From Escherichia coli (lineage in GTDB: Bacteria; Pseudomonadota; Gammaproteobacteria; Enterobacterales; Enterobacteriaceae), in NCBI RefSeq assembly GCF_003019035.1, contig NZ_CP027447.1: DNA of 64,000 nucleotides; one strand, given 5' to 3'. The position numbers and the translations under genes were made by a program. Below the pieces are notes generated by a model. That model was not told where the DNA came from. It searched no databases and saw only the letters and a program-made list of their open reading frames with translations. Below are positions 1 to 64,000 of this stretch, piece by piece. Within the stretch, counting starts at the first letter, position 1; each line of letters begins with the position of its first letter.

Positions 1-505
1 AAATCCCCTGATCTTCACGGTTGAGACGCTGCTTAACCGCTTCTTTGTTGATCATCTGGTTAACGGAGAAGTGTTTGCCAATATCGCGCAGGAAGGTCAG
101 CACATTCATATTGCCGAACCAGTCATAGTTGTTCGCCGCGATAGCAGAGTTTTCTCCACAGTCGAAATCGAGGAACGGGGCAACCTGCTTGCGGATTTTG
201 TCCACCCATTCCTGAACAGTTTCTTCGGTGTTCAGCTTACGCTCAGCAGCTTTGAAGCTCGGGTCGCCAATCAGACCCGTCGCGCCGCCTACCAGCGCAA
301 CCGGCTTGTGGCCCGCCTGCTGGAAGCGTTTCAGGCATAACAATGGAACAAGATGCCCCAAATGCAAGCTGTCAGCGGTAGGATCGAAGCCGCAATAGAG
401 CGCGATCGGGCCTTGCGCCAGTCGCTCTGCTAACGCTTCCTCGTCCGTCACCTGGGCTACCAGCCCCCGCTCTTGCAATTGTTTAATCAAGTTACTGCTT
501 GCCAT
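1..505 (-). CDS. tyrS: Tyrosyl-tRNA synthetase, N-terminal ~168 codons only (gene continues beyond window start)
   Basis: Reverse-complement translation from the ATG at 503-505 reads [19 protein letters not shown]...[14 protein letters not shown] (HIGH motif); no stop within window. Confidence 0.9.
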
Positions 506-633
506 CAAAATCTCCATGTATATAACGACTGCACCTTTGCCGGTACACGACTTTTCGCCAGATGCGAAAGAGACATAGAATAAAGTGCCAGAATCAGGAG
601 TACCAGCGATTAAAGCAAGATTTTTGCATCTTT

Positions 634-1290
634 TCAGGGGGCAAGACGATCAATCTTCCACGCATCATTTTCACGCTGGTACAAAAAGCGGTCATGCAGG
701 CGATGCTCACCGCCCTGCCAGAACTCAATCTGTTCAAGGCTGACGCGAAAACCGCCCCAAAAACTCGGCAATGGCACTTCGCCCTGTTGAAACTTCTGCT
801 TCAGCTCCAGGAATTTACTTTCAAGGATACCGCGGGCAGAAATGCGACTGGACTGCTTCGAAACCCATGCACCAATCTGGCTATCACGGGGGCGACTATG
901 AAAATATTTCATCACTTCGAGAGTCGAAAGTCGTTCCGCTTTACCGATCACCATCACCTGGCGTTCAAGGGTATGCCACGGGAACAGCAGGCTAACGCGC
1001 GGATTATTTTCAATTTGATGTGCTTTACGGCTGCCGAGGTTGGTGTAAAACACCATGCCTTTTTCGTCGTAATGTTTGAGTAAAACGATGCGCTGATAAG
1101 GCTGACCATGTTCATCCACGGTAGCGACCACCATCGCGGTAGGGTCCGCCAGTTTGGCGTCACAAGCCTGAGAGAGCCAACGTTCAAAAAGGGTTAATGG
1201 CTCGGCAGGAAGATCGCGGCGGCGTAACCCGCCTTTGGTGTATTCACGGCGCAGATGCGCGATTTGCTGCAATTCGTCGTTATCAGACAT
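634..1290 (-). CDS. pdxH: Pyridoxine/pyridoxamine 5'-phosphate oxidase
   Basis: 218-aa [30 protein letters not shown]..., recognised as PdxH; lies upstream of tyrS on the same strand. Confidence 0.9.
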
Positions 1291-1348
1291 GGTTTTCTTT
1301 ACGGATTGTCAGTGGGTGACGCTATTGTGCGCCGCCCCTGGAAAAATC

Positions 1349-1678
1349 TCAACGCTGTGGATTTTGTAACTGACAGTTATTCAAGACGATGCGGTCGCGT
1401 TTATAGACAGTCGCTTCCTCGCCTTTCGACCAGAAAACATAGATCCCGTCGGTGTAACGTGCACCAGACGCAGAAATGCCCTGTTTGAGATGCAATAGTT
1501 GATTATCATAAACAAAACTGACTTCCTGGCGCGGATTATTCAGTTTGACCGTCAACGGTTTTTCATCACACTGGTATTCCAGCGTATCGGTTTGCATGCG
1601 CTCAACCAGTTGATTGAACGCGCTACAGCCGGTGAGAAGGACCGGCAAACAGATCAGTAACAGTTTTTTCATAGACAT
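1349..1678 (-). CDS. mliC: Membrane-bound lysozyme inhibitor of C-type lysozyme (lipoprotein)
   Basis: 109-aa ORF with signal peptide and lipobox LLTGC; recognised as MliC/YdhA. Confidence 0.85.
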
Positions 1679-1775
1679 ATCCCGAAGACTTTCCTGGTCT
1701 GGAGGGCAATACGCCCTCCCTAACGTTCCAAGTGTAACGGCAGACGCGGTAAGAAAAATTCAGTTAACTCTGATA

Positions 1776-2885
1776 TCACGGGTTAGCGGGGAAAATAGCC
1801 CCCAGTACCGTCTCCTGGCTTGCGCCAGTGACGGAAGGCAGATTTCCTGGTAATCCCGCCAGCGTTCGCCAGGCAAGCCAGGCGAACGCCAATGCTTCCA
1901 TGTCATCGCCACTAATGCCAACGGCATCGGTGGTGGTGACTTCTGTGCCTGGCAGTAATGCCGCCAGACGCGCCATGAGTAGCGGATTACGACTTCCTCC
2001 ACCACATACCATCAATCGTTCGCAGCCACCGCTCAACAAAACTTGTTCAGAAATGGTCACGGCGGTTAGTTCTGCCAGTGTCGCCTGTACATCTCGGGGA
2101 TCAACCCCCGGAAAATGGCGCAAATGGCGCTCCAGCCAGCCGTAGTTAAAGTATTCGCGTCCGGTACTTTTCGGTGCAGGTTGCGAGAAATATGGGTCGC
2201 TGAGCATATTTTGCAGCAGTGGGAGAATGACTTTACCCGCCCGTGCCCACTCGGCATCTTTATCGTAAGGTTTACCGGCCTGACGCCAGATCCAGGCATC
2301 CATCAGCATGTTACCAGGGCCGGTATCGTAGCCCCCTACCGGCTGCCCAGGAATGAGCAGTGACAGATTGGCGATGCCACCAATATTGAGCACCATTCGT
2401 CGCTCGGTTGGGTGAGCCAGCAGCGCATGATGGAACGCAGGTACCAGCGGTGCGCCTTGTCCTCCCAAGGCAATATCGCGACGGCGAAAATCACCGACAA
2501 CCGTAATTCCGGTGCGCGCCACAATTTGATTGTTATCGCCAATCTGTAAAGTGTGTGGTGCCACGCCCGTCGGTTCATGCCAGACGGTTTGACCGTGACA
2601 GCCGATCGCAACGATATCTCTCGCCTGCAGGTTTTGTTCCTTAAGCAAGGCATTGACCGCATCAGCAAAAAGTCGCCCGAGTTGAGTATCAAGTTGTCCA
2701 AACTGCGAAAGTGTAAGCTGCTGGCCCTGGCAAATATCCAGTACAGCCTGTTTCAAAGACACCGGGATCGGCCAGCTCAAACTTGCCAGCTGTGCGACCC
2801 GGTGTTCATCAATTGTCGCCAACACAACATCAACACCATCAAGGCTGGTGCCTGACATAACGCCAATAAAGCGGCCCGATTTCAT
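1776..2885 (-). CDS. anmK: Anhydro-N-acetylmuramic acid kinase
   Basis: 369-aa [26 protein letters not shown]...; recognised as AnmK/YdhH. Confidence 0.9.
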
Positions 2886-2994
2886 AGTTCATCCTTTTTC
2901 AATCTGACGTTTGCGCACCACTCAAACATAAACTTTTCGTGAATACTATGCGGAATGACCGATTTTTACCGTTGGTAGTAAAACATTATCTTCA

Positions 2995-3000
2995 AATCAA
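2995..3000. repeat. Target-site duplication, low-coordinate copy, (A)ATCAA
   Basis: AATCAA immediately precedes the TG prophage terminus at 3001; the same hexamer follows the CA terminus at 40272..40277. Confidence 0.6.
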
Positions 3001-3045
3001 TGATGCGCCGCGCGATAAACGTACCTATTTCCGTGAGATAAATTA
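3001..3045. repeat. Right-end terminal inverted repeat with two putative transposase-binding motifs
   Basis: TGATGCGCCGCGCGATAAACG...CCGTGAGATAAAT; motifs GCGATAAAC (3012..3020) and CCGTGAGATAAAT (3031..3043) are mirrored at the other end. Confidence 0.55.
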
Positions 3046-3078
3046 CATCGCCGCGGCATTTCAATATCAGAAAAAGAA

Positions 3079-3651
3079 TTACAACTCAGCTTGAGTTTGA
3101 AGTTCCTCTACAGGGTGATAACGATAAATCGTCGATATACCGATATCGTAAATAATTGCCAACTGTTTCCTGCTATAGCCATTTTTGATCAGCCTTGCTA
3201 TTTGTTCATGTTGCTCTTTTGTCAGTTTCGGACGACGTCCACCAATACGCCCCTGTGCACGTGCTGCTTCAAGTCCGGCCAGTGTTCGTTCGACTATTAA
3301 TTCACGCTCCATTTCCGCTAAAGCCCCCATGACGTGAAAAAAGAAACGTCCCATGGGTGTTGACGTATCAATGCTGTCTGTAAGACTACGGAAGTTAACC
3401 CCTTTTTCCCGCAGTTCCTCAATAAGAGTGATTAGGTGTTTCATGCTTCTGCCCAGCCTGTCCAGCTTCCAGACAACGAGCGTATCTCCTTCTGATAACG
3501 TTCTGAGCAGCTTTTTCAATCCCGGTCGGGCTGACTTTGTTCCGCTGATTTTATCCTCAAAAATCAGTTCACATCCTGCGCAGTTCAGTGCGTTTCGTTG
3601 TAAATCTGTATTCTGGTCATTTGTTGACACACGAATGTAGCCAATTTGCAT
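3079..3651 (-). CDS. Site-specific DNA invertase, serine recombinase of the Gin/Pin/Hin/Cin/Min family
   Basis: 190 aa from the ATG at 3649-3651: MQIGYIRVSTNDQNTDLQRNAL... with the catalytic Ser motif and a C-terminal HTH (GYSRKQLAIIYDIGISTIYRY). The track ORF extends further upstream from a non-ATG start. Confidence 0.9.
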   Translation of the reverse strand: MQIGYIRVSTNDQNTDLQRNALNCAGCELIFEDKISGTKSARPGLKKLLRTLSEGDTLVVWKLDRLGRSMKHLITLIEELREKGVNFRSLTDSIDTSTPMGRFFFHVMGALAEMERELIVERTLAGLEAARAQGRIGGRRPKLTKEQHEQIARLIKNGYSRKQLAIIYDIGISTIYRYHPVEELQTQAEL

Positions 3652-3705
3652 GAAAAATATCCTCTTTGTTTTGTTAAAAATACATAGCTGGTATAGGTGG
3701 GAGTT

Positions 3706-3930
3706 AAGACGAAAACGTTGGTTTGGGGGAAGGCTCTGCACTACCTGTTGGTGTGCCTGTTCCATGGCCGTCAGCCACACCGCCAACAGGGTGGCTGAAA
3801 TGTAACGGTGCAGCATTTTCTTCTGAAATGTACCCCAATCTGGCAAAGGCTTACCCCACGAATAAATTACCGGATTTACGGGGCGAATTTATCCGTGGCT
3901 GGGATGACGGACGAGGTATTGATGCAGGAC
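3706..3930 (+). repeat. Repeat copy A (~215 bp) starting with a candidate invertase crossover site
   Basis: GAAAACG-TT-GGTTTGGGGGAA at ~3706..3731 (core TT 3718-3719) resembles hix/gix half-sites (TTnnnnnAAACC); followed by the conserved tail-collar coding block GEGSALPVGVPVPWPSATPPTGWLKCNGAAFSS... Confidence 0.7.
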
Positions 3931-4184
3931 GAGAGATACTTTCATTTCAGGAAGGCACTATCGTCTCCGGTTTTGATGATAATGATACTGGGGATATCAG
4001 TTCACTTAGCTCAACACAATACGGATTTGGTGACACTCTAACCTCTAATCAATGGGGGGCCATAAATGGCAAAAAGTGGATATTTGATGCATCCAGTAAA
4101 GGTGCACAAAAATATGACTGGTGGGCTTATGTATCAGCTCGTCCGCGTAATATTGCATTTAATTACATCGTAAGAGCGGCATAG
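3723..4184 (+). CDS. Silent alternative tail-fibre C-terminal cassette A (tail-collar half plus variable receptor-binding end)
   Basis: 153 codons opening at TTG, no canonical start; shares the N-terminal ~68 aa and the terminal SARPRNIAFNYIVRAA with the expressed fibre; inverted relative to the fibre gene. Confidence 0.65.
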   Translation: MGEGSALPVGVPVPWPSATPPTGWLKCNGAAFSSEMYPNLAKAYPTNKLPDLRGEFIRGWDDGRGIDAGREILSFQEGTIVSGFDDNDTGDISSLSSTQYGFGDTLTSNQWGAINGKKWIFDASSKGAQKYDWWAYVSARPRNIAFNYIVRAA

Positions 4185-4402
4185 AAACGTTGGTTTGGGG
4201 GAAGGCTCTGCACTGCCCGTTGGTGTACCTGTTCCGTGGCCCTCAGCCACTCCACCAACGGGCTGGCTGAAATGCAACGGCGCAGCATTTTCTTCTGAAG
4301 ATTACCCCAAACTGGCACAGGCTTACCCCGCGAACAAATTACCGGATCTACGGGGTGAATTTATCCGTGGCTGGGATGACGGGCGAGGGATTGATGCAGG
4401 AC
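4179..4402 (+). repeat. Repeat copy B (~215 bp) starting with a candidate invertase crossover site
   Basis: AGAAACG-TT-GGTTTGGGGGAA (core TT 4191-4192) directly after the stop of cassette A; same conserved coding block. Confidence 0.7.
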
Positions 4403-4671
4403 GTGCTTTATTAAGCTTTCAAACTGGGATGCTGGAAAAACACCGCCATATTGTTGTAGCTAACGATGGGTATGACACAAAGGATGAATGGGAGTTGGCC
4501 ACAATTTTCAAAAAAACATATACACAAGGACGGGGACTTGATGCCACAAGTACAGGCGGGAGTCTGATCCCATCACCGACACTTCATTCACGAGGGAGTA
4601 TTGGTAACACTGGTGGTAGTGAAACTCGCCCCCGCAATATCGCATTTAACTATATCGTGAGGGCGGCTTAA
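4195..4671 (+). CDS. Silent alternative tail-fibre C-terminal cassette B
   Basis: 158 codons opening at TTG; conserved N-terminal block and terminal ETRPRNIAFNYIVRAA; distinct variable middle. Confidence 0.65.
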   Translation: MGEGSALPVGVPVPWPSATPPTGWLKCNGAAFSSEDYPKLAQAYPANKLPDLRGEFIRGWDDGRGIDAGRALLSFQTGMLEKHRHIVVANDGYDTKDEWELATIFKKTYTQGRGLDATSTGGSLIPSPTLHSRGSIGNTGGSETRPRNIAFNYIVRAA

Positions 4672-4677
4672 TTATAC

Positions 4678-5295
4678 TCAACTGGCTGCTGCCAGAGGCA
4701 TTTCCGGCCAGTTGATATCCGGTGCAGTGCTGATGTCAGTCGCATTAAGCGTATCTATGAAATCAAGCACGGCGTTTAGTTTTTCCGTCTCCTGGGGCGT
4801 CAATCGGCGTCCGGCTCGTAGTTTGAGATTAATAAGCTCAACAGATGCCATTGCCTGTTCCTCAAGTTGCTGACGATGCGCTCCGGCAGCTTCCAGTTCT
4901 GCTGCGTGCTGTCGTCTCGTATCTGTCACCCAAATCTCACCATCCCAGACATCATAGATAGTAGCTGGCTGTTTCACCGTCGTATCAGGAGGGTAATCTC
5001 CCGGTTGTGTGATTTGCACAGCGTTACCATTCTCTGTGCTGTAAACCGTTTCGCCTCTGTGGTCTGGAACATATTTCCAGATGTTCTGGTCGGTATCACG
5101 ACAGACAGCGAAGCCGGGGCGTTTTTCTGGTGGCGCGTCAATGCATGAGTGAGCCGGAATTCCAACACCATAAGCGAGATACTCAACAGTGGCAGAGAGA
5201 TATTCACGGTTTTCAGCATCGTAGTTATAAACGGTAATATCGCCTGCAGTTATAGCGATACCATTCTGATCAAGTACTGCAGCAGCATTATTCAT
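4678..5295 (-). CDS. Tail fibre assembly protein (Tfa; Mu U / P2 G-like chaperone)
   Basis: 205 aa with the Tfa-type C-terminus ...LNAVLDFIDTLNATDISTAPDINWPE...; its ATG overlaps the stop of cassette 3 (TAATG); the only tfa in the region. Confidence 0.8.
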   Translation of the reverse strand: MNNAAAVLDQNGIAITAGDITVYNYDAENREYLSATVEYLAYGVGIPAHSCIDAPPEKRPGFAVCRDTDQNIWKYVPDHRGETVYSTENGNAVQITQPGDYPPDTTVKQPATIYDVWDGEIWVTDTRRQHAAELEAAGAHRQQLEEQAMASVELINLKLRAGRRLTPQETEKLNAVLDFIDTLNATDISTAPDINWPEMPLAAAS

Positions 5296-5768
5296 TAAGT
5301 AGCCCTTACAATATAGTTAAACGCAATATTACGGGGGCGGTTTTCCGTTCCTGTATTCCCTCCGTTGGCACCTAATCTATAAACACCACGAGTGCCAATA
5401 GCACGTAGTGAAGATGGAACTTTTACACCTGACTCATCTGTTTTAACAATCCCGCCATCACCGTATGTAGCCAGTATACCAGGGTTTGTTCCTGCACGGG
5501 TGCTGTTTGCGGCAAGCCCTTCACCAGTCCATAACTCCATATAATGAATATGATCTATAACCGAATGTGATTGTGCATTAAGCAAGGAACGCCCTGAATC
5601 AATTCCCCGCCCGTCATCCCAGCCACGAATAAACTCGCCCCGTAAATCCGGTAATTTATTGGTGGGGTAAGCCTTTGCCAGTTTGGGGTACATTTCAGAA
5701 GAAAATGCTGCACCGTTACATTTCAGCCACCCCGTTGGCGGCGTGGCTGAAGGCCATGGAACGGGCAC
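5295..5768 (-). CDS. Alternative tail-fibre C-terminal cassette 3 (same orientation as the fibre gene, translationally coupled to tfa)
   Basis: 157 codons from a GTG; conserved block then unique variable region, ending ...RPRNIAFNYIVRAT. Confidence 0.65.
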   Translation of the reverse strand: MPVPWPSATPPTGWLKCNGAAFSSEMYPKLAKAYPTNKLPDLRGEFIRGWDDGRGIDSGRSLLNAQSHSVIDHIHYMELWTGEGLAANSTRAGTNPGILATYGDGGIVKTDESGVKVPSSLRAIGTRGVYRLGANGGNTGTENRPRNIAFNYIVRAT

Positions 5769-5815
5769 ACCAACGGGCAGCGCCGAGCCTTCCCCTAAAC
5801 CAACGTTTTCATGCG
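5588..5815 (-). repeat. Repeat copy 3 with candidate crossover site
   Basis: Minus-strand GAAAACG-TT-GGTTTAGGGGAA (plus-strand core 5802-5803) directly after the stop of cassette 2. Confidence 0.7.
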
Positions 5816-6147
5816 GCTCTTACGATGTAATTGAATGCAACGTTGCGGGGGCGTGTTTCTGCTGTGCCGACAATACTGGTACTCAGTCCTGTCGCTGTTC
5901 GTTTGTTATTTTTATTCCCTTCGATAAGACAGTTGTAATCGTCATTACCAATTAACGAGTTGGTGGCATCAATACCGTCCGGGGACAAGGCATTAGTTGT
6001 GGAACTTAAAGTCAGCATCTCGTCTGAACTTGGAAGATTTTTTAATGGGGTCTCATTACGTGAAATACCCGCATAAAAAAAGGACTCATGCCTGTGCGCT
6101 TCAAAAGAGTCATCCTGAAGACTTAGCAAGGCACGCCCAGCATCCAA
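5809..6147 (-). CDS. Alternative tail-fibre C-terminal cassette 2 (variable part; conserved block lies upstream at ~6135..6357)
   Basis: Track ORF opens at TTG within ...WDDGRGLDAGRALLSLQDD...; ends ETRPRNVAFNYIVRAA. Confidence 0.6.
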   Translation of the reverse strand: MDAGRALLSLQDDSFEAHRHESFFYAGISRNETPLKNLPSSDEMLTLSSTTNALSPDGIDATNSLIGNDDYNCLIEGNKNNKRTATGLSTSIVGTAETRPRNVAFNYIVRAA

Positions 6148-6358
6148 GCCACGTCCATCATCCCAGCCACGGATAAATTCACCCCGTAGATCCGGTAATT
6201 TGTTCGCGGGGTAAGCCTGTGCCAGTTTGGGGTAATCTTCAGAAGAAAATGCTGCGCCGTTGCATTTCAGCCAGCCCGTTGGTGGAGTGGCTGAGGGCCA
6301 CGGAACAGGTACACCAACGGGCAGTGCAGAGCCTTCCCCAAACCAACGTTTCTATGCT
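6135..6358 (-). repeat. Repeat copy 2 with candidate crossover site
   Basis: Minus-strand AGAAACG-TT-GGTTTGGGGAAGG (plus-strand core 6345-6346) abutting the stop of the expressed fibre gene. Confidence 0.7.
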
Positions 6359-7317
6359 GCTCTCACAATGTAGTTAAAGGCGATGTTGCGTGGACGAGTT
6401 ACATTAAAAAAGGACCCACTTAAAGCAGCTTTGGCACGACCAGCGACGTTACCCAGAATTGCATACCATAAATAATCACTCCTGTAATTCGTTGAAAATG
6501 TTTTATCGCCACCGTAATCAATACTATTTCCGTTACTCATATATGAAATATCAACTGCGGCATCATTGTCATCTCTACCACCAACCAAAGTACCTTTCTG
6601 CCACCCAAGCAACTGGCGACCAGGATCAATCCCGCGCCCGTCATCCCAGCCACGGATAAATTCACCCCGTAAATCCGGTAATTTATTGGTGGGGTAAGCT
6701 TTTGCCAGTTTGGGATACATTTCAGAAGAAAATGCTGCACCGTTACATTTCAGCCAGCCCGTTGGTGGTGTTGCTGAGGGCCACGGAACAGGCACACCAA
6801 CGGGCAGCGCAGAGCCTTCCCCCAAACCAAGGTTTTTGACAAACAGCGCAGGATCAGGAATATCTGCGCCGTTCTGGTCTTTAGCCAGCTTTTCCGCCAG
6901 CTTGTTCAGTACCGTAGTCGCAAAGTTTGGATCATTACCGAGAGCGTCAGCCAGCTCTTTAAGCGTATCCAGTGTCTCAGGGGCGCTGCCTGCAAGCGCC
7001 GCAAGTGCTTTGGCCACAAACTCCGTTGTCGCCAGCTTTTTGCTGTTATCGCCATTTGCAGGTGTAGGTGCTGTTGGTGTGCCGGTGAATGTCGGACTGG
7101 CTTTCTGTGCGTACTGGGTATGCGGGTCTGCTGCCGCGATGTGTTTCGCAAGGTCAGCCCCGCCTTTTTCAACCTGTTGCTTCAGGTACAGCGTGCGGCT
7201 GGCCAGTTGTTTACCCTGACGGTTAGAAATTCCGTCAGGTCCGCCCAGAACGGGGTCAGAGACCTCAATCTGGTAGATGCCGTCTTCCCACTGCGGGGTT
7301 TCGGGTAGATTTGCCAT
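6352..7317 (-). CDS. Tail fibre protein (constant N-terminal part fused to currently expressed variable C-terminus 1)
   Basis: 321 aa; N-terminal fibre region (TTEFV motif), tail-collar block from residue ~164, ends VTRPRNIAFNYIVRAA; position matches Mu S. Confidence 0.85.
   Translation of the reverse strand: MANLPETPQWEDGIYQIEVSDPVLGGPDGISNRQGKQLASRTLYLKQQVEKGGADLAKHIAAADPHTQYAQKASPTFTGTPTAPTPANGDNSKKLATTEFVAKALAALAGSAPETLDTLKELADALGNDPNFATTVLNKLAEKLAKDQNGADIPDPALFVKNLGLGEGSALPVGVPVPWPSATPPTGWLKCNGAAFSSEMYPKLAKAYPTNKLPDLRGEFIRGWDDGRGIDPGRQLLGWQKGTLVGGRDDNDAAVDISYMSNGNSIDYGGDKTFSTNYRSDYLWYAILGNVAGRAKAALSGSFFNVTRPRNIAFNYIVRAA
6612..6843 (-). repeat. Repeat copy 1, inside the expressed fibre gene, with the crossover site joining constant and variable parts
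   Basis: Sense-strand GTCAAAAACC-TT-GGTTTGGGGGAAGG (plus-strand core 6829-6830), a near-palindrome AAACCAAGGTTT resembling hix. Confidence 0.7.
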
Positions 7318-7319
7318 AA

Positions 7320-7898
7320 TTAACTGCTCCCGTGGTTGTAACTACCGTTATAACGGGTAGTACTGTTGTATCGAATGGCGACAGACTGATATTCCAGACT
7401 TGCCAGATGACAGCGAGCCGGAGCAAAGGCAGCAAGCGTCTGACGTAACAGCGCCGCCTGATCGTTAGTGATGGGTTGTTGAAGGATGACGCGATAGACT
7501 GCCCAGGCTTGTGCATCACCATGGACGAAAAGCCCGTTGTACGTGTGTCTGCCGTCATAGCCAATCTGCCCCGTACCTTCAATCAGATCCACTTCGCCGA
7601 AGCCAAAACGGCGGATAATTTCCCGGATTGACCACGGTGTTCCTTTATAGCGGTGTAGCTCGATAGCGGATTTGATAAGCATGCGGCGCACATCGTCCGA
7701 TTCCGCCAGTTCCCAGCCATCGCCGAACAGCGAGAACTGCTCGCCAAGCCATGGCAGCGCGGAACTGTCGACAATATCGACGAGACCGACCATCAGTACG
7801 CTCAGGTCGATGTTATCCAGCCGTCCGGCCAGTCTTCCCAGCGTTCTGAGACTGATATCACCCTCAAGCGGTGGCGGGAGTTGTAGCACCTCAGCCAT
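7320..7898 (-). CDS. Baseplate/tail protein (P2 gpI / Mu gp48-like)
   Basis: 192 aa; position immediately upstream of the fibre gene and resemblance to P2 gpI-type proteins. Confidence 0.6.
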   Translation of the reverse strand: MAEVLQLPPPLEGDISLRTLGRLAGRLDNIDLSVLMVGLVDIVDSSALPWLGEQFSLFGDGWELAESDDVRRMLIKSAIELHRYKGTPWSIREIIRRFGFGEVDLIEGTGQIGYDGRHTYNGLFVHGDAQAWAVYRVILQQPITNDQAALLRQTLAAFAPARCHLASLEYQSVAIRYNSTTRYNGSYNHGSS

Positions 7899-7976
7899 CG
7901 GACACCCCGGTCATGTTAAGAGTGATCGCCGTACAGTTTGCCCATTCGTTTTCTGCCACCACCCTCAGTGCCGGTG

Positions 7977-8993
7977 TCACCAGTTCGACCGGTACACCCC
8001 GGAAACGGACAACACGCTGATAATCTGGCTGGGAACAATATCGCGCCCCAGCGTGGCGGTACGGGATGCCACCCAGTTCTGTATGGCGCTGTTAGCGTTG
8101 TCCTTTACCAACCTTGCATCCTGATCACGATAGATCGTAATCCTGGCTTCAATGGTGTAATCCACCTGAACAGGTGTTTTAGCCCGCACGGTATCAGTGA
8201 GTGGTCTGACTTTTTCGTCAGAACAGAAACTCTCTACCAGAGTGAGGATACTGCTGTCCGGCAGACCAGTGCTGAGCAGCGGATACAGCTCGACAGTGCC
8301 GGGAGCGGGAGAAAGAACAGCAACGTCGACAATGCCGGGATGCGCCCCCATAGCATGAAAACGGTATGCACCACGGCTTCCGGCATTGGTGAATGACTCC
8401 GGGGCCAGCCTGATACGCTCCCGGAGTCGGTCATCGTCTTCCTGCTCTGAACCGCCAGAGCTGGCCGTCAGATTGGTCACCAGCAGGTCAATGTTATCAA
8501 TCTCATCGAGTAACTGACTGACCTGCGCCGGTTGCCAGCCGTTGCCAGCGGTACCCGGCTCGGTACAGGTGGCCGTGACATTGACCAGCAGCAATCCGGC
8601 CTTCAGCACCACATCTGTATCGGTGGCAAAAATAATACTGTCGGAAGCGCTGACGCGGGTGCCTGCCGGGATCAGCACATCAATGGCCAGTGCCTCATCC
8701 ACAGAGAACTGAAGTGTGGTGGTGGCAGGCTGCGCAGCAAGGCGGTATACACCGACCAGTTCACCGAGGTAATCAATCATCGGCTCCCGGGAAAAGGCGA
8801 CCAGATTCAGCTTCGCCGCCTCCTGTACCGCCACCCTGACCAGCATTTCGCGATAGGCCCACAGGTCTATCAGCAGACGTTCTGCCTGTGCCGGGTACAA
8901 CGTTTTGCCGGTATCCGCTTCATACTTCGCAATCATTTCTGCCGTGATTTTATCGGCATCGCGTTCAATAAAATCGGGTTCTGTCAGCGCCAT
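7977..8993 (-). CDS. Baseplate protein J-like (Mu gp47-like)
   Basis: 338 aa; gene order and size match baseplate J. Confidence 0.65.
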   Translation of the reverse strand: MALTEPDFIERDADKITAEMIAKYEADTGKTLYPAQAERLLIDLWAYREMLVRVAVQEAAKLNLVAFSREPMIDYLGELVGVYRLAAQPATTTLQFSVDEALAIDVLIPAGTRVSASDSIIFATDTDVVLKAGLLLVNVTATCTEPGTAGNGWQPAQVSQLLDEIDNIDLLVTNLTASSGGSEQEDDDRLRERIRLAPESFTNAGSRGAYRFHAMGAHPGIVDVAVLSPAPGTVELYPLLSTGLPDSSILTLVESFCSDEKVRPLTDTVRAKTPVQVDYTIEARITIYRDQDARLVKDNANSAIQNWVASRTATLGRDIVPSQIISVLSVSGVYRSNW

Positions 8994-9331
8994 AGCAGTT
9001 CCTGAGTACGGGGTTGTCCGTCTGAGCCTTTCCAGCTCACCCGGAGCGTAAGATGTTCGCCGTCGACGGCGGGTTTAACCGACATAAGCTGGCAGCGGGG
9101 TTCCCAGCGCCTGATGGCATCGACGGATTCGCGAACCACATGCGGAATGGCCCGGTCGACAGGCCAGTCGATATAAAGGTGCAGATTGCTGCCGAACTCC
9201 GGGCGATGCGGGTCGCTGCCGCGGGGAGTCCGCAGGATGATCTGGATGGACTGCCGGATATCATCCAGCCCCCGGACGATTTCGCCGGGAGCCTGCAGAG
9301 CTGGTTGCCAGAATACTGAGGTCGTTTTCAT
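8984..9331 (-). CDS. Baseplate wedge protein W/gp25-like (Mu gp46-like)
   Basis: 115 aa; size and position typical. Confidence 0.6.
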   Translation of the reverse strand: MKTTSVFWQPALQAPGEIVRGLDDIRQSIQIILRTPRGSDPHRPEFGSNLHLYIDWPVDRAIPHVVRESVDAIRRWEPRCQLMSVKPAVDGEHLTLRVSWKGSDGQPRTQELLWR

Positions 9332-9387
9332 GGAGGCAGTATTGCCCCCGGGAAGTAAGCACCGATATTAAAGGCGTTTAAGAAGGT

Positions 9388-9915
9388 TCAATGGGAATGG
9401 TGATTAGAGTTCTGACCATCTGCAAATATGTTACCCGTTGCATGGGCGCTTCCGTTGATTTCCAGATCACCATTGAGTGTCGCGGGGCCGTTGATCGTGG
9501 TAACTCCCGTGAGGTCGAGGTTTTTCCCTTTGAGAGAGATATCAGCGGCAACCTCCACCACGATACGCTCAATACCTCCTCTGACCGTCAGCGTATGGGT
9601 CGCGCGGTTATAACTGAACTCCGCGCCATCAGCGTATTTCGTACCCCGGACGTTTTTATCTCTGAACGGCGGTTTATCGACGTCTGAGTACACCGCGCCC
9701 AGAATAACACCATCCTCGCCGTTGGCATCGAGCAGCACCTCAACCTGCTCCCCCACGTCAGGGAGCCAGTAATCCTTGTTATCCTGGGTATTGCGCTGCA
9801 GCACGTTAAGCCAGTTTGTGCGCAGATTATCGCATTCAGGCAGACGAACGCGGGCCTGAACCCTGTCGGCATCCACGGCACTGACCGTACCGACCTGACG
9901 GGTGACACCAGTCAT
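9388..9915 (-). CDS. Baseplate assembly/spike protein V-like (Mu gp45-like)
   Basis: 175 aa; position between hub and W genes. Confidence 0.6.
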   Translation of the reverse strand: MTGVTRQVGTVSAVDADRVQARVRLPECDNLRTNWLNVLQRNTQDNKDYWLPDVGEQVEVLLDANGEDGVILGAVYSDVDKPPFRDKNVRGTKYADGAEFSYNRATHTLTVRGGIERIVVEVAADISLKGKNLDLTGVTTINGPATLNGDLEINGSAHATGNIFADGQNSNHHSH

Positions 9916-11066
9916 TTTTTCTTCTCCTTAATCACCGTCGATGTACTGCCATCCGGGTGATAAACCGTGAGTTTCTGAGTTTTTTGTTTTTTCCCTCTTG
10001 TGACTGGCCCCCGTGCCACTTCCAGCTCTGTGGTGTAGCCGCTGTTACGCTCAAACGCATGGCGGGCAGTGGTTATGAGCCATGGCCCGGATAACTGCCC
10101 AAAGCCCACCAGTTCAATTTTGTTGCCTGCTGTCAGTTGAGGCGTTCCCGTCAGCGTCAGGGAGCCGTTCTGCTGGTATTCGTTATGTCTGGCCAGTGCT
10201 GAATCCGCTTTAATCCGGGCACTGTCCGGGTCGCTGACGCGACTGTTAACTTTAAGTGAGTCAGCGCTGGTAACCTTACCACCTTTGAGCTTTTTGTCGC
10301 TTTCACGGGTACCACCATCAGCTTCGTAGACGATCAGTTTTTTACTGCTGCTTTTCTGGTGTTTTACCTTTGCAGATTTATAGACCCGGTTGATGGTGTC
10401 ACGCAGGGAAAAGCGGGCCACATCCTGCGGTTTTAACTGCCTGACCGGCTCCTGACTGCGCAGTGTGGCCAGATGAGAAAAAATCAGCTGGTCACTGACC
10501 ACTTTCACTGCATAACCATACTCGCTGGCCAGCCGGCGCAGAAAACCCACGTCGGTTTCAGCATACTGGGTCACCCGGTCGATTCTGATGGACTCAATGC
10601 TGCCCACCAGTTTCAGCCGGTGCTTTCTGGCAATCCGCCCCGCAACAGCTGCCAGCGTGGTGTTCTCAAAACCACGGCTGGATTTAGTCCGCAGAGCACT
10701 GTTAACCGAGGTGGCCACCCCACGGATAGCGACAACGGACGCGGGCGAACTCACTTCGATCTCGTCTATTGAGAATGTACCGCAGGACAGCAGTTTCTCG
10801 CCCTGATAACCCATTTTCAGCGTCAGCGTGTCACCCTTGCCCGGATACCACTTATCCAGCCAGCGGCCATCGGTGTCGTCCAGCTCCACCTCAATGGTAT
10901 CGGACTCATTTTTGATGTTATCGCTCCAGACCACACGGGTGACATAAGGCGCGATATCAGAGGTGATGTTTTTCTGCAGATACCACAGAGTGAATACCGG
11001 CGTCAGCACATCGCTGACGCCGGTTAACGCTGATGTGGCTTGCGCAGTACTGTTTATCTCAGCCAT
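9912..11066 (-). CDS. Baseplate hub protein (P2 gpD / Mu gp44-like)
   Basis: 384 aa, size and position of late control D / Mu P. Confidence 0.6.
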   Translation of the reverse strand: MAEINSTAQATSALTGVSDVLTPVFTLWYLQKNITSDIAPYVTRVVWSDNIKNESDTIEVELDDTDGRWLDKWYPGKGDTLTLKMGYQGEKLLSCGTFSIDEIEVSSPASVVAIRGVATSVNSALRTKSSRGFENTTLAAVAGRIARKHRLKLVGSIESIRIDRVTQYAETDVGFLRRLASEYGYAVKVVSDQLIFSHLATLRSQEPVRQLKPQDVARFSLRDTINRVYKSAKVKHQKSSSKKLIVYEADGGTRESDKKLKGGKVTSADSLKVNSRVSDPDSARIKADSALARHNEYQQNGSLTLTGTPQLTAGNKIELVGFGQLSGPWLITTARHAFERNSGYTTELEVARGPVTRGKKQKTQKLTVYHPDGSTSTVIKEKKK

Positions 11067-11269
11067 GGGGCAATATCCTCTTCTGTACGGGCATCTTCAG
11101 CCTCAATAACCGGGATCAGTAACAACAACCCGGAGGGCAGCACCGGCGTAATGGCCACGTGCGGATTGGCTGCAATAATCCGGGGATAGCCCAGCGGGTC
11201 ACCGTAGTACTGCCATGCCAGCGAATCCCAGCGCTCTCCGTCACGGGTAATATGTTCAAGAAACATCAC
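11054..11269 (-). CDS. Tail protein X-like
   Basis: 71 aa small protein between the U-like and hub genes. Confidence 0.45.
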   Translation of the reverse strand: MMFLEHITRDGERWDSLAWQYYGDPLGYPRIIAANPHVAITPVLPSGLLLLIPVIEAEDARTEEDIAPWLR

Positions 11270-12150
11270 ACACTCCTCGTCAGTATTCTGGCGGCCATTG
11301 CACTTAATCCCGGAGACATGCGGTTGAATGCTGTGCCGGCGGCGTTAAGCTGCCCGGAAACGGTATCCAGAGCACCTGCAATATTTCTTTTGTCCACACC
11401 ACTCAGCGCCGACTGCGCCTGCTGTACATACGTGGCTGCCTCACTGGCTGTTCTGGCCAGACTGATGGCATCGGGCATGGATTCAGAGAGTGCATTAAAC
11501 GCCGGAACACTTTTCCCCAGAGCTCCGGATATATTACCCAGTCCGCTCATCAGTCCCGGCACACGGGTCAGCGCGACAACGGGGTTACCCTTCATTTTCT
11601 GCGCCACCCGAACGGCACTGATAGTGGTCTGGAGTACAGACTGCGCCTGTTTCGCATAGTTGACGCCGTTACGGACGAACTGCGCCACCCCGGAAGGCGA
11701 TGGAACAGCACCAGATACGGCCCCGGCACCGGGAACCTGCCTGCGTATTGCCGGCGGTTGCAGAGGATTTTTCGGGTCACCGGTGTATTCCCGGAGAGAC
11801 ACGGTGGCACTGACAGCCAGCACGTTACCGGTGCTGTCTGTCTGCTCGCTGGTTGCGGTCACATCGGTAATCACGAACCAGCCGCGATAGTCACCGTTGC
11901 CGAAGACCAGCGCCAGTGCCTGATGGGCCTTCATGGCTGTTCGCACTCTCGCCAGCTCCACGTCGGGCACACAATAATGCTGATGGAAGACCAGGCTTAT
12001 CTGGATTTCGTCCAGCCTGTCGCCGACGAACTGCAGGCCGGGTTTACCCTCGATGCGGGCATGCTCCGCATAATCGACGCCAAACGTGGCCTCGAAGCCG
12101 TCCCAGTAGGTAATCAGTTCAAACTCAATATCACCCAGTACGGCAAACAT
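11266..12150 (-). CDS. Tail protein U-like / DNA circularisation protein N-like
   Basis: 294 aa; N-terminal ~130 aa resembles P2 gpU; Gly/Ala/Ser-rich C-terminal extension; directly downstream of the tape measure gene. Confidence 0.55.
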   Translation of the reverse strand: MFAVLGDIEFELITYWDGFEATFGVDYAEHARIEGKPGLQFVGDRLDEIQISLVFHQHYCVPDVELARVRTAMKAHQALALVFGNGDYRGWFVITDVTATSEQTDSTGNVLAVSATVSLREYTGDPKNPLQPPAIRRQVPGAGAVSGAVPSPSGVAQFVRNGVNYAKQAQSVLQTTISAVRVAQKMKGNPVVALTRVPGLMSGLGNISGALGKSVPAFNALSESMPDAISLARTASEAATYVQQAQSALSGVDKRNIAGALDTVSGQLNAAGTAFNRMSPGLSAMAARILTRSV

Positions 12151-14615
12151 CAGCTGTACTCCTTACGTTGTTTCTGAGCCAGCAGACGCTCCAGCATTTT
12201 TTCCAGCTCATGCAGGCTCATATTCAGGGCACCAGCCAGCCCGGCAGGCGCTGCGGTTTCCTTACCATTGAGGAAAAACTGAGGATTAAAGCTGACCTGG
12301 ATACCGCCAGACGCTCCACCGCCGGTTGCCGTTGCGCCACGGCCTGAATATCCGGCAGCCATGATTTCCGGCGACGGGATACGGGGAACATCCGGTGTCA
12401 TTTCAGCGGCCAGACGCTGCCCGGCCAGTGCAGCAAGCGGAGTGGTCCGTTGCAGGCCAATGGCGGCACCCTGCGCGATATTGTCACCAAAGCCTATAAA
12501 CACGCGACTCGGTGAATGGATGCCCAGCTTTTCGCTGAACCAGTCACTGATGCTGTCACCCATTCCGGTTATGCTGGTTTTCAGTGACTCCCATTTGTTT
12601 CTGATGCCATTTATCAGCCCGTCAATAAGATGACCACCGAAGTCGGTGAATTTCGCCGGCAAATCAACGCCGAGATATTTCAGCGCAGCCGCAAAGGCTT
12701 TATAAAGCAGACCTGCCGGAGACCAGTTAACCAGCAGTTTACCAATTCCCGCGATACCGCCGTTAAAGGCTTCCTGAATGTCAGCCCAGCGCTGTTTAAA
12801 CCAGCTACTGACCGCGCCCCAGTTGCGGTAGATAAGGTAAGCTGCTGCCGCGACGGCGGTGATAGCGAGACCGATGGGATTCATCATCAGCGCCCGGCCA
12901 ATCCAGAGAACGGCACGCCCGGCGCTCATAATTCCGCGAACCAGCCCCCCTGAGAGCACACCCCCCAGTGTTCTGGCTCCTCTGGCGACGGCACCAAAGC
13001 CTGTCACCAGCCAGCGGAGTTTACCGCCTTCCCCCAGTGCGAGCATCAGACGAAGCCAGTTGGCCCGAAGTAAAACAGCATTTTTCCAGACGCTTACAAA
13101 GGGGGAAATAAGGAGATTCAGCCCAAACTTGAGACCGATAGTGGCCATCCTGAAAGCGAGTAATGCGCCCACAACCTTTATGGTGCTGCTGACGAGCTGC
13201 GGATTTGCCGCTATCCATTTGCCGACGCTGTCCATTAAAGGAATAAATGTTTCACCCAACTGGAGCAAAGCCGGACGCAAGGATTGCCCGATGCTGATAG
13301 CAGAATCATTAAAGCCGATCTGCATTCTGCGCCAGCGACCTTCAAGCGTATCATTCTGCTTTGCAGCATCCTTATCCAGGGTAGACATTGCAGCCGGAGC
13401 ATTCATTTCCTGCTTACTGGAAAGGTATTTATCCCAGCCCTGTCGCATTGACAGTAAATGGTTGACAGTCTGAATATCGGTAAAGACCTCAGCCAGACCA
13501 AATGACTCCATGAGTTTCTGCTGACCTTCCTGATCGCCTCTTGCTCCTGCAGCTTTCCATTGCTGCAAAAACGCTTTGCCTTTACTGTCGATAAAACGGT
13601 TGGCAATCATCAGTGAAGCTTCGTACTGCGAAAAACCCTGAGCGACGTAATTCTGCATTGACCCCGGGTAATCCACCCCGGCTTTAGCATATTTCTGGAT
13701 GGTATCTCCGCGGCCCATTGCTGCCAGCCAGTTGGACATATTGGTGACCGCTTCCTCTGCAGAGCCACTACCTTTACCGACCTCCAGACTGGCAACAATC
13801 TGGGTAATCGCATCTTTTCCATAAATACCACGAGCAGCGAAGGCTTTAGCCATACCGGGTAATGCTTTTGCCATATCCTTCAGCTCAAATGACCCAAGTT
13901 TGGCTCCTGTTGCCGCAATACCAAATGCCTGTTCAAGTTCTTTCGCATCAGTGATTCTGAGTGCATCGCTGAAGGCATAAGTCATTTTGGCAAGGTCGGT
14001 CATATCGGCTTTGGTTGCTGTAGCGGTCTTTCCAAGCATCTCTGCAAACGTTGCTGCCCGTTCGGGGGCCATACCATCAGCAACTAATTGTCCGACTCCC
14101 CCTAACAGAGACTCCTGCAGTTGGTTAACCTTCAGCGAGGCCTGTCTGATAGCCAGGCCAATTGCACGTTCCTGTTTTGCATCCAGGTCTCCTGTGACAC
14201 TGATATCCCGTAACTGTGATTCAAACGAGGCATATTGTTTAACCGAGGCCATGACCGGTGCGCCCAGCGTTCTGCCAATAGCATAGGTTTCTGCACCCTG
14301 ACCATAGAGCGCCAGGCGGTTAGCCTTCAACGCATCACCGGTGGCTGATACTGCTGACAGACGGCGCTGCTGACGTTCAATTTGCTCCATGGTGCGGCTT
14401 ACCCGCAGCAACTCGCTGTTGAGATGCTGCATCCGGGAAGAACCCAGTTGACCATAACGTTCTGTTGCCCGGGTTAAGGCATTCTGGCGTTCCTGCAGAC
14501 GGCGGGAGGTATCACCAAGGGAATCAAGGGCGCGTCGGGTGCCACTGACGGCTGAGCGGAAGCTGCTCCCGACAATGCCGCCAATAATGACGCCGACTGA
14601 AAATTCACTGGCCAC
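12150..14615 (-). CDS. Tail tape measure protein
   Basis: 821 aa, alpha-helical N-terminus and Gly-rich hydrophobic central segments; downstream of the chaperone pair, as in Mu and P2. Confidence 0.8.
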   Translation of the reverse strand: MASEFSVGVIIGGIVGSSFRSAVSGTRRALDSLGDTSRRLQERQNALTRATERYGQLGSSRMQHLNSELLRVSRTMEQIERQQRRLSAVSATGDALKANRLALYGQGAETYAIGRTLGAPVMASVKQYASFESQLRDISVTGDLDAKQERAIGLAIRQASLKVNQLQESLLGGVGQLVADGMAPERAATFAEMLGKTATATKADMTDLAKMTYAFSDALRITDAKELEQAFGIAATGAKLGSFELKDMAKALPGMAKAFAARGIYGKDAITQIVASLEVGKGSGSAEEAVTNMSNWLAAMGRGDTIQKYAKAGVDYPGSMQNYVAQGFSQYEASLMIANRFIDSKGKAFLQQWKAAGARGDQEGQQKLMESFGLAEVFTDIQTVNHLLSMRQGWDKYLSSKQEMNAPAAMSTLDKDAAKQNDTLEGRWRRMQIGFNDSAISIGQSLRPALLQLGETFIPLMDSVGKWIAANPQLVSSTIKVVGALLAFRMATIGLKFGLNLLISPFVSVWKNAVLLRANWLRLMLALGEGGKLRWLVTGFGAVARGARTLGGVLSGGLVRGIMSAGRAVLWIGRALMMNPIGLAITAVAAAAYLIYRNWGAVSSWFKQRWADIQEAFNGGIAGIGKLLVNWSPAGLLYKAFAAALKYLGVDLPAKFTDFGGHLIDGLINGIRNKWESLKTSITGMGDSISDWFSEKLGIHSPSRVFIGFGDNIAQGAAIGLQRTTPLAALAGQRLAAEMTPDVPRIPSPEIMAAGYSGRGATATGGGASGGIQVSFNPQFFLNGKETAAPAGLAGALNMSLHELEKMLERLLAQKQRKEYS

Positions 14616-14707
14616 GGTGGCTATCCTCTGAAAGCAAAAAAACGGAAGGGAAGTGTCTGAACCCCATGCAGAACAGCCGCGACTGGCGGCTGTTAAGTGA
14701 TACGTTG

Positions 14708-14965
14708 TTACTGATTGTCGCCGAACTCGCTTTTGATTTGCTCTTCAGCCTGCTCCAGCCACATCTCCAGATCGTCAGTATCGAGGGCATCAATCTCCCC
14801 CGGCTGAAACCTGAACCATCTCGCCAGCAGGCCCTGCGCCTGCATCAGTGTTTTTGTCGCTCTTGCCCAGCCCAGTGATTTTCTGAAATCGTTTCTGCAG
14901 CTCCATATAGTCGGCAAGATCCATGTTATCGAGGTCTTCCGGGAGGATACCGGTGCTACGGGCAA
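14708..14965 (-). CDS. Overlapping ORF, candidate frameshift extension of the tail assembly chaperone
   Basis: 85 codons in the +1 frame relative to 14790..15131, overlapping its 3' half and ending ~90 bp before the tape measure start. Confidence 0.4.
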   Translation of the reverse strand: MPVAPVSSRKTSITWILPTIWSCRNDFRKSLGWARATKTLMQAQGLLARWFRFQPGEIDALDTDDLEMWLEQAEEQIKSEFGDNQ

Positions 14966-15131
14966 TCAGTGGTTCGTCCCAGTCTGCCGGGTCTTTGTTG
15001 ATTTTGCGCACCTGCTTCAGGTCTTTAACTGTCAGGCGTTTCAGTTCAATCTGTTCAATTCTGGTACCTGCAGCAGTGGTGAAAGGATAAGACAGCGTAA
15101 AAGTATCGGACTGGGTCTGTGACATGATCAT
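14790..15131 (-). CDS. Tail assembly chaperone (P2 gpE / Mu gp41-like)
   Basis: 113 aa ORF immediately upstream of the tape measure gene. Confidence 0.6.
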   Translation of the reverse strand: MIMSQTQSDTFTLSYPFTTAAGTRIEQIELKRLTVKDLKQVRKINKDPADWDEPLIARSTGILPEDLDNMDLADYMELQKRFQKITGLGKSDKNTDAGAGPAGEMVQVSAGGD

Positions 15132-15222
15132 ACTCCTTTGTAAATTCAGAGCAGTATGTCTGGCGGTGGACGTGACGGATATTAAAGGGGATTAAGAAGA
15201 AGGGGCCGGAGCCCCTGTGATG

Positions 15223-15504
15223 TCAGCAAGTGCGAAAACCCTTGCAGTTACGCAGGAAAGCGATGAGAAGCGCCTTTCCCTCAGATTTGCCGATGCCGGA
15301 GAACCAGTGGTCGGGCGGCTCCCATGCTTCAATCAAATCGGCCAGTTTTCGGGCCTTTGAACGTGTGCAGTCAATCGGGTCATTGGTTTTACGGGTATTA
15401 AAAAGGGTTTCCACCCCCGGAATATCAAGGAGGGTAAACCACGTACCATTTGACATGCCCAGTGACGCACATCGCCCTCCTTTGTCAGTCAGTTCAACAC
15501 TCAC
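15223..15504 (-). CDS. Hypothetical protein
   Basis: 93-aa ORF between the tube and chaperone genes; no recognisable motif. Confidence 0.3.
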   Translation of the reverse strand: MSVELTDKGGRCASLGMSNGTWFTLLDIPGVETLFNTRKTNDPIDCTRSKARKLADLIEAWEPPDHWFSGIGKSEGKALLIAFLRNCKGFRTC

Positions 15505-15506
15505 CG

Positions 15507-16028
15507 TCAGCCCCCGATATTGATCCGATAGTCAGTCAGTTGATCAACGCCACCGACGCGGAAGATGTTGGCCAGATAGTCCAGTTGCAGCAACTCTTCA
15601 CCATCCAGTACCTGTCTGATATACGTGCAGGTGAAGCTACTGGAGAACTCGGCGTTCTCGTGCTGTTTAAACGTCCCCAGCGGGTTCTTCTTGAACATAA
15701 TTGTCAGGAAGGTGACCAGCGGGATTTCGTCGATCAGCCCCTGCGAGCTGTAGCGCTGGACGCTGGAGCGACACTGCAGCGCCAGCGACCTGTACGGGTT
15801 CGCGGCAGACAGCATCGCATCGCGGTAAAAGCTGTTCCATTTGATTTCGCCTTCCAGTTTGTCAAAACCAGCCGGGAGTTCCACCTTACCCACCATCCCC
15901 AGTGCCTTGTGCTCCTGCATAATCATGGAGACATCGGGGAGTTTAACCTCCTCAGCCCGTCCCAGCAGGTTAGTACCATCCAGATAGATGTTGGCATTCG
16001 TGATTCGGTTTATCTCAATCTTTGACAT
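15507..16028 (-). CDS. Tail tube protein (Mu M / P2 FII-like)
   Basis: 173 aa directly downstream of the sheath gene. Confidence 0.7.
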   Translation of the reverse strand: MSKIEINRITNANIYLDGTNLLGRAEEVKLPDVSMIMQEHKALGMVGKVELPAGFDKLEGEIKWNSFYRDAMLSAANPYRSLALQCRSSVQRYSSQGLIDEIPLVTFLTIMFKKNPLGTFKQHENAEFSSSFTCTYIRQVLDGEELLQLDYLANIFRVGGVDQLTDYRINIGG

Positions 16029-17455
16029 CAGTTGCCCCCTTTCAGGGTTAACAGGTATTCCGAGGTGATCTCAGTCTCAAACGTCAGTCGCTCCAGCGGC
16101 GGTGGTGGCGTATATTTGTAGCTCAGCAACAGGTGCCCGGCGGCCAGCTCCGTTTCCGGATTGCGGGCCGGATCAAACCAGCAACGGAAGCCCAGTACCG
16201 CGCCATCACCAGTCATTTTGCGACCGTAAGCGTTGACCGACTCCGTCAGTGCATCAATCAGCGCCTGAGTAATCGGCATGTCGATGTACTGCTGGCTGAA
16301 GTAACGAATGGACTCATTGATCACATCACCGGTGCGGCGAACGTTCTCAAAGTTACGCATATGGGTGACCGTTGGCCATGCTGCCGTCCGGTTACCCCAC
16401 AGACGAAGGCCGCTGCCGTAACTGCTGAATACCGTGGTGATCCCCTGTTCGTTAAGCAGGTTCACCTCGCTCTGCGGATCGTCAATCATTGCCGACAGCT
16501 GGCGCTCCACGCCGGTGATCCCCAGAATCTCCTGATTGGAGGATGACCACCAGTACCCTTTGTCCAGGTCGACTCTGGCACGCAGGCCCGCCGCACGCTG
16601 GCTCAGTGGCTCCAGACGCTCCGTGTTCGTCACCGGGTCATATACCTTCACATGCGGGTAGCACAGGCGGACACGGTCAGAGCTGGTATTAAAGTTAATG
16701 GTGCCTTCCGGGCCACGTCCCGCCAGAGCCTGCGCAAAAGTGGTACCAACCGGCGCATCAATATAGGTTACTGCTCCCAGTTTCTCAGCCATGGCGATAA
16801 GCTCAACCGAGACGCTGTTCTGGGTGCAGAATACCGGAGCAATCAGGATTTTGGCGAAGTAGCCAAACAGGTTAAAACTGTCGTTAAGCAGCTTCATGCC
16901 GGTACGGTTGCCTGCAGCGTTAACGGTACCGATGATATCAGCCGGGGTGACTTTGGTCGGATCAGCATAGTTATAGCTGGCCTTCACCGTTGCATCTGCA
17001 GCAATGCTTTTACCCAGGTTAGTAATCACCCCGGTCTGTGCATCAAGCGAGTAGTCCTGACCTTCAACATAAGGCTGACCGTCGCTGTCCGGTTTCAGTA
17101 CCAGCTGCGCGACCACCGGATTAGCCAGCCGGGCTCTGCCTGTCGCCTTGTCGAACGACACATTCTCACTGACCACAGCGGTTTTATGCACAGACGGATC
17201 GAGTACGTTAATGACCAGAACGGTGCCTGCACCATGGTCATAAATCGCATCCAGCGCCTGCGGAATGGTAAAGCCGGTGAACTGGCTGCCAAATGCCGCT
17301 GCGTCTTTCTCAGACAGGCACTGTACCAGCGTATTGACATCCCCCATTGGTGCGGTACCAATCAGGCCAATAACGGCAGATTTCACCGTTTTAACCGGGC
17401 GGGCACCGTTTTCCACTTCAATGGTTTCGACGCCATGCAGATAGTTAGCTGCCAT
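16028..17455 (-). CDS. Contractile tail sheath protein (Mu L / P2 FI-like)
   Basis: 475 aa; size and position typical of a sheath protein. Confidence 0.8.
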   Translation of the reverse strand: MAANYLHGVETIEVENGARPVKTVKSAVIGLIGTAPMGDVNTLVQCLSEKDAAAFGSQFTGFTIPQALDAIYDHGAGTVLVINVLDPSVHKTAVVSENVSFDKATGRARLANPVVAQLVLKPDSDGQPYVEGQDYSLDAQTGVITNLGKSIAADATVKASYNYADPTKVTPADIIGTVNAAGNRTGMKLLNDSFNLFGYFAKILIAPVFCTQNSVSVELIAMAEKLGAVTYIDAPVGTTFAQALAGRGPEGTINFNTSSDRVRLCYPHVKVYDPVTNTERLEPLSQRAAGLRARVDLDKGYWWSSSNQEILGITGVERQLSAMIDDPQSEVNLLNEQGITTVFSSYGSGLRLWGNRTAAWPTVTHMRNFENVRRTGDVINESIRYFSQQYIDMPITQALIDALTESVNAYGRKMTGDGAVLGFRCWFDPARNPETELAAGHLLLSYKYTPPPPLERLTFETEITSEYLLTLKGGN

Positions 17456-17699
17456 GGGAGTCCTCCGTTTTCACTTCGCTGTCACTGCTGCTTCTGCGCT
17501 TTGGTGACTGCACTGCCGGTGTGACGGCGGGTTTAGTATCTTCTGGTACCGGCGTCAGATGCTTCAGCGCCACCAGTACCTTCACGTAGTCATGCTCCTC
17601 CGGCAGGGAAACCGTCTTCCCCGGCCAGAGCAGGATTTCGGTTCCGTCCCACAGCGTGACGCCGCTGGCCGGGCCGGAATAGCGGTATTCTTTCATCAC
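17445..17699 (-). CDS. Hypothetical head-tail connector region protein
   Basis: 84-aa ORF overlapping neighbours in operon style. Confidence 0.4.
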   Translation of the reverse strand: MMKEYRYSGPASGVTLWDGTEILLWPGKTVSLPEEHDYVKVLVALKHLTPVPEDTKPAVTPAVQSPKRRSSSDSEVKTEDSHGS

Positions 17700-18160
17700 T
17701 CGCTTTCCTCATAGTTCACTTCGGTTAACAGCGGGCCGGACGGTAAATCGCTGTCTTCGATAAAGACGCTTTCAGTCGCGAAGTCGAGGGCGTATTGCCA
17801 CAGCCCCCTGACTTCACCGATGAACACCTCGCGGGTCAGCCAGATACGGCGGCGGCAGCCGGGCGGGGTGTGGCCGCCGAGAATGCGGCGGACAGCATCC
17901 AGGACATTAATCGCCCCTTTTTTACCGTTGAGCTGGCGGAAGACCACCGTGACGCAGAGCTGGATAGTCTGAGACTGGATCACCGCACCGGTATCATCCG
18001 GCCTGTCAAAGCGCGAACCGGCATAGCTCAGCAGCAACGCGCCAACCGGATGGTTCAGGCGATATTCAGCCGGTTTCTCCGGGAAGTACTCCACCTGCAG
18101 TTGCGGCAGCTTCTCGCGTAACCGGGCCAGTACCGCATCAAGGACGGGCAGAACGTTCAT
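17696..18160 (-). CDS. Putative head-tail joining/completion protein (Mu gp37-like position)
   Basis: 154 aa; gene order. Confidence 0.45.
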   Translation of the reverse strand: MNVLPVLDAVLARLREKLPQLQVEYFPEKPAEYRLNHPVGALLLSYAGSRFDRPDDTGAVIQSQTIQLCVTVVFRQLNGKKGAINVLDAVRRILGGHTPPGCRRRIWLTREVFIGEVRGLWQYALDFATESVFIEDSDLPSGPLLTEVNYEESE

Positions 18161-18606
18161 CAGTATTTCTCCAGTAAACCGTCACGACCGCCGAAAGTGG
18201 CCAGGCGGCTGCGTACACGAAACTCGCCAGGCTCAGGCACATCTTTCTGAGTGGACGGCAGCCCCAGCGTGAGCCTGTTATCACGTAACTCCCTGAGTTG
18301 CCGCAGCGCTTCTTTGTGGTCATCCTTCACCGTATCCGGGAGGTCACCTTCCGGGCGGCGGGCGTAGAGCCGGTAACGGACCAGCGTGATGGCAATGTCC
18401 CGCAGAACAGTCGGTATCTCTGCCAGTGGCAGGATATAGCGTCCGCGCAGATGGGCATCAATCAGCTCGTCGGCATAGCGGATACAGCTGTCCACCACAC
18501 GGGTATTCACTGTTGCAGGCGAGTCGAAGTCCATCTCTTCACTGGTGAGCTCGATCAGCGTTCGTTCCGGCACCTGCGCAAGCAAATCCTCCAGGGTGCA
18601 GTACAT
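18160..18606 (-). CDS. Putative head completion protein (Mu gp36-like position)
   Basis: 148 aa from the ATG MYCTLEDLLAQV...; the track ORF is longer from an upstream alternative start. Confidence 0.45.
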   Translation of the reverse strand: MYCTLEDLLAQVPERTLIELTSEEMDFDSPATVNTRVVDSCIRYADELIDAHLRGRYILPLAEIPTVLRDIAITLVRYRLYARRPEGDLPDTVKDDHKEALRQLRELRDNRLTLGLPSTQKDVPEPGEFRVRSRLATFGGRDGLLEKY

Positions 18607-18607
18607 G

Positions 18608-18946
18608 TCACACCCCGCGCAGGATACGAATGACGTCGCCTTCACCCCCGGCTTCATCAAGTGCAATACCACAGGATTTACCGTCGCCGGACTGCGGCAC
18701 GGCTCTGGCCTGAGCATCTGACTGAACAGCCACACCACGGCTGACCGCAGCACCGGCCTCAACAGCAATAATGCCCAGAACGCTCACCGGCGTGCTGTCG
18801 CCGGTAACAGCATCCACATCGGCAACCCCGAGCGCTGCGGCACCGGCTTTACAGGGGGTATTATCTGCCCCGACAAAACGCTGCTGTGCCAGTTCTGCCC
18901 CTGCCGTTACGGTTGTAATCAGAATGACCTGCTGAGTGGTTCCCAT
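18608..18946 (-). CDS. Hypothetical Gly/Ala-rich head protein
   Basis: 112 aa directly downstream of the major capsid gene. Confidence 0.4.
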   Translation of the reverse strand: MGTTQQVILITTVTAGAELAQQRFVGADNTPCKAGAAALGVADVDAVTGDSTPVSVLGIIAVEAGAAVSRGVAVQSDAQARAVPQSGDGKSCGIALDEAGGEGDVIRILRGV

Positions 18947-18955
18947 AACGCCTCC

Positions 18956-19909
18956 TTATTTACTGATACCGGTGATGAGATACCCGGCATCGCCACCAAC
19001 CACGGCGACTTTGTAGATATCGGTATAACGGCAGTACTTCACCTTGCCACCGGCTCCGTCGTATTTGTCAGCAACAGGCATCCCCTTACGACGCAGAGTG
19101 TAGCCGAAGGACGGCTCGTTCTCGTCCGCGCTGTCCGCCCCGGGCTGCGGTTTGCCGACATAGTGCAGCATCAGGTTGTCTCCCCAGATATCCGCCGGCA
19201 CGCTGTTTTTATCCATTGCCGCTTTCATGGATGGCAGGGAAACAGGAGCACCGATGACGATCTCTTCGATCTGAAAGAGGTCCTGCAGGATCTCCGTGGT
19301 GATGCGCTTACGCTCGTTGGCTCCGATGGCTGCCTGAAGTGCTGGATGGAACTTCAGCAGCGCCATCACGCCGGCACCCATGGTCATCAGGTTAGGACGC
19401 AGCCCTGTGGCCGTACGGACCGCTTCCATACCGGCTTCAATCACCCCGATGGGGTCACCCTTACCACCGGCCCAGCGGTCGCCGGACGTCAGTTTTTTGA
19501 CGTGTCCGGTACGGTAGACCTTTTCATCCTGAGCCAGACGGGCAGCGATAAGTTCACGGCGCAGGTTCACGCCATTCGTGGCGCGACGGATGGCCTTGCT
19601 CTCCTCGTTAAACATGGACTCCGCCTGTTCGCGGTAATCCACCGGCGCTGCCAGATCGTGTTCACCCAGCACCAGATCAAGCGTGTCGGTTTTCTCACGG
19701 ACCAGAACATTGCTGTCCGCCCCGACGGCGCGCTCGGTGTCATATTCCACAAAGGCGGTTTTCCCGAAGGTCGGTACACGCACGCCTTCCTTGTCCGTCA
19801 GCACGACGGGGAAAATACGTTCGCCGATGAATGCGGCATTTTTATAGCCACGGGCGATACTGGTCAGTACCGGATCAACGACACGTTTACCTTTTAAGTA
19901 ATCAGACAT
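18956..19909 (-). CDS. Major capsid protein (Mu T-like)
   Basis: 317 aa MSDYLKGKRVVDPVLTSIARGYKNAAFIGERIFPV...; ATG preceded by AGGAGA; follows the protease/scaffold gene as in Mu. Confidence 0.8.
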   Translation of the reverse strand: MSDYLKGKRVVDPVLTSIARGYKNAAFIGERIFPVVLTDKEGVRVPTFGKTAFVEYDTERAVGADSNVLVREKTDTLDLVLGEHDLAAPVDYREQAESMFNEESKAIRRATNGVNLRRELIAARLAQDEKVYRTGHVKKLTSGDRWAGGKGDPIGVIEAGMEAVRTATGLRPNLMTMGAGVMALLKFHPALQAAIGANERKRITTEILQDLFQIEEIVIGAPVSLPSMKAAMDKNSVPADIWGDNLMLHYVGKPQPGADSADENEPSFGYTLRRKGMPVADKYDGAGGKVKYCRYTDIYKVAVVGGDAGYLITGISK

Positions 19910-19923
19910 GATTTCTCCTTAAA

Positions 19924-21039
19924 TTACAGGCAGCGTGCGACAGCAGCCTCATAGCTGATGCCTTCTTTTTTGGACAGGGCCACTGCTTTCTGATGCAGGG
20001 CCAGACGCTCAGGATCGGCTTCCGCAAACTCCGCCACATCCACCTTCACCGTGTCGCCGACACGCTCTTTTGTGGCCTGTTCGGCGAAATTCATCACCGG
20101 CTCCCCGTCGGAGAGCAATGAACGAAAGGCGGTGGCCAGCGGTGTGCGGCTTTCCCCCTCAGCAAACTCCACCGGCTTGTCGCCACCGGCGACGGCATCC
20201 AGCAGGGCAACCACCACGGAGGAGGCGCGGGGAGCCAGACGGCCCTCTGCGACAAGTTTTTCTGCAAAGGCCACATTGTCCTTATGCAGTTGCTCCTGTC
20301 TGACCTGTGCATCACGCGCATCGCGATCAGCAGCCTGCTGCTTCAGGCGGCGGTTCTCCTCCTGAAGGGCTTCAATCTCTTCTTTTGTCATCGATGATTC
20401 CTCGTTACTTGCGGAAGACGGCCCCGGGCCTGTCTCACTGAATTGGGCACCTGCTGCATCCTGCGACAGTGTGTCGCGGTACGCCTCTTCGCGCAGACTG
20501 TTGAGCTGCCATTCCGGCAGGACTTTTTCTGCCTCGTCCAGACTGAAGCGGGCGATCAGAAAATCGCGCAGCTTTCCCCACAGGGAGGCATTCGTGATGG
20601 CCTGCCAGTCGGCGAACTCCACCACACCTTCTTCCTGCTCACTGAAGGACACCTGTTTCAGCCCCTTGACGGAAGGTGGCTGTGCCCCGAGAAAGCCCAC
20701 ATGGCGCAGGTAGAGCACGCCGGGCTTCGGATTGGACGGTGAATCCGGGAGGTAGAAAGAGGCGGACACTTTTTTGAATCGTCCGTCGGTGACCATCTCA
20801 GCAAACTGCGGGTCCAGCTGGGCAGGCTCTGCCATCAGATCGACGCCGCTGAGCGACAGGGCTTTCACCCAGCCCCACGCCGGGTCTTCCGTTCTGGGAT
20901 GACCAATCACGAGTGGTGCTTCATGGACGGACGGGTCATAGGCTTTCACGCAGGCGGCAAGATCGTCTGGCGTGAACGGCAGTTTTTTGCCGTGCATATC
21001 GGTATGAGTACCGGCTTTAAAAATGTGAATGGCTGACAT
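19924..21039 (-). CDS. Head maturation protease/scaffold (Mu I-like)
   Basis: 371 aa with an acidic, coiled-coil-like middle region; position upstream of the capsid gene. Confidence 0.7.
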   Translation of the reverse strand: MSAIHIFKAGTHTDMHGKKLPFTPDDLAACVKAYDPSVHEAPLVIGHPRTEDPAWGWVKALSLSGVDLMAEPAQLDPQFAEMVTDGRFKKVSASFYLPDSPSNPKPGVLYLRHVGFLGAQPPSVKGLKQVSFSEQEEGVVEFADWQAITNASLWGKLRDFLIARFSLDEAEKVLPEWQLNSLREEAYRDTLSQDAAGAQFSETGPGPSSASNEESSMTKEEIEALQEENRRLKQQAADRDARDAQVRQEQLHKDNVAFAEKLVAEGRLAPRASSVVVALLDAVAGGDKPVEFAEGESRTPLATAFRSLLSDGEPVMNFAEQATKERVGDTVKVDVAEFAEADPERLALHQKAVALSKKEGISYEAAVARCL

Positions 21040-21253
21040 TTTGCTGTCCCGCGTTATGTTGTCGGAGACAGTTTGTGAGAAATGCAGGCCCGGCGATTTT
21101 AATCTGCTTTAGAAAACATCAGGGGAGAAGGACAGGGAAAGCAATGCGGTGAACCGGAAGCGGTTATAAAACAGAGGCTGTAAAGCCTTTATAAAGGTAA
21201 TACAGCCCCTCATTCGCTGGCAATGATAAATCACCCGCCTGAAGAGAGAAAAC

Positions 21254-21712
21254 TCAGCGACGGGCCGCTGATTCAAGATGGCGGACAATGGTATCGAGGA
21301 TGGGGATTACCACTTCAGGCTGTAGTTCTCCATCCCCCGTCACCGGCAGGAACGGGCGGGCCGGAAGTTCAACAGACTCATTACGCCCCGTTTTACCCCC
21401 GAACTGGTGAATGGCACCGTAAACAACGTTGGTCCCCACAACAGCCTGCCGGGCGTCATGGTCGGTTGATACTGACCCCATCAGACGCCCGGTATCCTGC
21501 AGTGTCTGCCCGTCACGTTCTTCCGCTGCCAGCGAGGGCATCCACCCCGGACGCCCCTCATCAAGAAAGTTAAACTGTGTTTCCGCCAGCAGGGTTCCGG
21601 CGATTTTGCGCATCGCGGGCTCCAGGTCTGTGGCAGCAAGATCCAGCGCACGGAGGCTCCGGCGCAGGGATTTATCGTTAATGGTGATACTGACCAGGTT
21701 ATCGGAAGCCAT
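21254..21712 (-). CDS. Virion morphogenesis protein (Mu G-like)
   Basis: 152 aa between the F-like and I-like genes. Confidence 0.6.
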   Translation of the reverse strand: MASDNLVSITINDKSLRRSLRALDLAATDLEPAMRKIAGTLLAETQFNFLDEGRPGWMPSLAAEERDGQTLQDTGRLMGSVSTDHDARQAVVGTNVVYGAIHQFGGKTGRNESVELPARPFLPVTGDGELQPEVVIPILDTIVRHLESAARR

Positions 21713-21714
21713 TG

Positions 21715-22536
21715 TTATCCTCTCAGTTCCTGTTGTGCCAGTGGCTGAAGCGTACCCTGATAGCGGGCCAGGTCGGGACGGTATGCTGCCCCCGGTGCAT
21801 AAGACCAGCCGACGTCGGTGGTCACCTTCGTGGTGCCGGTATTAAAGGTGGCCACGTTCCGCATTTCGCCGGTTTTCTCTGAGACCAGTTTCAGTTCCTG
21901 GCCCATGGCAGAGCCGGAGCTGATAACCTTCAGGCCCCGGGCACGTACATCCGCCGCACTCAGGGCAATCACACTACAGCGGCAGCGCCAGCCGTTCGGC
22001 GGGTAAAATGCCTGCCAGAACGGGTCATCCCAGCGCAGCACCAGACCATGCAGCGCCAGATGGCTCCTGCGGGTATGGCTGTCGTTGATGCCGGTATACA
22101 TCCAGTACGGCCTGTCGTCGACGTTTTCCATCTGCTCCGCCCAACGACCGGCGCTGTAGAGTACGGACATATTGGTGCGAAAGATGGTGTCGAGCCGCCA
22201 CGGGCTGCCCTGCTGAATGGTGACCGGCTCACCCGTTACCGGGTCAGTCGTGTCACGTGGTCCCCACCATCCCTTACGCTTCAGCACCGGCTCCAGCTCC
22301 TGCCGGAACCAGCGATCGGTTTTTCCTTCATCGACAGCCTGCTGCAGTGCCCCGCGAATATCTTCCAGAATATCCAGGCGGGTCACTTTAGCGACGGTAA
22401 AGGCGCGGGCATGGGCTTCCTGCCACATTTCTTCCCAGTCCCAGGTAATCTGATACCCTTTGGACTTCAGGTAACTGACTGCCCGCTTCGGGGGAAGCGT
22501 CATGCAGTACGCCAGTTCAGCCGTTGTCACGCTCAT
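21715..22536 (-). CDS. Minor head / head morphogenesis protein (Mu F-like)
   Basis: ATG at 22534-22536 (MSVTTAEL...) overlapping the portal gene end. Confidence 0.65.
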   Translation of the reverse strand: MSVTTAELAYCMTLPPKRAVSYLKSKGYQITWDWEEMWQEAHARAFTVAKVTRLDILEDIRGALQQAVDEGKTDRWFRQELEPVLKRKGWWGPRDTTDPVTGEPVTIQQGSPWRLDTIFRTNMSVLYSAGRWAEQMENVDDRPYWMYTGINDSHTRRSHLALHGLVLRWDDPFWQAFYPPNGWRCRCSVIALSAADVRARGLKVISSGSAMGQELKLVSEKTGEMRNVATFNTGTTKVTTDVGWSYAPGAAYRPDLARYQGTLQPLAQQELRG

Positions 22537-24013
22537 GCAGACGCCCCCGGATATTTGCCACAAAGAGAATGCGGGCCAGCCGCTCCTGCAGATCGTCCGT
22601 GTTCATCTGAGGGTAGAGCTCCGCCAGTTCGCCCAGCAGCTCAGACGGGTTAACCCCGTTTTCGACCCGCTTAAACAGAGGTGCCAGGACGGGTTCCAGC
22701 GTGCCATTTAACACACCTCCGTTCATCAGAATGTCCAGTGCGTCGTCAAGCTGCTGTTGAGCCTGAATATCGGCATCAATCGCCTCGGCAAATGACAGCG
22801 GCAGCATGTTCTTCTCGCGTTCTGACGGTGGTGTCTCGTCAATATCGCCGTCCTGCAGCTGGTACTCACGCTTGAAGTATTGCGGGGTCAGACGCAGACC
22901 CGCCCGGGTGAGTTTTTCGTCGCGGGTGGCACGGGTGTCATCAATGGCCTCCTGTTCCCACATGGCCCAGACCGGACACGGCACATCGCCGAAGTTCAGG
23001 GTGACCACCGTTCTTATGACCTGATTCACTGCCGCCTGAATGATGTCCGCATCCGCATCGCGGATATCAGCCGTCACCTCCAGCCCGGCCTGTGCAGAGG
23101 CCTTGTTACTGTTCGCTTCCGTGGTCTGATTCTGACCGAGTAATGCAATGGAGATCTCACTGCGTGACAGTGTGATCAGCTCGCGGAATACCTCGCTGCT
23201 GTCCGCCTTGCCATCCGCTGCTTTGAGTTCGATACTGCTGTCATCGGGGATGGCGGCCACCGCGTCCTCCACCATCTGCTCCATGGAGTCCAGCAGTTTT
23301 TCAATCTCTGCATCATTTGCACCCCTCGGGTGCTTACCGATCACCCACGGGGAGCCAAACTTTTCGGCAAAGCGGAGCCAGAATTTCATCCCGCCTTTCT
23401 TGAAGGCGACCGGCCAGAAGCACATGGACAGGTCCGGGAAACCGTAAGGATTGTCATAGGATGCATCCTGTGCCGGCACCACGAATTTTGACGGTGACAG
23501 CAGCTCACCCTCCACACCCGCATCACGCGCCCGGAAGCGCAGGCAGTTGTCCGTATCAAACTGGAACCACTCAGGTGGTTTGCCGACAATATCCGTCACC
23601 GCCCACGCCCTGACCGAACGGCCCCACATGATTTCACAGGGCTGATACCCGTAGAGCACGGCATCGCTCATCTCACCGATGATGCGGGACAGATCCAGAT
23701 CGTCGAGCATGTCGCGGATGAAACGGAAGACCCGGGCAGAAGCGTGACCGCGCTCCAGTCCACGCTCCAGCGATTTGAGCGCTGCTTTACGTCTGCGGAT
23801 ACAGCCCCCGACCAGCGGGTCGGTGCGCAGTTCGCGGTAGATACGGATATCCCGTCCCTGAGCCTTGAGAATGGGATCAGGATTGGGCAGATACATGCCC
23901 AGTCCGTAAAAGTCGATCGCGCGGCTGCGGGAGGCAATCTGCGCGGTCAGTGATTTCTGAGGCTCAGAAAAAGCAACAAATTCATCGGGTGAAACCCAGA
24001 TACCCCTCGCCAT
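22517..24013 (-). CDS. Portal protein (Mu H/gp29-like)
   Basis: 498 aa; its ATG overlaps the terminase stop (ATGA). Confidence 0.8.
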   Translation of the reverse strand: MARGIWVSPDEFVAFSEPQKSLTAQIASRSRAIDFYGLGMYLPNPDPILKAQGRDIRIYRELRTDPLVGGCIRRRKAALKSLERGLERGHASARVFRFIRDMLDDLDLSRIIGEMSDAVLYGYQPCEIMWGRSVRAWAVTDIVGKPPEWFQFDTDNCLRFRARDAGVEGELLSPSKFVVPAQDASYDNPYGFPDLSMCFWPVAFKKGGMKFWLRFAEKFGSPWVIGKHPRGANDAEIEKLLDSMEQMVEDAVAAIPDDSSIELKAADGKADSSEVFRELITLSRSEISIALLGQNQTTEANSNKASAQAGLEVTADIRDADADIIQAAVNQVIRTVVTLNFGDVPCPVWAMWEQEAIDDTRATRDEKLTRAGLRLTPQYFKREYQLQDGDIDETPPSEREKNMLPLSFAEAIDADIQAQQQLDDALDILMNGGVLNGTLEPVLAPLFKRVENGVNPSELLGELAELYPQMNTDDLQERLARILFVANIRGRLHERDNG

Positions 24014-25329
24014 CAGAATCCCTCCAGTATATGACCAGCCTCACGGCGGTGACGCGAACGGGCCATCACCGGCCCTGACGGTCCGTCAGTGGCGTTTATT
24101 GCCAGAAAACAGGCCCATGTGCGGTCGGCGTGACCTGCTGCATCACTTTCGGCCACAAAGCGGGGAGTTCCGGTAGGCCCGGTAACCTTGCGAAGTTTAT
24201 GCAGATCACTGCGCAGGACCACATCTCCCGCCGGAATACGCAGGCGGCGGTCCTCAAACATCTCCCTGCCACGGGTCGCGAGGGTGAGCTTGTTCGGGCT
24301 GTTAAATATCACCCCCTCCACACGGCTTCTGCCATGGCGACCCTGTGCATCCTCCACCGGCTTTTCTCCCATCCCGGTCTGATCCATACAGCAGCGCAGC
24401 ACGCGGTAACGGAAAAATACGTCATCCAGCAAAGCATCCTGCTCAGCAAAGGTGGCCCGTTTACGGGTGATGATTTCCCGGGTCCAGTAGACATCCCCCA
24501 CCTGTTCAAGCACCCAGATGACAAACAGGTCATTACGAACAGCAATATCCACCCCCACAAAGCAGGGGCCACCCGTATAGTGCACCGGCAGCCCGGCAGC
24601 ATCGTGCTCCACGCCGTCAATCAGTTCAAACGTCAGCCAGGCCGATGCCTCATCCAGCCACTTCAGTTCAAACTCCTGTGCCCAGGCGTCATCATCGTTG
24701 AGCGCCTGTCGCATCTGTGCAATATCCCGCGGCAGACCATCACGCACGGCACGGTAAATATCCACGATGTGACGTGACCAGACATTTTCAAGGGCGTTGC
24801 TGGTCATCAGTTCATAAAACTTGTTTCCCTTGCCGTTCGGTGTCGATGTCACACGCAGTCTGTAGCCGTTGGAAATGACCGGAAACAGAGCGGTCCAGAT
24901 TTTGCGACTGTCGGCATGGAAGGCGAACTCATCCAGAAAGACGTTAGCCGCAAACCCACGAGCCGTGTCGGGATTCGCCGGCAGGGCCGTGATACGGGAG
25001 CCGCCGGGTAACTCCACCTCAAGCATGGTGTAGCGTTCGCCGCTTTCAGCACGGTAATAACTTTCCACCTCACGGGCCGCCATCCGGTAGGCGCTGCAGT
25101 GTTTTTTCACCCCCTCCACCATGGCTTCTTTTGCCTGACGCTCCCCGCGCGAGAGGATCACCCAGCGTGTACGTCCCCCTGAGGCCTCCGTTTCAAAACA
25201 GTCATCAACCAGTTCCAGCGTGGTGGTGAACGTCTTGCCCGTCTGACGGGCAAACATACCAATCTTGAAACGGGCACGATCCAGAAACCACGACTGCTGA
25301 TAGGGATACAGCTGAATGGCCGCTGTCAT
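24013..25329 (-). CDS. Terminase large subunit (Mu gp28-like)
   Basis: 438 aa with an N-terminal ATPase motif (ARQTGKTF) and C-terminal nuclease-like acidic residues. Confidence 0.8.
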   Translation of the reverse strand: MTAAIQLYPYQQSWFLDRARFKIGMFARQTGKTFTTTLELVDDCFETEASGGRTRWVILSRGERQAKEAMVEGVKKHCSAYRMAAREVESYYRAESGERYTMLEVELPGGSRITALPANPDTARGFAANVFLDEFAFHADSRKIWTALFPVISNGYRLRVTSTPNGKGNKFYELMTSNALENVWSRHIVDIYRAVRDGLPRDIAQMRQALNDDDAWAQEFELKWLDEASAWLTFELIDGVEHDAAGLPVHYTGGPCFVGVDIAVRNDLFVIWVLEQVGDVYWTREIITRKRATFAEQDALLDDVFFRYRVLRCCMDQTGMGEKPVEDAQGRHGRSRVEGVIFNSPNKLTLATRGREMFEDRRLRIPAGDVVLRSDLHKLRKVTGPTGTPRFVAESDAAGHADRTWACFLAINATDGPSGPVMARSRHRREAGHILEGF

Positions 25330-25880
25330 GAGATCACCCCGTAAATCTGTTCCCGCACCATCTTCAGGGTTTCCAGACTCAGGCGGGTGTCGCCGGACTT
25401 CGCCTGTTTTTCCAGAGCATTCATCCGCGCCTCAATTTTTGCCAGCACCTCGGCCCGGAATCGCTTGTGGGTCACCGAAGCCCGTACCAGTGTGGCTATA
25501 CTTTCCGAAGCAGTGGCCAGCAGTTTTGCGCGTTTTGCAGGATCATCACTTTCCCCGATTTCCTGCAGACGCATCAGAACATCCAGCATCTCGGTCTGAA
25601 TCAGTGCCATCATCCCGGCAGAACGATCGTCCGCCTCGTCACCGGCTTCCTGCGCCATCAGACGCGCGGCCTCGGTGGCGGCGCGGATGCGGGCCAGTTG
25701 TCGCTCCATTTTGTAGCCAAACCGCTGCAGGGAAGAGCGGGTGATGACGTATCCCTTCTCCTTCAGCAGGGCTTCCAGCCGGGCATATCCACTGAAGTTA
25801 TTCTCCGTCAGTGCCCGCTCCAGCCAGCGGCGGACCTCCGTCGGCAGAGAATCAATGCTGCTGCGACGTCCCATAATCAC
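25326..25880 (-). CDS. Putative terminase small subunit (Mu gp27-like)
   Basis: 184 aa, helical, immediately upstream of the large subunit. Confidence 0.55.
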   Translation of the reverse strand: MIMGRRSSIDSLPTEVRRWLERALTENNFSGYARLEALLKEKGYVITRSSLQRFGYKMERQLARIRAATEAARLMAQEAGDEADDRSAGMMALIQTEMLDVLMRLQEIGESDDPAKRAKLLATASESIATLVRASVTHKRFRAEVLAKIEARMNALEKQAKSGDTRLSLETLKMVREQIYGVIS

Positions 25881-26188
25881 TCACTCCAGTATTTTTCCGG
25901 GCGGGCAATACCCGGGCCGCATTCCACGGTGTATTCCACAATATCCACACCAAGGCGACTCAGATCGGCAAACCAGTCACCGGACGGTCTCTTCTCCAGC
26001 TCCACCATTTTGCGATCTGCCAGATAATCAAGCTCCCGGCGCAGCTCCAGTTGCGTGGTGTCCGGGTAGATGGCACGGGACACGTCCAGCAGCAACGTTT
26101 CGCTGGCGGTGTAAGGGCGGGTTTTGTTCAGGGCAACCAGCAGACTCCAGCGCAGGGATTCGCGGCGTACCCGGGTAATATCGACCAT
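25877..26188 (-). CDS. Hypothetical protein (Mu gp26-like position)
   Basis: 103-aa ORF in operon overlap with neighbours. Confidence 0.4.
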   Translation of the reverse strand: MVDITRVRRESLRWSLLVALNKTRPYTASETLLLDVSRAIYPDTTQLELRRELDYLADRKMVELEKRPSGDWFADLSRLGVDIVEYTVECGPGIARPEKYWSE

Positions 26189-26514
26189 TATTGACCTCCG
26201 GTATTGCGGTACTGCTGTACCACTTCCAGTTTGTTGTAAAGTGCGTCCAGTTTGGCCTCGATGACTGTCTGGCCACGGATATAATCCTCGCGACGGACAT
26301 AATTCAGCGGTAAATCCGCTTTAAATCGCATAAATTCCTTTTCCAGCTCGCCCCAGTTGGAGGCGGACTGTTGCAGGGCCTGTTCAAGGGAGGCGAATCG
26401 TGCCGCCTGGCGTTCTTCTGTTTTACTGAACAACCATTTGGCGAGCCCTCCAACAAACCCCATGAAGGTGAGCAGAAAACTCACCACCGTCCAGAATTCA
26501 ACCTGCAGTGTCAT
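26188..26514 (-). CDS. Hypothetical membrane protein (Mu gp25-like position)
   Basis: 108 aa with an N-terminal TM helix and coiled-coil tail. Confidence 0.4.
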   Translation of the reverse strand: MTLQVEFWTVVSFLLTFMGFVGGLAKWLFSKTEERQAARFASLEQALQQSASNWGELEKEFMRFKADLPLNYVRREDYIRGQTVIEAKLDALYNKLEVVQQYRNTGGQ

Positions 26515-27164
26515 TTCTGTAATCCTTCCCGTTCATCCAGCAGCGCGTTTATCTGGTTTCGCCAGCGACGACATTGCCCTGCGTTGTCGATGATGTTGGC
26601 GAGGACGTCACGCTGGGAGACACCCGAATTGCGTAACCGGGCGTCAGCGGTTTCAGGTTGCCCGGTCGCTGCGCCAGTGCCGGTGCCAGCGGCGGCAGTT
26701 GCGTCTGAATGACCGGTGTCGACGGATGCGTTGTCATACCCGAGTGCGGCGTTGTACTGGCGCACGAAACCGCGAGTAAACACGCACTCAATGGGATGGC
26801 TCTTACCTTTTTCATCAATCCAGCGCTGTGTGACATCGTTAATTTGCCCCTGTAGTTGTTTGTTCAGGCTCTCCAGTTGAGCAATCTGCTCAAGATAACC
26901 GGCTTCAGCCCGCTGCCCGGCGGCCACCTGCTCCTGATACCGTTTTGCCCATGCTCGCAACGCAGCGTTCTCAAGCATTGCCTGCTCCGTTTTGTATGTG
27001 TCGAATGCTGACTGCAACTCACTGATCGCCTTATCGCCGTCGCGCGTGGCGTTTTCATGCCCGCTTTTGTAGCCCAGGTAATAAAGTCCAATCAGAAAAG
27101 CATTTATGAGCACAGCCAGCAGCAGACTGCGCCACGGCAGATTTTTTAGCAGGTTAGTCCACAC
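26511..27164 (-). CDS. Inner-membrane spanin (Rz-like)
   Basis: 217 aa, N-terminal TM helix then coiled coil; directly downstream of the endolysin. Confidence 0.6.
   Translation of the reverse strand: MWTNLLKNLPWRSLLLAVLINAFLIGLYYLGYKSGHENATRDGDKAISELQSAFDTYKTEQAMLENAALRAWAKRYQEQVAAGQRAEAGYLEQIAQLESLNKQLQGQINDVTQRWIDEKGKSHPIECVFTRGFVRQYNAALGYDNASVDTGHSDATAAAGTGTGAATGQPETADARLRNSGVSQRDVLANIIDNAGQCRRWRNQINALLDEREGLQK
26549..26815 (-). CDS. Outer-membrane lipoprotein spanin (Rz1-like), fully embedded in the Rz-like gene
   Basis: Alternative-frame ORF MKKVRAIPLSAC... with lipobox LSAC and a proline-rich mature part. Confidence 0.5.
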   Translation of the reverse strand: MKKVRAIPLSACLLAVSCASTTPHSGMTTHPSTPVIQTQLPPLAPALAQRPGNLKPLTPGYAIRVSPSVTSSPTSSTTQGNVVAGETR

Positions 27165-27882
27165 AGCTGCCGCCCCCCCATGTCAGATAACGGGGGGCCA
27201 GTTCGTGCAGGATGCGCTGCGGATAATGGCGGTTCTCCCGCCAGCTGGCAGCATTGCGTCCGGCATTCACCGTGGCGACATGCCCGAACCAGCGGGTACT
27301 GTCCAGGCCTTTCTGTGATGCTAGCTGCCTGTCCCGTTGTACCCAGCCCAGACCACCGTTATAGCCCGACAGTGTCATGGCCATACGTTCGCAGTCACTG
27401 GCGGCGCTGACGCGCTGCCACAGCCAGCGGTCATAGCTGACCAGCGCCCGGATGGCCCATGCCGGATTAAACGGCTCACGGCTGTTAAGCCCCGGCATCA
27501 GCTGACTTATCCAGTCAGCAGTGGCGGGCATGAACTGCGCCAGTCCCTGAGCGCCAGCCGGCGAGACCGCATCAGGTCGCCAGCCGCTTTCCTGATGCAG
27601 TTGCGCAGCGAAATCGGCCACCGGCGCAGACAGTCCCCATTCAAGCCGGGCATTACGGATCACATCATCGCGATACTGCAGCGCAGCCTGCGGAGGCTGC
27701 GCTGCGCGGGCCTGACTGAAGAAGCCGCCACACCAGAGCAGCCAGACAATCACCAGGTTGCCAGCAAGCTGCCACCAGAAGCTGTATTTATCGTTACGTG
27801 GTTCTCCGTGTCTGATGGCGGTTACGCCCAGACCAAAGGCGAACAGAATAATGAGGGTGATTTGAGGCCAGTTCATGGTCAC
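27154..27882 (-). CDS. Endolysin, SLT-type lytic transglycosylase with N-terminal signal-anchor
   Basis: 242 aa; hydrophobic N-terminus followed by ...LHQESGWRPDAVSPAGAQGLAQFMPATADW... Confidence 0.8.
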   Translation of the reverse strand: MTMNWPQITLIILFAFGLGVTAIRHGEPRNDKYSFWWQLAGNLVIVWLLWCGGFFSQARAAQPPQAALQYRDDVIRNARLEWGLSAPVADFAAQLHQESGWRPDAVSPAGAQGLAQFMPATADWISQLMPGLNSREPFNPAWAIRALVSYDRWLWQRVSAASDCERMAMTLSGYNGGLGWVQRDRQLASQKGLDSTRWFGHVATVNAGRNAASWRENRHYPQRILHELAPRYLTWGGGSCVD

Positions 27883-28229
27883 AGTCCTGTTGCCACAGCC
27901 AGACAGACCGCTGCAACAATCAGTGCACGGCGGATTAACGCAGCAGAAAATACAAGGTGAAGGCCGGTCTGCACAGGGAAACGCCCTTCAGCCATCAGCC
28001 TGTCTTCATGTTTCAGGTACTGACCGGGACGGGCTTTGGGGAAGAGTGAACGGTCAAGCCAGTAACCCAGCACTGCTGCCAGCGTGATGAGTGCCAGCTT
28101 GTAGATCACAACAGGCAGCTGCTGTGGCGAGACCAGAGCGATGGTGCCCAGCAACAGCACTGAGGTCAGCAGCCAGCCGCTGAGGCGAGGTTTTTTAACA
28201 GGGGGAATGAATTTTTTCAGGTTTTTCAT
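27879..28229 (-). CDS. Putative holin (3 TM segments)
   Basis: ATG at 28227-28229 preceded by AAGGAG (MKNLKKFIPP...); three hydrophobic helices; first gene of the lysis cassette. The track ORF begins at an upstream GTG. Confidence 0.5.
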   Translation of the reverse strand: MKNLKKFIPPVKKPRLSGWLLTSVLLLGTIALVSPQQLPVVIYKLALITLAAVLGYWLDRSLFPKARPGQYLKHEDRLMAEGRFPVQTGLHLVFSAALIRRALIVAAVCLAVATGL

Positions 28230-28359
28230 GTGTGTCTCCTTGTCTGGTGGAGACAGCATCACAAATACAGGGCGCGAAGGATTTTAAAGCGCGTTAAGAG
28301 AGCCGGGGATACGGGATGTGCAGGATAAACGATGAATTATTCACAGAGGAGAATACGAT

Positions 28360-28785
28360 ATGACGCAGACACTGAATCCGGTCATCACTGTCACCGTGTC
28401 CGGTCCTGTGGGCAGCGGTAAAAGTTACGTACTGGCGCGGATAGAAGAGATGGTGAAACAGGAACCCGGAAACAGCGTCATTGTCGATGCTGCTGACGTG
28501 GAGAATGAGCGCCGTATGAGTGGGGATGATCTGAGCACATGGCAGAAACCACAGGCAGGTACAATTATCCGACTGGAAGAATACACTGAGCGGGTAACTC
28601 TATCATATAGTGAGGAGCGCATTTGCCTGACGAATGCACTGCTGGAAGTTATATGTCCCGAAGGCAAGAGCCCCTGGATACTACCCGATGCTGTACATGC
28701 CGCAATTGCTGCATTGTTCGTATTATACGATCAGGAGCTGGTTTTAATGGAGTTATGTAAGGTTATTAAAGCTACAGAAAAGTAA
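28360..28785 (+). CDS. Hypothetical small P-loop protein (Walker A GPVGSGKS), orphan accessory gene
   Basis: 141-aa ORF with GAGGAG RBS; Walker A at residues 15-22; divergent from the late operon; no family recognised. Confidence 0.6.
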   Translation: MTQTLNPVITVTVSGPVGSGKSYVLARIEEMVKQEPGNSVIVDAADVENERRMSGDDLSTWQKPQAGTIIRLEEYTERVTLSYSEERICLTNALLEVICPEGKSPWILPDAVHAAIAALFVLYDQELVLMELCKVIKATEK

Positions 28786-28860
28786 AAATATTATCGGTAT
28801 CCTGTGGATGATAAAAACACGCTACCCACAGGATTACTTGTATAAAACCGTGGATAACAA

Positions 28861-29382
28861 CTAGATAAAACCATCATAGAAGTCATCCCTCTTACGAGAC
28901 CTGATACGAACTGGATTTGGCTCTCCTTTCAACCATACAGCACTGTTTTGACCACAAACCGGACACATGCAAAAACTGTCTTTTCGTATATGCAGGATAC
29001 TTTTCAGGTTTTTGGAATCAAAACAAGTCTGGCAAATATAATGTTCAGTTTCATCGTTTCCCGTATAACGATAAGCATAGAAGCCTTTTTCTTCACTCAG
29101 TAACGTCAGTTTATAATTACCGCGAAAGTTAAGAAGGTCTTCCAGAGAGCGAATTTTCTCTTCCAGATTGGTAATGGTTTTTTGCTGTTCTCCTAGCTTG
29201 CTCGTTACCTCAAAGAACTGCCCCTGTGCTTCAATAATTTTACTCTGTAATTCACTGGTCAAAGCGGCCTGTTTTATTTGATCACGCTCTTTTATTATTT
29301 TCTGAGCAGTACTGCTGATATAGCCAAGAGCTGTTAATAAAGCGTTTGTATCCATAGCACCCCGATATCCTCTAAACCACAT
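28861..29382 (-). CDS. Hypothetical coiled-coil protein with C-terminal zinc-ribbon (CxxC...CxCxxC), orphan accessory gene
   Basis: 173 aa (or 164 aa from the second ATG at 29355); heptad-like N-terminal half; C-terminal YICQTC...CMCPVCG; visibly AT-rich DNA. Confidence 0.55.
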   Translation of the reverse strand: MWFRGYRGAMDTNALLTALGYISSTAQKIIKERDQIKQAALTSELQSKIIEAQGQFFEVTSKLGEQQKTITNLEEKIRSLEDLLNFRGNYKLTLLSEEKGFYAYRYTGNDETEHYICQTCFDSKNLKSILHIRKDSFCMCPVCGQNSAVWLKGEPNPVRIRSRKRDDFYDGFI

Positions 29383-29422
29383 TAACAGAAATCACTTCAT
29401 CCCTGCCGCATCATGAAAGAAC

Positions 29423-29454
29423 GACCAGCCCGGCACCCGAAAGCCGGGCTGGTC
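29423..29454. other. Perfect 12-bp GC-rich stem-loop in the divergent intergenic region
   Basis: GACCAGCCCGGC-acccgaaa-GCCGGGCTGGTC between the 173-aa gene start and the methyltransferase gene. Confidence 0.5.
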
Positions 29455-29557
29455 ATCGTCCCACAGGAATGCACTGTGAGCCGACCGAGGTTCAGTCAGT
29501 CTCGCGAGACCAGACTAGCCTGCCATATTTTTAATAATTGTAAAAGGCTTACAGATT

Positions 29558-30322
29558 ATGAAAATGCAGTCATTACCCATCGTTCCATGGATTGGTGGCA
29601 AACGCCGCCTTGCAAAACACATTCTGCCGCTGTTTCCGGCGCATGAATGTTATGTGGAGCCGTTTTGTGGGGCAGCAGCGCTCTATTTTCTTAAGACACC
29701 CGGCAAGATCGAAGTCATTAATGATATCAACGGTGAACTGGTGAATCTGTACCGGGTGGTAAAGCATCACCTGGAAGAATTTGTCCACCAGTTCAAATGG
29801 GCGCTGGTCAGCCGTCAGATCTACAAGTGGCTGCAGATCACCCCGGAAGAAACACTGACGGATATCCAGCGTGCAGCACGGTTCTACTACCTCCAGAAGC
29901 AGGCGTTTGGCGGCAAGGTAGCAGAACACAGCTTCGGTACCTCCACCACATCCCCGCCACGCTTCAACCTGCTGCGTATTGAAGAAGAACTGTCAGCGGC
30001 ACACCTGCGACTTTCCAGAACAGTCATAGAACACATGGACTGGCAACAGTGCATTGAGCGCTATGATCGTCCGCACACGCTGTTCTACTGTGATCCGCCG
30101 TATCTGGGTACGGAAGGCTATGGTGTGGATTTTCCTGAAGGGAACTACTCGCGGCTGGCAGAGCTGGCCCGGTGCATCAGAGGAAAAATGATAATTTCGG
30201 TGAACGACATCCCGCAGATGCGCGAGGTGTTCACTGGACTGAACATACAGACAGTGAATATCAACTACAGTCTGGCGGGGAAACCCACGCCGCGCCGTGA
30301 ACTGATAATCTGCAACTTCTGA
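29558..30322 (+). CDS. DNA adenine methyltransferase, Dam-like
   Basis: 254 aa with the N-terminal AdoMet-binding region (FCGAAALYF) and the catalytic DPPY motif (YCDPPYLG). Confidence 0.85.
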   Translation: MKMQSLPIVPWIGGKRRLAKHILPLFPAHECYVEPFCGAAALYFLKTPGKIEVINDINGELVNLYRVVKHHLEEFVHQFKWALVSRQIYKWLQITPEETLTDIQRAARFYYLQKQAFGGKVAEHSFGTSTTSPPRFNLLRIEEELSAAHLRLSRTVIEHMDWQQCIERYDRPHTLFYCDPPYLGTEGYGVDFPEGNYSRLAELARCIRGKMIISVNDIPQMREVFTGLNIQTVNINYSLAGKPTPRRELIICNF

Positions 30323-30329
30323 AACAGAA

Positions 30330-30352
30330 CCGGAAAGCACAATGCTTTCCGG
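30330..30352. terminator. Hairpin between the convergent methyltransferase and repressor genes
   Basis: CCGGAAAGCA-caa-TGCTTTCCGG, 10-bp perfect stem, 8 bp after the methyltransferase stop. Confidence 0.45.
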
Positions 30353-30438
30353 TAAATCAGCCCATTCCTGCCATGCTACTGACGGCGCTTTCTGAAAGCG
30401 TCCAGATCAACCACCTGTCCTTTGTGTCCGGGTCAGAA

Positions 30439-30816
30439 TCAGCCTGTAAATTTACTTGGTTTGGGTTGAGTATAGAATCGCCCAACCTCAAGAAATGAGC
30501 GTCGTTGTTCCGGAGTCATTTCATCAAATGCGTCCATTAATTTTTGTTTTTCTGGTGACATTTTTGGGACAACATTGGTCATTACATCCCCTCTCTGTCC
30601 TGTAACAACGTAAAGCACGTCAAGCCCTAAAGTAGCCCAAATTGCCAAAGCATCTGCTCCGGGAGCGGATTCATCCTTTTCCCACCGCAATTGGCTTTTA
30701 TAGGATGCCCCCACCAATTCAGCAAACTCAGACTGACTAAATCCTAGGCGGTTTCGTTCTTCTTTTAATCGTGAGCCAAGTGACATTTTTGTCCAATACC
30801 TATTTACATGTCCCAT
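30439..30816 (-). CDS. Phage repressor, XRE-family HTH
   Basis: 125 aa with HTH LGFSQSEFAELVGASYKSQLRWEKDE; divergent from the early operon. Confidence 0.7.
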   Translation of the reverse strand: MGHVNRYWTKMSLGSRLKEERNRLGFSQSEFAELVGASYKSQLRWEKDESAPGADALAIWATLGLDVLYVVTGQRGDVMTNVVPKMSPEKQKLMDAFDEMTPEQRRSFLEVGRFYTQPKPSKFTG

Positions 30817-30878
30817 TTTTGGGATAATAATCTAACATATATAGAGCAAACATCATTGCGTTAATAAAGGAGGCAACA

Positions 30879-31067
30879 ATGACTGCAGAGCAGGTCAAAG
30901 CCCATTTCCGCCGCAACGGAATCACCTTTACCCAGTGGGCAAAACAGAACAACTACACCCGAGCAGAGGTTTACCGCGTACTGAATGGACAGGTAAAAGC
31001 GAACTATGGCAAAGCCCATGAAATCGCCGTCAAGCTGGGATTAAAAACCATCACTGACGCCGCTTAA
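30879..31067 (+). CDS. Small DNA-binding early regulator (Ner/Cro-like by position)
   Basis: 62 aa, strong RBS AAGGAGG; first gene of the early operon, divergent from the repressor. Confidence 0.5.
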   Translation: MTAEQVKAHFRRNGITFTQWAKQNNYTRAEVYRVLNGQVKANYGKAHEIAVKLGLKTITDAA

Positions 31068-31113
31068 AAAGATACAGCATGCGAAAAAGATTATCACATA
31101 TTGAAAAAGAGGT

Positions 31114-31428
31114 ATGCAGATGAGTAAGACGAATGTTTCAAGCTCCGGCAGTCGTATCCTCCGGGTACTCAAAGCGCTGCGCGGTCATGCCCTGAACGGT
31201 ATTTCCAACGGTGAACTGGCAGCAGCACTGCACGAGTCACCGGCAAACATCAACCGGGCACTCAACACCCTCATTGAAGAAGGGCTGGCCCTGAAACTGG
31301 AGAATGGACGTTTTGCTCCTGGCATCCAGTTACTGCAGATCGCCATGGCTCACAGTAACGAGATGGCACGAGCGCAGGATCGTATTAACGAAATCAACCA
31401 ACGTGTCATTTCAGGTAGTCGTTTGTAA
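31114..31428 (+). CDS. Winged-helix (IclR-type HTH-like) DNA-binding protein
   Basis: 104 aa; RILRVLKALRGHALNGISNGELAAALHESPANINRALNTLIEEGLA pattern. Confidence 0.45.
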   Translation: MQMSKTNVSSSGSRILRVLKALRGHALNGISNGELAAALHESPANINRALNTLIEEGLALKLENGRFAPGIQLLQIAMAHSNEMARAQDRINEINQRVISGSRL

Positions 31429-31438
31429 GGAGTAATCA

Positions 31439-32350
31439 ATGGGACGCACTAAATCACCAATGACCACAGATCTGAATGCTGAGGTGCCGCTTTCTGATGA
31501 TCTCAACGTCAGCCTGAATACCATGACACAGCATCGTATGGAGATCATGCAGCAGTTCGGCGACGGCCTGCCCTATGAACGTAATCGCATCGTTCACGAA
31601 GCTCGGTTTTATATGGACCAGAGTGCGGAGGCTATGCTGGAGGCAGGTAAACGTTTGGTTATCCTGAAGGAAAATGAACCTCATGGAGAATACGTACAAA
31701 TCGTCAAAGAACAGTTGAACCTTGAGCCACGCATAGCCCAAAAAATGGCCCAAGCTGCTCTGAAGTTTTTATCTCCAGAGCTGACATCAAAAGCGAAAAC
31801 GTTTTCGCATTTGGGAAGATCAAAACTGTACGAATTGATGTTAGAGGATGATGAAGACCTTGCCGAACTGGCCGACGGTGGCACAGTTGCCGGCCTGACG
31901 CTTGACGACGTTGATCGCATGTCAGTACGTGAATTGCGTCAGTCTCTTCGCGAAGCCCGCGAAACCAACGCAGCACAACAGCGCGTACTCGCCGACAAAA
32001 ATGAAAAAATAGACTCACTCTCCACCAGACTGGAGAAGAAATCCCGTATTCAGCCGCCTGAGCCTGATGAGGAGGTTAAGAAGCTGCGGGCGGAAGTGAC
32101 AGCATTAGCGGTTGAGGCGGAATCTGCCATCGCCGTTCGATTGTCCAGCGCTTTTGAGACGCTGTGTGCATATTGTGCTGAAAACATGATTGATACCCCC
32201 AGAGACTTCATGGCAGGCCTGGTCTGTCAACTGGAAAGCACAGCGCGTAGCCTGCGCTCCACATTTGACCTGCCGGACGAGCCAACAGGCAATGCAGCGC
32301 CTTCATGGCTGACTGAGCCGACGCCACAGATTAACGGGCTGGAGGCATAA
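31439..32350 (+). CDS. Hypothetical early protein
   Basis: 303 aa, helical/acidic, RBS TAAGGAG; immediately upstream of the transposase. Confidence 0.45.
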   Translation: MGRTKSPMTTDLNAEVPLSDDLNVSLNTMTQHRMEIMQQFGDGLPYERNRIVHEARFYMDQSAEAMLEAGKRLVILKENEPHGEYVQIVKEQLNLEPRIAQKMAQAALKFLSPELTSKAKTFSHLGRSKLYELMLEDDEDLAELADGGTVAGLTLDDVDRMSVRELRQSLREARETNAAQQRVLADKNEKIDSLSTRLEKKSRIQPPEPDEEVKKLRAEVTALAVEAESAIAVRLSSAFETLCAYCAENMIDTPRDFMAGLVCQLESTARSLRSTFDLPDEPTGNAAPSWLTEPTPQINGLEA

Positions 32351-32353
32351 CCA

Positions 32354-34135
32354 ATGAATGCTGCCCTGACTGAACGACTGGTTTATGTCGCCCGCGCGGC
32401 ACGTGACGCGGGGCATGGTAAACGCGGTGCAATATACGACGCTGCCTGTGCTGAACTTGGCATGTCCCGCGCCACTCTGCTGCGCAGGCTGAAGGAGGTC
32501 TCTGTGACTGATAAACGCAAAAAACGCGCCGATGCCGGGCGCAGCGCTCTGACCCGCGACGAAGCCGCGCTGATATCTGCCACACTGCGTGAGGCCACCC
32601 GCAAGAACGGTAAGCGTCTCTATTCCATCGCAGATGCAGTGGAAACCCTGCGGGCTAACGGCTTTATCTCCGCAGGCAGAACAGATGAAACCACCGGTGA
32701 GTTTTTCCCGTTGTCCGAAGATGCCATCAGTCGTGCCCTGCGTAACTATGGCCTGCACCCGGAACAACTGGATGCCCCTGCACCGCATACCGAAGTGGCC
32801 AGTCTGCATCCCAATCATGTCTGGCAGATTGACGCCTCACTCTGCACGCTTTACTACCTGAGCAATGGACATAAAGGGCTGCAGGTGATGGACAGCGCGA
32901 AGTTCTACAAGAACAAGCCCGCTAACCTTGCCCGTATCGCCAGTGACCGCGTGTGGAGTTACGAGATTACCGACCATGCCAGCGGCTGGATTTACGTTGA
33001 GTATGTGACGGGCGCGGAATCCGGTGAGAACCTGTGTTCTGTGCTTATCAACGCCATGCAGGAGCGCGGTGGCGCAGACGTGCTGCACGGCGTGCCGAAA
33101 ATACTCTATCTCGACCCTGGCTCGGCAAACACCGCGGGTATGACGAAAAACATGTGCCGCTCACTGGGCATCGACCTGATAGCGCACAGGCCGCATAACG
33201 CCCGCGCCACCGGACAGGTGGAAAAGGCGCGTGACATTATCGAACGCAAGCTGGAGCCGGGTCTGAAGTTCCGGCCGGTTCACAGTCTGGAAGAACTCAA
33301 CGCGCTGGCCGCGAAATGGCGCAGCCACTTTAACGCCACGGCTGTTCACAGCCGCCACGGTAAAACCCGCACGGATATCTGGCTGAAGATTACTGCTGAG
33401 CAGCTGAAAAAAGCGCCTTCCGTTGAAGTATGCCGTGAACTGGCTGTGGCGACACCAGAACTCCGCAAAGTCACGCCAAAACTTCGTGTCTCGTTCCGGG
33501 GCACTGAATTTGACGTATCAACGGTACCGGGCGTACTGGTTGGTGAAAAACTGATGATTACCCGTAACCCATGGCGCAGCGATGTGGCACAGGTGGTTCT
33601 GACCGGTGAGGACGGCCACGAGACGTTCTTCCTGGTCGAAGAGGTCAGAAAGAACGAGTTTGGCTTTGCTGAAGGCGCGGCGGTATTTGGCGAAAGTTAC
33701 AAAGCCCTGCCGGAAACCCCGGCACAGATGGCGGCAAAAGAAACCGAAGCGCTGGTTACCGGTACAGACAACGCCGCAGATGCAGCCGCCGCACGCAAGG
33801 CGAAGGCGCTGCCGTTCGGCGGGCGGCTTGACCCGTATAAACATATCGACGACACCACACTTCCGGCCTATATGCCGAAGCGTGGTCAGGCCTCTGACGT
33901 ACGCGGGCCGCGCACTGAACAACGTCCCATGACTCATGTGGAGGCCGCGAAAGCCCTGCGCGATAAGTTCAGCGCCGACGGCCTTACCTGGACGCCGGAA
34001 CATTACCGCCAGTTAACGGCACAGTACCCGGACGGCGTACCGGAAGCTGCACTGGATGAAGTCATGGCCACGCTGACCACGCCGGCCCGCAGCAGCGTTA
34101 TCAGCAGCGTTATCAGCATTGTTAACGGCAACTGA
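32354..34135 (+). CDS. DDE transposase (integrase catalytic core; functional analogue of Mu A)
   Basis: 593 aa; candidate catalytic region HVWQIDAS...YLDPGSANTAG; followed by the transposition ATPase gene. Confidence 0.8.
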   Translation: MNAALTERLVYVARAARDAGHGKRGAIYDAACAELGMSRATLLRRLKEVSVTDKRKKRADAGRSALTRDEAALISATLREATRKNGKRLYSIADAVETLRANGFISAGRTDETTGEFFPLSEDAISRALRNYGLHPEQLDAPAPHTEVASLHPNHVWQIDASLCTLYYLSNGHKGLQVMDSAKFYKNKPANLARIASDRVWSYEITDHASGWIYVEYVTGAESGENLCSVLINAMQERGGADVLHGVPKILYLDPGSANTAGMTKNMCRSLGIDLIAHRPHNARATGQVEKARDIIERKLEPGLKFRPVHSLEELNALAAKWRSHFNATAVHSRHGKTRTDIWLKITAEQLKKAPSVEVCRELAVATPELRKVTPKLRVSFRGTEFDVSTVPGVLVGEKLMITRNPWRSDVAQVVLTGEDGHETFFLVEEVRKNEFGFAEGAAVFGESYKALPETPAQMAAKETEALVTGTDNAADAAAARKAKALPFGGRLDPYKHIDDTTLPAYMPKRGQASDVRGPRTEQRPMTHVEAAKALRDKFSADGLTWTPEHYRQLTAQYPDGVPEAALDEVMATLTTPARSSVISSVISIVNGN

Positions 34136-34145
34136 GGAGGAAAAC

Positions 34146-35312
34146 ATGCTGGTACTGAAGCAGCAACTGAAAGAGGCCCGTATCCCACAGGCGGTGGTGG
34201 CGAGAGCTGTCGATGTTTCTGAGGCCACGCTGGCCCAGATTGTGAATCATAACGCGTGGCCCCGCACCCGCCCCGGAGAAGTGCGCCGGCGTCTTGCGTC
34301 CTGGCTGGAAAGTCAGGGGATTGATACAACGAAGAGTTTTGATGCTGTACAGGGCGCGGCCACGCCCCGTACAGCGGGTACCACAGATAAAACGAGCCTC
34401 AGTGAGGAAGAGAATATGTTACTCAAAAAACAGGTGTTATTTCCAGCAACCAAAAAAGCGTTTGGTCTTTTCCGTGACCCGTTCGCCGACGAAGCCATGC
34501 AGGGTTCTGATGATGTGTTCACCACCCCGGACATTCGCTACGTGCGTGAGGCGCTGTACCAGACAGCCCGTCATGGTGGGTTTATGGCCGTCATCGGTGA
34601 GTCCGGTGCGGGTAAATCCACGCTGCGCCGCGACCTGACTGAACGTATCAACCGCGAGAATGCGCCGGTAATTGTTATCGAGCCATACATCATCGCTATG
34701 GAAGACAACGATGTGAAAGGGAAAACCCTGAAGGCAGCAGCTATTGCCGAAGCCATTATCAGTACCATCGCACCACTGGAAAGCATCAGACGCAGTCAGG
34801 ACGCCCGCTTTCGCCAGTTGCATCGCGTCCTGAAAGACAGCAGCCAGGCGGGGTTCAGCCACGTTCTGGTGATTGAGGAGGCTCACAGTCTGCCCATTCC
34901 GACACTGAAACACCTCAAACGCTTTTTTGAGCTGGAGTCCGGTTTCAAAAAACTGCTGTCCATCGTGCTGATTGGTCAGCCGGAACTGGCGACAAAACTG
35001 TCTGAACGCAATATGGAAGTCCGTGAAGTCGTTCAGCGCTGTGAGGTGGTCGAACTTCTGCCTCTGGACAATAACCTTGAAGAGTTTCTGACGTTCAAAC
35101 TGCAACGGGCCGGTAAACAACTGACGGACATTATGGACGCCAGTGCAGTGGATGCCATACGTGCCCGCCTGAGCAATCCGGGAAGTCATCGTAAAAATAT
35201 GGTCAGCCTGCTGTATCCGCTGGCCGTCAGTAACCTGGTGATAGCCGCCATGAATCTGGCCGCTGAAATCGGGGTTCCACAGGTCAACGCTGACGTTGTC
35301 AAAGGGGTTTAA
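34146..35312 (+). CDS. AAA+ transposition ATPase (Mu B / TniB-like)
   Basis: Walker A GESGAGKST and Walker B VLVIEEAH; ATG at 34146 with GAGGAGG RBS; the track ORF opens at an upstream TTG. Confidence 0.75.
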   Translation: MLVLKQQLKEARIPQAVVARAVDVSEATLAQIVNHNAWPRTRPGEVRRRLASWLESQGIDTTKSFDAVQGAATPRTAGTTDKTSLSEEENMLLKKQVLFPATKKAFGLFRDPFADEAMQGSDDVFTTPDIRYVREALYQTARHGGFMAVIGESGAGKSTLRRDLTERINRENAPVIVIEPYIIAMEDNDVKGKTLKAAAIAEAIISTIAPLESIRRSQDARFRQLHRVLKDSSQAGFSHVLVIEEAHSLPIPTLKHLKRFFELESGFKKLLSIVLIGQPELATKLSERNMEVREVVQRCEVVELLPLDNNLEEFLTFKLQRAGKQLTDIMDASAVDAIRARLSNPGSHRKNMVSLLYPLAVSNLVIAAMNLAAEIGVPQVNADVVKGV

Positions 35313-35314
35313 TA

Positions 35315-35584
35315 ATGAAATCCACCACAGGTATCAACCAGCAAATCAGCAAAGTGCAGTCAGCCATTATGGCGCTTAAGGCGACGAACACGGATGTACA
35401 AAGCATCACCATCAGGGGTAACAAACCTGTCATCCGCGTTTCCCGGAGTGCGCATTGCATGCGCATGCTTGAGCAGGGAAAGGCCTGTTATCTGTATACC
35501 GGACATGACCACAGGGGATATTTCCGTCAGGGCGTTTTCGAACTGCACGGCTGTCGCGTCGTGTGGCCGGAATCTTTGTGGTAA
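35315..35584 (+). CDS. Hypothetical early protein
   Basis: 89-aa ORF directly after the ATPase gene. Confidence 0.4.
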   Translation: MKSTTGINQQISKVQSAIMALKATNTDVQSITIRGNKPVIRVSRSAHCMRMLEQGKACYLYTGHDHRGYFRQGVFELHGCRVVWPESLW

Positions 35585-35611
35585 TCAGCACAACTGGAGA
35601 AATCATAAAAT

Positions 35612-36142
35612 ATGGCAAAAAGTACAAAAGGGGCAAAACGTATCAAGTCCGCAGCGGCACTCTGGGTACCAGGGACACGCGAAGAGGTCATTGAGGGCAT
35701 CAGACTGCTCGGTGACGCACAACGTGAACTGGTCAGGGCTGAAACAGAAATGAATGACGCCATTGGCGATATCACCGCACGTTATGCCCCGCTCACCGAG
35801 AGCCTGAAAAAACGCATGGCCGAACTGCAGTCCGGTATTCAGACATGGTGTGAGGCACACCGTGATGAACTGACCGGCAACGGGAAGGTGAAGTTCGCTA
35901 ACCTCACCACCGGCGAGGTGCAGTGGCGAAACCGTCCGCCATCAGTCAGTATCCGTGGAGCGGATAATGTTATTGAACTACTGAGACGTCTGGGGCTTGA
36001 GCGCTTTATTCGTGTAAAAGAGGAAATAAATAAAGATGCCATTCTGAATGAAAAAGAGGCCGTGAAAAATATTCCCGGTATTACCATAAAAAGTGATATT
36101 GAGGATTTTTCAATAATTCCTTTTGAGCAGGATGTGCAGTAA
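35612..36142 (+). CDS. Gam-like host-nuclease inhibitor / DNA-end binding protein
   Basis: 176 aa, size and sequence character of Mu Gam; RBS GGAGA. Confidence 0.6.
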   Translation: MAKSTKGAKRIKSAAALWVPGTREEVIEGIRLLGDAQRELVRAETEMNDAIGDITARYAPLTESLKKRMAELQSGIQTWCEAHRDELTGNGKVKFANLTTGEVQWRNRPPSVSIRGADNVIELLRRLGLERFIRVKEEINKDAILNEKEAVKNIPGITIKSDIEDFSIIPFEQDVQ

Positions 36143-36239
36143 ACACACCACGTTAATTATTTAATAAAAATATTTTCTTTTTTATTCCGGCGTCAGCGCC
36201 GTGGGCTTCTGCACGCCGGAAACAGAGGAGAATTAAATT

Positions 36240-36434
36240 ATGATATTTAAATGTATTCAGTGCGAGAGGGATATAACAGCCCTGCGTTTTCACAGCGCCA
36301 TCGCCGTGATGTCCGGTAAATACCACATCCCTGCGGTACGCGTCACCCTGGTCTGCCCGTACTGCAGCCAGCATTTTTCGGCGGACGTGCCCGTCATGGA
36401 ATTCTCCCGCCCTGACAGGGAGGACGCGCAATGA
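36240..36434 (+). CDS. Small zinc-ribbon protein
   Basis: 64 aa with CIQC...CPYC; RBS GAGGAG. Confidence 0.45.
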   Translation: MIFKCIQCERDITALRFHSAIAVMSGKYHIPAVRVTLVCPYCSQHFSADVPVMEFSRPDREDAQ

Positions 36435-36703
36435 TTACCCCACAGGAAGCACGACAGCGCACCCGAACCCTTGTTGAACACTATGTCAACGAGTGTGAAT
36501 GCCGCGACCTCACCGATGTGAAGCACGTCCTGACGGCGCTAATCAGCATGGCCGCTCAGGCCATTGTGGCGACCAACGGAAAGGCGGCTGCCCTGCAGGT
36601 ACTGGTGAACACACTCACCCACACGGCAGAGCATGAGGTGCCGTACCGGATGGAAACCACTGCAGAAGGCGGCCTGCACATCACCGTCAGCCGGAAGCAC
36701 TGA
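36431..36703 (+). CDS. Hypothetical early protein
   Basis: 90 aa; ATGA overlap with the upstream gene. Confidence 0.4.
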   Translation: MITPQEARQRTRTLVEHYVNECECRDLTDVKHVLTALISMAAQAIVATNGKAAALQVLVNTLTHTAEHEVPYRMETTAEGGLHITVSRKH

Positions 36704-36712
36704 GGGCGCGGC

Positions 36713-37009
36713 ATGACACGAAACACCGAACTCACCCGCACCGCCCTCTACCGTCTGGCCCTGCACCGTTTCGGGCCGGACGCACAGGCCCTGAAACTGA
36801 CAGAAGAGGCCGCTGAACTGGCGGCCAGTGCTGCCCGCAATCTGAACGGACAGGGCAACGAAAGTGACCTCGCGGCAGAGCTGGCAGACGTGGAAATCAT
36901 GACAGAGCAATTGCGCCTTCAGGGGATGGACCGGCTGATTGACTTCCACAAACAGAAAAAACTGGAACGTCTGGCTGCACGACTGGGCGTGATTTACACG
37001 AACGAGTAA
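36713..37009 (+). CDS. MazG-like nucleotide pyrophosphohydrolase domain protein
   Basis: 98 aa with EExxE and ExxD motifs (LTEEAAELAA...ELADVEIM) typical of all-alpha MazG/HisE-type NTP pyrophosphatases. Confidence 0.5.
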   Translation: MTRNTELTRTALYRLALHRFGPDAQALKLTEEAAELAASAARNLNGQGNESDLAAELADVEIMTEQLRLQGMDRLIDFHKQKKLERLAARLGVIYTNE

Positions 37010-37023
37010 CCGGGAGGCATTCA

Positions 37024-37239
37024 ATGGCTGACATACTCAGGGAAATCACCGCATGGATACTGATTCTTACTGGCCTGGCGACATGCCTCAGTGCGGGGGC
37101 AGCCCTGGCTGCCCTGCTGATGCACATAACAACACAGTGGTTATGGGAAAAGCTTAAAGCAGCATACAGCCTGAAAGAGCTGTCCGACGCTGTCCGGGCA
37201 TGGAAACGGCAGAAAAATACCGGAGATACAGAACAATGA
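37024..37239 (+). CDS. Small membrane protein
   Basis: 71 aa with one hydrophobic helix; RBS GGGAGG. Confidence 0.4.
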   Translation: MADILREITAWILILTGLATCLSAGAALAALLMHITTQWLWEKLKAAYSLKELSDAVRAWKRQKNTGDTEQ

Positions 37240-37919
37240 CAGACCAGAATAAACACATTGAGAAACTGAAAAAGTTGCTGGCGCTGGCCGCATCCGGCAA
37301 CCCGCACGAGGCCGCTCTGGCACTGCGCCGAGCCCGTAAACTGATGGATGTTCACGGCATCACACATTCCGACATTGCTATGAGTGATATTGATGAAACC
37401 ATCAGTCATTACTGGCCGACAGGCAGTCTCCGTCCACCGCGCTACATGCTGGGCCTGATGAACATCATCCGCGAGGCATTTGGTGTTAACTCCATCATTC
37501 ACCCCGGCACGCATCCGTCTGTGGGGTTCTACGGTAACCGGGAACGAGCGGCACTGGCTGCGTACACCTGGGAAGTGCTGGTCCGCCAGCTGAAAAAGGC
37601 GCGTCAGCAGTATATCAGCGCACAGAACAAAAGAATAAAAAACGCCACCCGTACCAGCCGTGGAGACCAGTTTGCTGAAGGCTGGGTACTGGCCGTTATC
37701 AGTGAAATACAGTCCTTTGCCCTGACCGATGATGAGCGTGAACTGATGCAACAGTGGCTGGAACATAAATACCCGCAAACGCAAACCACCAGGGCGCGTA
37801 AACCGGGAAGAAGCCGCAATGGCGACGCCTCGCGCTATGCGGGGTTTCGTGAAGGGCAGAACGTCAGACTGCACCGCCCGGTCAGTGGGCAGGAACAACA
37901 GAAACTGGAGGCCAGATGA
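37236..37919 (+). CDS. Early protein with DUF2786-like N-terminal domain
   Basis: MTDQNKHIEKLKKLLALAASGNPHEAALALRRARKLM...; ATGA overlap with the upstream gene. Confidence 0.5.
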   Translation: MTDQNKHIEKLKKLLALAASGNPHEAALALRRARKLMDVHGITHSDIAMSDIDETISHYWPTGSLRPPRYMLGLMNIIREAFGVNSIIHPGTHPSVGFYGNRERAALAAYTWEVLVRQLKKARQQYISAQNKRIKNATRTSRGDQFAEGWVLAVISEIQSFALTDDERELMQQWLEHKYPQTQTTRARKPGRSRNGDASRYAGFREGQNVRLHRPVSGQEQQKLEAR

Positions 37920-38146
37920 TTACGCTATCAGGTAACAGCCGGAAATTAAAAGCCTGCCGAATATCTGCCAGATACCTTTTTGCCCGCGCCTTTTTTAAGA
38001 ACGTCAGGCCGGGGATCACAATTGGTGTTATTGCCGGACGCGAACAGGTTGAAAAATACATGTCAGGTGCATGGTGGGATAACGACCCTGTCATTGCTGC
38101 CCGTAATATTCATATCAGTTGGGGGGATATTCAGAATGACGGCTGA
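37916..38146 (+). CDS. Hypothetical protein
   Basis: 76-aa ORF, ATGA overlap with the upstream gene. Confidence 0.35.
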   Translation: MITLSGNSRKLKACRISARYLFARAFFKNVRPGITIGVIAGREQVEKYMSGAWWDNDPVIAARNIHISWGDIQNDG

Positions 38147-38351
38147 ATCTGTTGTATGTGCCCTGTTCTGGTATTGTTTTGTCGGTTGGTGTACTGCTGA
38201 ACTGCACCGCCGTTCAGGGTTTTATTCACGTTACAGTGGTGCCGGCTACTGGATTAGCTGGTCGGTGATGTTCCTGTGCTGGCCTGTGGCGCTTCCTTTA
38301 TATGTCGGTTATATCGGTGGCGCAGGTAAAAGGAGCAACGATGATGACTAA
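38136..38351 (+). CDS. Small membrane protein
   Basis: 71 aa from the ATG at 38136 after a G-rich RBS; two hydrophobic helices. Confidence 0.4.
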   Translation: MTAESVVCALFWYCFVGWCTAELHRRSGFYSRYSGAGYWISWSVMFLCWPVALPLYVGYIGGAGKRSNDDD

Positions 38352-38793
38352 ACAACGTCTTATCCAGCTCATTCATATTGCCCGTAATGAACTGGGTATG
38401 GATGAAGACACCTACCGCCAGATGTTACAGGGGCTGACCGGTAAAGCCTCAACCAAAGGAATGGATACCACACAACTAAACTGCGTGCTGGAATCCATGA
38501 AAAGGAAAGGCTTTCGCGTTAAGCCTGCCGGAAAAGCCAGCTCCGGTTTACCGCTGGATAACCATCCGCAGTCCAGGAAAATCCGTGCGCTATGGCTTGA
38601 AATGGCTGCTGCCGGCATTGTTCGTGACCGTTCAGAAAATGCATTAGCGCGGTGGATCAAGCGGGAAACGGGCATCAGCGCCCTGCGCTGGCTCAATACT
38701 GAACAGGCAAGCAGTGTTATTGAGAAACTGAAGAAGTGGCAGCACAGAGCTGCGGGAGTAAAACATGAGCGACCTGAATCAGTTTCGAAGTAA
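38341..38793 (+). CDS. GemA/gp16-like protein
   Basis: MMTKQRLIQLIHIARNELGMDEDTYRQMLQGLTGKAS... matches the GemA family pattern. Confidence 0.6.
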   Translation: MMTKQRLIQLIHIARNELGMDEDTYRQMLQGLTGKASTKGMDTTQLNCVLESMKRKGFRVKPAGKASSGLPLDNHPQSRKIRALWLEMAAAGIVRDRSENALARWIKRETGISALRWLNTEQASSVIEKLKKWQHRAAGVKHERPESVSK

Positions 38794-39163
38794 AGGGCCG
38801 GAACTCCTGGTGGAGCTGGCACAGCATACCTCTGAGACCGTTCGCGAGATTATTGATATTGAGCCCGCAATTGCCGACCAGATTGGTCAGGCCGTCGCGA
38901 ACCGAATGATGCAGGTCTGGGGCGGGCAAAACGTTTATTTCCCGATGGGCATGGTATGGAAGGTCAGTCAGCGCGACCGGGAAATCTTCAGGGAGTTTAA
39001 CGGACGCAACCACCACGAACTGGCCCGCAAGTTTGGTGTTTCGCTTCAGTGGGTCTACAGCGTGGTTAAGCGGGTCAGAAAAGAAGAACTGGATCGGATG
39101 CAGGGCAGGTTGTTTGATGAAGATCTGCCAGAGGAGACGAAAGACGTTAACAAATCCAGATAA
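38765..39163 (+). CDS. Mor/C-family transcription activator
   Basis: C-terminal GGQNVYFPMG...RDREIFREFNGRNHHELARKFGVSLQWVYSVVKR matches the Mor/C pattern (GGxxVYIPxG...FNGRN..EL...YGV...VY). Confidence 0.7.
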   Translation: MSDLNQFRSKGPELLVELAQHTSETVREIIDIEPAIADQIGQAVANRMMQVWGGQNVYFPMGMVWKVSQRDREIFREFNGRNHHELARKFGVSLQWVYSVVKRVRKEELDRMQGRLFDEDLPEETKDVNKSR

Positions 39164-39205
39164 TTCCTGCTTGTTAAAGTCCTTTCAAAAATCTCCTTAT
39201 TGTAT

Positions 39206-39240
39206 AAAAGCACGGTAGACCCCTTACCGTGCTTTTTTTA
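39206..39240 (+). terminator. Rho-independent terminator after the Mor-like gene
   Basis: GCACGGTA-gacccct-TACCGTGC followed by a run of seven T. Confidence 0.7.
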
Positions 39241-39277
39241 TGCTCTCTCTTTAGTATTCAGGATGCAGGGAGAAAAT

Positions 39278-39910
39278 ATGTTTGACGTTTCGTTGTTAAA
39301 TCTGCCATGGGCAACACTGGTGACCCTGACCAGTGGCTATATTGGGTATTTTATTGCGAATGTGGGACTGAAGGATCACCACAAGCCCATTGAGGTGACT
39401 TTTTCTTCGCTGATTTTTGGCCTGACAGCAATGATGGCTTACCAGGCTGTTATGTGGGCAGGTCTGAATGCCTGGCTGGCAACACCACCAGCACTTCTGT
39501 GTGCCGTTACATGCGGTGCGTGGTGGCGCAGGTACGGTCGCAAATGGATGTACAGATTACTGTGGAATAATGATATTTCATGGTCTGACGATACCAGCTC
39601 AGCATGGCAGGCAATGTTTGATCAAACAGGCTTCAGCGTTACCGAGGTCAGAGTGATTCTTCGCGATGGTTCCGGTATGATGTCACGGCTGCCAGGGAAC
39701 TTTGAAGAGTGGCCTAACGGTCCGTTTACCCTGGGGAATAAAGGCGATATGGTTCTTTACGTCACGCACAGCAGCCCTTCAGGCAGTAACGAATGGGAAG
39801 AGTATAAAGGCGTGGTTGATAAGTACTGGGGAGCTCTGGCAACCTATATTCCAGCAGATCAGATTGCCAGAGTGGAGATCAGGCGCGTTCGTGCAACGAA
39901 CGATGAATGA
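39278..39910 (+). CDS. Hypothetical membrane protein (3 predicted TM helices plus soluble C-terminal domain), terminal accessory gene
   Basis: 210 aa from the ATG at 39278 with RBS AGGGAG; follows a terminator; last gene before the prophage end. Confidence 0.55.
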   Translation: MFDVSLLNLPWATLVTLTSGYIGYFIANVGLKDHHKPIEVTFSSLIFGLTAMMAYQAVMWAGLNAWLATPPALLCAVTCGAWWRRYGRKWMYRLLWNNDISWSDDTSSAWQAMFDQTGFSVTEVRVILRDGSGMMSRLPGNFEEWPNGPFTLGNKGDMVLYVTHSSPSGSNEWEEYKGVVDKYWGALATYIPADQIARVEIRRVRATNDE

Positions 39911-40226
39911 TGTTTATTTTTTCCCTGGGGCAGGGGCTGCCGGCATAGTGGTTTTATTGGCAGAGGAAGACGATTCTCCTTTTCTACCGGAATCGCGCTC
40001 GAACGTCACGATGTGCTTGCTTTTGGGCTTTTCTGAGTAATCCAGGCTATCATGCTTATTGTTTTGAGTAGTCATTGGAATCATCCTTTTTGTTGCGGGT
40101 CATGTTTCAGCAAACTCGATTCTAAGTTGCCAGGAAGGATGATTTCAATGCCCGACTTATCTATCGTATAGCGGAAAAGAATTTCAGTTCTGTTCACCAG
40201 AACCCATGTTAACCCACTCCAATTCG

Positions 40227-40271
40227 TTATTTATCTCACGGATCCCCCTTCATTTATCTCATGTCTGATCA
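40227..40271. repeat. Left-end terminal inverted repeat with two putative transposase-binding motifs
   Basis: Reverse complement reads TGATCAGACATGAGATAAATG...CCGTGAGATAAAT, mirroring the right end. Confidence 0.55.
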
Positions 40272-40277
40272 AATCAA
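40272..40277. repeat. Target-site duplication, high-coordinate copy, (A)ATCAA
   Basis: AATCAA immediately after the CA terminus at 40271; identical to 2995..3000. Confidence 0.6.
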
Positions 40278-40435
40278 TAATCATCATGAATGTTTTGTTT
40301 ATAATTGGTTGATCCTACTTTCATTATGATTTGCTCATATTTGGTAGAACATGTAACCATGGATTCACATATGCCATATACTTTGACCATGAGGGATGCT
40401 TGCGTGGCGTTTCATGGTGAACAGGAGATTTTTCA

Positions 40436-40903
40436 ATGATTAAACGCGTATTGGTTGTTTCAATGGTAGGTCTGTCTCTTGTCGGTTGTGTTAATAACGA
40501 CACCCTGTCAGGGGATGTTTATACCGCTTCTGAAGCGAAACAAGTACAGAATGTCAGCTATGGCACCATCGTTAACGTACGTCCGGTACAGATTCAGGGC
40601 GGTGATGATTCCAACGTTATCGGTGCAATTGGCGGTGCTGTTCTTGGTGGTTTCCTGGGGAATACTGTTGGCGGCGGAACCGGGCGTTCTCTGGCTACTG
40701 CAGCAGGCGCTGTTGCAGGTGGCGTAGCCGGTCAGGGCGTACAGAGTGCAATGAACAAAACGCAGGGTGTCGAGCTGGAAATTCGTAAAGACGATGGTAA
40801 TACCATCATGGTGGTACAGAAACAAGGCAACACTCGTTTCTCTCCGGGCCAACGTGTCGTACTGGCCAGCAATGGCAGTCAGGTGACCGTTTCCCCGCGC
40901 TAA
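40436..40903 (+). CDS. slyB: Outer membrane lipoprotein SlyB
   Basis: 155 aa MIKRVLVVSMVGLSLVGCVNN... with lipobox and Gly-rich repeats. Confidence 0.9.
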   Translation: MIKRVLVVSMVGLSLVGCVNNDTLSGDVYTASEAKQVQNVSYGTIVNVRPVQIQGGDDSNVIGAIGGAVLGGFLGNTVGGGTGRSLATAAGAVAGGVAGQGVQSAMNKTQGVELEIRKDDGNTIMVVQKQGNTRFSPGQRVVLASNGSQVTVSPR

Positions 40904-40911
40904 ATAAGTTT

Positions 40912-40939
40912 GCGTGTGGTCAGGTTACTGACCACACGC
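40912..40939. terminator. Hairpin shared by convergent slyB and slyA
   Basis: GCGTGTGGTCAG-gtta-CTGACCACACGC, 12-bp perfect stem. Confidence 0.5.
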
Positions 40940-40949
40940 CCCCTTCATT

Positions 40950-41384
40950 TCACCCTTTGGCCTGTAACTCAATGATATTATGCTCAAGTTTTGCGATGAG
41001 CTTAATCAGTTGTTCCAGTTCCTCTGCGGAGATGCCATGTAAAATTTCCGCGCGGGTTTTGTTAATAACAGCTTCCATTTCGCTGATCAGCGGCTCTGCC
41101 TTTTCCGTCAGTTTAATACGTTTAGCCCGACGATCGCTGGCACAAGTTTGACGCGAAATTAACCCTTTTTCTTCCAGTTGGTCCAGAGTACGGACCAGTG
41201 ATGGCTGCTCGATGCCAATCGCTTTTGCCAGTTGAATTTGCGACTGGTCTGGAGGTAACTGATGGATATTGTGTAACGTAACCCAATGGGTTTGTGTTAA
41301 CTCCAGCGGTTTCAGGCGATGGTCTATCAGAGCACGCCATATGCGCACCAACCGTGCCAGATCAGAACCTAGTGGCGATTCCAA
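40950..41384 (-). CDS. slyA: MarR-family transcriptional regulator SlyA
   Basis: ...[33 protein letters not shown]...; start taken at the TTG with AAGGAG spacing (the track ORF starts two codons upstream at 41390). Confidence 0.85.
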
Positions 41385-41584
41385 TTTCATCTCCTTATAA
41401 TTAGCTTGCTAAGATATTATGCGGCTTTTAGAATAGTGTGCAGCAATTGTATTGCTAAAACAAATGTATTGCTGCATTTGGTTACCGTCAGACATATTTT
41501 TCAGAAATTGCGCGTAAATTTTTCGCACTTAAAGAATATTTATTAATCTAACGCAATATATTCGGTCGTAAAGGAATCTACTTT

Positions 41585-41821
41585 GTGAAGTTTATGCTCA
41601 ATGCAACAGGATTGCCCTTACAAGATCTGGTGTTCGGTGCGTCCGTATACTTTCCTCCGTTTTTCAAAGCCTTCGCGTTTGGATTCATCATCTGGCTTGT
41701 CGTACACCGCCTGCTTCGTGGCTGGATCTACGCCGGTGACATCTGGCATCCCTTGTTAATGGATTTATCGCTGTTTGCGATTTGCGTTTGCCTTGCCCTG
41801 GCAATACTGATTGCGTGGTAA
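41585..41821 (+). CDS. ydhI: Small inner membrane protein YdhI
   Basis: 78-aa hydrophobic ORF upstream of ydhJ. Confidence 0.8.
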
Positions 41822-41823
41822 CT

Positions 41824-42681
41824 ATGTCAATTAAAACAATTAAGTATTTCTCAACAATCATTGTAGCGGTAGTTGCGGTTCTTGCCGGATGGTGGCTGTG
41901 GAATTATTACATGCAATCTCCGTGGACACGCGACGGGAAAATACGCGCAGAACAGGTTTCTATCACCCCTCAGGTGTCGGGACGTATTGTTGAGCTGAAT
42001 ATAAAAGACAACCAACTGGTTAACGCGGGGGATCTTCTGCTCACGATCGATAAAACGCCCTTTCAGATCGCCGAGCTGAACGCACAGGCTCAGCTGGCGA
42101 AAGCGCAATCTGACCTCGCAAAAGCCAATAACGAAGCGAATCGTCGTCGTCATCTCTCACAAAATTTTATTTCTGCCGAAGAACTCGATACCGCTAACCT
42201 CAATGTTAAAGCGATGCAGGCCAGTGTTGATGCCGCACAGGCGACGCTGAAACAGGCACAATGGCAACTGGCGCAAACGGAAATTCGCGCCCCGGTGAGT
42301 GGATGGGTGACTAACCTCACTACCCGCATCGGCGATTACGCTGACACCGGGAAACCGCTGTTTGCCCTTGTCGACAGCCACTCGTTTTACGTCATTGGTT
42401 ATTTTGAAGAAACCAAGTTGCGCCATATCCGCGAAGGTGCACCAGCACAAATTACCCTCTATAGTGATAACAAAACGTTACAGGGTCACGTTTCCAGTAT
42501 CGGTCGGGCGATTTATGATCAGAGCGTTGAAAGTGACTCAAGCCTTATTCCGGATGTGAAACCTAACGTCCCCTGGGTTCGACTCGCCCAACGCGTTCCC
42601 GTCCGCTTTGCGCTGGATAAAGTCCCAGGCGATGTCACGCTGGTGTCGGGCACCACCTGTAGCATTGCCGTAGGTCAATAA
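41824..42681 (+). CDS. ydhJ: HlyD-family membrane fusion protein YdhJ
   Basis: Start at MSIKTIKYF... right after the ydhI stop; periplasmic coiled coil. Confidence 0.8.
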
Positions 42682-44693
42682 TGAACGCATCGTCATGGTC
42701 CTTGCGCAATTTGCCCTGGTTCAGGGCCACGCTGGCGCAATGGCGTTATGCGTTACGCAATACCATTGCCATGTGTCTGGCGCTGACGGTTGCCTATTAT
42801 TTGAATCTTGATGAACCCTATTGGGCGATGACCTCGGCTGCCGTGGTTAGCTTTCCCACCGTTGGCGGTGTCATCAGCAAAAGCCTCGGACGCATCGCTG
42901 GCAGTTTGCTCGGAGCCATTGCGGCACTGCTTCTTGCCGGACATACACTTAATGAGCCGTGGTTTTTTCTTTTGAGCATGGCGGCGTGGCTTGGCTTTTG
43001 TACCTGGGCCTGTGCGCACTTCACGAATAATGTCGCGTATGCATTTCAACTGGCGGGCTACACGGCTGCCATCATCGCCTTTCCGATGGTTAATATTACT
43101 GAGGCCAGCCAGCTGTGGGATATCGCTCAGGCGCGCGTTTGCGAGGTGATTGTCGGTATTTTGTGCGGCGGCATGATGATGATGATCCTGCCGAGCAGTT
43201 CCGATGCTACAGCCCTTTTAACCGCATTGAAAAACATGCACGCCCGATTGCTGGAACATGCCAGTTTACTCTGGCAGCCTGAAACAACCGATGCCATTCG
43301 TGCAGCACATGAAGGGGTGATTGGGCAGATACTGACCATGAATTTGCTCCGTATCCAGGCTTTCTGGAGCCACTATCGTTTTCGCCAGCAAAACGCGCGC
43401 CTTAATGCGCTGCTCCACCAGCAATTACGTATGACCAGTGTCATCTCCAGCCTGCGACGTATGTTGCTCAACTGGCCCTCACCGCCAGGTGCCACACGAG
43501 AAATTCTCGAACAGTTGCTGACGGCGCTCGCCAGTTCGCAAACAGATGTTTACACCGTCGCACGTATTATCGCCCCGCTACGCCCGACCAACGTCGCCGA
43601 CTATCGGCACGTCGCCTTCTGGCAGCGACTACGTTATTTTTGCCGCCTTTATCTGCAAAGTAGTCAGGAATTACATCGTCTGCAAAGCGGTGTAGATGAT
43701 CATACCAGACTCCCACGGACATCCGGCCTGGCTCGTCATACCGATAACGCCGAAGCTATGTGGAGCGGGCTGCGTACATTTTGTACGTTGATGATGATTG
43801 GCGCATGGAGTATTGCTTCGCAATGGGATGCCGGTGCCAATGCATTAACGCTGGCAGCAATTAGCTGCGTACTCTACTCCGCCGTCGCAGCACCGTTTAA
43901 GTCGTTGTCACTGCTGATGCGTACGCTGGTGTTACTTTCGCTATTCAGCTTTGTGGTCAAATTTGGCCTGATGGTCCAGATTTGCGATCTGTGGCAATTT
44001 TTACTGTTTCTCTTTCCACTGCTGGCGACGATGCAGCTTCTTAAATTGCAGATGCCCAAATTTGCCGCACTGTGGGGGCAACTGATTGTTTTTATGGGTT
44101 CGTTTATCGCTGTCACTAATCCCCCAGTGTATGATTTTGCTGATTTTCTTAACGATAATCTGGCAAAAATCGTTGGCGTTGCGCTGGCGTGGTTAGCGTT
44201 CGCCATTCTGCGTCCAGGATCGGATGCTCGTAAAAGTCGCCGTCATATTCGCGCGCTGCGCCGGGATTTTGTCGATCAACTAAGCCGCCATCCATCACTG
44301 AGTGAAAGCGAATTTGAATCGCTCACTTATCATCACGTCAGTCAGTTGAGTAACAGCCAGGATGCGATGGCTCGCCGTTGGTTATTACGCTGGGGTGTAG
44401 TGCTGCTGAACTGTTCTCATGTTGTCTGGCAATTGCGCGACTGGGAATCGCGTTCCGATCCGTTATCGCGAGTACGGGATAACTGTATTTCACTGTTGCG
44501 CGGAGTGATGAGTGAGCGTGGCGTTCAGCAAAAATCACTGGCGGCCACACTTGAAGAATTACAGCGAATTTGCGACAGCCTTGCCCGTCATCATCAACCT
44601 GCCGCCCGTGAGCTGGCGGCAATTGTCTGGCGGCTGTACTGCTCGCTTTCGCAACTTGAGCAAGCACCGCCGCAAGGTACGCTGGCCTCTTAA
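42681..44693 (+). CDS. ydhK: FUSC-family efflux/inner membrane protein YdhK
   Basis: 670 aa multi-TM protein. Confidence 0.8.
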
Positions 44694-45215
44694 TTACTTA
44701 ATTACACCACAGGCATAGCGTTCACCGCCACCGCCCAGCGGTTTAGGTTGATCGGACATATTATCCCCGCCAACGTGGACCATCAGCGCTTTGCCTTTGA
44801 TTTCATCCAGTGATTTCAGACGAGGCGCGATGACGGCATCGGTAGCTTTGCCATCATTATTGACGACCAGTGCAGGCAGATCGCCTAAATGCCCGGCACC
44901 TTCTGGCCCTTCATGTTTACCGGTATTTTGTGGATCAAGATGCCCGCCTGCGGATTCCGCGGCGCTGGCTTTGCCATCTTTGGTGGCTGGCTGGCAGCTT
45001 CCTTTGGCATGAATATGGAAGCCATGTTCACCGGGAGGTAATGCTTTCAGATCGGGTGAGAACTCCAGACCTTTATCGGTTTCAGTAATGGTAACGCTAC
45101 CAATTGACTGCCCAACCCCTTGCGACGTGACGAGGTTCATCTCGACTTTTTCACTGGCAGCTTGTGCGCCGGTCGCAACAACCAGCGCCAGAATGGCCAG
45201 ACTAAAACGTTTCAT
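44694..45215 (-). CDS. sodC: Periplasmic Cu/Zn superoxide dismutase
   Basis: 173 aa from MKRFSLAILALVVATGAQA (signal peptide); Cu/Zn SOD His-rich motifs. Confidence 0.9.
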   Translation of the reverse strand: MKRFSLAILALVVATGAQAASEKVEMNLVTSQGVGQSIGSVTITETDKGLEFSPDLKALPPGEHGFHIHAKGSCQPATKDGKASAAESAGGHLDPQNTGKHEGPEGAGHLGDLPALVVNNDGKATDAVIAPRLKSLDEIKGKALMVHVGGDNMSDQPKPLGGGGERYACGVIK

Positions 45216-45295
45216 AGGACCTCCGTTCATTGTGCATTCCTGAATAAGTGTAAACCAGTGACACATTTTTGAACGGCGGCTATTCCTAAAAGTGC

Positions 45296-46192
45296 TTACG
45301 GTACGTCGTAACCCAATGCCGCTTTACGGATACGGAACCATTGTTGACGGGTCATTTTCAGTGTTTCAGCTTCGACAGCTGCCCGTACGCGCTCAATTTT
45401 ACCTGAGCCGATAATTGGCAGCGGCTGCGACGGTAAACGTAATACCCAGGCGTAAACCACCTGTTCAATCGAGCCCGCGTTTAACTCCTCCGCCACCACA
45501 GCCAGTTCATCACGCAGCGGCTGGAAATAATCATCATTAAACAGACGACCACCACCAAGGCAGGACCACGCCATCGGACGAACACGCAGTTGTTGCAGTT
45601 GGTCGAGCGTGCCATCCAGCAGTAACGGCTGATGCACCGGGGATATTTCCACCTGATTAGTGGCAAGGGTAAACGGCAGGCGTGATTGCAACAGGGCAAA
45701 TTGCGCGGGCGTGAAGTTGGATACACCAAAATGGCGCACTTTGCCGCTCTGATGCAGATGTTTAAACGCGTCCGCCACTTCATCGGCATCCATTAACGGG
45801 TCTGGTCGGTGGATTAACAGCAGATCCAGATGATCGGTCGCGAGATTAATTAGCGACTGTTCGGCGCTCTTAATGATGTGATCGCGGTCAGTGATGTAAT
45901 GACCAATGACGTTTTCTTCACGCGCGGTCGTCGCGATACCGCATTTACTGACGATTTCCATCCGTTCACGCAGGTGAGGAGCCAGTTTCAGCGCCTCGCC
46001 AAACGCCGCTTCGCACTGATAGCCACCATAAATATCAGCATGGTCCACGGTGGTCACGCCGAGATCCAGATGCTCTTCAATAAAACTGACCAGCTGGCGG
46101 GCGGACATATTCCAGTCCATCAATCGCCAGTAGCCCATCACAAAACGGGAAAACTCCGGGCCTTGCGGCGCAATAGTAATACGCTGAACCAT
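45296..46192 (-). CDS. ydhF: Aldo-keto reductase family oxidoreductase YdhF
   Basis: 298 aa MVQRITIAPQGPEFSRFVMGYWRLMDW... Confidence 0.85.
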   Translation of the reverse strand: MVQRITIAPQGPEFSRFVMGYWRLMDWNMSARQLVSFIEEHLDLGVTTVDHADIYGGYQCEAAFGEALKLAPHLRERMEIVSKCGIATTAREENVIGHYITDRDHIIKSAEQSLINLATDHLDLLLIHRPDPLMDADEVADAFKHLHQSGKVRHFGVSNFTPAQFALLQSRLPFTLATNQVEISPVHQPLLLDGTLDQLQQLRVRPMAWSCLGGGRLFNDDYFQPLRDELAVVAEELNAGSIEQVVYAWVLRLPSQPLPIIGSGKIERVRAAVEAETLKMTRQQWFRIRKAALGYDVP

Positions 46193-46240
46193 AATCGCTT
46201 CCTCTTATCAGATATGAGAGGAGTATACGCAAGATTAGGC

Positions 46241-46480
46241 TCAAAAGAGTGATGGTTGCTCCGGTTCGTCTGATGACGCTGGCTTATTTGCGCGTAATTT
46301 GCGCATTAATCGCTGCCGACAAAGGCGCAGCACCTCTTGTTTTTCGCCATCGCTCATTTTATTCCAGTTAAAACGCTCATCCCGACTACGAAAACAGCCG
46401 CGACAAAACCCGCGTTCGTCAGACTGGCAAATTCCCCGGCACGGGCTCTGGACGGGAAAGAACTCTAATTGCTCCGCCAC
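46241..46480 (-). CDS. ydhL: DUF1289-family Cys-rich protein YdhL
   Basis: 79 aa from GTG (…AEQLEFFPVQSPCRGICQSD...); the track ORF is extended upstream. Confidence 0.7.
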   Translation of the reverse strand: MAEQLEFFPVQSPCRGICQSDERGFCRGCFRSRDERFNWNKMSDGEKQEVLRLCRQRLMRKLRANKPASSDEPEQPSLF

Positions 46481-46582
46481 TTCGCCCTCCTCAAATAAGA
46501 TTATTACCATTATTGAAGCTGTTAATGCCCAAAGTAGCAACTTTGCTTGCACTAGACCGACTGGTCTACTACACTCCAACGC

Positions 46583-47182
46583 ATGAACAAACACACCGAA
46601 CATGATACTCGCGAACATCTCCTGGCGACGGGCGAGCAACTTTGCCTGCAACGTGGATTCACCGGGATGGGGCTAAGCGAACTCCTAAAAACTGCTGAAG
46701 TGCCGAAAGGGTCCTTCTATCACTACTTTCGCTCTAAAGAAGCGTTTGGCGTTGCCATGCTTGAGCGCCATTACGCCGCATATCACCAGCGACTGACTGA
46801 GTTGCTGCAATCCGGCGAAGGTAACTACCGCGACCGCATACTGGCTTATTACCAGCAAACACTGAACCAGTTTTGCCAACATGGAACCATCAGTGGTTGC
46901 CTGACAGTAAAACTCTCTGCCGAAGTGTGCGATCTGTCAGAAGATATGCGTAGCGCGATGGATAAAGGCGCTCGCGGCGTGATCGCCCTGCTCTCGCAGG
47001 CGCTGGAAAATGGCCGTGATAGCCATTGTTTAACCTTTTGTGGCGAACCGCTGCAACAGGCACAAGTGCTTTACGCACTATGGCTGGGTGCGAATCTGCA
47101 GGCCAAAATTTCGCGCAATTCCGAGCCACTGGAAAACGCGCTGGCACATGTAAAAACTATTATTGCGACGCCTGCCGTTTAG
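46583..47182 (+). CDS. nemR: TetR-family repressor NemR
   Basis: 199 aa with an N-terminal TetR HTH. Confidence 0.9.
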   Translation: MNKHTEHDTREHLLATGEQLCLQRGFTGMGLSELLKTAEVPKGSFYHYFRSKEAFGVAMLERHYAAYHQRLTELLQSGEGNYRDRILAYYQQTLNQFCQHGTISGCLTVKLSAEVCDLSEDMRSAMDKGARGVIALLSQALENGRDSHCLTFCGEPLQQAQVLYALWLGANLQAKISRNSEPLENALAHVKTIIATPAV

Positions 47183-47218
47183 CAGGCATTTTTTATCACC
47201 AGACGACCGGGAGCCTTT

Positions 47219-48316
47219 ATGTCATCTGAAAAACTGTATTCCCCACTGAAAGTGGGCGCAATAACTGCGGCAAACCGTATTTTTATGGCACCGCTGACGC
47301 GTCTGCGCAGTATTGAACCGGGTGACATCCCTACCCCGTTGATGGCGGAATACTATCGCCAACGTGCCAGTGCCGGTTTGATTATTAGCGAAGCCACGCA
47401 AATTTCTGCCCAGGCAAAAGGATATGCAGGTGCGCCTGGCATCCATAGTCCGGAACAAATTGCCGCATGGAAAAAAATTACCGCTGGCGTTCATGCTGAA
47501 AATGGTCATATGGCCGTACAGCTGTGGCACACCGGACGCATTTCTCACGCCAGCCTGCAACCTGGCGGTCAGGCACCGGTAGCGCCTTCAGCACTTAGCG
47601 CGGGAACTCGTACTTCTCTGCGCGATGAAAATGGTCAGGCGATCCGTGTTGAAACATCCATGCCGCGTGCGCTTGAACTGGAAGAGATTCCGGGTATCGT
47701 CAATGATTTCCGTCGGACCATTGCTAACGCGCGTGAAGCCGGTTTTGATCTGGTAGAGCTCCACTCTGCTCACGGTTATTTGCTACATCAGTTCCTTTCC
47801 CCTTCTTCAAACCATCGTACCGATCAGTACGGCGGCAGCGTGGAAAATCGCGCACGTCTGGTGCTGGAAGTGGTCGATGCAGGGATTGAAGAATGGGGTG
47901 CCGATCGCATTGGCATTCGCGTTTCGCCAATCGGTACTTTCCAGAACACAGATAACGGCCCGAATGAAGAAGCCGATGCACTGTATCTGATTGAACAACT
48001 GGGTAAACGCGGCATTGCTTATCTGCATATGTCAGAACCAGATTGGGCGGGGGGTGAACCGTATACTGATGCGTTCCGCGAAAAAGTACGCGCCCGTTTC
48101 CACGGTCCGATTATCGGCGCAGGTGCATACACGGTAGAAAAAGCCGAAACGCTGATCGGCAAAGGGTTAATTGATGCGGTGGCATTTGGTCGTGACTGGA
48201 TTGCAAACCCGGATCTGGTCGCCCGCTTGCAGCGCAAAGCTGAGCTTAACCCACAGCGTGCCGAAAGTTTTTACGGTGGCGGCGCGGAAGGCTACACGGA
48301 TTACCCGACGCTGTAA
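47219..48316 (+). CDS. nemA: N-ethylmaleimide reductase (Old Yellow Enzyme family)
   Basis: 365 aa [28 protein letters not shown]... Confidence 0.9.
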
Positions 48317-48396
48317 TCCAACATTGCGAGCGGCGCAAAGCCGCCGCTATACTAAAACAACATTTTGAATCTGTTAGCCATTTTGAGGATATAAAG

Positions 48397-48804
48397 ATGC
48401 GTCTTCTTCATACCATGCTGCGCGTTGGCGATCTGCAACGCTCCATCGATTTTTATACCAAAGTACTGGGCATGAAACTGCTGCGTACCAGCGAAAACCC
48501 GGAATACAAATACTCACTGGCGTTTGTTGGCTACGGCCCGGAAACCGAAGAAGCGGTGATTGAACTGACCTACAACTGGGGCGTGGATAAATACGAACTC
48601 GGCACTGCTTATGGTCACATCGCGCTTAGCGTTGATAACGCCGCTGAAGCGTGCGAAAAAATCCGTCAAAACGGGGGTAACGTGACCCGTGAAGCGGGTC
48701 CGGTAAAAGGCGGTACTACGGTTATCGCGTTTGTGGAAGATCCGGACGGTTACAAAATTGAGTTAATCGAAGAGAAAGACGCCGGTCGCGGTCTGGGCAA
48801 CTAA
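48397..48804 (+). CDS. gloA: Glyoxalase I (lactoylglutathione lyase)
   Basis: 135 aa [30 protein letters not shown]... Confidence 0.9.
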
Positions 48805-48906
48805 TCTCCTGCCGGGCGTGAACTCCTCGCGCCCGCATCTTTACTGCATCGACAAGTAATATTTGTCATAATGCGCGCTGCAATTTATCCGTATTAAGAG
48901 AATCAG

Positions 48907-49554
48907 ATGTCCGATAACGCTCAACTTACCGGTCTGTGCGACCGTTTTCGTGGTTTTTATCCTGTTGTGATCGATGTTGAAACAGCCGGATTTAACGCCA
49001 AAACCGATGCGCTGCTTGAGATTGCCGCCATCACCCTGAAAATGGATGAACAAGGCTGGCTGATGCCGGACACCACATTACATTTCCACGTCGAACCATT
49101 TGTCGGCGCAAATTTGCAGCCAGAGGCCCTCGCCTTCAACGGTATTGACCCGAACGATCCCGATCGCGGCGCGGTCAGCGAATACGAGGCGCTGCACGAA
49201 ATTTTTAAAGTTGTACGTAAAGGCATTAAAGCGAGCGGCTGTAACCGCGCCATTATGGTGGCGCACAACGCCAATTTCGATCACAGCTTTATGATGGCCG
49301 CCGCAGAACGCGCCTCACTGAAACGTAACCCGTTCCACCCTTTCGCCACTTTTGACACTGCTGCACTGGCCGGGCTGGCACTCGGACAAACCGTATTGTC
49401 AAAGGCTTGCCAGACCGCTGGCATGGACTTCGACAGCACCCAGGCGCACTCCGCGTTGTACGACACCGAACGCACTGCTGTGCTGTTTTGTGAAATCGTC
49501 AACCGCTGGAAACGTCTGGGAGGCTGGCCGCTACCTGCCGCCGAAGAGGTGTAA
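48907..49554 (+). CDS. rnt: Ribonuclease T
   Basis: 215 aa DEDD exonuclease (...[12 protein letters not shown]...). Confidence 0.9.
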
Positions 49555-49646
49555 TCGAGTCGATGCCTGATGACATGCAATGATTCAGGCATCTATAGTG
49601 AGGCTATTCCACGCATCATGCATGATATTCACGGGGAATAGCGTTA

Positions 49647-52600
49647 ATGGCAGATAATCTAAACCCTTCATCGCCCCTGCCGGACGTGTTTTCACCGGCG
49701 ACCCGCGACTGGTTTCTTCGCGCCTTTAAACAGCCGACCGCTGTCCAGTCGCAAACCTGGCATGTGGCGGCGCGAGGCGAACATGCGCTGGTGATTGCAC
49801 CGACTGGCTCCGGGAAAACGCTGGCAGCATTTCTCTACGCCCTCGATCAGCTCTTCCGCGAAGGCGGCGAAGATACCCGCGAGGCGCATAAGCGTAAAAC
49901 CTCACGCATTCTCTATATTTCACCGATCAAAGCTCTGGGCACCGACGTTCAGCGCAACTTGCAGATCCCGTTACAGGGTATTGCCGATGAACGGCGGCGG
50001 CGCGGCGAAACGGAAGTCAATCTTCGCGTGGCGATCCGTACTGGCGATACGCCTGCACAGGAACGCAGCAAACTCACCCGTAATCCGCCGGATATTCTGA
50101 TCACCACACCCGAATCACTCTATCTGATGCTGACCTCCCGCGCGCGCGAAACGCTACGCGGCGTCGAAACGGTAATTATTGATGAAGTCCACGCGGTAGC
50201 GGGCAGTAAACGTGGTGCGCATCTGGCGTTAAGTCTGGAGCGGCTCGATGCGCTGCTCCACACCTCAGCACAGCGAATTGGCCTTTCTGCCACTGTACGC
50301 TCAGCCAGCGATGTGGCAGCATTTCTTGGTGGCGATCGCCCGGTTACGGTAGTCAACCCGCCCGCAATGCGCCATCCGCAGATACGGATTGTCGTACCGG
50401 TCGCCAATATGGATGATGTCTCATCGGTCGCCAGCGGCACCGGCGAAGACAGCCATGCCAGCCGGGAAGGCTCCATCTGGCCATATATTGAAACGGGTAT
50501 CCTTGATGAAGTTTTGCGCCATCGCTCGACCATTGTCTTTACTAATTCGCGGGGGCTGGCGGAAAAACTGACGGCACGATTGAATGAGCTTTACGCCGCT
50601 CGCTTACAGCGTTCCCCGTCTATCGCCGTTGATGCGGCCCATTTCGAGTCGACCTCCGGCGCAACCTCTAACCGTGTACAAAGTAGCGACATTTTTATTG
50701 CCCGCTCACACCACGGCTCCGTCTCTAAAGAACAACGAGCAATCACCGAACAGGCGCTGAAATCGGGTGAATTACGCTGCGTGGTCGCAACCTCCAGTCT
50801 CGAACTGGGGATTGATATGGGCGCGGTGGATCTGGTGATTCAGGTGGCGACGCCGCTTTCTGTTGCCAGTGGGTTACAACGCATTGGACGTGCCGGACAT
50901 CAGGTTGGCGGTGTATCTAAAGGGCTTTTTTTCCCCCGAACCCGGCGTGACTTAGTCGATTCCGCAGTCATTGTAGAGTGTATGTTCGCAGGCAGGCTGG
51001 AAAACCTGACACCACCGCATAATCCACTCGACGTCCTTGCGCAGCAAACCGTTGCCGCCGCGGCGATGGATGCATTACAGGTAGACGAATGGTACTCCCG
51101 CGTACGCCGTGCCGCACCGTGGAAAGATCTGCCAGGACGTGTTTTTGACGCCACGCTGGATATGCTTTCCGGGCGCTATCCCTCTGGCGATTTTTCTGCT
51201 TTTCGCCCCAAACTAGTCTGGAACAGGGAGACCGGGATATTGACCGCCCGACCTGGCGCTCAATTGTTGGCGGTTACCAGCGGCGGCACCATTCCGGATC
51301 GTGGCATGTATAGCGTGTTATTACCCGAAGGTGAAGAACAGGCCGGTTCGCGGCGGGTGGGTGAACTGGATGAGGAGATGGTATATGAGTCACGGGTGAA
51401 CGATATTATCACTCTTGGCGCAACCTCATGGCGGATCCAGCAAATCACCCGCGATCAGGTGATTGTGACTCCTGCTCCAGGTCGTTCTGCCCGCCTTCCC
51501 TTCTGGCGTGGTGAAGGTAACGGACGTCCGGCAGAATTAGGCGAGATGATCGGCGATTTTCTCCATTTACTGGCGGATGGCGCGTTCTTTTCCGGGACTA
51601 TTCCCCCGTGGTTGGCAGAAGAAAATACGATCGCCAATATTCAGGGGTTGATTGACGAGCAGCGCAACGCGACGGGTATCGTTCCAGGTAGTCGTCATCT
51701 TGTCCTCGAACGGTGCCGTGATGAAATTGGTGACTGGCGTATTATTTTGCACTCTCCCTATGGAAGACGGGTGCATGAACCCTGGGCGCTGGCGATTGCC
51801 GGGCGAATACATGCACTATGGGGCGCTGACGCGTCTGTGGTTGCCAGTGATGACGGCATTGTTGCGCGCATTCCTGACACCGATGGTAAATTGCCTGATG
51901 CCGCGATTTTTTTGTTTGAACCAGAAAAGTTGCTGCAAATTGTCCGCGAGGCGGTAGGCAGCTCGGCACTTTTCGCCGCCCGTTTTCGCGAATGCGCCGC
52001 GCGGGCATTATTAATGCCGGGCCGCACGCCGGGCCATCGCACCCCGCTCTGGCAACAACGACTGCGCGCCAGTCAGTTGCTGGAAATCGCTCAGGGATAT
52101 CCGGATTTTCCGGTCATTCTCGAAACCCTACGCGAATGTCTGCAAGATGTTTATGATCTTCCCGCGCTGGAACGTTTGATGCGTCGCCTGAACGGTGGCG
52201 AAATTCAAATATCCGATGTAACGACCACTACGCCCTCGCCTTTCGCCGCCAGTTTATTGTTCGGCTATGTCGCGGAATTTATGTACCAGAGCGACGCCCC
52301 GCTGGCAGAGCGCCGGGCATCCGTACTGTCGCTGGACAGCGAGTTACTGCGCAATCTACTCGGACAGGTCGAACCGGGGGAATTACTCGACCCGCAGGTC
52401 ATTCGCCAGGTGGAAGAAGAGTTGCAACGACTGGCTCCTGGCAGAAGAGCGAAAGGTGAAGAAGGATTGTTCGACCTGCTGCGCGAACTGGGGCCAATGA
52501 CCGTTGAAGACCTGGCGCAACGGCATACAGGCAGCAGTGAAGAGATTGCGTCGTATCTGGAAAATCTTCTTGCAGTAAAACGAATCTTCCCGACGATGAT

Positions 52601-54263
52601 TAGCGGGCAGGAGCGTCTTGCCTGTATGGATGATGCCGCCAGGCTGCGCGATGCCCTCGGCGTACGACTACCAGAGTCACTGCCAGAGATTTATTTGCAC
52701 CGAGTCAGTTACCCGCTTCGCGACCTCTTTCTGCGCTATCTCCGGGCTCATGCTCTGGTCACGGCTGAACAACTGGCTCATGAGTTTAGTCTCGGTATTG
52801 CCATTGTCGAAGAGCAACTTCAGCAACTGCGCGAACAGGGTCTGGTGATGAATCTGCAACAAGACATCTGGGTGAGCGATGAAGTATTTCGTCGTCTGCG
52901 TTTGCGCTCGCTGCAAGCCGCCAGAGAAGCGACACGTCCCGTTGCGGCCACGACCTATGCGCGATTGCTGCTGGAACGTCAGGGCGTATTACCCGCCACC
53001 GATGGTAGCCCGGCACTCTTTGCCTCAACATCGCCAGGCGTTTATGAGGGCGTGGATGGCGTGATGCGGGTGATCGAACAGCTTGCTGGCGTTGGTTTAC
53101 CCGCCTCACTCTGGGAAAGCCAGATCCTGCCTGCCCGCGTACGCGACTATTCGCCAGAAATGCTCGATGAATTACTGGCAACCGGAGCGGTTATCTGGTC
53201 GGGGCAAAAAAAGCTGGGTGAAGATGACGGCCTGGTGGCACTGCATCTACAGGAATATGCCGCAGAATCGTTCACTCCCGCCGAAGCGGATCAGGCGAAT
53301 CGTTCGGCGCTGCAGCAAGCGATAGTCGCTGTTCTGGCTAACGGAGGAGCCTGGTTTGCACAACAAATCAGCCAACGGATACGCGATAAAATCGGCGAAT
53401 CGGTTGATCCCTCGGCACTGCAAGAGGCGTTATGGGCGCTGGTCTGGCAAGGCGTCATCACCAGCGATATTTGGGCACCGTTACGCGCCCTCACCCGCAG
53501 CAGTTCCAACGCACGCACCTCAACTCGCCGCAGTCACCGGGCTCGTCGTGGGCGTCCTGTCTATGCGCAACCCGTCTCGCCGCTGGTATCTTACAACACA
53601 CCAAAGCTGGCCGGACGCTGGTCGTTATTGCAGGTGGAGCCACTAAACGATACCGAAAGGATGCTGGCGCTGGCGGAAAATATGCTCGACCGCTACGGCA
53701 TCATCAGTCGTCAGGCGGTGATAGCCGAAAATATCCCTGGCGGTTTTCCATCGATGCAAACGCTTTGTCGAAGTATGGAAGACTCCGGGCGAATTATGCG
53801 GGGTCGTTTTGTAGAAGGTCTGGGTGGCGCGCAATTCGCTGAACGTCTGACTATTGACCGATTGCGTGACCTGGCGACACAAACCGCGCAAACGCGCCAC
53901 TATACACCAGTGGCGCTCTCCGCCAACGATCCGGCTAATGTGTGGGGAAATCTTCTGCCCTGGCCTGCACATCCGGCAACGCTGGTTCCAACGCGTCGGG
54001 CGGGTGCGCTGGTGGTCGTTTCTGGCGGCAAATTGTTACTTTATCTGGCGCAAGGTGGCAAAAAAATGCTGGTCTGGCAGGAAAAAGAGGAATTACTCGC
54101 CCCAGAGGTTTTCCACGCGCTGACTACCGCACTGCGTCGCGAACCACGGCTGCGCTTTACGCTGACAGAAGTGAATGATCTACCAGTCCGACAAACGCCG
54201 ATGTTTACGCTGCTGCGTGAGGCGGGATTTTCAAGTTCGCCACAAGGGCTGGATTGGGGATAG
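49647..54263 (+). CDS. lhr: Large ATP-dependent helicase-related protein Lhr
   Basis: 1538 aa; DEAD/DEAH helicase motifs (APTGSGKT, DEVH). Confidence 0.9.
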   Translation: MADNLNPSSPLPDVFSPATRDWFLRAFKQPTAVQSQTWHVAARGEHALVIAPTGSGKTLAAFLYALDQLFREGGEDTREAHKRKTSRILYISPIKALGTDVQRNLQIPLQGIADERRRRGETEVNLRVAIRTGDTPAQERSKLTRNPPDILITTPESLYLMLTSRARETLRGVETVIIDEVHAVAGSKRGAHLALSLERLDALLHTSAQRIGLSATVRSASDVAAFLGGDRPVTVVNPPAMRHPQIRIVVPVANMDDVSSVASGTGEDSHASREGSIWPYIETGILDEVLRHRSTIVFTNSRGLAEKLTARLNELYAARLQRSPSIAVDAAHFESTSGATSNRVQSSDIFIARSHHGSVSKEQRAITEQALKSGELRCVVATSSLELGIDMGAVDLVIQVATPLSVASGLQRIGRAGHQVGGVSKGLFFPRTRRDLVDSAVIVECMFAGRLENLTPPHNPLDVLAQQTVAAAAMDALQVDEWYSRVRRAAPWKDLPGRVFDATLDMLSGRYPSGDFSAFRPKLVWNRETGILTARPGAQLLAVTSGGTIPDRGMYSVLLPEGEEQAGSRRVGELDEEMVYESRVNDIITLGATSWRIQQITRDQVIVTPAPGRSARLPFWRGEGNGRPAELGEMIGDFLHLLADGAFFSGTIPPWLAEENTIANIQGLIDEQRNATGIVPGSRHLVLERCRDEIGDWRIILHSPYGRRVHEPWALAIAGRIHALWGADASVVASDDGIVARIPDTDGKLPDAAIFLFEPEKLLQIVREAVGSSALFAARFRECAARALLMPGRTPGHRTPLWQQRLRASQLLEIAQGYPDFPVILETLRECLQDVYDLPALERLMRRLNGGEIQISDVTTTTPSPFAASLLFGYVAEFMYQSDAPLAERRASVLSLDSELLRNLLGQVEPGELLDPQVIRQVEEELQRLAPGRRAKGEEGLFDLLRELGPMTVEDLAQRHTGSSEEIASYLENLLAVKRIFPTMISGQERLACMDDAARLRDALGVRLPESLPEIYLHRVSYPLRDLFLRYLRAHALVTAEQLAHEFSLGIAIVEEQLQQLREQGLVMNLQQDIWVSDEVFRRLRLRSLQAAREATRPVAATTYARLLLERQGVLPATDGSPALFASTSPGVYEGVDGVMRVIEQLAGVGLPASLWESQILPARVRDYSPEMLDELLATGAVIWSGQKKLGEDDGLVALHLQEYAAESFTPAEADQANRSALQQAIVAVLANGGAWFAQQISQRIRDKIGESVDPSALQEALWALVWQGVITSDIWAPLRALTRSSSNARTSTRRSHRARRGRPVYAQPVSPLVSYNTPKLAGRWSLLQVEPLNDTERMLALAENMLDRYGIISRQAVIAENIPGGFPSMQTLCRSMEDSGRIMRGRFVEGLGGAQFAERLTIDRLRDLATQTAQTRHYTPVALSANDPANVWGNLLPWPAHPATLVPTRRAGALVVVSGGKLLLYLAQGGKKMLVWQEKEELLAPEVFHALTTALRREPRLRFTLTEVNDLPVRQTPMFTLLREAGFSSSPQGLDWG

Positions 54264-54270
54264 ATAAAGA

Positions 54271-54300
54271 ACTGACGGATGCCCGTTCGCATCCGTCAGT
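54271..54300. terminator. Hairpin between convergent lhr and grxD
   Basis: ACTGACGGATGC-ccgttc-GCATCCGTCAGT, 12-bp stem; T-rich on the grxD side. Confidence 0.6.
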
Positions 54301-54313
54301 ATTGCAGGACGGA

Positions 54314-54661
54314 TTATTCCGCGTCCGGCTCTTCAGACTTGTATTTAGCGGCAGTTTCTTTGATCAGCTGCTGCAGTTCGCCACGCTGATACATTTCGAT
54401 CACGATATCACAACCGCCGACCAGCTCGCCGTCAACCCACAGTTGCGGGAAAGTCGGCCAGTTAGCATATTTCGGCAGTTCCGCACGAATGTCCGGATTC
54501 TGCAGGATATCAACATAGGCAAAACGTTCGCCACATGCGGCAAGCGCCTGGACTGCCTGGGCAGAGAAACCGCAGCTCGGCAGTTTCGGTGAACCTTTCA
54601 TGTACAGCAGGATCGGGTTTTCAGCAATCTGGCGTTGGATTTTTTCGATAGTGGTGCTCAT
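54314..54661 (-). CDS. grxD: Monothiol glutaredoxin 4
   Basis: 115 aa with CGFS active site (...GSPKLPSCGFSAQ...). Confidence 0.9.
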   Translation of the reverse strand: MSTTIEKIQRQIAENPILLYMKGSPKLPSCGFSAQAVQALAACGERFAYVDILQNPDIRAELPKYANWPTFPQLWVDGELVGGCDIVIEMYQRGELQQLIKETAAKYKSEEPDAE

Positions 54662-54995
54662 TGTCTTGCTTCCTCAAACTTCTTTACGGCAGTAATCTGA
54701 CATTGTAGCGGGTCAGTGCGGCATCGGAAAATAACATTTTCATCACGCTTTTGCTATTTTATCCCTTTGTTCTATTTGTTGCATTTCAAATATTCGTTTC
54801 TTCCCTTATGCACGGCAAACTGGCGTGTTTATAACCATTTTTAGCTTTCACTGCTGCATTTTTTTGCGCTCGCCGACGAAACGTATTTTTTAACAATAAA
54901 AGCTATTAACTTTCTCTTCTTCTATGCATTAGAATCATCAAGTTTTGTAAATCAGACGCAGGCATGATAGACCTGCCTTAACAGAGGGACGCTCA

Positions 54996-55823
54996 GTGGC
55001 GCGGATAAACCGTATTTCGATCACGCTCTGTGCTTTACTTTTTACCACCCTGCCTTTAACGCCTATGGCCCATGCTTCAAAGCAAGCCAGGGAGAGTTCT
55101 GCTACCACTCATATCACCAAAAAAGCAGATAAAAAGAAAAGCACGGCAACCACCAAAAAGACCCAGAAAGCCAGCCAGAAAACAGCGAAAAAAGCCGCCA
55201 GTAAAAGTACGATCAAAAGCAAAACCGCTTCTTCCGTTAAAAAATCTTCCATTACCGCTTCTAAAAACGCCAAAACTCGCAGCAAACACGCCGTCAATAA
55301 AACGGCCTCAGCCAACTTTACCGAAAAGTGTACCAAACGTAAGGGCTATAAATCGCATTGTGTGAAAGTCAAAACTGCCGCGTCAGGAACCCTTGCCGAC
55401 GCGCACAAAGCGAAGGTGCAAAAAGCCACGAAAGTGGCAATGAATAAACTGATGCAGCAAATTGGTAAGCCATATCGTTGGGGCGGCAGCTCACCGCGTA
55501 CCGGTTTTGATTGCAGCGGCCTGGTTTATTACGCTTATAAAGATTTGGTGAAAATTCGTATTCCGCGTACGGCGAATGAAATGTATCACCTGCGAGATGC
55601 AGCGCCAATCGAACGTAGTGAACTGAAAAACGGCGACCTGGTCTTTTTCCGTACTCAGGGACGCGGTACAGCCGATCATGTCGGCGTATATGTCGGCAAC
55701 GGCAAATTTATTCAGTCACCGCGTACGGGTCAGGAAATTCAAATCACTTCTCTCAGTGAAGACTACTGGCAGCGCCACTATGTTGGCGCTCGCCGGGTAA
55801 TGACCCCAAAAACACTTCGCTAA
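54996..55823 (+). CDS. mepH: NlpC/P60-family peptidoglycan DD-endopeptidase MepH
   Basis: 275 aa; signal peptide, Lys-rich linker, C-terminal NlpC/P60 domain (...FDCSGLVYYAY...). Confidence 0.85.
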   Translation: MARINRISITLCALLFTTLPLTPMAHASKQARESSATTHITKKADKKKSTATTKKTQKASQKTAKKAASKSTIKSKTASSVKKSSITASKNAKTRSKHAVNKTASANFTEKCTKRKGYKSHCVKVKTAASGTLADAHKAKVQKATKVAMNKLMQQIGKPYRWGGSSPRTGFDCSGLVYYAYKDLVKIRIPRTANEMYHLRDAAPIERSELKNGDLVFFRTQGRGTADHVGVYVGNGKFIQSPRTGQEIQITSLSEDYWQRHYVGARRVMTPKTLR

Positions 55824-55950
55824 AACTTTACCCTGTTGTTACGGCAACAGGGTAAGTTCATCTTTTGTCTCACCTTTTAATTTGCTACCCTATCCATACG
55901 CACAATAAGGCTATTGTACGTATGCAAATTAATAATAAAGGAGAGTAGCA

Positions 55951-56532
55951 ATGTCATTCGAATTACCTGCACTACCATATGCTAAAGATGCTCTGGCACC
56001 GCACATTTCTGCGGAAACCATCGAGTATCACTACGGCAAGCATCATCAGACTTATGTGACTAACCTGAACAACCTGATTAAAGGTACCGCGTTTGAAGGT
56101 AAATCACTGGAAGAGATTATTCGCAGCTCTGAAGGTGGCGTATTCAACAACGCAGCTCAGGTCTGGAACCATACTTTCTACTGGAACTGCCTGGCACCGA
56201 ACGCGGGTGGCGAACCGACTGGAAAAGTCGCTGAAGCTATCGCCGCATCTTTTGGCAGCTTTGCCGATTTCAAAGCTCAGTTTACTGATGCAGCGATCAA
56301 AAACTTTGGTTCTGGCTGGACCTGGCTGGTGAAAAACAGCGATGGCAAGCTGGCTATCGTTTCAACCTCTAACGCGGGTACTCCACTGACCACCGATGCA
56401 ACTCCGCTGCTGACCGTTGATGTCTGGGAACACGCTTATTACATCGACTATCGCAATGCACGTCCTGGCTATCTGGAGCACTTCTGGGCGCTGGTGAACT
56501 GGGAATTCGTAGCGAAAAATCTCGCTGCATAA
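55951..56532 (+). CDS. sodB: Fe superoxide dismutase
   Basis: 193 aa [35 protein letters not shown]... Confidence 0.95.
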
Positions 56533-56554
56533 TAACTGATGGCAAATGCAGCAT

Positions 56555-56616
56555 TGCCTGATGCGCTTCGCTTACCATGCCAACACGGATGAGTCGTTAA
56601 CACCGCATCCGGCAAG
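56555..56616. repeat. REP-like extragenic palindromic sequence
   Basis: GCCTGATGCGCTTCGCTTACC...CACCGCATCCGGCAAG resembles REP units; after sodB. Confidence 0.4.
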
Positions 56617-56643
56617 ATAAATCGCACGTTGCCAGCAACTGTA

Positions 56644-56675
56644 ACGCAGAAGGTTATCCTTCTGCGTTTTTGTTT
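56644..56675. terminator. Rho-independent terminator after sodB (near the convergent ydhP end)
   Basis: ACGCAGAAGG-ttat-CCTTCTGCGT followed by TTTTTGTTT. Confidence 0.7.
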
Positions 56676-56677
56676 AA

Positions 56678-57847
56678 TTAGCTGTTGGCAACGCAAACTG
56701 TTTCAGGTTGTTTTCTGGCTGACATAAACACCAGCAATAATGCCAGTCCCGCGACAATCGCCCCCATCACCGGCACAAAGCTGTATCCCAGCCCAGCAGA
56801 AATTACCGCACCACCAGCAGCTGCTCCCAGCGCATTTCCAAGATTAAAGGCACCAATATTGACTGATGAAGACAGACCTGGCGCTTCACTGGCGACACGC
56901 ATCACGCGCATCTGTAACGGCGGTACGACCGCAAAGGTTGCAGCGCCCCACACCACCATGCTAATAGCTGCGCCGAACTCATTGCGGGCCAGGAACGGGA
57001 TTGCCAGCATAATCACCATCAGCAGCAACAAAAAGCCTTTCAACGTGCCGTTAACTGAACGATCTGCCAGTTTGCCGCCGAGATAGTTACCGATAGAGAA
57101 TCCGACACCAATCAGCACCAGCATTGCTGTGACGAACACCGGTGTTGCGTGGGTAATACTTTGCAGTACCGGAGAGATATAGGTGTAGAGGGTAAACATT
57201 GCACCAGCTCCCAGTACCGTCGTCAGCAATGCAGACCGCACCTGCGGACGCATTAATACCGCCAGCTCTTTTTTCACTTCAGGTCGTGCCCCTGCACCAC
57301 CTTTAGGTAATGAGAAGAACAGACTTACCATTGAAATCACGCCCAGCCCCGCCGTTGCCAGAAATGACATCCGCCAGCCGATGGTTTCACCCAACCAGGT
57401 CGCCGCCGGCACGCCACCGATATTTGCCAGGGTTAACCCCATAAACATAGTGGCAACTGCGCTGGCCTGTTTATGTTTTGGCACCACGCTTGCGGCCACG
57501 ACTGAACCCAAACCAAAAAATGCTCCGTGATTCAGGCTGGTCAAAATGCGAGAAAGCATCAGGGTCATATAATCCGGCGCGATGGCGGAAAGTACGTTGC
57601 CGAGCGTGAAAATCGCCATCAGGAAAATCAACGCACTGCGGCGGGCACGATGAGAAAGTAGAAGCGTCATCAGCGGCGCGCCCACCATTACGCCAACTGC
57701 ATAGGCACTGATTAACATTCCGGCAGCGGGAATCGAGACATCTACACCGCGCGCAATGACGGGCAACAAGCCCATTGGCGAGAACTCCGTTGTCCCGATA
57801 CCAAACGCGCCAATCGCCAGCGCCAGCAACGGATAGTTAATTTTCAT
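56678..57847 (-). CDS. ydhP: MFS transporter YdhP
   Basis: 389 aa, 12-TM-like hydrophobic profile. Confidence 0.85.
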   Translation of the reverse strand: MKINYPLLALAIGAFGIGTTEFSPMGLLPVIARGVDVSIPAAGMLISAYAVGVMVGAPLMTLLLSHRARRSALIFLMAIFTLGNVLSAIAPDYMTLMLSRILTSLNHGAFFGLGSVVAASVVPKHKQASAVATMFMGLTLANIGGVPAATWLGETIGWRMSFLATAGLGVISMVSLFFSLPKGGAGARPEVKKELAVLMRPQVRSALLTTVLGAGAMFTLYTYISPVLQSITHATPVFVTAMLVLIGVGFSIGNYLGGKLADRSVNGTLKGFLLLLMVIMLAIPFLARNEFGAAISMVVWGAATFAVVPPLQMRVMRVASEAPGLSSSVNIGAFNLGNALGAAAGGAVISAGLGYSFVPVMGAIVAGLALLLVFMSARKQPETVCVANS

Positions 57848-58012
57848 GCCTTATCTCCACCTCTTCGCGTCATTACGCGATATTCATTAAAGTGGCGAAA
57901 GCATGACAGCAATCACAAAAAAATGAAAATAACAAAAAGAGAAAACACTTTTGCCATTTTGCTAACAAACAGGAAGGAGATGCGAGGGAGAGCGCGCTCC
58001 CTCGAGAGGAAA

Positions 58013-58102
58013 TCAGTGCAGCGCGGCAGTCAAACCCACGGCCACGATCAAACCGAGGACGATAATCGTTGTTACCAGTGAAAATTTAAGGTCGGTGCTC
58101 AT
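58013..58102 (-). CDS. ynhF: Small membrane protein YnhF (29 aa)
   Basis: Not in the ORF track; reverse-complement translation gives MSTDLKFSLVTTIIVLGLIVAVGLTAALH. Confidence 0.6.
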   Translation of the reverse strand: MSTDLKFSLVTTIIVLGLIVAVGLTAALH

Positions 58103-58400
58103 CAAGTTTTCTCCTTTTTTATTACCACACAAAAAGTGATATTACGCATTTTTACACACTGTGATGAAAAAATCTCCCGTCATTTATAATGATAAGTGTT
58201 TTTACCACTTCCCCTTTTCGTCAAGATCGGCCAAAATTCCACGCTTACACTATTTGCGTACTGGCCATTGACCCCTTCCTGACGCTCCGTGTCGTTTTTC
58301 CGGCGTACCGCAACACTTTTGTTGTGCGTAAGGTGTGTAAAGGCAAACGTTTACCTTGCGATTTTGCAGGAGCTGAAGTTAGGGTCTGGAGTGAAATGGA

Positions 58401-59426
58401 ATGGCAACAATAAAAGATGTAGCGAAACGAGCAAACGTTTCCACTACAACTGTGTCACACGTGATCAACAAAACACGTTTCGTCGCTGAAGAAACGCGCA
58501 ACGCCGTGTGGGCAGCGATTAAAGAATTACACTACTCCCCTAGCGCGGTGGCGCGTAGCCTGAAGGTTAACCACACTAAGTCTATCGGTTTGCTGGCGAC
58601 CAGCAGCGAAGCGGCCTATTTTGCCGAGATCATTGAAGCGGTTGAAAAAAATTGCTTCCAGAAAGGTTACACCCTGATTCTGGGTAATGCGTGGAACAAT
58701 CTTGAGAAACAGCGGGCTTATCTGTCGATGATGGCGCAAAAACGCGTCGATGGTCTGCTGGTGATGTGTTCTGAGTACCCAGAGCCGTTGCTGGCGATGC
58801 TGGAAGAGTATCGCCATATCCCAATGGTGGTAATGGACTGGGGTGAAGCAAAAGCTGACTTCACCGATGCGGTCATTGATAACGCGTTCGAAGGCGGCTA
58901 CATGGCCGGGCGTTATCTGATTGAACGCGGTCACCGCGAAATCGGCGTTATCCCCGGCCCGCTGGAACGTAACACTGGCGCAGGCCGCCTTGCCGGTTTT
59001 ATGAAGGCGATGGAAGAAGCGATGATCAAGGTGCCGGAAAGCTGGATTGTACAGGGTGACTTTGAACCTGAATCCGGTTATCGCGCCATGCAGCAAATAC
59101 TGTCGCAGCCGCATCGCCCTACTGCCGTCTTCTGTGGTGGCGATATCATGGCAATGGGCGCACTTTGTGCTGCTGATGAAATGGGTCTGCGCGTGCCGCA
59201 GGATGTTTCGCTGATCGGTTATGATAACGTGCGCAACGCCCGCTATTTTACGCCGGCGCTGACCACGATCCATCAGCCAAAAGATTCGCTGGGTGAAACA
59301 GCGTTCAACATGCTGTTGGATCGTATCGTCAACAAACGTGAAGAACCGCAGTCCATTGAAGTGCATCCGCGCTTGATTGAACGCCGCTCCGTGGCTGACG
59401 GCCCGTTCCGCGACTATCGTCGTTAA
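58401..59426 (+). CDS. purR: Purine repressor (LacI family)
   Basis: 341 aa [33 protein letters not shown]... Confidence 0.95.
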
Positions 59427-60355
59427 TCACCCGTTGCGGGAGTCTCTTCCGGCTCCCGCAGCCACTCCTTATTCAGCGTCTCACTATCGCCGAGATACTC
59501 AAGCAACCAGGTTAACGCAGGCGACATATCATTTTGCTGCCATGTCAGACAACATGCCGAATCCGGAAAGGGGTTTTCCAGTTCTAATGCTACCCACTTC
59601 CCCTCATTAAGCCACGGTTTGGCGAAATGTGTTGGCACCATCCCTATGCATAATCCTGCCGAGATACAGGTTGCCGATGATTCCCAGTCAGGCACGACAA
59701 GTCTTTTTTGGTTATCCAGCAACCAGGTAATACGTTTAGGTAGCGTTCGCGAGGTGTCTTCGCGCACCAATGACGGCCAGTTGCGCAACGTATCATCGCT
59801 GAACGGGCCATCCATCAACGCCAGCGGGTGGTGACTGGCAACAACGCAACTCCAGCTTAGCATCCCCATATCCCGGAAGGCATAACGACCACCTACCGGA
59901 ATCGCGCGTGTTGCGCCAATCGCCAGTTCCACGCGCCCGTCGGAAAGCGCATCCCAGACACCATTGAACACTTCCTGAAAGACAAGAAGTTCGACATCAT
60001 CAAAATGGCGATAAAAATCAACGATCATCTGCCGTGTACGTTCTGGCCTGACAATATTATCCACTGCGATAGCTAACTGACCGCGCCAGCCGTTCGCTAT
60101 CTGCTGACATTGCTGCCGGGTGATCTGCATTTTTTTGACAACAGAGCGCCCTTCTTTGAGAAACCACGCCCCGGCAGCGGTCAGTTCCACATCACGGTGA
60201 CGTCGTTCAAACAGCGGCACCGCCAGCCACTCTTCCAGCTGACGCACGGTATAGCTGACCGCAGAAGGAACGCGATGCAACTCCTGTGCCGCAGCGCTAA
60301 AACTACCATTACGCGCTACCGCATCAACAACTTCGAGTGAATATTCTGACCACAT
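59423..60355 (-). CDS. punR: LysR-family transcriptional regulator PunR (YdhB)
   Basis: 310 aa with an N-terminal LysR HTH; divergent from punC. Confidence 0.85.
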
Positions 60356-60467
60356 AGTCTGCCTGCAAAATTTTTGAAACCAGTCATCAAATATTACCGT
60401 TTCACAACACTAATTTCACTCCCTACACTTTGCGGCGGTGTTTAATTGAGAGATTTAGAGAATATAC

Positions 60468-61679
60468 ATGCAACCTGGGAAAAGATTTTTAGTCTGGCTG
60501 GCGGGTTTGAGCGTACTCGGTTTTCTGGCAACCGATATGTATCTGCCTGCTTTCGCCGCCATACAGGCCGACCTGCAAACGCCTGCGTCTGCTGTCAGTG
60601 CCAGCCTTAGTCTGTTCCTTGCCGGTTTTGCCGCAGCCCAGCTTCTGTGGGGGCCGCTCTCCGACCGTTATGGTCGTAAACCGGTATTATTCATCGGCCT
60701 GACAATTTTTGCGTTAGGTAGTCTGGGGATGCTGTGGGTAGAAAACGCCGCTACGCTGCTGGTATTGCGTTTTGTACAGGCTGTAGGTGTCTGCGCCGCG
60801 GCGGTTATCTGGCAAGCGTTAGTGACGGATTATTATCCTTCACAGAAAGTTAACCGTATTTTTGCGACCATCATGCCGCTGGTGGGTCTATCTCCGGCAC
60901 TGGCTCCTCTGTTAGGAAGCTGGCTGCTGGTCCATTTTTCCTGGCAGGCGATTTTCGCCACCCTGTTTGCCATTACCGTGGTGCTGATTCTGCCTATTTT
61001 CTGGCTCAAACCCACGACGAAGGCCCGTAACAATAGTCAGGATGGTCTGACCTTTACCGACCTGCTACGTTCTAAAACCTATCGCGGCAACGTGCTGATA
61101 TATGCGGCCTGTTCAGCCAGTTTTTTTGCATGGCTGACCGGCTCACCGTTCATCCTTAGTGAAATGGGCTACAGCCCGGCAGTTATTGGTTTAAGTTATG
61201 TCCCGCAAACTATCGCGTTTCTGATTGGTGGTTATGGCTGTCGCGCCGCGCTGCAGAAATGGCAAGGCAAGCAGTTATTACCGTGGTTGCTGGTACTGTT
61301 TGCTGTCAGCGTCATTGCGACCTGGGCTGCGGGCTTCATTAGCCATGTGTCGCTGGTCGAAATCCTGATCCCATTCTGTGTGATGGCGATTGCCAACGGT
61401 GCGATCTACCCGATTGTTGTCGCCCAGGCGCTGCGTCCCTTCCCACATGCAACTGGTCGCGCCGCAGCGTTGCAGAACACTCTGCAACTGGGTCTGTGCT
61501 TCCTCGCAAGTCTGGTAGTTTCCTGGCTTATCAGTATCAGCACGCCATTGCTCACCACCACCAGCGTGATGTTATCAACAGTAGTGCTGGTCGCTCTGGG
61601 TTACATGATGCAACGTTGTGAAGAAGTTGGCTGCCAGAATCATGGCAATGCCGAAGTCGCTCATAGCGAATCACACTGA
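60468..61679 (+). CDS. punC: MFS transporter PunC (YdhC)
   Basis: 403 aa multi-TM protein. Confidence 0.85.
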
Positions 61680-61969
61680 TCTATATCGATATACTTATAC
61701 TTAGGCTGCTAACAAAATTTTGTTGTATGATTGAAATTAGCGGCCTATACTAATTTCGAGTTGTTAAAGCTACGATAAATATTATGTTTTTACGGGGACA
61801 GGATCGTTCCCGACTCACTATGGATGGTCATTTCGGCAAGGGTTCCTCCTTTCCCTCTGTTCTACGTCGGATTATAGACTCGCGGTTTTTTCTGCGAGAT
61901 TTCTCACAAAGCCCAAAAAGCGTCTACGCTGTTTTAAGGTTCTGATCACCGACCAGTGATGGAGAAACT

Positions 61970-63118
61970 ATGAGTTCATCGTGTATAGAAGAAGTCAGTG
62001 TACCGGATGACAACTGGTACCGTATCGCCAACGAATTACTTAGCCGTGCCGGTATAGCCATTAACGGTTCTGCCCCGGCGGATATTCGTGTCAAAAACCC
62101 CGATTTTTTTAAACGCGTTCTGCAGGAAGGATCGTTGGGGTTAGGCGAAAGTTATATGGATGGCTGGTGGGAATGTGACCGACTGGATATGTTTTTTAGC
62201 AAAGTCTTACGCGCAGGTCTCGAGAACCAACTCCCCCATCATTTCAAAGACACGCTGCGTATTGCCGGCGCTCGTCTCTTCAATCTGCAGAGTAAAAAAC
62301 GTGCCTGGATAGTCGGCAAAGAGCATTACGATTTGGGTAATGACTTGTTCAGCCGCATGCTTGATCCCTTCATGCAATATTCCTGTGCTTACTGGAAAGA
62401 TGCCGATAATCTGGAATCTGCCCAGCAGGCGAAGCTCAAAATGATTTGTGAAAAATTGCAGTTAAAACCAGGGATGCGCGTACTGGATATTGGCTGTGGC
62501 TGGGGCGGACTGGCGCACTACATGGCGTCTAATTATGACGTAAGCGTGGTCGGCGTAACCATTTCTGCCGAACAGCAAAAAATGGCTCAGGAACGCTGTG
62601 AAGGCCTGGATGTCACCATTTTGCTGCAAGATTATCGTGACCTGAACGACCAGTTTGACCGTATTGTTTCTGTGGGGATGTTCGAACACGTCGGACCGAA
62701 AAATTACGATACCTATTTTGCGGTGGTGGATCGTAATTTGAAACCGGAAGGTATATTCCTGCTCCATACCATCGGTTCGAAAAAAACCGATCTGAATGTT
62801 GATCCCTGGATTAATAAATATATTTTTCCGAACGGTTGCCTGCCCTCTGTACGCCAGATTGCTCAGTCCAGCGAACCCCACTTTGTGATGGAAGACTGGC
62901 ATAACTTCGGTGCTGATTACGATACTACGTTGATGGCGTGGTATGAACGTTTCCTCGCCGCATGGCCAGAAATTGCGGATAACTACAGTGAACGCTTTAA
63001 ACGGATGTTTACCTATTATCTGAATGCCTGTGCAGGTGCTTTCCGCGCACGTGATATTCAGCTCTGGCAGGTGGTGTTCTCTCGCGGAGTCGAAAACGGC
63101 CTTCGAGTCGCTCGCTAG
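61970..63118 (+). CDS. cfa: Cyclopropane-fatty-acyl-phospholipid synthase
   Basis: 382 aa with SAM-binding motif (VLDIGCGWGG). Confidence 0.9.
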   Translation: MSSSCIEEVSVPDDNWYRIANELLSRAGIAINGSAPADIRVKNPDFFKRVLQEGSLGLGESYMDGWWECDRLDMFFSKVLRAGLENQLPHHFKDTLRIAGARLFNLQSKKRAWIVGKEHYDLGNDLFSRMLDPFMQYSCAYWKDADNLESAQQAKLKMICEKLQLKPGMRVLDIGCGWGGLAHYMASNYDVSVVGVTISAEQQKMAQERCEGLDVTILLQDYRDLNDQFDRIVSVGMFEHVGPKNYDTYFAVVDRNLKPEGIFLLHTIGSKKTDLNVDPWINKYIFPNGCLPSVRQIAQSSEPHFVMEDWHNFGADYDTTLMAWYERFLAAWPEIADNYSERFKRMFTYYLNACAGAFRARDIQLWQVVFSRGVENGLRVAR

Positions 63119-63128
63119 AGGCTATTCT

Positions 63129-63151
63129 ATCGCCCCCGCTCCGGGGGCGAT
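63129..63151. terminator. Hairpin between convergent cfa and ribC
   Basis: ATCGCCCCCG-ctcc-GGGGGCGAT then TTTCAG. Confidence 0.6.
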
Positions 63152-63157
63152 TTCAGA

Positions 63158-63799
63158 TCAGGCTTCTGTACCTGGTTGATTCATGGCATTTTCTCGTGCC
63201 GCCAGCACACGTTCTACCGTATCAACCACTGCCTGAGTTTGTGGATCGATTTCAATGTTGACGCGTGCGCCAAGTTTTTTCTTCCCAAGAGTCGTGCGTT
63301 CCAGTGTTTCCGGAATTAAATGGACGCAAAAACGCGTTGGCGTGACTTCGCCGACGGTCAGGCTAATACCGTCGATGCCAATAAATCCTTTGTACAGGAT
63401 ATATTTCATCAACTGACTATCCTGGACTTTAAACCAGATCTGACGATTATTTTCCGAGGTTAATATTTTCGCTACTTCAGCGGTGGTCATAATATGACCT
63501 GACATTAAGTGTCCGCCAATTTCATCGCTGAATTTCGCCGCTCGCTCAACGTTTACCCAATCCCCCACTTTTAAATCGCCAAGATTAGTAATGCGTAACG
63601 TTTCTTTCATCAGGTCAAAACTGACATGGTTGCCGTTAATTTCCGTCACGGTCAGGCAGCAACCGTTATGCGCCACGGAAGCACCGGTTTCCAGACCGTC
63701 CAGCATGTGGTCGGGTAACTCCACCACATGCGTGCGAAAATTTGGTTTCTCGTCAATCGACACCAGTTTTGCGGTGCCCTGTACAATCCCCGTAAACAT
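63158..63799 (-). CDS. ribC: Riboflavin synthase
   Basis: 213 aa [29 protein letters not shown]... Confidence 0.9.
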
Positions 63800-64000
63800 A
63801 CTTACAACTCCTGAAATCAGTTAAGACATTCTGTTCAGCACAATAGCAGGTGGCAAACGCCCTTACCAGTGAAGGGGTAAGAATGGCTATTTTTTCACTG
63901 GAGAATTAATAAATCCTCGCTACAATAGACTGAATTTCCCCTGCTTCTTCTTTTTGCTGCCCATTCAGGCGGCTTTTTAGTCTCTCATATAACTACAAAT

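Follow-up and report, generated by a model that had tools for sequence, protein, structure and literature searches.

The DNA between the mor gene and the right transposition end of a transposable prophage of Escherichia coli is a self-contained, horizontally mobile accessory cassette (a moron) composed of two genes. The first (39278..39910, plus strand) encodes a 210-aa inner-membrane protein, annotated as hypothetical in RefSeq (WP_000460689.1) and belonging to phrog_12870. The second (39914..40075, minus strand) encodes a hydrophilic, proline-rich protein of 53 aa (MTTQNN...DYSEKPK...PAAPAPGKK; RefSeq WP_001571575.1; phrog_15726). The two genes represent a conserved convergent module which is promiscuous among temperate phages. 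All coordinates refer to the window, i.e., the whole stretch of 64,000 nucleotides of E. coli DNA that was analysed.

Prophage setting and optional presence of the cassette

The prophage is of the BcepMu type, is 37.3 kb long (3001-40271), and lies between anmK (1776-2885, NCBIfam check) and an ORF at 40436-40903 which we take, by its K-12 position alone, to be slyB; slyA follows at 40950-41390 (NCBIfam check). The limits of the match to near-identical copies located elsewhere in chromosomes were taken as the prophage ends. Other E. coli genomes contain the empty site, as rebuilt from the two flanks and a single AATCAA, with 100% identity across 244 bp. This 6-bp direct repeat flanks the prophage at 2995-3000 and 40272-40277 and is present in one copy in the empty sites of other E. 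coli. The termini read TGAT...ATCA at 3001 and 40271, and the count of 6 bp depends on setting the ends at TG/CA; the target duplications of Mu are 5 bp long.

The late genes, including those for the holin, the endolysin, the spanin, and the small terminase (25326-28262), are on the minus strand. The early operon is on the plus strand and consists of a DDE transposase (32354-34135), a B-like ATPase, Gam, a gp16/GemA-like gene (38302-38793), and Mor (38765-39163, phrog_532). This order of early and late genes is the BcepMu arrangement, and the Mor homologue of BcepMu is gp01, its terminal gene. The 210-aa gene follows Mor at the right end of the prophage, beside the slyB-position ORF, in agreement with what had been described earlier from the sequence. 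The right end is 165 bp upstream of that ORF, in the anmK-slyB intergenic region; slyB regulation in this strain could be changed by the insertion and by the signals that face inward and outward at the end of the prophage.

Most related prophages lack the cassette-specific DNA block (39124..40231). Its left boundary is within the last ~13 codons of mor and its right boundary 40 bp before the end of the prophage; alignments to cassette-free relatives, namely the prophages of an ST131 strain (L046) and of TW14425 (L047) and phage PhiKM (L044), stop at 39123 and resume at 40232. In these three, Mor is followed by ~150 bp and then by the prophage end; in them, as in BcepMu, Mor is the last gene. 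A search of 5426 complete E. coli genomes identified 639 with a gp16-Mor region at least 80% identical to that of the window, and 129 of the 639 contain the cassette. The same site is therefore occupied in some and vacant in other closely related phage genomes, as expected of a moron; insulation by a terminator of its own, a second moron trait, is provided by the covarying upstream hairpin described below. Overall, ~2% of the complete E. coli genomes carry the cassette, uropathogenic and ST131 strains among them, as do many Alpha- and Gammaproteobacteria, as prophage or island cargo.

The last ~13 Mor codons differ between cassette-bearing and cassette-free prophages because the junction between shared and cassette-specific DNA (39124) sits inside mor. 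The subterminal ~190 bp (40085-40231) also differ from those of cassette-free relatives and are almost identical in a diverged E. coli allele (L048). It seems that the whole right-end module is exchanged as one block.

The pair is also found in prophages of other architectures. In a lambdoid prophage (L064), the small gene is located directly downstream of a cI-like S24 repressor. In an HK97-like prophage, the pair is at the head-tail junction, between head and neck genes; in a P2/HP1-like prophage, it is at the end of the tail module; in a Desulfobulbus prophage, it is between the early genes and the terminase. An integrase-bearing element carries it as well. This distribution across many unrelated prophage settings is what defines a moron. 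Some family members are found in an ordinary chromosomal context, beside carA or within small islets; a function in housekeeping or stress would suit these as well as one in defence. A homologue with 29% identity is the terminal gene of the 20-kb record of Synechococcus phage Ssp-JY41 (L002, PP438431.1, 1-744), so that the family reaches cyanobacterial phages; it is the only homologue in the deposited-phage collection.

The two genes and their transcription signals

Relatives of the 210-aa protein were collected from IMG/VR, GTDB genomes, metagenomes, and assemblies, and a pair was scored when an opposite-strand ORF ended within -45 to +60 nt of the stop of the large gene. By this measure, a convergent ORF of 38-80 aa abuts or overlaps the stop in 41 of 45 distinct loci, as compared to 19% of control positions (binomial P ~3e-25, for loci that are not fully independent). 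The paired loci span Escherichia, Salmonella, Serratia, Citrobacter, Bradyrhizobium, Devosia, Mesorhizobium, Afipia, and metagenomes. In many of them the large and small ORFs overlap by 4-33 nt, and no terminator between the two convergent ORFs was found on reading the window sequence; the 3′ ends of the two mRNAs would thus be mutually antisense.

The preliminary description had recognized here a self-contained moron unit with one gene, followed by 360 bp of noncoding end sequence. The prophage indeed ends 361 bp past the stop of the large gene (40271), but this DNA holds the 53-aa gene. Likewise, the unit is optional, has its own upstream terminator, and recurs in unrelated prophages, but it comprises two genes rather than one.

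The 53-aa protein is probably disordered. Its gene is preceded by an RBS (AAGGA, 40084..40088, minus strand), whose AGG is invariant in the enterobacterial alignment, and by a sigma-70-type promoter (40119..40148, minus strand) with 10 of 12 consensus matches. The promoter consists of a -35 element TTGAAA (40148-40143), an 18-nt spacer, and a -10 element TAGAAT (40124-40119) and is directed into the prophage, facing the 210-aa gene in antisense orientation. Neither hexamer varies among the Escherichia, Serratia, Citrobacter, and Salmonella versions; in the enterobacterial versions, ATTGAAA, the 18-nt distance, TAGAATC, the RBS, and the ATG are all retained, and the flanking bases vary. The small proteins diverge fast, with 18-53% identity to the 53-aa protein of the window, and share a common layout consisting of an N-terminal M-[TS]-x-[KN], one to three motifs of the type [DN]-[YF]-[ST]-[EP] / N-Y-[TV]-P-x-T, and a PPxPxKK tail. 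They lack a signal peptide and any leader-like segment, and most of them are not cationic. No known sRNA family of Rfam matches at the locus. Upstream of the promoter of the small gene, just within the end of the prophage, there is a weak terminator-like hairpin (40186..40204, minus strand; 7 pairs, 3 of them GC, and a poor T tail), which might, speculatively, block read-in from host DNA.

The transcription signals of the large gene are of a different kind. An intrinsic terminator after the Mor-like gene (39206..39240, plus strand), already recognized in the preliminary description, is well supported. The hairpin (39206-39236) has a 13-pair stem and a T-run to 39240, with a dG of -19.1 kcal/mol and a z of -6.1 versus shuffles. 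In eight diverged loci the stem covaries, with 93% of the cells paired and compensatory changes in 5 of the 13 pairs; slid controls give 37-61%. Because this terminator is conserved, the 210-aa gene is taken to be insulated from early-operon transcription. The hairpin also forms on the minus strand (-16.7 kcal/mol), and the terminator may work in both directions. The RBS AGGGAG (39265..39270, plus strand), 7 nt upstream of the ATG at 39278, is likewise where it had been placed, as are the ATG and the ORF itself.

A candidate weak sigma-70 promoter is located inside the terminator (39216..39244, plus strand), with its -35 element TAGACC (39216-39221) in the hairpin loop, a 17-nt spacer, and a -10 element TATGCT (39239-39244). 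Its 8 of 12 consensus matches put it below the threshold of the promoter scan used. The layout T(A/G)GA(C/T)N, 17-18 nt, TAT(T/G)CT is repeated in four different hairpin variants. A dedicated promoter of the 210-aa gene is only weakly indicated. In some relatives, the large gene is translationally coupled to an upstream ORF, without the terminator.

The predicted architecture of the 210-aa protein, i.e., three N-terminal TM helices followed by a soluble C-terminal domain, agrees with the earlier proposal. Hydrophobic helices extend over residues ~11-27, 37-60, and 65-82, and the AlphaFold2 model, built on an alignment of 87 relatives, has a pLDDT of 94.6. Positive charges are present in loop 1 (KDHHK) and after TM3 (RRYGRK); by the positive-inside rule, the topology would be N-out/C-in and the C-terminal domain therefore cytoplasmic. 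In the predicted model, this domain comprises an N-terminal helix and a strongly bent five-strand antiparallel sheet, which is the arrangement of the Sm/LSm fold, and it is modelled as a small β-barrel with an Sm-like fold. In its three TM helices and Sm-like C-terminal domain, the protein resembles MscS and the small barrels of the Sm/LSm/Hfq type. In MscS, too, three TM helices precede a cytoplasmic β domain of the Sm type, and Sm domains normally form rings of 6-7 members. TM1 carries a conserved glycine/tyrosine-rich packing motif, and G20, G30, and W83 are invariant in the 87 sequences. H35, S101, D104, D157, T163, and H164 are retained by each of the 15 close relatives or by at least 90% of the 87; rather than a pore regulator, such conserved Asp, His, Ser, and Thr residues could indicate an enzyme or a ligand site.

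The family of the 210-aa protein consists of 392 clusters at 50% identity, nearly all of 200-220 aa and with full-length matches, and the function of phrog_12870 is unassigned. No family of NCBIfam or Pfam matches the protein itself, which has no match to Pfam PF19865 (DUF6338) even at E ≤ 10. Among the 87 relatives, 9 match DUF6338 at E ≤ 1e-3 and 21 at E ≤ 0.1, and one relative 55% identical to the 210-aa protein is DUF6338 by its NCBI name. These partial matches point to a sister or outlying subfamily of DUF6338. A profile search of 5.8 billion proteins for a bridge to canonical DUF6338 returned the same marginal members only, and a profile search of PDB sequences returned noise only. No model of PADLOC-DB v2 matches the 210-aa or the 53-aa protein at E ≤ 1, and no homologue that has been characterised was found. 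Literature searches on the two protein accessions and their PHROG families found nothing, and those on morons of BcepMu-type E. coli prophages found no title or abstract bearing on the 210-aa gene.

A holin or lysis role of the 210-aa protein was considered and rejected. The prophage has a complete lysis cassette of holin, endolysin, and spanin at 26511-28262, the holin being phrog_1528 (27879-28262), and because this set lies elsewhere, the 210-aa protein is not the lysis protein of this phage. Class I holins are proteins of ~70-130 aa encoded beside the endolysin; the protein described here has 210 aa and a folded C-terminal domain, and its gene is 11 kb from the lysis cassette. Structural similarity of the N-terminal three-helix bundle to LydA-type holins is weak (E 0.02-0.7) and not significant.

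Proposed function and alternative explanations

It is possible, and this is the reading tentatively preferred here, that the cassette is a toxin-antitoxin-like or exclusion/abortive-infection module in which a membrane effector is restrained by a small protein and/or an antisense transcript. According to this proposal, the 210-aa protein would be a potentially harmful membrane effector, held at a low level or inactive by the upstream terminator, its own weak promoter, and its partner. The small gene would be transcribed strongly and constitutively from the predicted sigma-70 promoter, and its product would restrain the effector. The partner might act as a protein, through physical interaction with the cytoplasmic barrel. 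The PxxPxKK tail resembles the ligands of SH3-like small barrels. When the two proteins were modelled by AlphaFold2 from a fused paired alignment, the small protein stayed disordered and its last 10 residues were slightly raised (pLDDT 56-59); this contact is therefore unsupported by the model. Alternatively, the partner might exert antisense control as a transcript. Loss of the labile partner, or its displacement by competition, as might follow the shut-off of host expression by an infecting phage, would allow the effector to oligomerise and to damage the membrane. Abortive infection, exclusion of the incoming phage, or post-segregational killing would result. If the cassette is a defence or toxin-antitoxin module, it represents a compact family of ~0.9 kb absent from the defence catalogues searched here, and an “empty” transposon end would encode a conserved regulator.

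Several known systems share part of this anatomy. Lambda rexA-rexB and HK97 gp15 are, like the cassette, optional inserts in a conserved prophage backbone, with their own transcription signals and an inner-membrane protein; indeed, the small gene of the lambdoid prophage holds the position of rexAB, directly downstream of the cI-like repressor. However, RexB and HK97 gp15 have no sequence or fold relationship to the 210-aa protein, rexA and rexB are co-directional whereas the cassette genes are convergent, and RexA is a sensor whereas the cassette partner is a disordered peptide of ~50 aa. The CBASS effector Cap15 (S-2TM-β) shares with the 210-aa protein a short N-terminal TM anchor and a cytoplasmic β-barrel of ~100 aa, in a total of ~200 aa. 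In Cap15, ligand sensing by the barrel leads to disruption of the membrane. Among the AFDB relatives of the 210-aa protein, one (26% identity, TM-score 0.88) has an automatic S-2TM-β label; two TM helices and a Cap15-type barrel beside a CD-NTase, the combination that characterizes this group, are not what the cassette encodes.

A closer layout is found in the type I toxin-antitoxin systems of B. subtilis prophages, txpA/RatA and bsrG/SR4, in which convergent genes overlap at their 3′ ends. These systems and the cassette are both prophage-borne, with a membrane-protein gene facing a convergent partner, transcripts overlapping at the 3′ ends, and a strong constitutive promoter of the partner. 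The toxins of type I systems are hydrophobic peptides of less than 60 aa, whereas the putative toxin of the cassette has 210 aa and a folded cytoplasmic domain, and the partner RNA of the cassette encodes a conserved protein. The convergent 3′ overlap is thus present, and the small hydrophobic toxin and the noncoding antisense RNA by which type I systems are defined are not.

Outside the 210-aa subfamily, a similar association has been reported in P. stutzeri, where three unannotated proline-rich proteins adjoin a DUF6338 gene and were detected by peptidomics with high spectral counts; two of them are MVSSPG...TAPPPPKK and MTKKIGG...PPPPPKKGG (PMC10433244). The same study observed that the DUF6338 domain occurs in biosynthetic gene clusters and raised an antimicrobial role; its authors considered the proline-rich peptides not conserved outside P. 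stutzeri (PMC10433244). In the literature on DUF6338, it is the only paper mentioning the domain. Its locus has a membrane protein of ~200 aa beside proline-rich proteins of 36-47 aa ending in PPPPKK(GG), a tail as in many cassette partners, and both the N- and the C-terminal features of these small proteins are also found in many of the partners. The small genes of P. stutzeri number three and share the strand of the membrane gene, whereas the cassette has one, on the opposite strand. Because the P. stutzeri peptides were detected beside a DUF6338 gene, proline-rich peptides of such kind are really made, and the association extends beyond the 210-aa subfamily. If the preferred reading is true, it would provide a function for overlooked proline-rich small proteins that are abundant by published proteomics.

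In P. stutzeri CP036186.1 (2646334-2667116), ~14 kb separate the DUF6338 gene and the three peptides from genes for a DUF1156 methylase and for a helicase pair of SNF2/PLD type, presumably DISARM-type defence genes by their look, which hints at a defence-island context of that locus.

A more specific form of the preferred reading can be formulated, although it is unlikely to hold in full. The cassette would then represent a new and widespread class of two-component membrane modules, transported as cargo by temperate phages of many kinds, in which membrane-anchored Sm/SH3-like barrels form a ring or pore. The proline-rich peptide, fast-evolving and produced constitutively, would gate this assembly through docking of its PxxPxKK tail on the barrel, and its mRNA would in addition serve for convergent antisense regulation. 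Peptide and mRNA together would be a hybrid protein-and-RNA antitoxin in control of an abortive-infection or exclusion effector; the P. stutzeri DUF6338 and PPPPKK genes would be the co-directional version of this system.

Another explanation, which we regard as having a rather low probability, is that the cassette is a module for peptide production or processing, in which the small protein would be the product or substrate, i.e., a secreted, modified, or proline-rich antimicrobial-like peptide, and the 3TM-barrel protein its membrane-bound factor for maturation, export, or immunity. The partner is indeed short and conserved, with N-Y-[TV]-P-x-T repeats and a tail of the PPPPKK type, the conserved polar residues of the large protein (from H35 to H164, as given above) could form a catalytic or binding site, and the abundance of the P. 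stutzeri peptides beside a DUF6338 gene, with the remarks on biosynthetic clusters and antimicrobials, agrees with such a role (PMC10433244). However, the small proteins have the non-cationic and leaderless character noted above, a divergence down to 18-53% identity is unusual for a bioactive product, and convergent overlapping transcription is an odd design for co-production. Moreover, the C-terminal domain is like no known protease, transporter, or RiPP enzyme fold.

It is comparably doubtful that the cassette is a pure addiction module, i.e., a type I- or II-like toxin-antitoxin pair which only stabilizes the prophage or island and has no anti-phage role. Its anatomy would be identical to that of the preferred reading, and the B. 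subtilis modules mentioned above have the same convergent layout; the location at the very tip of a transposable element and the predicted strong constitutive promoter of the small gene are in line with it. On the other hand, ~80% of the closely related prophages persist without the cassette, and the large size of the putative toxin and the coding capacity of the antisense partner depart from type I systems. Since many prophage toxin-antitoxin systems also act in defence, addiction differs from the preferred reading mainly in phenotype.

A role as an accessory of the lytic cycle is quite improbable. In such a role, read-through from the early operon past the terminator would express the large gene for lysis timing (as an antiholin or holin), for sibling-phage exclusion in lytic growth, or for a membrane step of transposition or packaging. 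The gene is directly downstream of, and co-directional with, the early operon ending in gemA-mor. In Mu, the middle operon is placed after the early operon. Furthermore, no strong promoter of its own was found for the large gene, the gene of some relatives is translationally coupled to an upstream phage ORF, and the matches of the three-helix bundle to LydA-type holins, weak as they are, belong on this side. Against this stand the absence of the gene from most close relatives and from BcepMu, the complete lysis cassette together with the nonsignificance of the holin-like matches, and the occurrence of the pair in phages of unrelated architecture and in non-phage islets; the conserved terminator also argues for insulation from early transcription.

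A single-gene moron, i.e., a superinfection-exclusion membrane protein followed by noncoding end DNA, is very unlikely: the terminator, the RBS, the membrane protein, and the accessory position are all confirmed, but a partner gene, conserved together with its promoter, occupies the supposedly noncoding DNA and contradicts this anatomy, and the near-universal co-inheritance of the two genes is ignored.

End sequences and other cargo of the prophage

The terminal 40 bp of the right end (40232..40271; ...TCATTTATCTCATGTCTGATCA) are common to the cassette-free relatives and are presumed to be the transposase-binding end. A subterminal motif, TTTTCAGTATGTGAAA, is common to cassette-bearing and cassette-free right ends of several genera; in loci L032, L034, L049, and L053, it is ~100-140 nt upstream of the start of the small ORF, on the minus strand. 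In PhiKM (L044, ~2950-2970) the motif is present as its reverse complement, TTTCACATACTGTAA, and its counterpart in the window is TTCTGGTGAACAGAAC. The motif may be a binding site of the transposase or of a host factor.

Other genes are found between mor and the right end in related elements. In Klebsiella phage KP12 (L043, 2910-3239) this site carries a 110-aa gene, and in E. coli NRZ14408 (L048, ~3360-3610) an extra ORF is present between mor and the cassette. Locus L032 (5743-6000) and its kin have at this site an 85-aa ORF, translationally coupled to the membrane-protein gene, which by its sequence motifs we take to be DUF551-like. The site behaves as a cargo hotspot and, for annotation purposes, is worth mining in BcepMu-type prophages.

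A second probable cargo region (28360-30322) is located between the late and early operons and adjoins a repressor-like gene (30439-30816). It contains a DNA methyltransferase (29558-30322, phrog_56) and two function-unassigned ORFs (28360-28785, plus strand; 28861-29382, minus strand). At the left end (3079-4671), an invertase-like serine recombinase (3079-3846) adjoins oppositely oriented tail-fibre and assembly ORFs, which suggests an invertible host-range segment of the type of Mu gin or P1 cin. Near-identical copies of these left-end invertase segments are also present on E. coli plasmids.

Follow-up and report, generated by a model that had tools for sequence, protein, structure and literature searches.

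Does a prophage that ends close upstream of slyB alter the expression of that gene, or does it leave the slyB promoter working as before? The question is raised by a 64,000-nucleotide stretch of an Escherichia coli chromosome (hereafter, the window) in which a transposable prophage of 37,271 bp sits between anmK (minus strand, 2885 to 1776) and slyB (plus strand, followed by slyA and ydhIJK), genes that in K-12 are neighbors 273 bp apart. Direct control of slyB by PhoP has been reported in E. coli, just one other gene besides slyB is PhoP-activated in all enteric species examined, and SlyB feeds back negatively on PhoP (PMC2650801). A prophage that altered slyB expression could shift Mg2+ and envelope-stress responses. 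The reading that we favor, and consider likely, is that a BcepMu-type phage transposed at random into the divergent anmK-slyB spacer and left the slyB promoter intact, with slyB expressed and PhoP/Mg2+-regulated as before. The features on which the analysis turns are collected in Table 1.

Table 1. Positions and strands of the prophage, junction and slyB features in the window, with the basis for each assignment.
Feature	Position	Strand	Basis or remark
Target-site duplication AATCAA, left copy	2995-3000		Read directly; empty-site alignment
BcepMu-like (Bcepmuvirus) transposable prophage	3001-40271		Termini 5'-TG...CA-3'
Far-end terminal repeats GCGATAAAC (3012-3020) and GAGATAAAT (3035-3043)	3012-3043	+	Sequence repeats
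Gin/Hin-type serine invertase gene, reading outward toward co-oriented anmK	3079-3651	-	ORF and domain match
Candidate repressor, 125 aa, divergent from the early promoter	30439-30816	-	HTH_3 match below Pfam cut-off
Early promoter candidate, sigma-70-like, TTTACA-17-AATAAT (10/12)	30803-30831	+	Consensus match only
mor (Mor/C-family activator), last gene of the early operon	38765-39163	+	PF08765, E 1e-43
Intrinsic terminator directly after mor, 13-bp stem and T7 run	39206-39239	+	Terminator prediction and folding
Terminal gene, 210-aa membrane protein	39278-39910	+	Annotation in RefSeq copies; phrog_12870
ORF for a small hydrophilic protein (53 aa), pointing toward the terminal gene	39914-40075	-	phrog_15726; RefSeq WP_001571575
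GGCAG-ggg-CTGCC hairpin, enclosed by the 3' end of the small ORF on the minus strand	39929-39941	+	Sequence
Conserved inverted repeat, arms 40073-40088 and 40135-40150	40070-40153	+	Hairpin of about 20 bp on plus-strand RNA
Inward sigma-70-like promoter, TTGAAA-18-TAGAAT (10/12)	40119-40148	-	Consensus match
GAGATAAAT-like repeats at the slyB end	40252-40260, 40229-40237, 40155-40163 (2 mismatches)	-	Sequence repeats
Stretch rich in C and poor in G (78 nt with 26 C, 7 G)	40185-40265	+	Composition; putatively rut-like
Target-site duplication AATCAA, right copy	40272-40277		Read directly; empty-site alignment
PhoP box TGTTTA-TAATT-GGTTGA (TGTTTATAATTGGTTGA)	40296-40312 (-41 to -25)	+	Sequence; architecture from PMC3335776
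slyB -10 hexamer TATGAT, 12 nt past the PhoP box	40325-40330	+	Sequence
slyB transcription start site (40337) and 99-nt leader	40337-40435	+	K-12 start 1717801 (PMC3415461, supplement file 2)
slyB coding sequence	40436-40903	+	Gene match

Both ends of the prophage can be placed to the base. It opens with TGATGCGCC at the far terminus and closes with ...TCTGATCA on the slyB side, and alignment of the empty site of strain SCU-301 to both junctions reveals a clean insertion flanked by the two copies of the 6-bp duplication. The same phage sequence stops exactly at ...CATGTCTGATCA in three other genomes, with unrelated host DNA beyond, and position 40271 is therefore the last phage base. In strain Ec1117, where the phage inserted independently, both junctions carry a duplicated 6-bp target, GCTAGT. 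When the flanks in the window are joined minus one copy of the duplication, they give 273 bp, the length of the K-12 anmK-slyB spacer, with 1 mismatch; the 164 bases from the phage end to the slyB ATG are identical to K-12, and the remaining 109 bp of the shared spacer are now 37 kb away from slyB. An initial annotation of this DNA had put the phage end 164 bp before the slyB start codon and had placed the terminal phage gene and slyB on the same strand; the junction alignment and direct reading bear out the former, and the gene coordinates the latter. In a megablast search with positions 39600-41000 against 5,426 complete E. coli genomes, the host match begins only at window position 40269, and the slyB junction was found in none of the genomes.

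The phage end itself is far from rare: a copy that is 100% identical adjoins inaA, kefF, tdh, rstB, fadM, mdfA, yodD and other genes in other E. coli genomes. Because the identical end lies beside so many unrelated genes, the slyB position is one random landing site among many, and we regard the insertion as an ordinary random one, at a landing site previously unrecorded, that involves no new mechanism and no demonstrated rewiring of slyB. At the tdh insertion (NZ_OY754357, 2762-2772 of the retrieved locus), PGAP starts tdh at an ATG inside the phage end (ATGTCTGATCA, followed by host DNA), which shows that an outward start codon can come from the final 11 phage bases and give rise to an annotated fusion ORF. 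A 145-bp match (89.7% identity) to window positions 40118-40262 is also present on ∼105 large E. coli plasmids, many of them from avian isolates; these matches resemble fossil remains of the end of a related phage.

The prophage has the features of a BcepMu-type phage, namely, a transposase/ATPase pair, TG...CA ends with repeats, and insertion at many sites with a short duplication. Phages of this type have TG/CA termini (PMC2628397 for the TG/CA rule) and random host DNA at their virion ends. An rve transposase (PF00665, E 3e-9; 32354-34135) adjoins an AAA+ ATPase (AAA_22, E 4e-20; 34119-35312), the plus strand also encodes Gam, GemA and Mor, and a holin and morphogenesis genes are found on the minus strand; the gene set looks complete. 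In the ORF map, the late genes occupy the minus strand at about 3.7-28.3 kb and the early genes the plus strand at about 30.8-39.2 kb, a divergent two-cluster arrangement that agrees with the description of BcepMu, in which regulators and transposase form one cluster that is read toward the left end and the remaining genes lie on the other strand (PMC2771037). On this genome plan, the "early" genes of the window prophage point outward, and the outward early transcription described in the initial annotation is thus in keeping with BcepMu. At both termini, repeats of the GAGATAAAT type are found 12 and 35 bp in, and a third, less well matched copy at about 110-120 bp; they are probably transposase-binding sites.

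Over positions 28000-40271, the window matches Escherichia phage PhiKM (PQ738613; its taxonomy line reads Bcepmuvirus) with 95.6% identity over 77%. Like the window prophage, PhiKM has an rve transposase and AAA ATPase, Gam, GemA, Mor, TG...CA ends and clusters on two strands, but it has only about 170 bp from mor to the terminus, whereas the window prophage carries a ∼950-bp extra module there that consists of a membrane-protein gene and a small convergent ORF. The window prophage further differs from BcepMu, which has been described without them, in having a Gin-type invertase and a multi-repeat tail-fiber region. It should be noted that the PhiKM record (at 14108-14475 of the retrieved sequence) runs past the ...AAGTCTAATCA terminus into a gene annotated as an Fe2+ ABC permease and then into tail genes; the permease gene looks bacterial rather than phage, and the record appears to include a packaged host flank joined across the two ends.

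What remains in front of slyB can be compared with the promoter as defined elsewhere. In Salmonella, the slyB promoter has "architecture I", with one direct PhoP box 12 nt before TATGAT, class II, and a 100-nt leader (PMC3335776). The window sequence TGTTTA-TAATT-GGTTGA conforms to the pattern (T/G)GTTTA-N5-(T/G)GTTTA and is followed after 12 nt by TATGAT, in agreement with the expected spacing of ∼12 nt. The genome-wide K-12 map gives a single slyB start, at 1717801 (NC_000913.2), with a 99-nt 5' UTR (PMC3415461), and the base that ends the 51-mer listed for this start corresponds to window position 40337, within the retained part; the Cappable-seq supplements hold no entries for the slyB region. 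The phage end lies at -66 of the promoter, 24 bp upstream of the PhoP box, and compared with architecture I, the retained part is the same, the change being confined to the phage DNA that now stands beyond -66. To judge from the sequence, the PhoP box, -10 hexamer, start and leader of slyB are intact after the insertion. The separation of slyB from its upstream DNA that had been proposed is thus real as geometry, but it does not entail the loss of a known control element, all of which lie within the retained 164 bp.

On the phage side, a strong intrinsic terminator stands directly after mor. Its sequence (AAAAGCACGGTAGACCCCTTACCGTGCTTTT, then more T) is predicted to fold into a G+C-rich hairpin of 13 pairs followed by U7 (dG -19.1 kcal/mol; z -6.1 against shuffled sequences), and it is the only strong plus-strand terminator from the candidate early promoter to the phage end; a search of Rfam with the hairpin returned chance-level matches only. 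We compared seven lineages (the window, Klebsiella, Salmonella, Proteus, two Serratia and Arsenophonus), and in the first six of these a terminator follows mor, with stem sequences that differ. Given this positional conservation, early-operon transcription very probably stops some 1 kb short of the slyB junction. The proposal that early transcription might read through into slyB is accordingly hard to sustain for the early operon, since the terminator intervenes between mor and the terminal gene, a position that the initial annotation, which looked for terminators only past 39910, had not covered. The initial annotation was correct in finding no canonical terminator after 39910 (none is predicted on the plus strand in 39911-40435) and in calling the GGCAG-ggg-CTGCC hairpin weak; the 61 nt around it have a z of -0.04 against shuffles, and it has no T-run.

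Beyond the terminator lies the terminal gene, whose predicted product has three transmembrane helices and a C-terminal Sm-like beta-barrel and whose distant homologs match DUF6338. Homologs with 55-69% identity directly follow mor at the prophage end in six other lineages (Klebsiella, Salmonella, Proteus, two Serratia and Arsenophonus). Neither the terminal gene nor the small ORF has a match in Pfam or PADLOC, and their PHROGs matches are to function-unknown families only. We considered the terminal gene as a sporadic "moron" and rejected this, the homologs at the same position in other genera marking it as a lineage feature, one that is absent from PhiKM. The Arsenophonus locus holds another Mu-like early region (GemA, Gam and Kil, on the opposite strand) ∼0.5 kb past the end of the first prophage, such that two transposable prophages lie end to end (3642-5642 of the retrieved locus); there, an additional palindrome interrupts the inward promoter.

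The 360 bp that close the phage (39911-40271) are more than a spacer, and the initial annotation had missed the inward promoter, the long hairpin and the C-rich tail in them. The frame of the small ORF is open in seven enterobacterial phage lineages, at 48-53 aa and with the N-terminal motif MTxQN..D(Y/F)SE.PK..V.FE, and its protein is probably disordered. The hexamers of the inward promoter are identical in the Salmonella and Klebsiella relatives. The inverted repeat, conserved in five lineages (copies in relatives include 4766-4847 and 4808-4884 of the retrieved loci), has one arm, 40135-40150, over the -35 of this promoter and the other, 40073-40088, over the ribosome-binding site and ATG of the small ORF. 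In S. marcescens, the arms TTTCAATG/CATTGGAA have become TTACAATG/CATTGTAA, both having changed with complementarity kept. Computed folding energies are -29 to -37 kcal/mol for the plus-strand RNA versus -16 to -27 kcal/mol for the minus-strand RNA, a comparison in which the G+T-rich plus strand raises the baseline; across the five lineages, the outward (plus) RNA gains 9-20 kcal/mol in hairpin stability over the minus-strand RNA and has 17 G.U pairs to the 2 of the latter. The hairpin (40070-40153) lacks a U-run after it, and no Rfam family matches it. The final 119 nt of the phage are C-rich and G-poor on the plus strand, a composition that is associated with Rho loading on untranslated RNA. 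A plus-strand AAGGATGATTTCAATG was examined as the start of an outward ORF and rejected, the downstream frames being short (7, 12 and 24 codons) and not conserved.

Taken together, the reading we favor would run as follows. The phage, transposing essentially at random, inserted 66 bp upstream of the slyB transcription start and replaced the native sequence from -67 upward, leaving the class II PhoP promoter, the start and the leader untouched, and slyB would keep the expression and the Mg2+/PhoP control that it has in strains lacking the phage. Early transcription would start near 30.8 kb, run outward, and end at the terminator after mor (39206-39239), provided that this is as efficient as its structure suggests, and a phage repressor would shut it off in the lysogen; the inward promoter, the hairpin, the terminal repeats and the C-rich tail would oppose or curtail any outward transcript. 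With its promoter whole and a terminator closing the early operon farther upstream, slyB is most likely expressed no differently after the insertion.

Three other readings have to be weighed against this one. Phage transcription might read out into slyB and so add a PhoP-independent input to a gene that damps PhoP. The terminal gene has the same orientation as slyB and ends only 525 bp before it, with no hairpin-plus-U terminator between them, and the terminal gene, being conserved and real, must be transcribed from somewhere; its transcript, if expressed in lysogens, could cross the junction, and slyB overexpression inhibits PhoP-dependent growth in Salmonella (PMC2650801). However, the strong, positionally conserved terminator parts the early operon from the terminal gene, no sigma-70-like plus-strand promoter is predicted between 39163 and 40435, and a transcript leaving the phage would have to pass the conserved promoter that faces it, the hairpin (-30 kcal/mol) and the rut-like tail. 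The early genes of Mu are repressed in lysogens, and by analogy those of the window prophage should be as well. We therefore think such read-out quite improbable. Alternatively, the native DNA that was displaced might have mattered for slyB or anmK, be it through a PhoP-independent promoter, a nucleoid-protein site or the promoter context of anmK. Two slyB starts, one of them PhoP-independent, have been reported in E. coli (Minagawa 2003, here only as cited in PMC3335776), anmK keeps only 115 bp upstream (2886-3000), in which no promoter is recognizable, and a K-12 minus-strand start inside slyB, with 11 reads and assigned to anmK, would yield a transcript that now enters the phage end. Against this, architecture I PhoP promoters have a single box that overlaps the -35 and are class II, at mgtA the alpha-CTD, and hence the upstream DNA, is dispensable (PMC3335776), and the only slyB start in the genome-wide map is in the retained part (PMC3415461). 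A regulatory effect of the lost DNA seems to us very unlikely.

The third reading defers outward transcription to induction, when a Mor-dependent, Pm-like promoter overlapping the hairpin after mor would make the terminal gene a middle gene; only cells that are already on the way to lysis would then show read-out. The arrangement is the same in Mu, with mor, a hairpin followed by T7 (GCCGGTTAATCCGGC, then T7, directly after mor, as in the window phage), and a -10 hexamer 10 nt later. The Mu hairpin is one that we take to be the early terminator T9.2, and the Mor-binding dyad of Pm appears to overlap it (1374-1425 of the retrieved segment). The Mor site of Mu is at -51 to -36, with the placement of Pm on the sequence being our own reconstruction, and in the window a TAGTAT 12 nt past the T7 run would put the center of the hairpin near -43. 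One element may thus serve as early terminator and middle promoter in Mu and in the window phage (39206-39264). On the other hand, a -10 hexamer at matching spacing is absent in four relatives (Serratia, Klebsiella, Proteus and S. marcescens), and the specificity of Mor in the window phage may not be that of Mu. The two phages also differ: transcription past mor runs inward into C and the late genes in Mu, whereas in the window phage it would run outward to the end of the genome, and their transposases belong to different families. We hold this third reading to be unlikely, and we return to the preferred reading, a random insertion that leaves slyB under its own promoter.

The junction with anmK merits at least as much attention as that with slyB. 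The stop codon of the invertase gene is 78 bp from the phage terminus, with a further 115 bp to the anmK ATG, and no terminator is predicted between the two genes. The gin gene of Mu is active in the prophage state. Beside the invertase gene, numerous inverted repeats lie among tail-fiber-like ORFs at positions 3711-6836, many of them long (220-275 nt, with 83-94% complementarity) and others of 38-63 nt; instead of a single G segment, they suggest a host-range region that undergoes multiple inversions, as in a shufflon. The minus-strand start inside slyB that the K-12 map assigns to anmK (1718250, with a 624-nt leader; PMC3415461) corresponds to about 40786 in the window, and a transcript from it would meet the phage end before reaching anmK.

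The value of the analysis is in the precise map that it provides of the junction and of the phage end. In its arrangement, this end recalls the fold-back inhibition of IS10/IS50-type elements, which, according to Davis, Simons and Kleckner in 1985, reportedly protects the elements from outside transcription: the window phage, too, has a repeat near its end with arms upstream of the element's own start and over a ribosome-binding site and ATG. Unlike in IS10, the hairpin is more stable on the opposite, outward RNA, and the gene concerned encodes a small protein and not a transposase. We suggest tentatively, as an idea that we rate as unlikely, that the inward promoter, the repeat with its 20-bp stem and the C-rich tail, which together take up roughly the last 200 bp, may form a transcriptional insulator of a randomly inserting phage. 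If so, outward phage transcripts would be stopped or processed at the hairpin and would not arrive at host genes. On transcripts entering from host promoters, the hairpin might also hide the small ORF, much as in IS10 fold-back, and insertions such as the one beside slyB would be kept transcriptionally silent by design.

Follow-up and report, generated by a model that had tools for sequence, protein, structure and literature searches.

The 29-codon gene between purR and ydhP of Escherichia coli is the known cytochrome bd-I subunit gene cydH, and the STnc550 RNA family that covers it is probably mis-typed

The minus strand of the 64-kb stretch of Escherichia coli DNA analyzed here (the window) carries the coding sequence of cydH (also ynhF or cydY) at positions 58013-58102. 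Translation of this segment gave MSTDLKFSLVTTIIVLGLIVAVGLTAALH, encoded by 29 codons, followed by a stop, with the ATG start at 58102-58100 and the TGA stop at 58015-58013; the assignment is supported by the translation, chain H of PDB entry 6RKO, the NCBIfam family NF033411, RefSeq, and conservation across species. Direct reading of the sequence places a Shine-Dalgarno motif, AGGAG, on the same strand at 58111-58115, 8 nt 5′ of the ATG, and its invariance across species is uninformative because the search pattern used to collect orthologs demanded GGAG. The gene is flanked by an ORF for a 389-residue MFS transporter at 56678-57847 (minus strand) and by an ORF for the 341-residue LacI-type repressor PurR at 58401-59426 (plus strand). 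These neighbors are named ydhP and purR in the annotation of E. coli SCU-301, and a 551-nt query showed 100% identity to that strain and 99.6% identity to K-12. With purR divergent and ydhP on the same strand, cydH forms a small unit of its own. The cydABX operon is absent from the 64-kb window, and ynhF has been described as an orphan gene between purR and ydhP that lies outside the cyd operon (PMC6853902). The original prediction had placed a 29-codon minus-strand peptide between ydhP and purR; the peptide was reproduced exactly on re-translation, and the ORFs of the window, the SCU-301 annotation, and PMC6853902 concur on its location.

The encoded peptide is identical in 29 of 29 residues to chain H of 6RKO (E. 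coli cytochrome bd-I), which the depositors labeled [quoted passage not shown] and the same sequence is found in 12 chains of eight PDB entries (6RKO plus seven more). It scored 50.2 bits, against a cut-off of 30, with the NCBIfam equivalog NF033411 (small_mem_YnhF, "cytochrome bd-I oxidase subunit CydH"), and the alignment set residues 1-29 on profile positions 1-29 of 29. These two matches bear out the earlier recognition of the protein as YnhF. A profile search of Pfam returned no family matching the peptide. The RefSeq protein for the locus is WP_000102278.1, cydH, and every record among the matches listed carries the RefSeq/PGAP label "cydH: cytochrome bd-I accessory subunit CydH." The locus was present in 5425 of 5426 complete E. 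coli genomes, in 5421 of them at a coverage of at least 80%. A total of 5430 places was found, and the one counted plasmid copy is presumably NZ_CP090612.1, a 420-kb record that could represent either part of a chromosome or a very large replicon. The window gene agrees with the known CydH/YnhF/CydY (UniProt A5A618) in all 29 residues, in length, start, and strand, and in the flanking genes ydhP and purR, without any difference at the level of the protein. The older name YnhF has given way to cydH (also cydY), and the gene is not new, having been annotated already and its product characterized structurally. The peptide begins with the polar residues MSTDLK (1-6), continues with 22 uncharged and mostly hydrophobic residues (7-28), and ends in His, and residues 7-28 are predicted to form one transmembrane helix. 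The earlier description of the product as the small membrane protein YnhF stands in its identity and single helix; its name is outdated, and the cydH product is now a defined subunit of cytochrome bd-I.

By the ORF finder, 81 ORFs of at least 20 residues overlap the 4.5 kb around cydH, and the length of a short ORF does not by itself exceed chance expectation. The cydH ORF stands above chance because it is identical to a solved chain, matches a curated family, and shows coding-type conservation across species. The ORF finder extended the frame to a TTG at 58132, giving 39 residues, and the gene is therefore hidden by the default 60-residue cut-off, in agreement with the earlier statement that it was missing from the ORF track. 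Only ORF length cut-offs cause cydH to be missed. The accompanying remark that short genes can be overlooked is valid but well known, and RefSeq/PGAP does annotate cydH.

Orthologs were collected by scanning a single genome of each species for a DNA pattern that spans the ribosome-binding site (RBS) and the first codons; the pattern biases the set toward species that share the cydH RBS and could not recover Klebsiella or more distant genera. The pattern matched 77 loci, 69 of which contain an ORF of exactly 29 codons starting with MST[D/E]LK; the other eight were rejected as chance matches. The sources of the 69 orthologs are, or look like, Enterobacteriaceae, with Escherichia, Salmonella, Citrobacter, Enterobacter, Kluyvera, Kosakonia, Leclercia, and Lelliottia represented among others. 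A metagenome-assembled genome (MAG) labeled "Proteobacteria bacterium" looks like Kosakonia. A contig titled Chryseobacterium sp. 18061 has an enterobacterial purR-cydH-ydhP locus, with 93% (PurR) and 87% (YdhP) identity to the window proteins, and its label probably results from assembly contamination or mislabeling. Because the pattern fixes the RBS and codons 1-4, the conservation statistics were restricted to codons 5-29. Across the 69 species, the mean column entropies of these codons were 0.47, 0.28, and 1.35 bits at codon positions 1, 2, and 3, respectively, and the variable columns comprised 25 of 25 third positions versus nine second positions. Nei-Gojobori estimates for the same codons were 0.150 for dN and 1.364 for dS, yielding a dN/dS of ∼0.11, and the residues Ser8, Thr11, Thr12, Leu16, Ile19, Val20, Ala26, and Leu28 were invariant. 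This pattern of variation is typical of purifying selection acting on a protein.

Gene order was examined in the same loci. The divergent purR lies upstream of cydH in 59 of 59 loci with enough flanking sequence, and 62 of 64 loci have ydhP 3′ of cydH in the same orientation; these counts are not independent because the sequences are related. In two cases, Salmonella enterica subsp. arizonae and a Pluralibacter MAG, no ydhP was detected 3′ of cydH. Locus L065 is an exception to the synteny with a longer gap of 318 nt, and ∼3.2 kb is inserted between cydH and ydhP in locus L076. In E. coli YZLc1-3, and also in EC17CM6, an IS1 element with a 9-bp target duplication is inserted at window positions 58123-58131, 21 to 29 nt 5′ of the ATG, where it comes between the conserved spacer and the RBS and ORF; cydH of these strains is still annotated as intact. 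In the human isolate E. coli G749, ydhP adjoins ribE, and cydH, purR, punR, punC, and the genes up to ribE are absent. This isolate is therefore a natural cydH-null strain, and the subunit is accessory and not essential for viability.

Two other readings of the coding frame were weighed against these data. The start of CydH could lie upstream of the ATG, either at the TTG at 58132 to which the ORF finder takes the frame (39 residues) or at the TTG at 58105 that adjoins the ATG (30 residues), and the latter is favored by the presence of TTG-ATG in all species with GGAG located 5 nt from TTG 58105. Against these starts, 45 of 70 sequences have an in-frame stop four to six codons 5′ of the ATG, and the upstream frame changes between species through a 1-nt indel in an A-run; the 39-residue form is not conserved because of these features, and the start at TTG 58132 was rejected. 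The deposited 6RKO chain and the NCBIfam model both consist of 29 residues beginning with MSTD, and the species observed by top-down MS has 29 residues with formyl-Met at 100% coverage (PMC12529367). An upstream start is thus highly improbable. The conserved element might instead be an antisense ORF of 52 codons at 57923-58081 (plus strand), which is indeed open in the window. That frame contains internal stops in 32 of the 70 sequences, its peptide is different in every distinct sequence, and the coordinates make the variable third positions of the sense frame the first positions of the antisense frame. The antisense ORF is refuted by its internal stops and peptide divergence, and we give it virtually no chance of being the conserved element. 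The 29-codon sense frame beginning at ATG 58102 is the reading that we retain.

The spacer between purR and cydH (58103-58400) is 298 nt long in the window and 292 to 303 nt long in nearly all loci. It is as conserved as the cydH ORF, with 98 of its 298 positions invariant across 65 sequences, and its most conserved blocks are at 58256-58306 (ACGCCGG...GGTACGC), 58232-58247 (TAAGCGTGGAATTTTG), 58208-58218 (AAAAGGGGAAG), and 58147-58158 (TGTGTAAAAATG, the TGTGnAAAAATG block). A covarying hairpin at 58308-58328, CGCACAAC-AAAA-GTGTTGCGG in minus-strand letters, varies between genera, the stem being CGCAAC/GTTGCG in some and CACAAT/ATTGTG or GCAAT/ATTGC in others. Of 54 distinct sequences, 41 gave the more stable hairpin on the purR strand and 11 on the cydH strand (Wilcoxon p = 3e-6, uncorrected for shared ancestry), and the hairpin probably belongs to the 5′ leader of purR. 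A structured leader on the cydH strand was rejected because the only covarying hairpin favors the purR strand. Two autoregulatory PurR operators, to which GalR also binds in ChIP-chip (PMC5110547), are located upstream of purR at 58341-58355 (AGGCAAACGTTTACC, nearly invariant across species) and inside the purR coding sequence at 58430-58444 (GTGGAAACGTTTGCT).

On the cydH strand, TGTAAAAAT at 58148-58156 is a candidate extended −10 element put forward from its conservation, and TGTGnAAAAATG is among the most conserved blocks of the proximal spacer. This element would place the cydH transcription start at ∼58140-58143 and would give a leader of ∼40 nt. Scans for consensus promoters and terminators returned nothing on the cydH strand near the gene. 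The 5′ leader of the ynhF mRNA is trimmed by RNase G (PMC4191395), which would also fit a longer leader. A ChIP-seq/ChIP-chip peak for FNR labeled "ynhF/purR" was detected with each of the four methods used in PMC3688515; its motif score was weak, and the study saw no change in expression that depended on FNR. On the basis of a coordinate offset verified against the start of cfa, the center of this peak converts to window positions ∼58075-58108, on the RBS and start codon of cydH. The best FNR-like sequence, TTGATGAGCACCGA at 58092-58105, agrees at 8 of 10 positions; one such match versus 0.38 expected does not clearly exceed chance, and the coding sequence and the search pattern both confound its conservation. 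The ArcA ChIP supplements do not mention ynhF. A G+C-rich stem-loop, CGAGGGAG-(6 nt)-CTCCCTCG, was obtained in the centroid fold at 57983-58004 (minus strand), starting 9 nt past the stop codon. The z-score of the folded 66-nt stretch relative to shuffled sequences was only −0.9, which is not significant, and the support for the hairpin comes from its recurrence in other species. A hairpin of this kind with variable loops folds at the corresponding position in almost all of the 68 distinct orthologous sequences, and some changes in the stem keep the pairing (e.g., GGGGGAGAG/CTCTCCCCC and GAAGGAGAG/CTCTCCTTC). A clear U-tract is absent downstream of the hairpin, and the terminator scan made no call there. 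The 57983-58004 hairpin is probably the 3′ end, or a stabilizing hairpin, of a monocistronic cydH transcript.

The Rfam family RF02081 (STnc550, "enterobacterial sRNA") matches 58010-58400 on the minus strand with 396.1 bits against a gathering score of 48. The match runs end to end (model positions 1-388 of 388) and covers the whole purR-cydH spacer plus the cydH ORF, and the last 90 model positions (299-388), the 3′ quarter, are the translated ORF and are unpaired in the family consensus. The locus might accordingly be a noncoding Hfq-type sRNA in which the 29-codon ORF is incidental, a reading favored by the 396 bits over the full model and by the name STnc550, which reportedly originates from Salmonella RNA sequencing of Hfq-bound transcripts. 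A literature search on that name found no paper. When 67 orthologous sequences were analyzed with RNAalifold, 0 of 24 pairs exhibited a compensatory change, and the covariation term contributed −0.45 kcal/mol to a consensus of −13.3 kcal/mol. Also against an sRNA are the unpaired state of the ORF in the consensus, the many noncanonical pair marks in the alignment of the window, and the better folding of the sole covarying hairpin on the purR strand. The ORF itself has a coding signature, with third-position variation, a dN/dS of 0.11, and a fixed length of 29 codons, and the cydH product has been observed by MS and cryo-EM. The noncoding reading was rejected on the lack of compensatory pairs in the 67-sequence alignment and on the coding signature of the ORF, and there is very little chance that it is correct.

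The cydH mRNA could alternatively have a dual function, coding for the protein and acting as a base-pairing regulatory RNA, and its cataloguing as an sRNA would thereby be explained. Such a function is in line with the existence of an Rfam sRNA family for the locus, with an upstream spacer that equals the ORF in conservation (98 of 298 positions invariant), and with the processing of the ynhF mRNA 5′ leader by RNase G (PMC4191395). It lacks a covariation-supported structure, however, the literature search for STnc550 found no target or Hfq data, and control at the DNA level of divergent promoters, the purR leader, and operators explains the spacer conservation more simply. We consider a dual function quite improbable. 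Given the PurR/GalR operators and the purR-strand hairpin, the conservation of the spacer is better explained by DNA-level control of the two divergent genes together with the purR leader. It is conceivable, although improbable, that the spacer is a shared divergent control region tying cydH to oxygen and purine, with FNR and PurR/GalR acting on both genes and STnc550 being a mis-typed composite. We read the RF02081 region as the cydH mRNA, its promoter region, and the antisense of the purR leader, and not as a structured noncoding RNA. STnc550 is the same DNA as window positions 58400-58010 on the cydH strand, and the family is typed as noncoding whereas its 3′ quarter is translated here. Because covariation support is lacking and the 3′ quarter is a translated gene, the family is probably mis-typed as an sRNA, and annotation of enterobacterial genomes should probably treat STnc550 as an mRNA/leader region rather than as an sRNA.

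The protein itself has been detected repeatedly. YnhF was identified by nano-LC-MS/MS in purified bd-I, is reported to be made at low oxygen, and retains formyl-Met (PMC6853902). Intact CydH with a formylated Met was observed at 100% coverage by top-down proteomics (PMC12529367), and a plasmid-encoded oxidase co-purifies with chromosomal CydH (PMC8324918). The original prediction named the lack of a translation signal as its refutation, and this is countered by the formyl-Met protein seen by top-down MS (PMC12529367) and in the purified oxidase (PMC6853902). The existence of the protein and its place in the complex have been demonstrated in the literature, where CydH production and CydAB binding are known from E. 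coli laboratory strains; the present analysis, in which the window strain was read as sequence alone, establishes the ORF, its identity, its coding conservation, and its synteny.

On the basis of these combined data, the feature is almost certainly cydH, encoding the formyl-Met, single-helix fourth subunit of cytochrome bd-I that shields heme b595 and is proposed to close a ligand entry. Initiation at ATG 58102 would produce a 29-residue protein that retains its N-formyl-methionine and would enter the inner membrane as a single transmembrane helix. In the solved complex, the helix docks in a cleft of CydA opposite CydX and forms the fourth subunit (CydA-CydB-CydX-CydH). That cleft has been described as TM1/TM9 (PMC8951039) and as helices 1 and 8 (2025 preprint, bioRxiv 10.1101/2025.06.23.660515). 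The bound helix covers heme b595 from the lipid phase and is proposed to shut the wide oxygen/ligand entry, which stands open in the enzymes of Geobacillus and mycobacteria; with that entry closed, O2 would take a narrow hydrophobic channel beginning in CydB to get to heme d. A lipid stabilizes the helix, the position and role of which are described in PMC6853902, PMC8951039, PMC12648545, and PMC8585947, and a further source addresses its position and proposed role (bioRxiv 10.1101/2025.10.10.681541). The authors of the cryo-EM work deduced the channel-blocking role of CydH from the structures, its effect on ligand selectivity would be a consequence of that role, and the cytochrome bd literature searched yielded neither a phenotype of a cydH knockout nor kinetics to compare. 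Both E. coli bd-II and mycobacterial bd function without a CydH-like subunit (PMC8951039, PMC8585947, PMC8324918), and cydH is reported to co-occur with cydAB of the long-Q-loop type (L-subfamily) (PMC8951039). A dual membrane orientation has been reported for tagged CydH (cited in PMC13232886), and a bacterial two-hybrid signal between YnhF and RNase E was ascribed by its authors to the hydrophobic helix itself (PMC13232886).

Descriptions of the gene go back to 2008, MS and several cryo-EM structures have revealed its product, and it is part of current RefSeq annotation. Its significance here is that of a positive control, in that a reader of raw sequence recovered a genuine 29-codon gene hidden by a 60-residue ORF track. 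The mildly new points are limited to the probable mis-typing of STnc550 and to the strongly conserved, fixed-length purR-cydH control region, next to which an FNR ChIP peak falls on the start of cydH. Among known systems, CydX (37 residues) of E. coli bd-I and its paralog AppX of bd-II resemble CydH in being small single-helix proteins on CydA or AppC that were long missed by annotation (PMC8951039, PMC12648545), and no sequence match between them and CydH was obtained in the PDB-chain and NCBIfam searches. In contrast to CydX and AppX, CydH is encoded elsewhere, binds by heme b595, and has a proposed role in controlling access, not in assembly. The bd-II oxidase contains AppX but has no CydH-like subunit (PMC8951039, PMC12648545, PMC8585947). 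CydS of the Geobacillus thermodenitrificans cytochrome bd is, like CydH, a single-helix accessory subunit (PMC8951039), but it is the structural equivalent of CydX and not of CydH (PMC6853902, PMC8951039). The Geobacillus enzyme is without CydH and has hemes b595 and d swapped, and the site that CydH covers in the E. coli oxidase is the proposed O2 entry in the Geobacillus enzyme (PMC6853902, PMC8951039).
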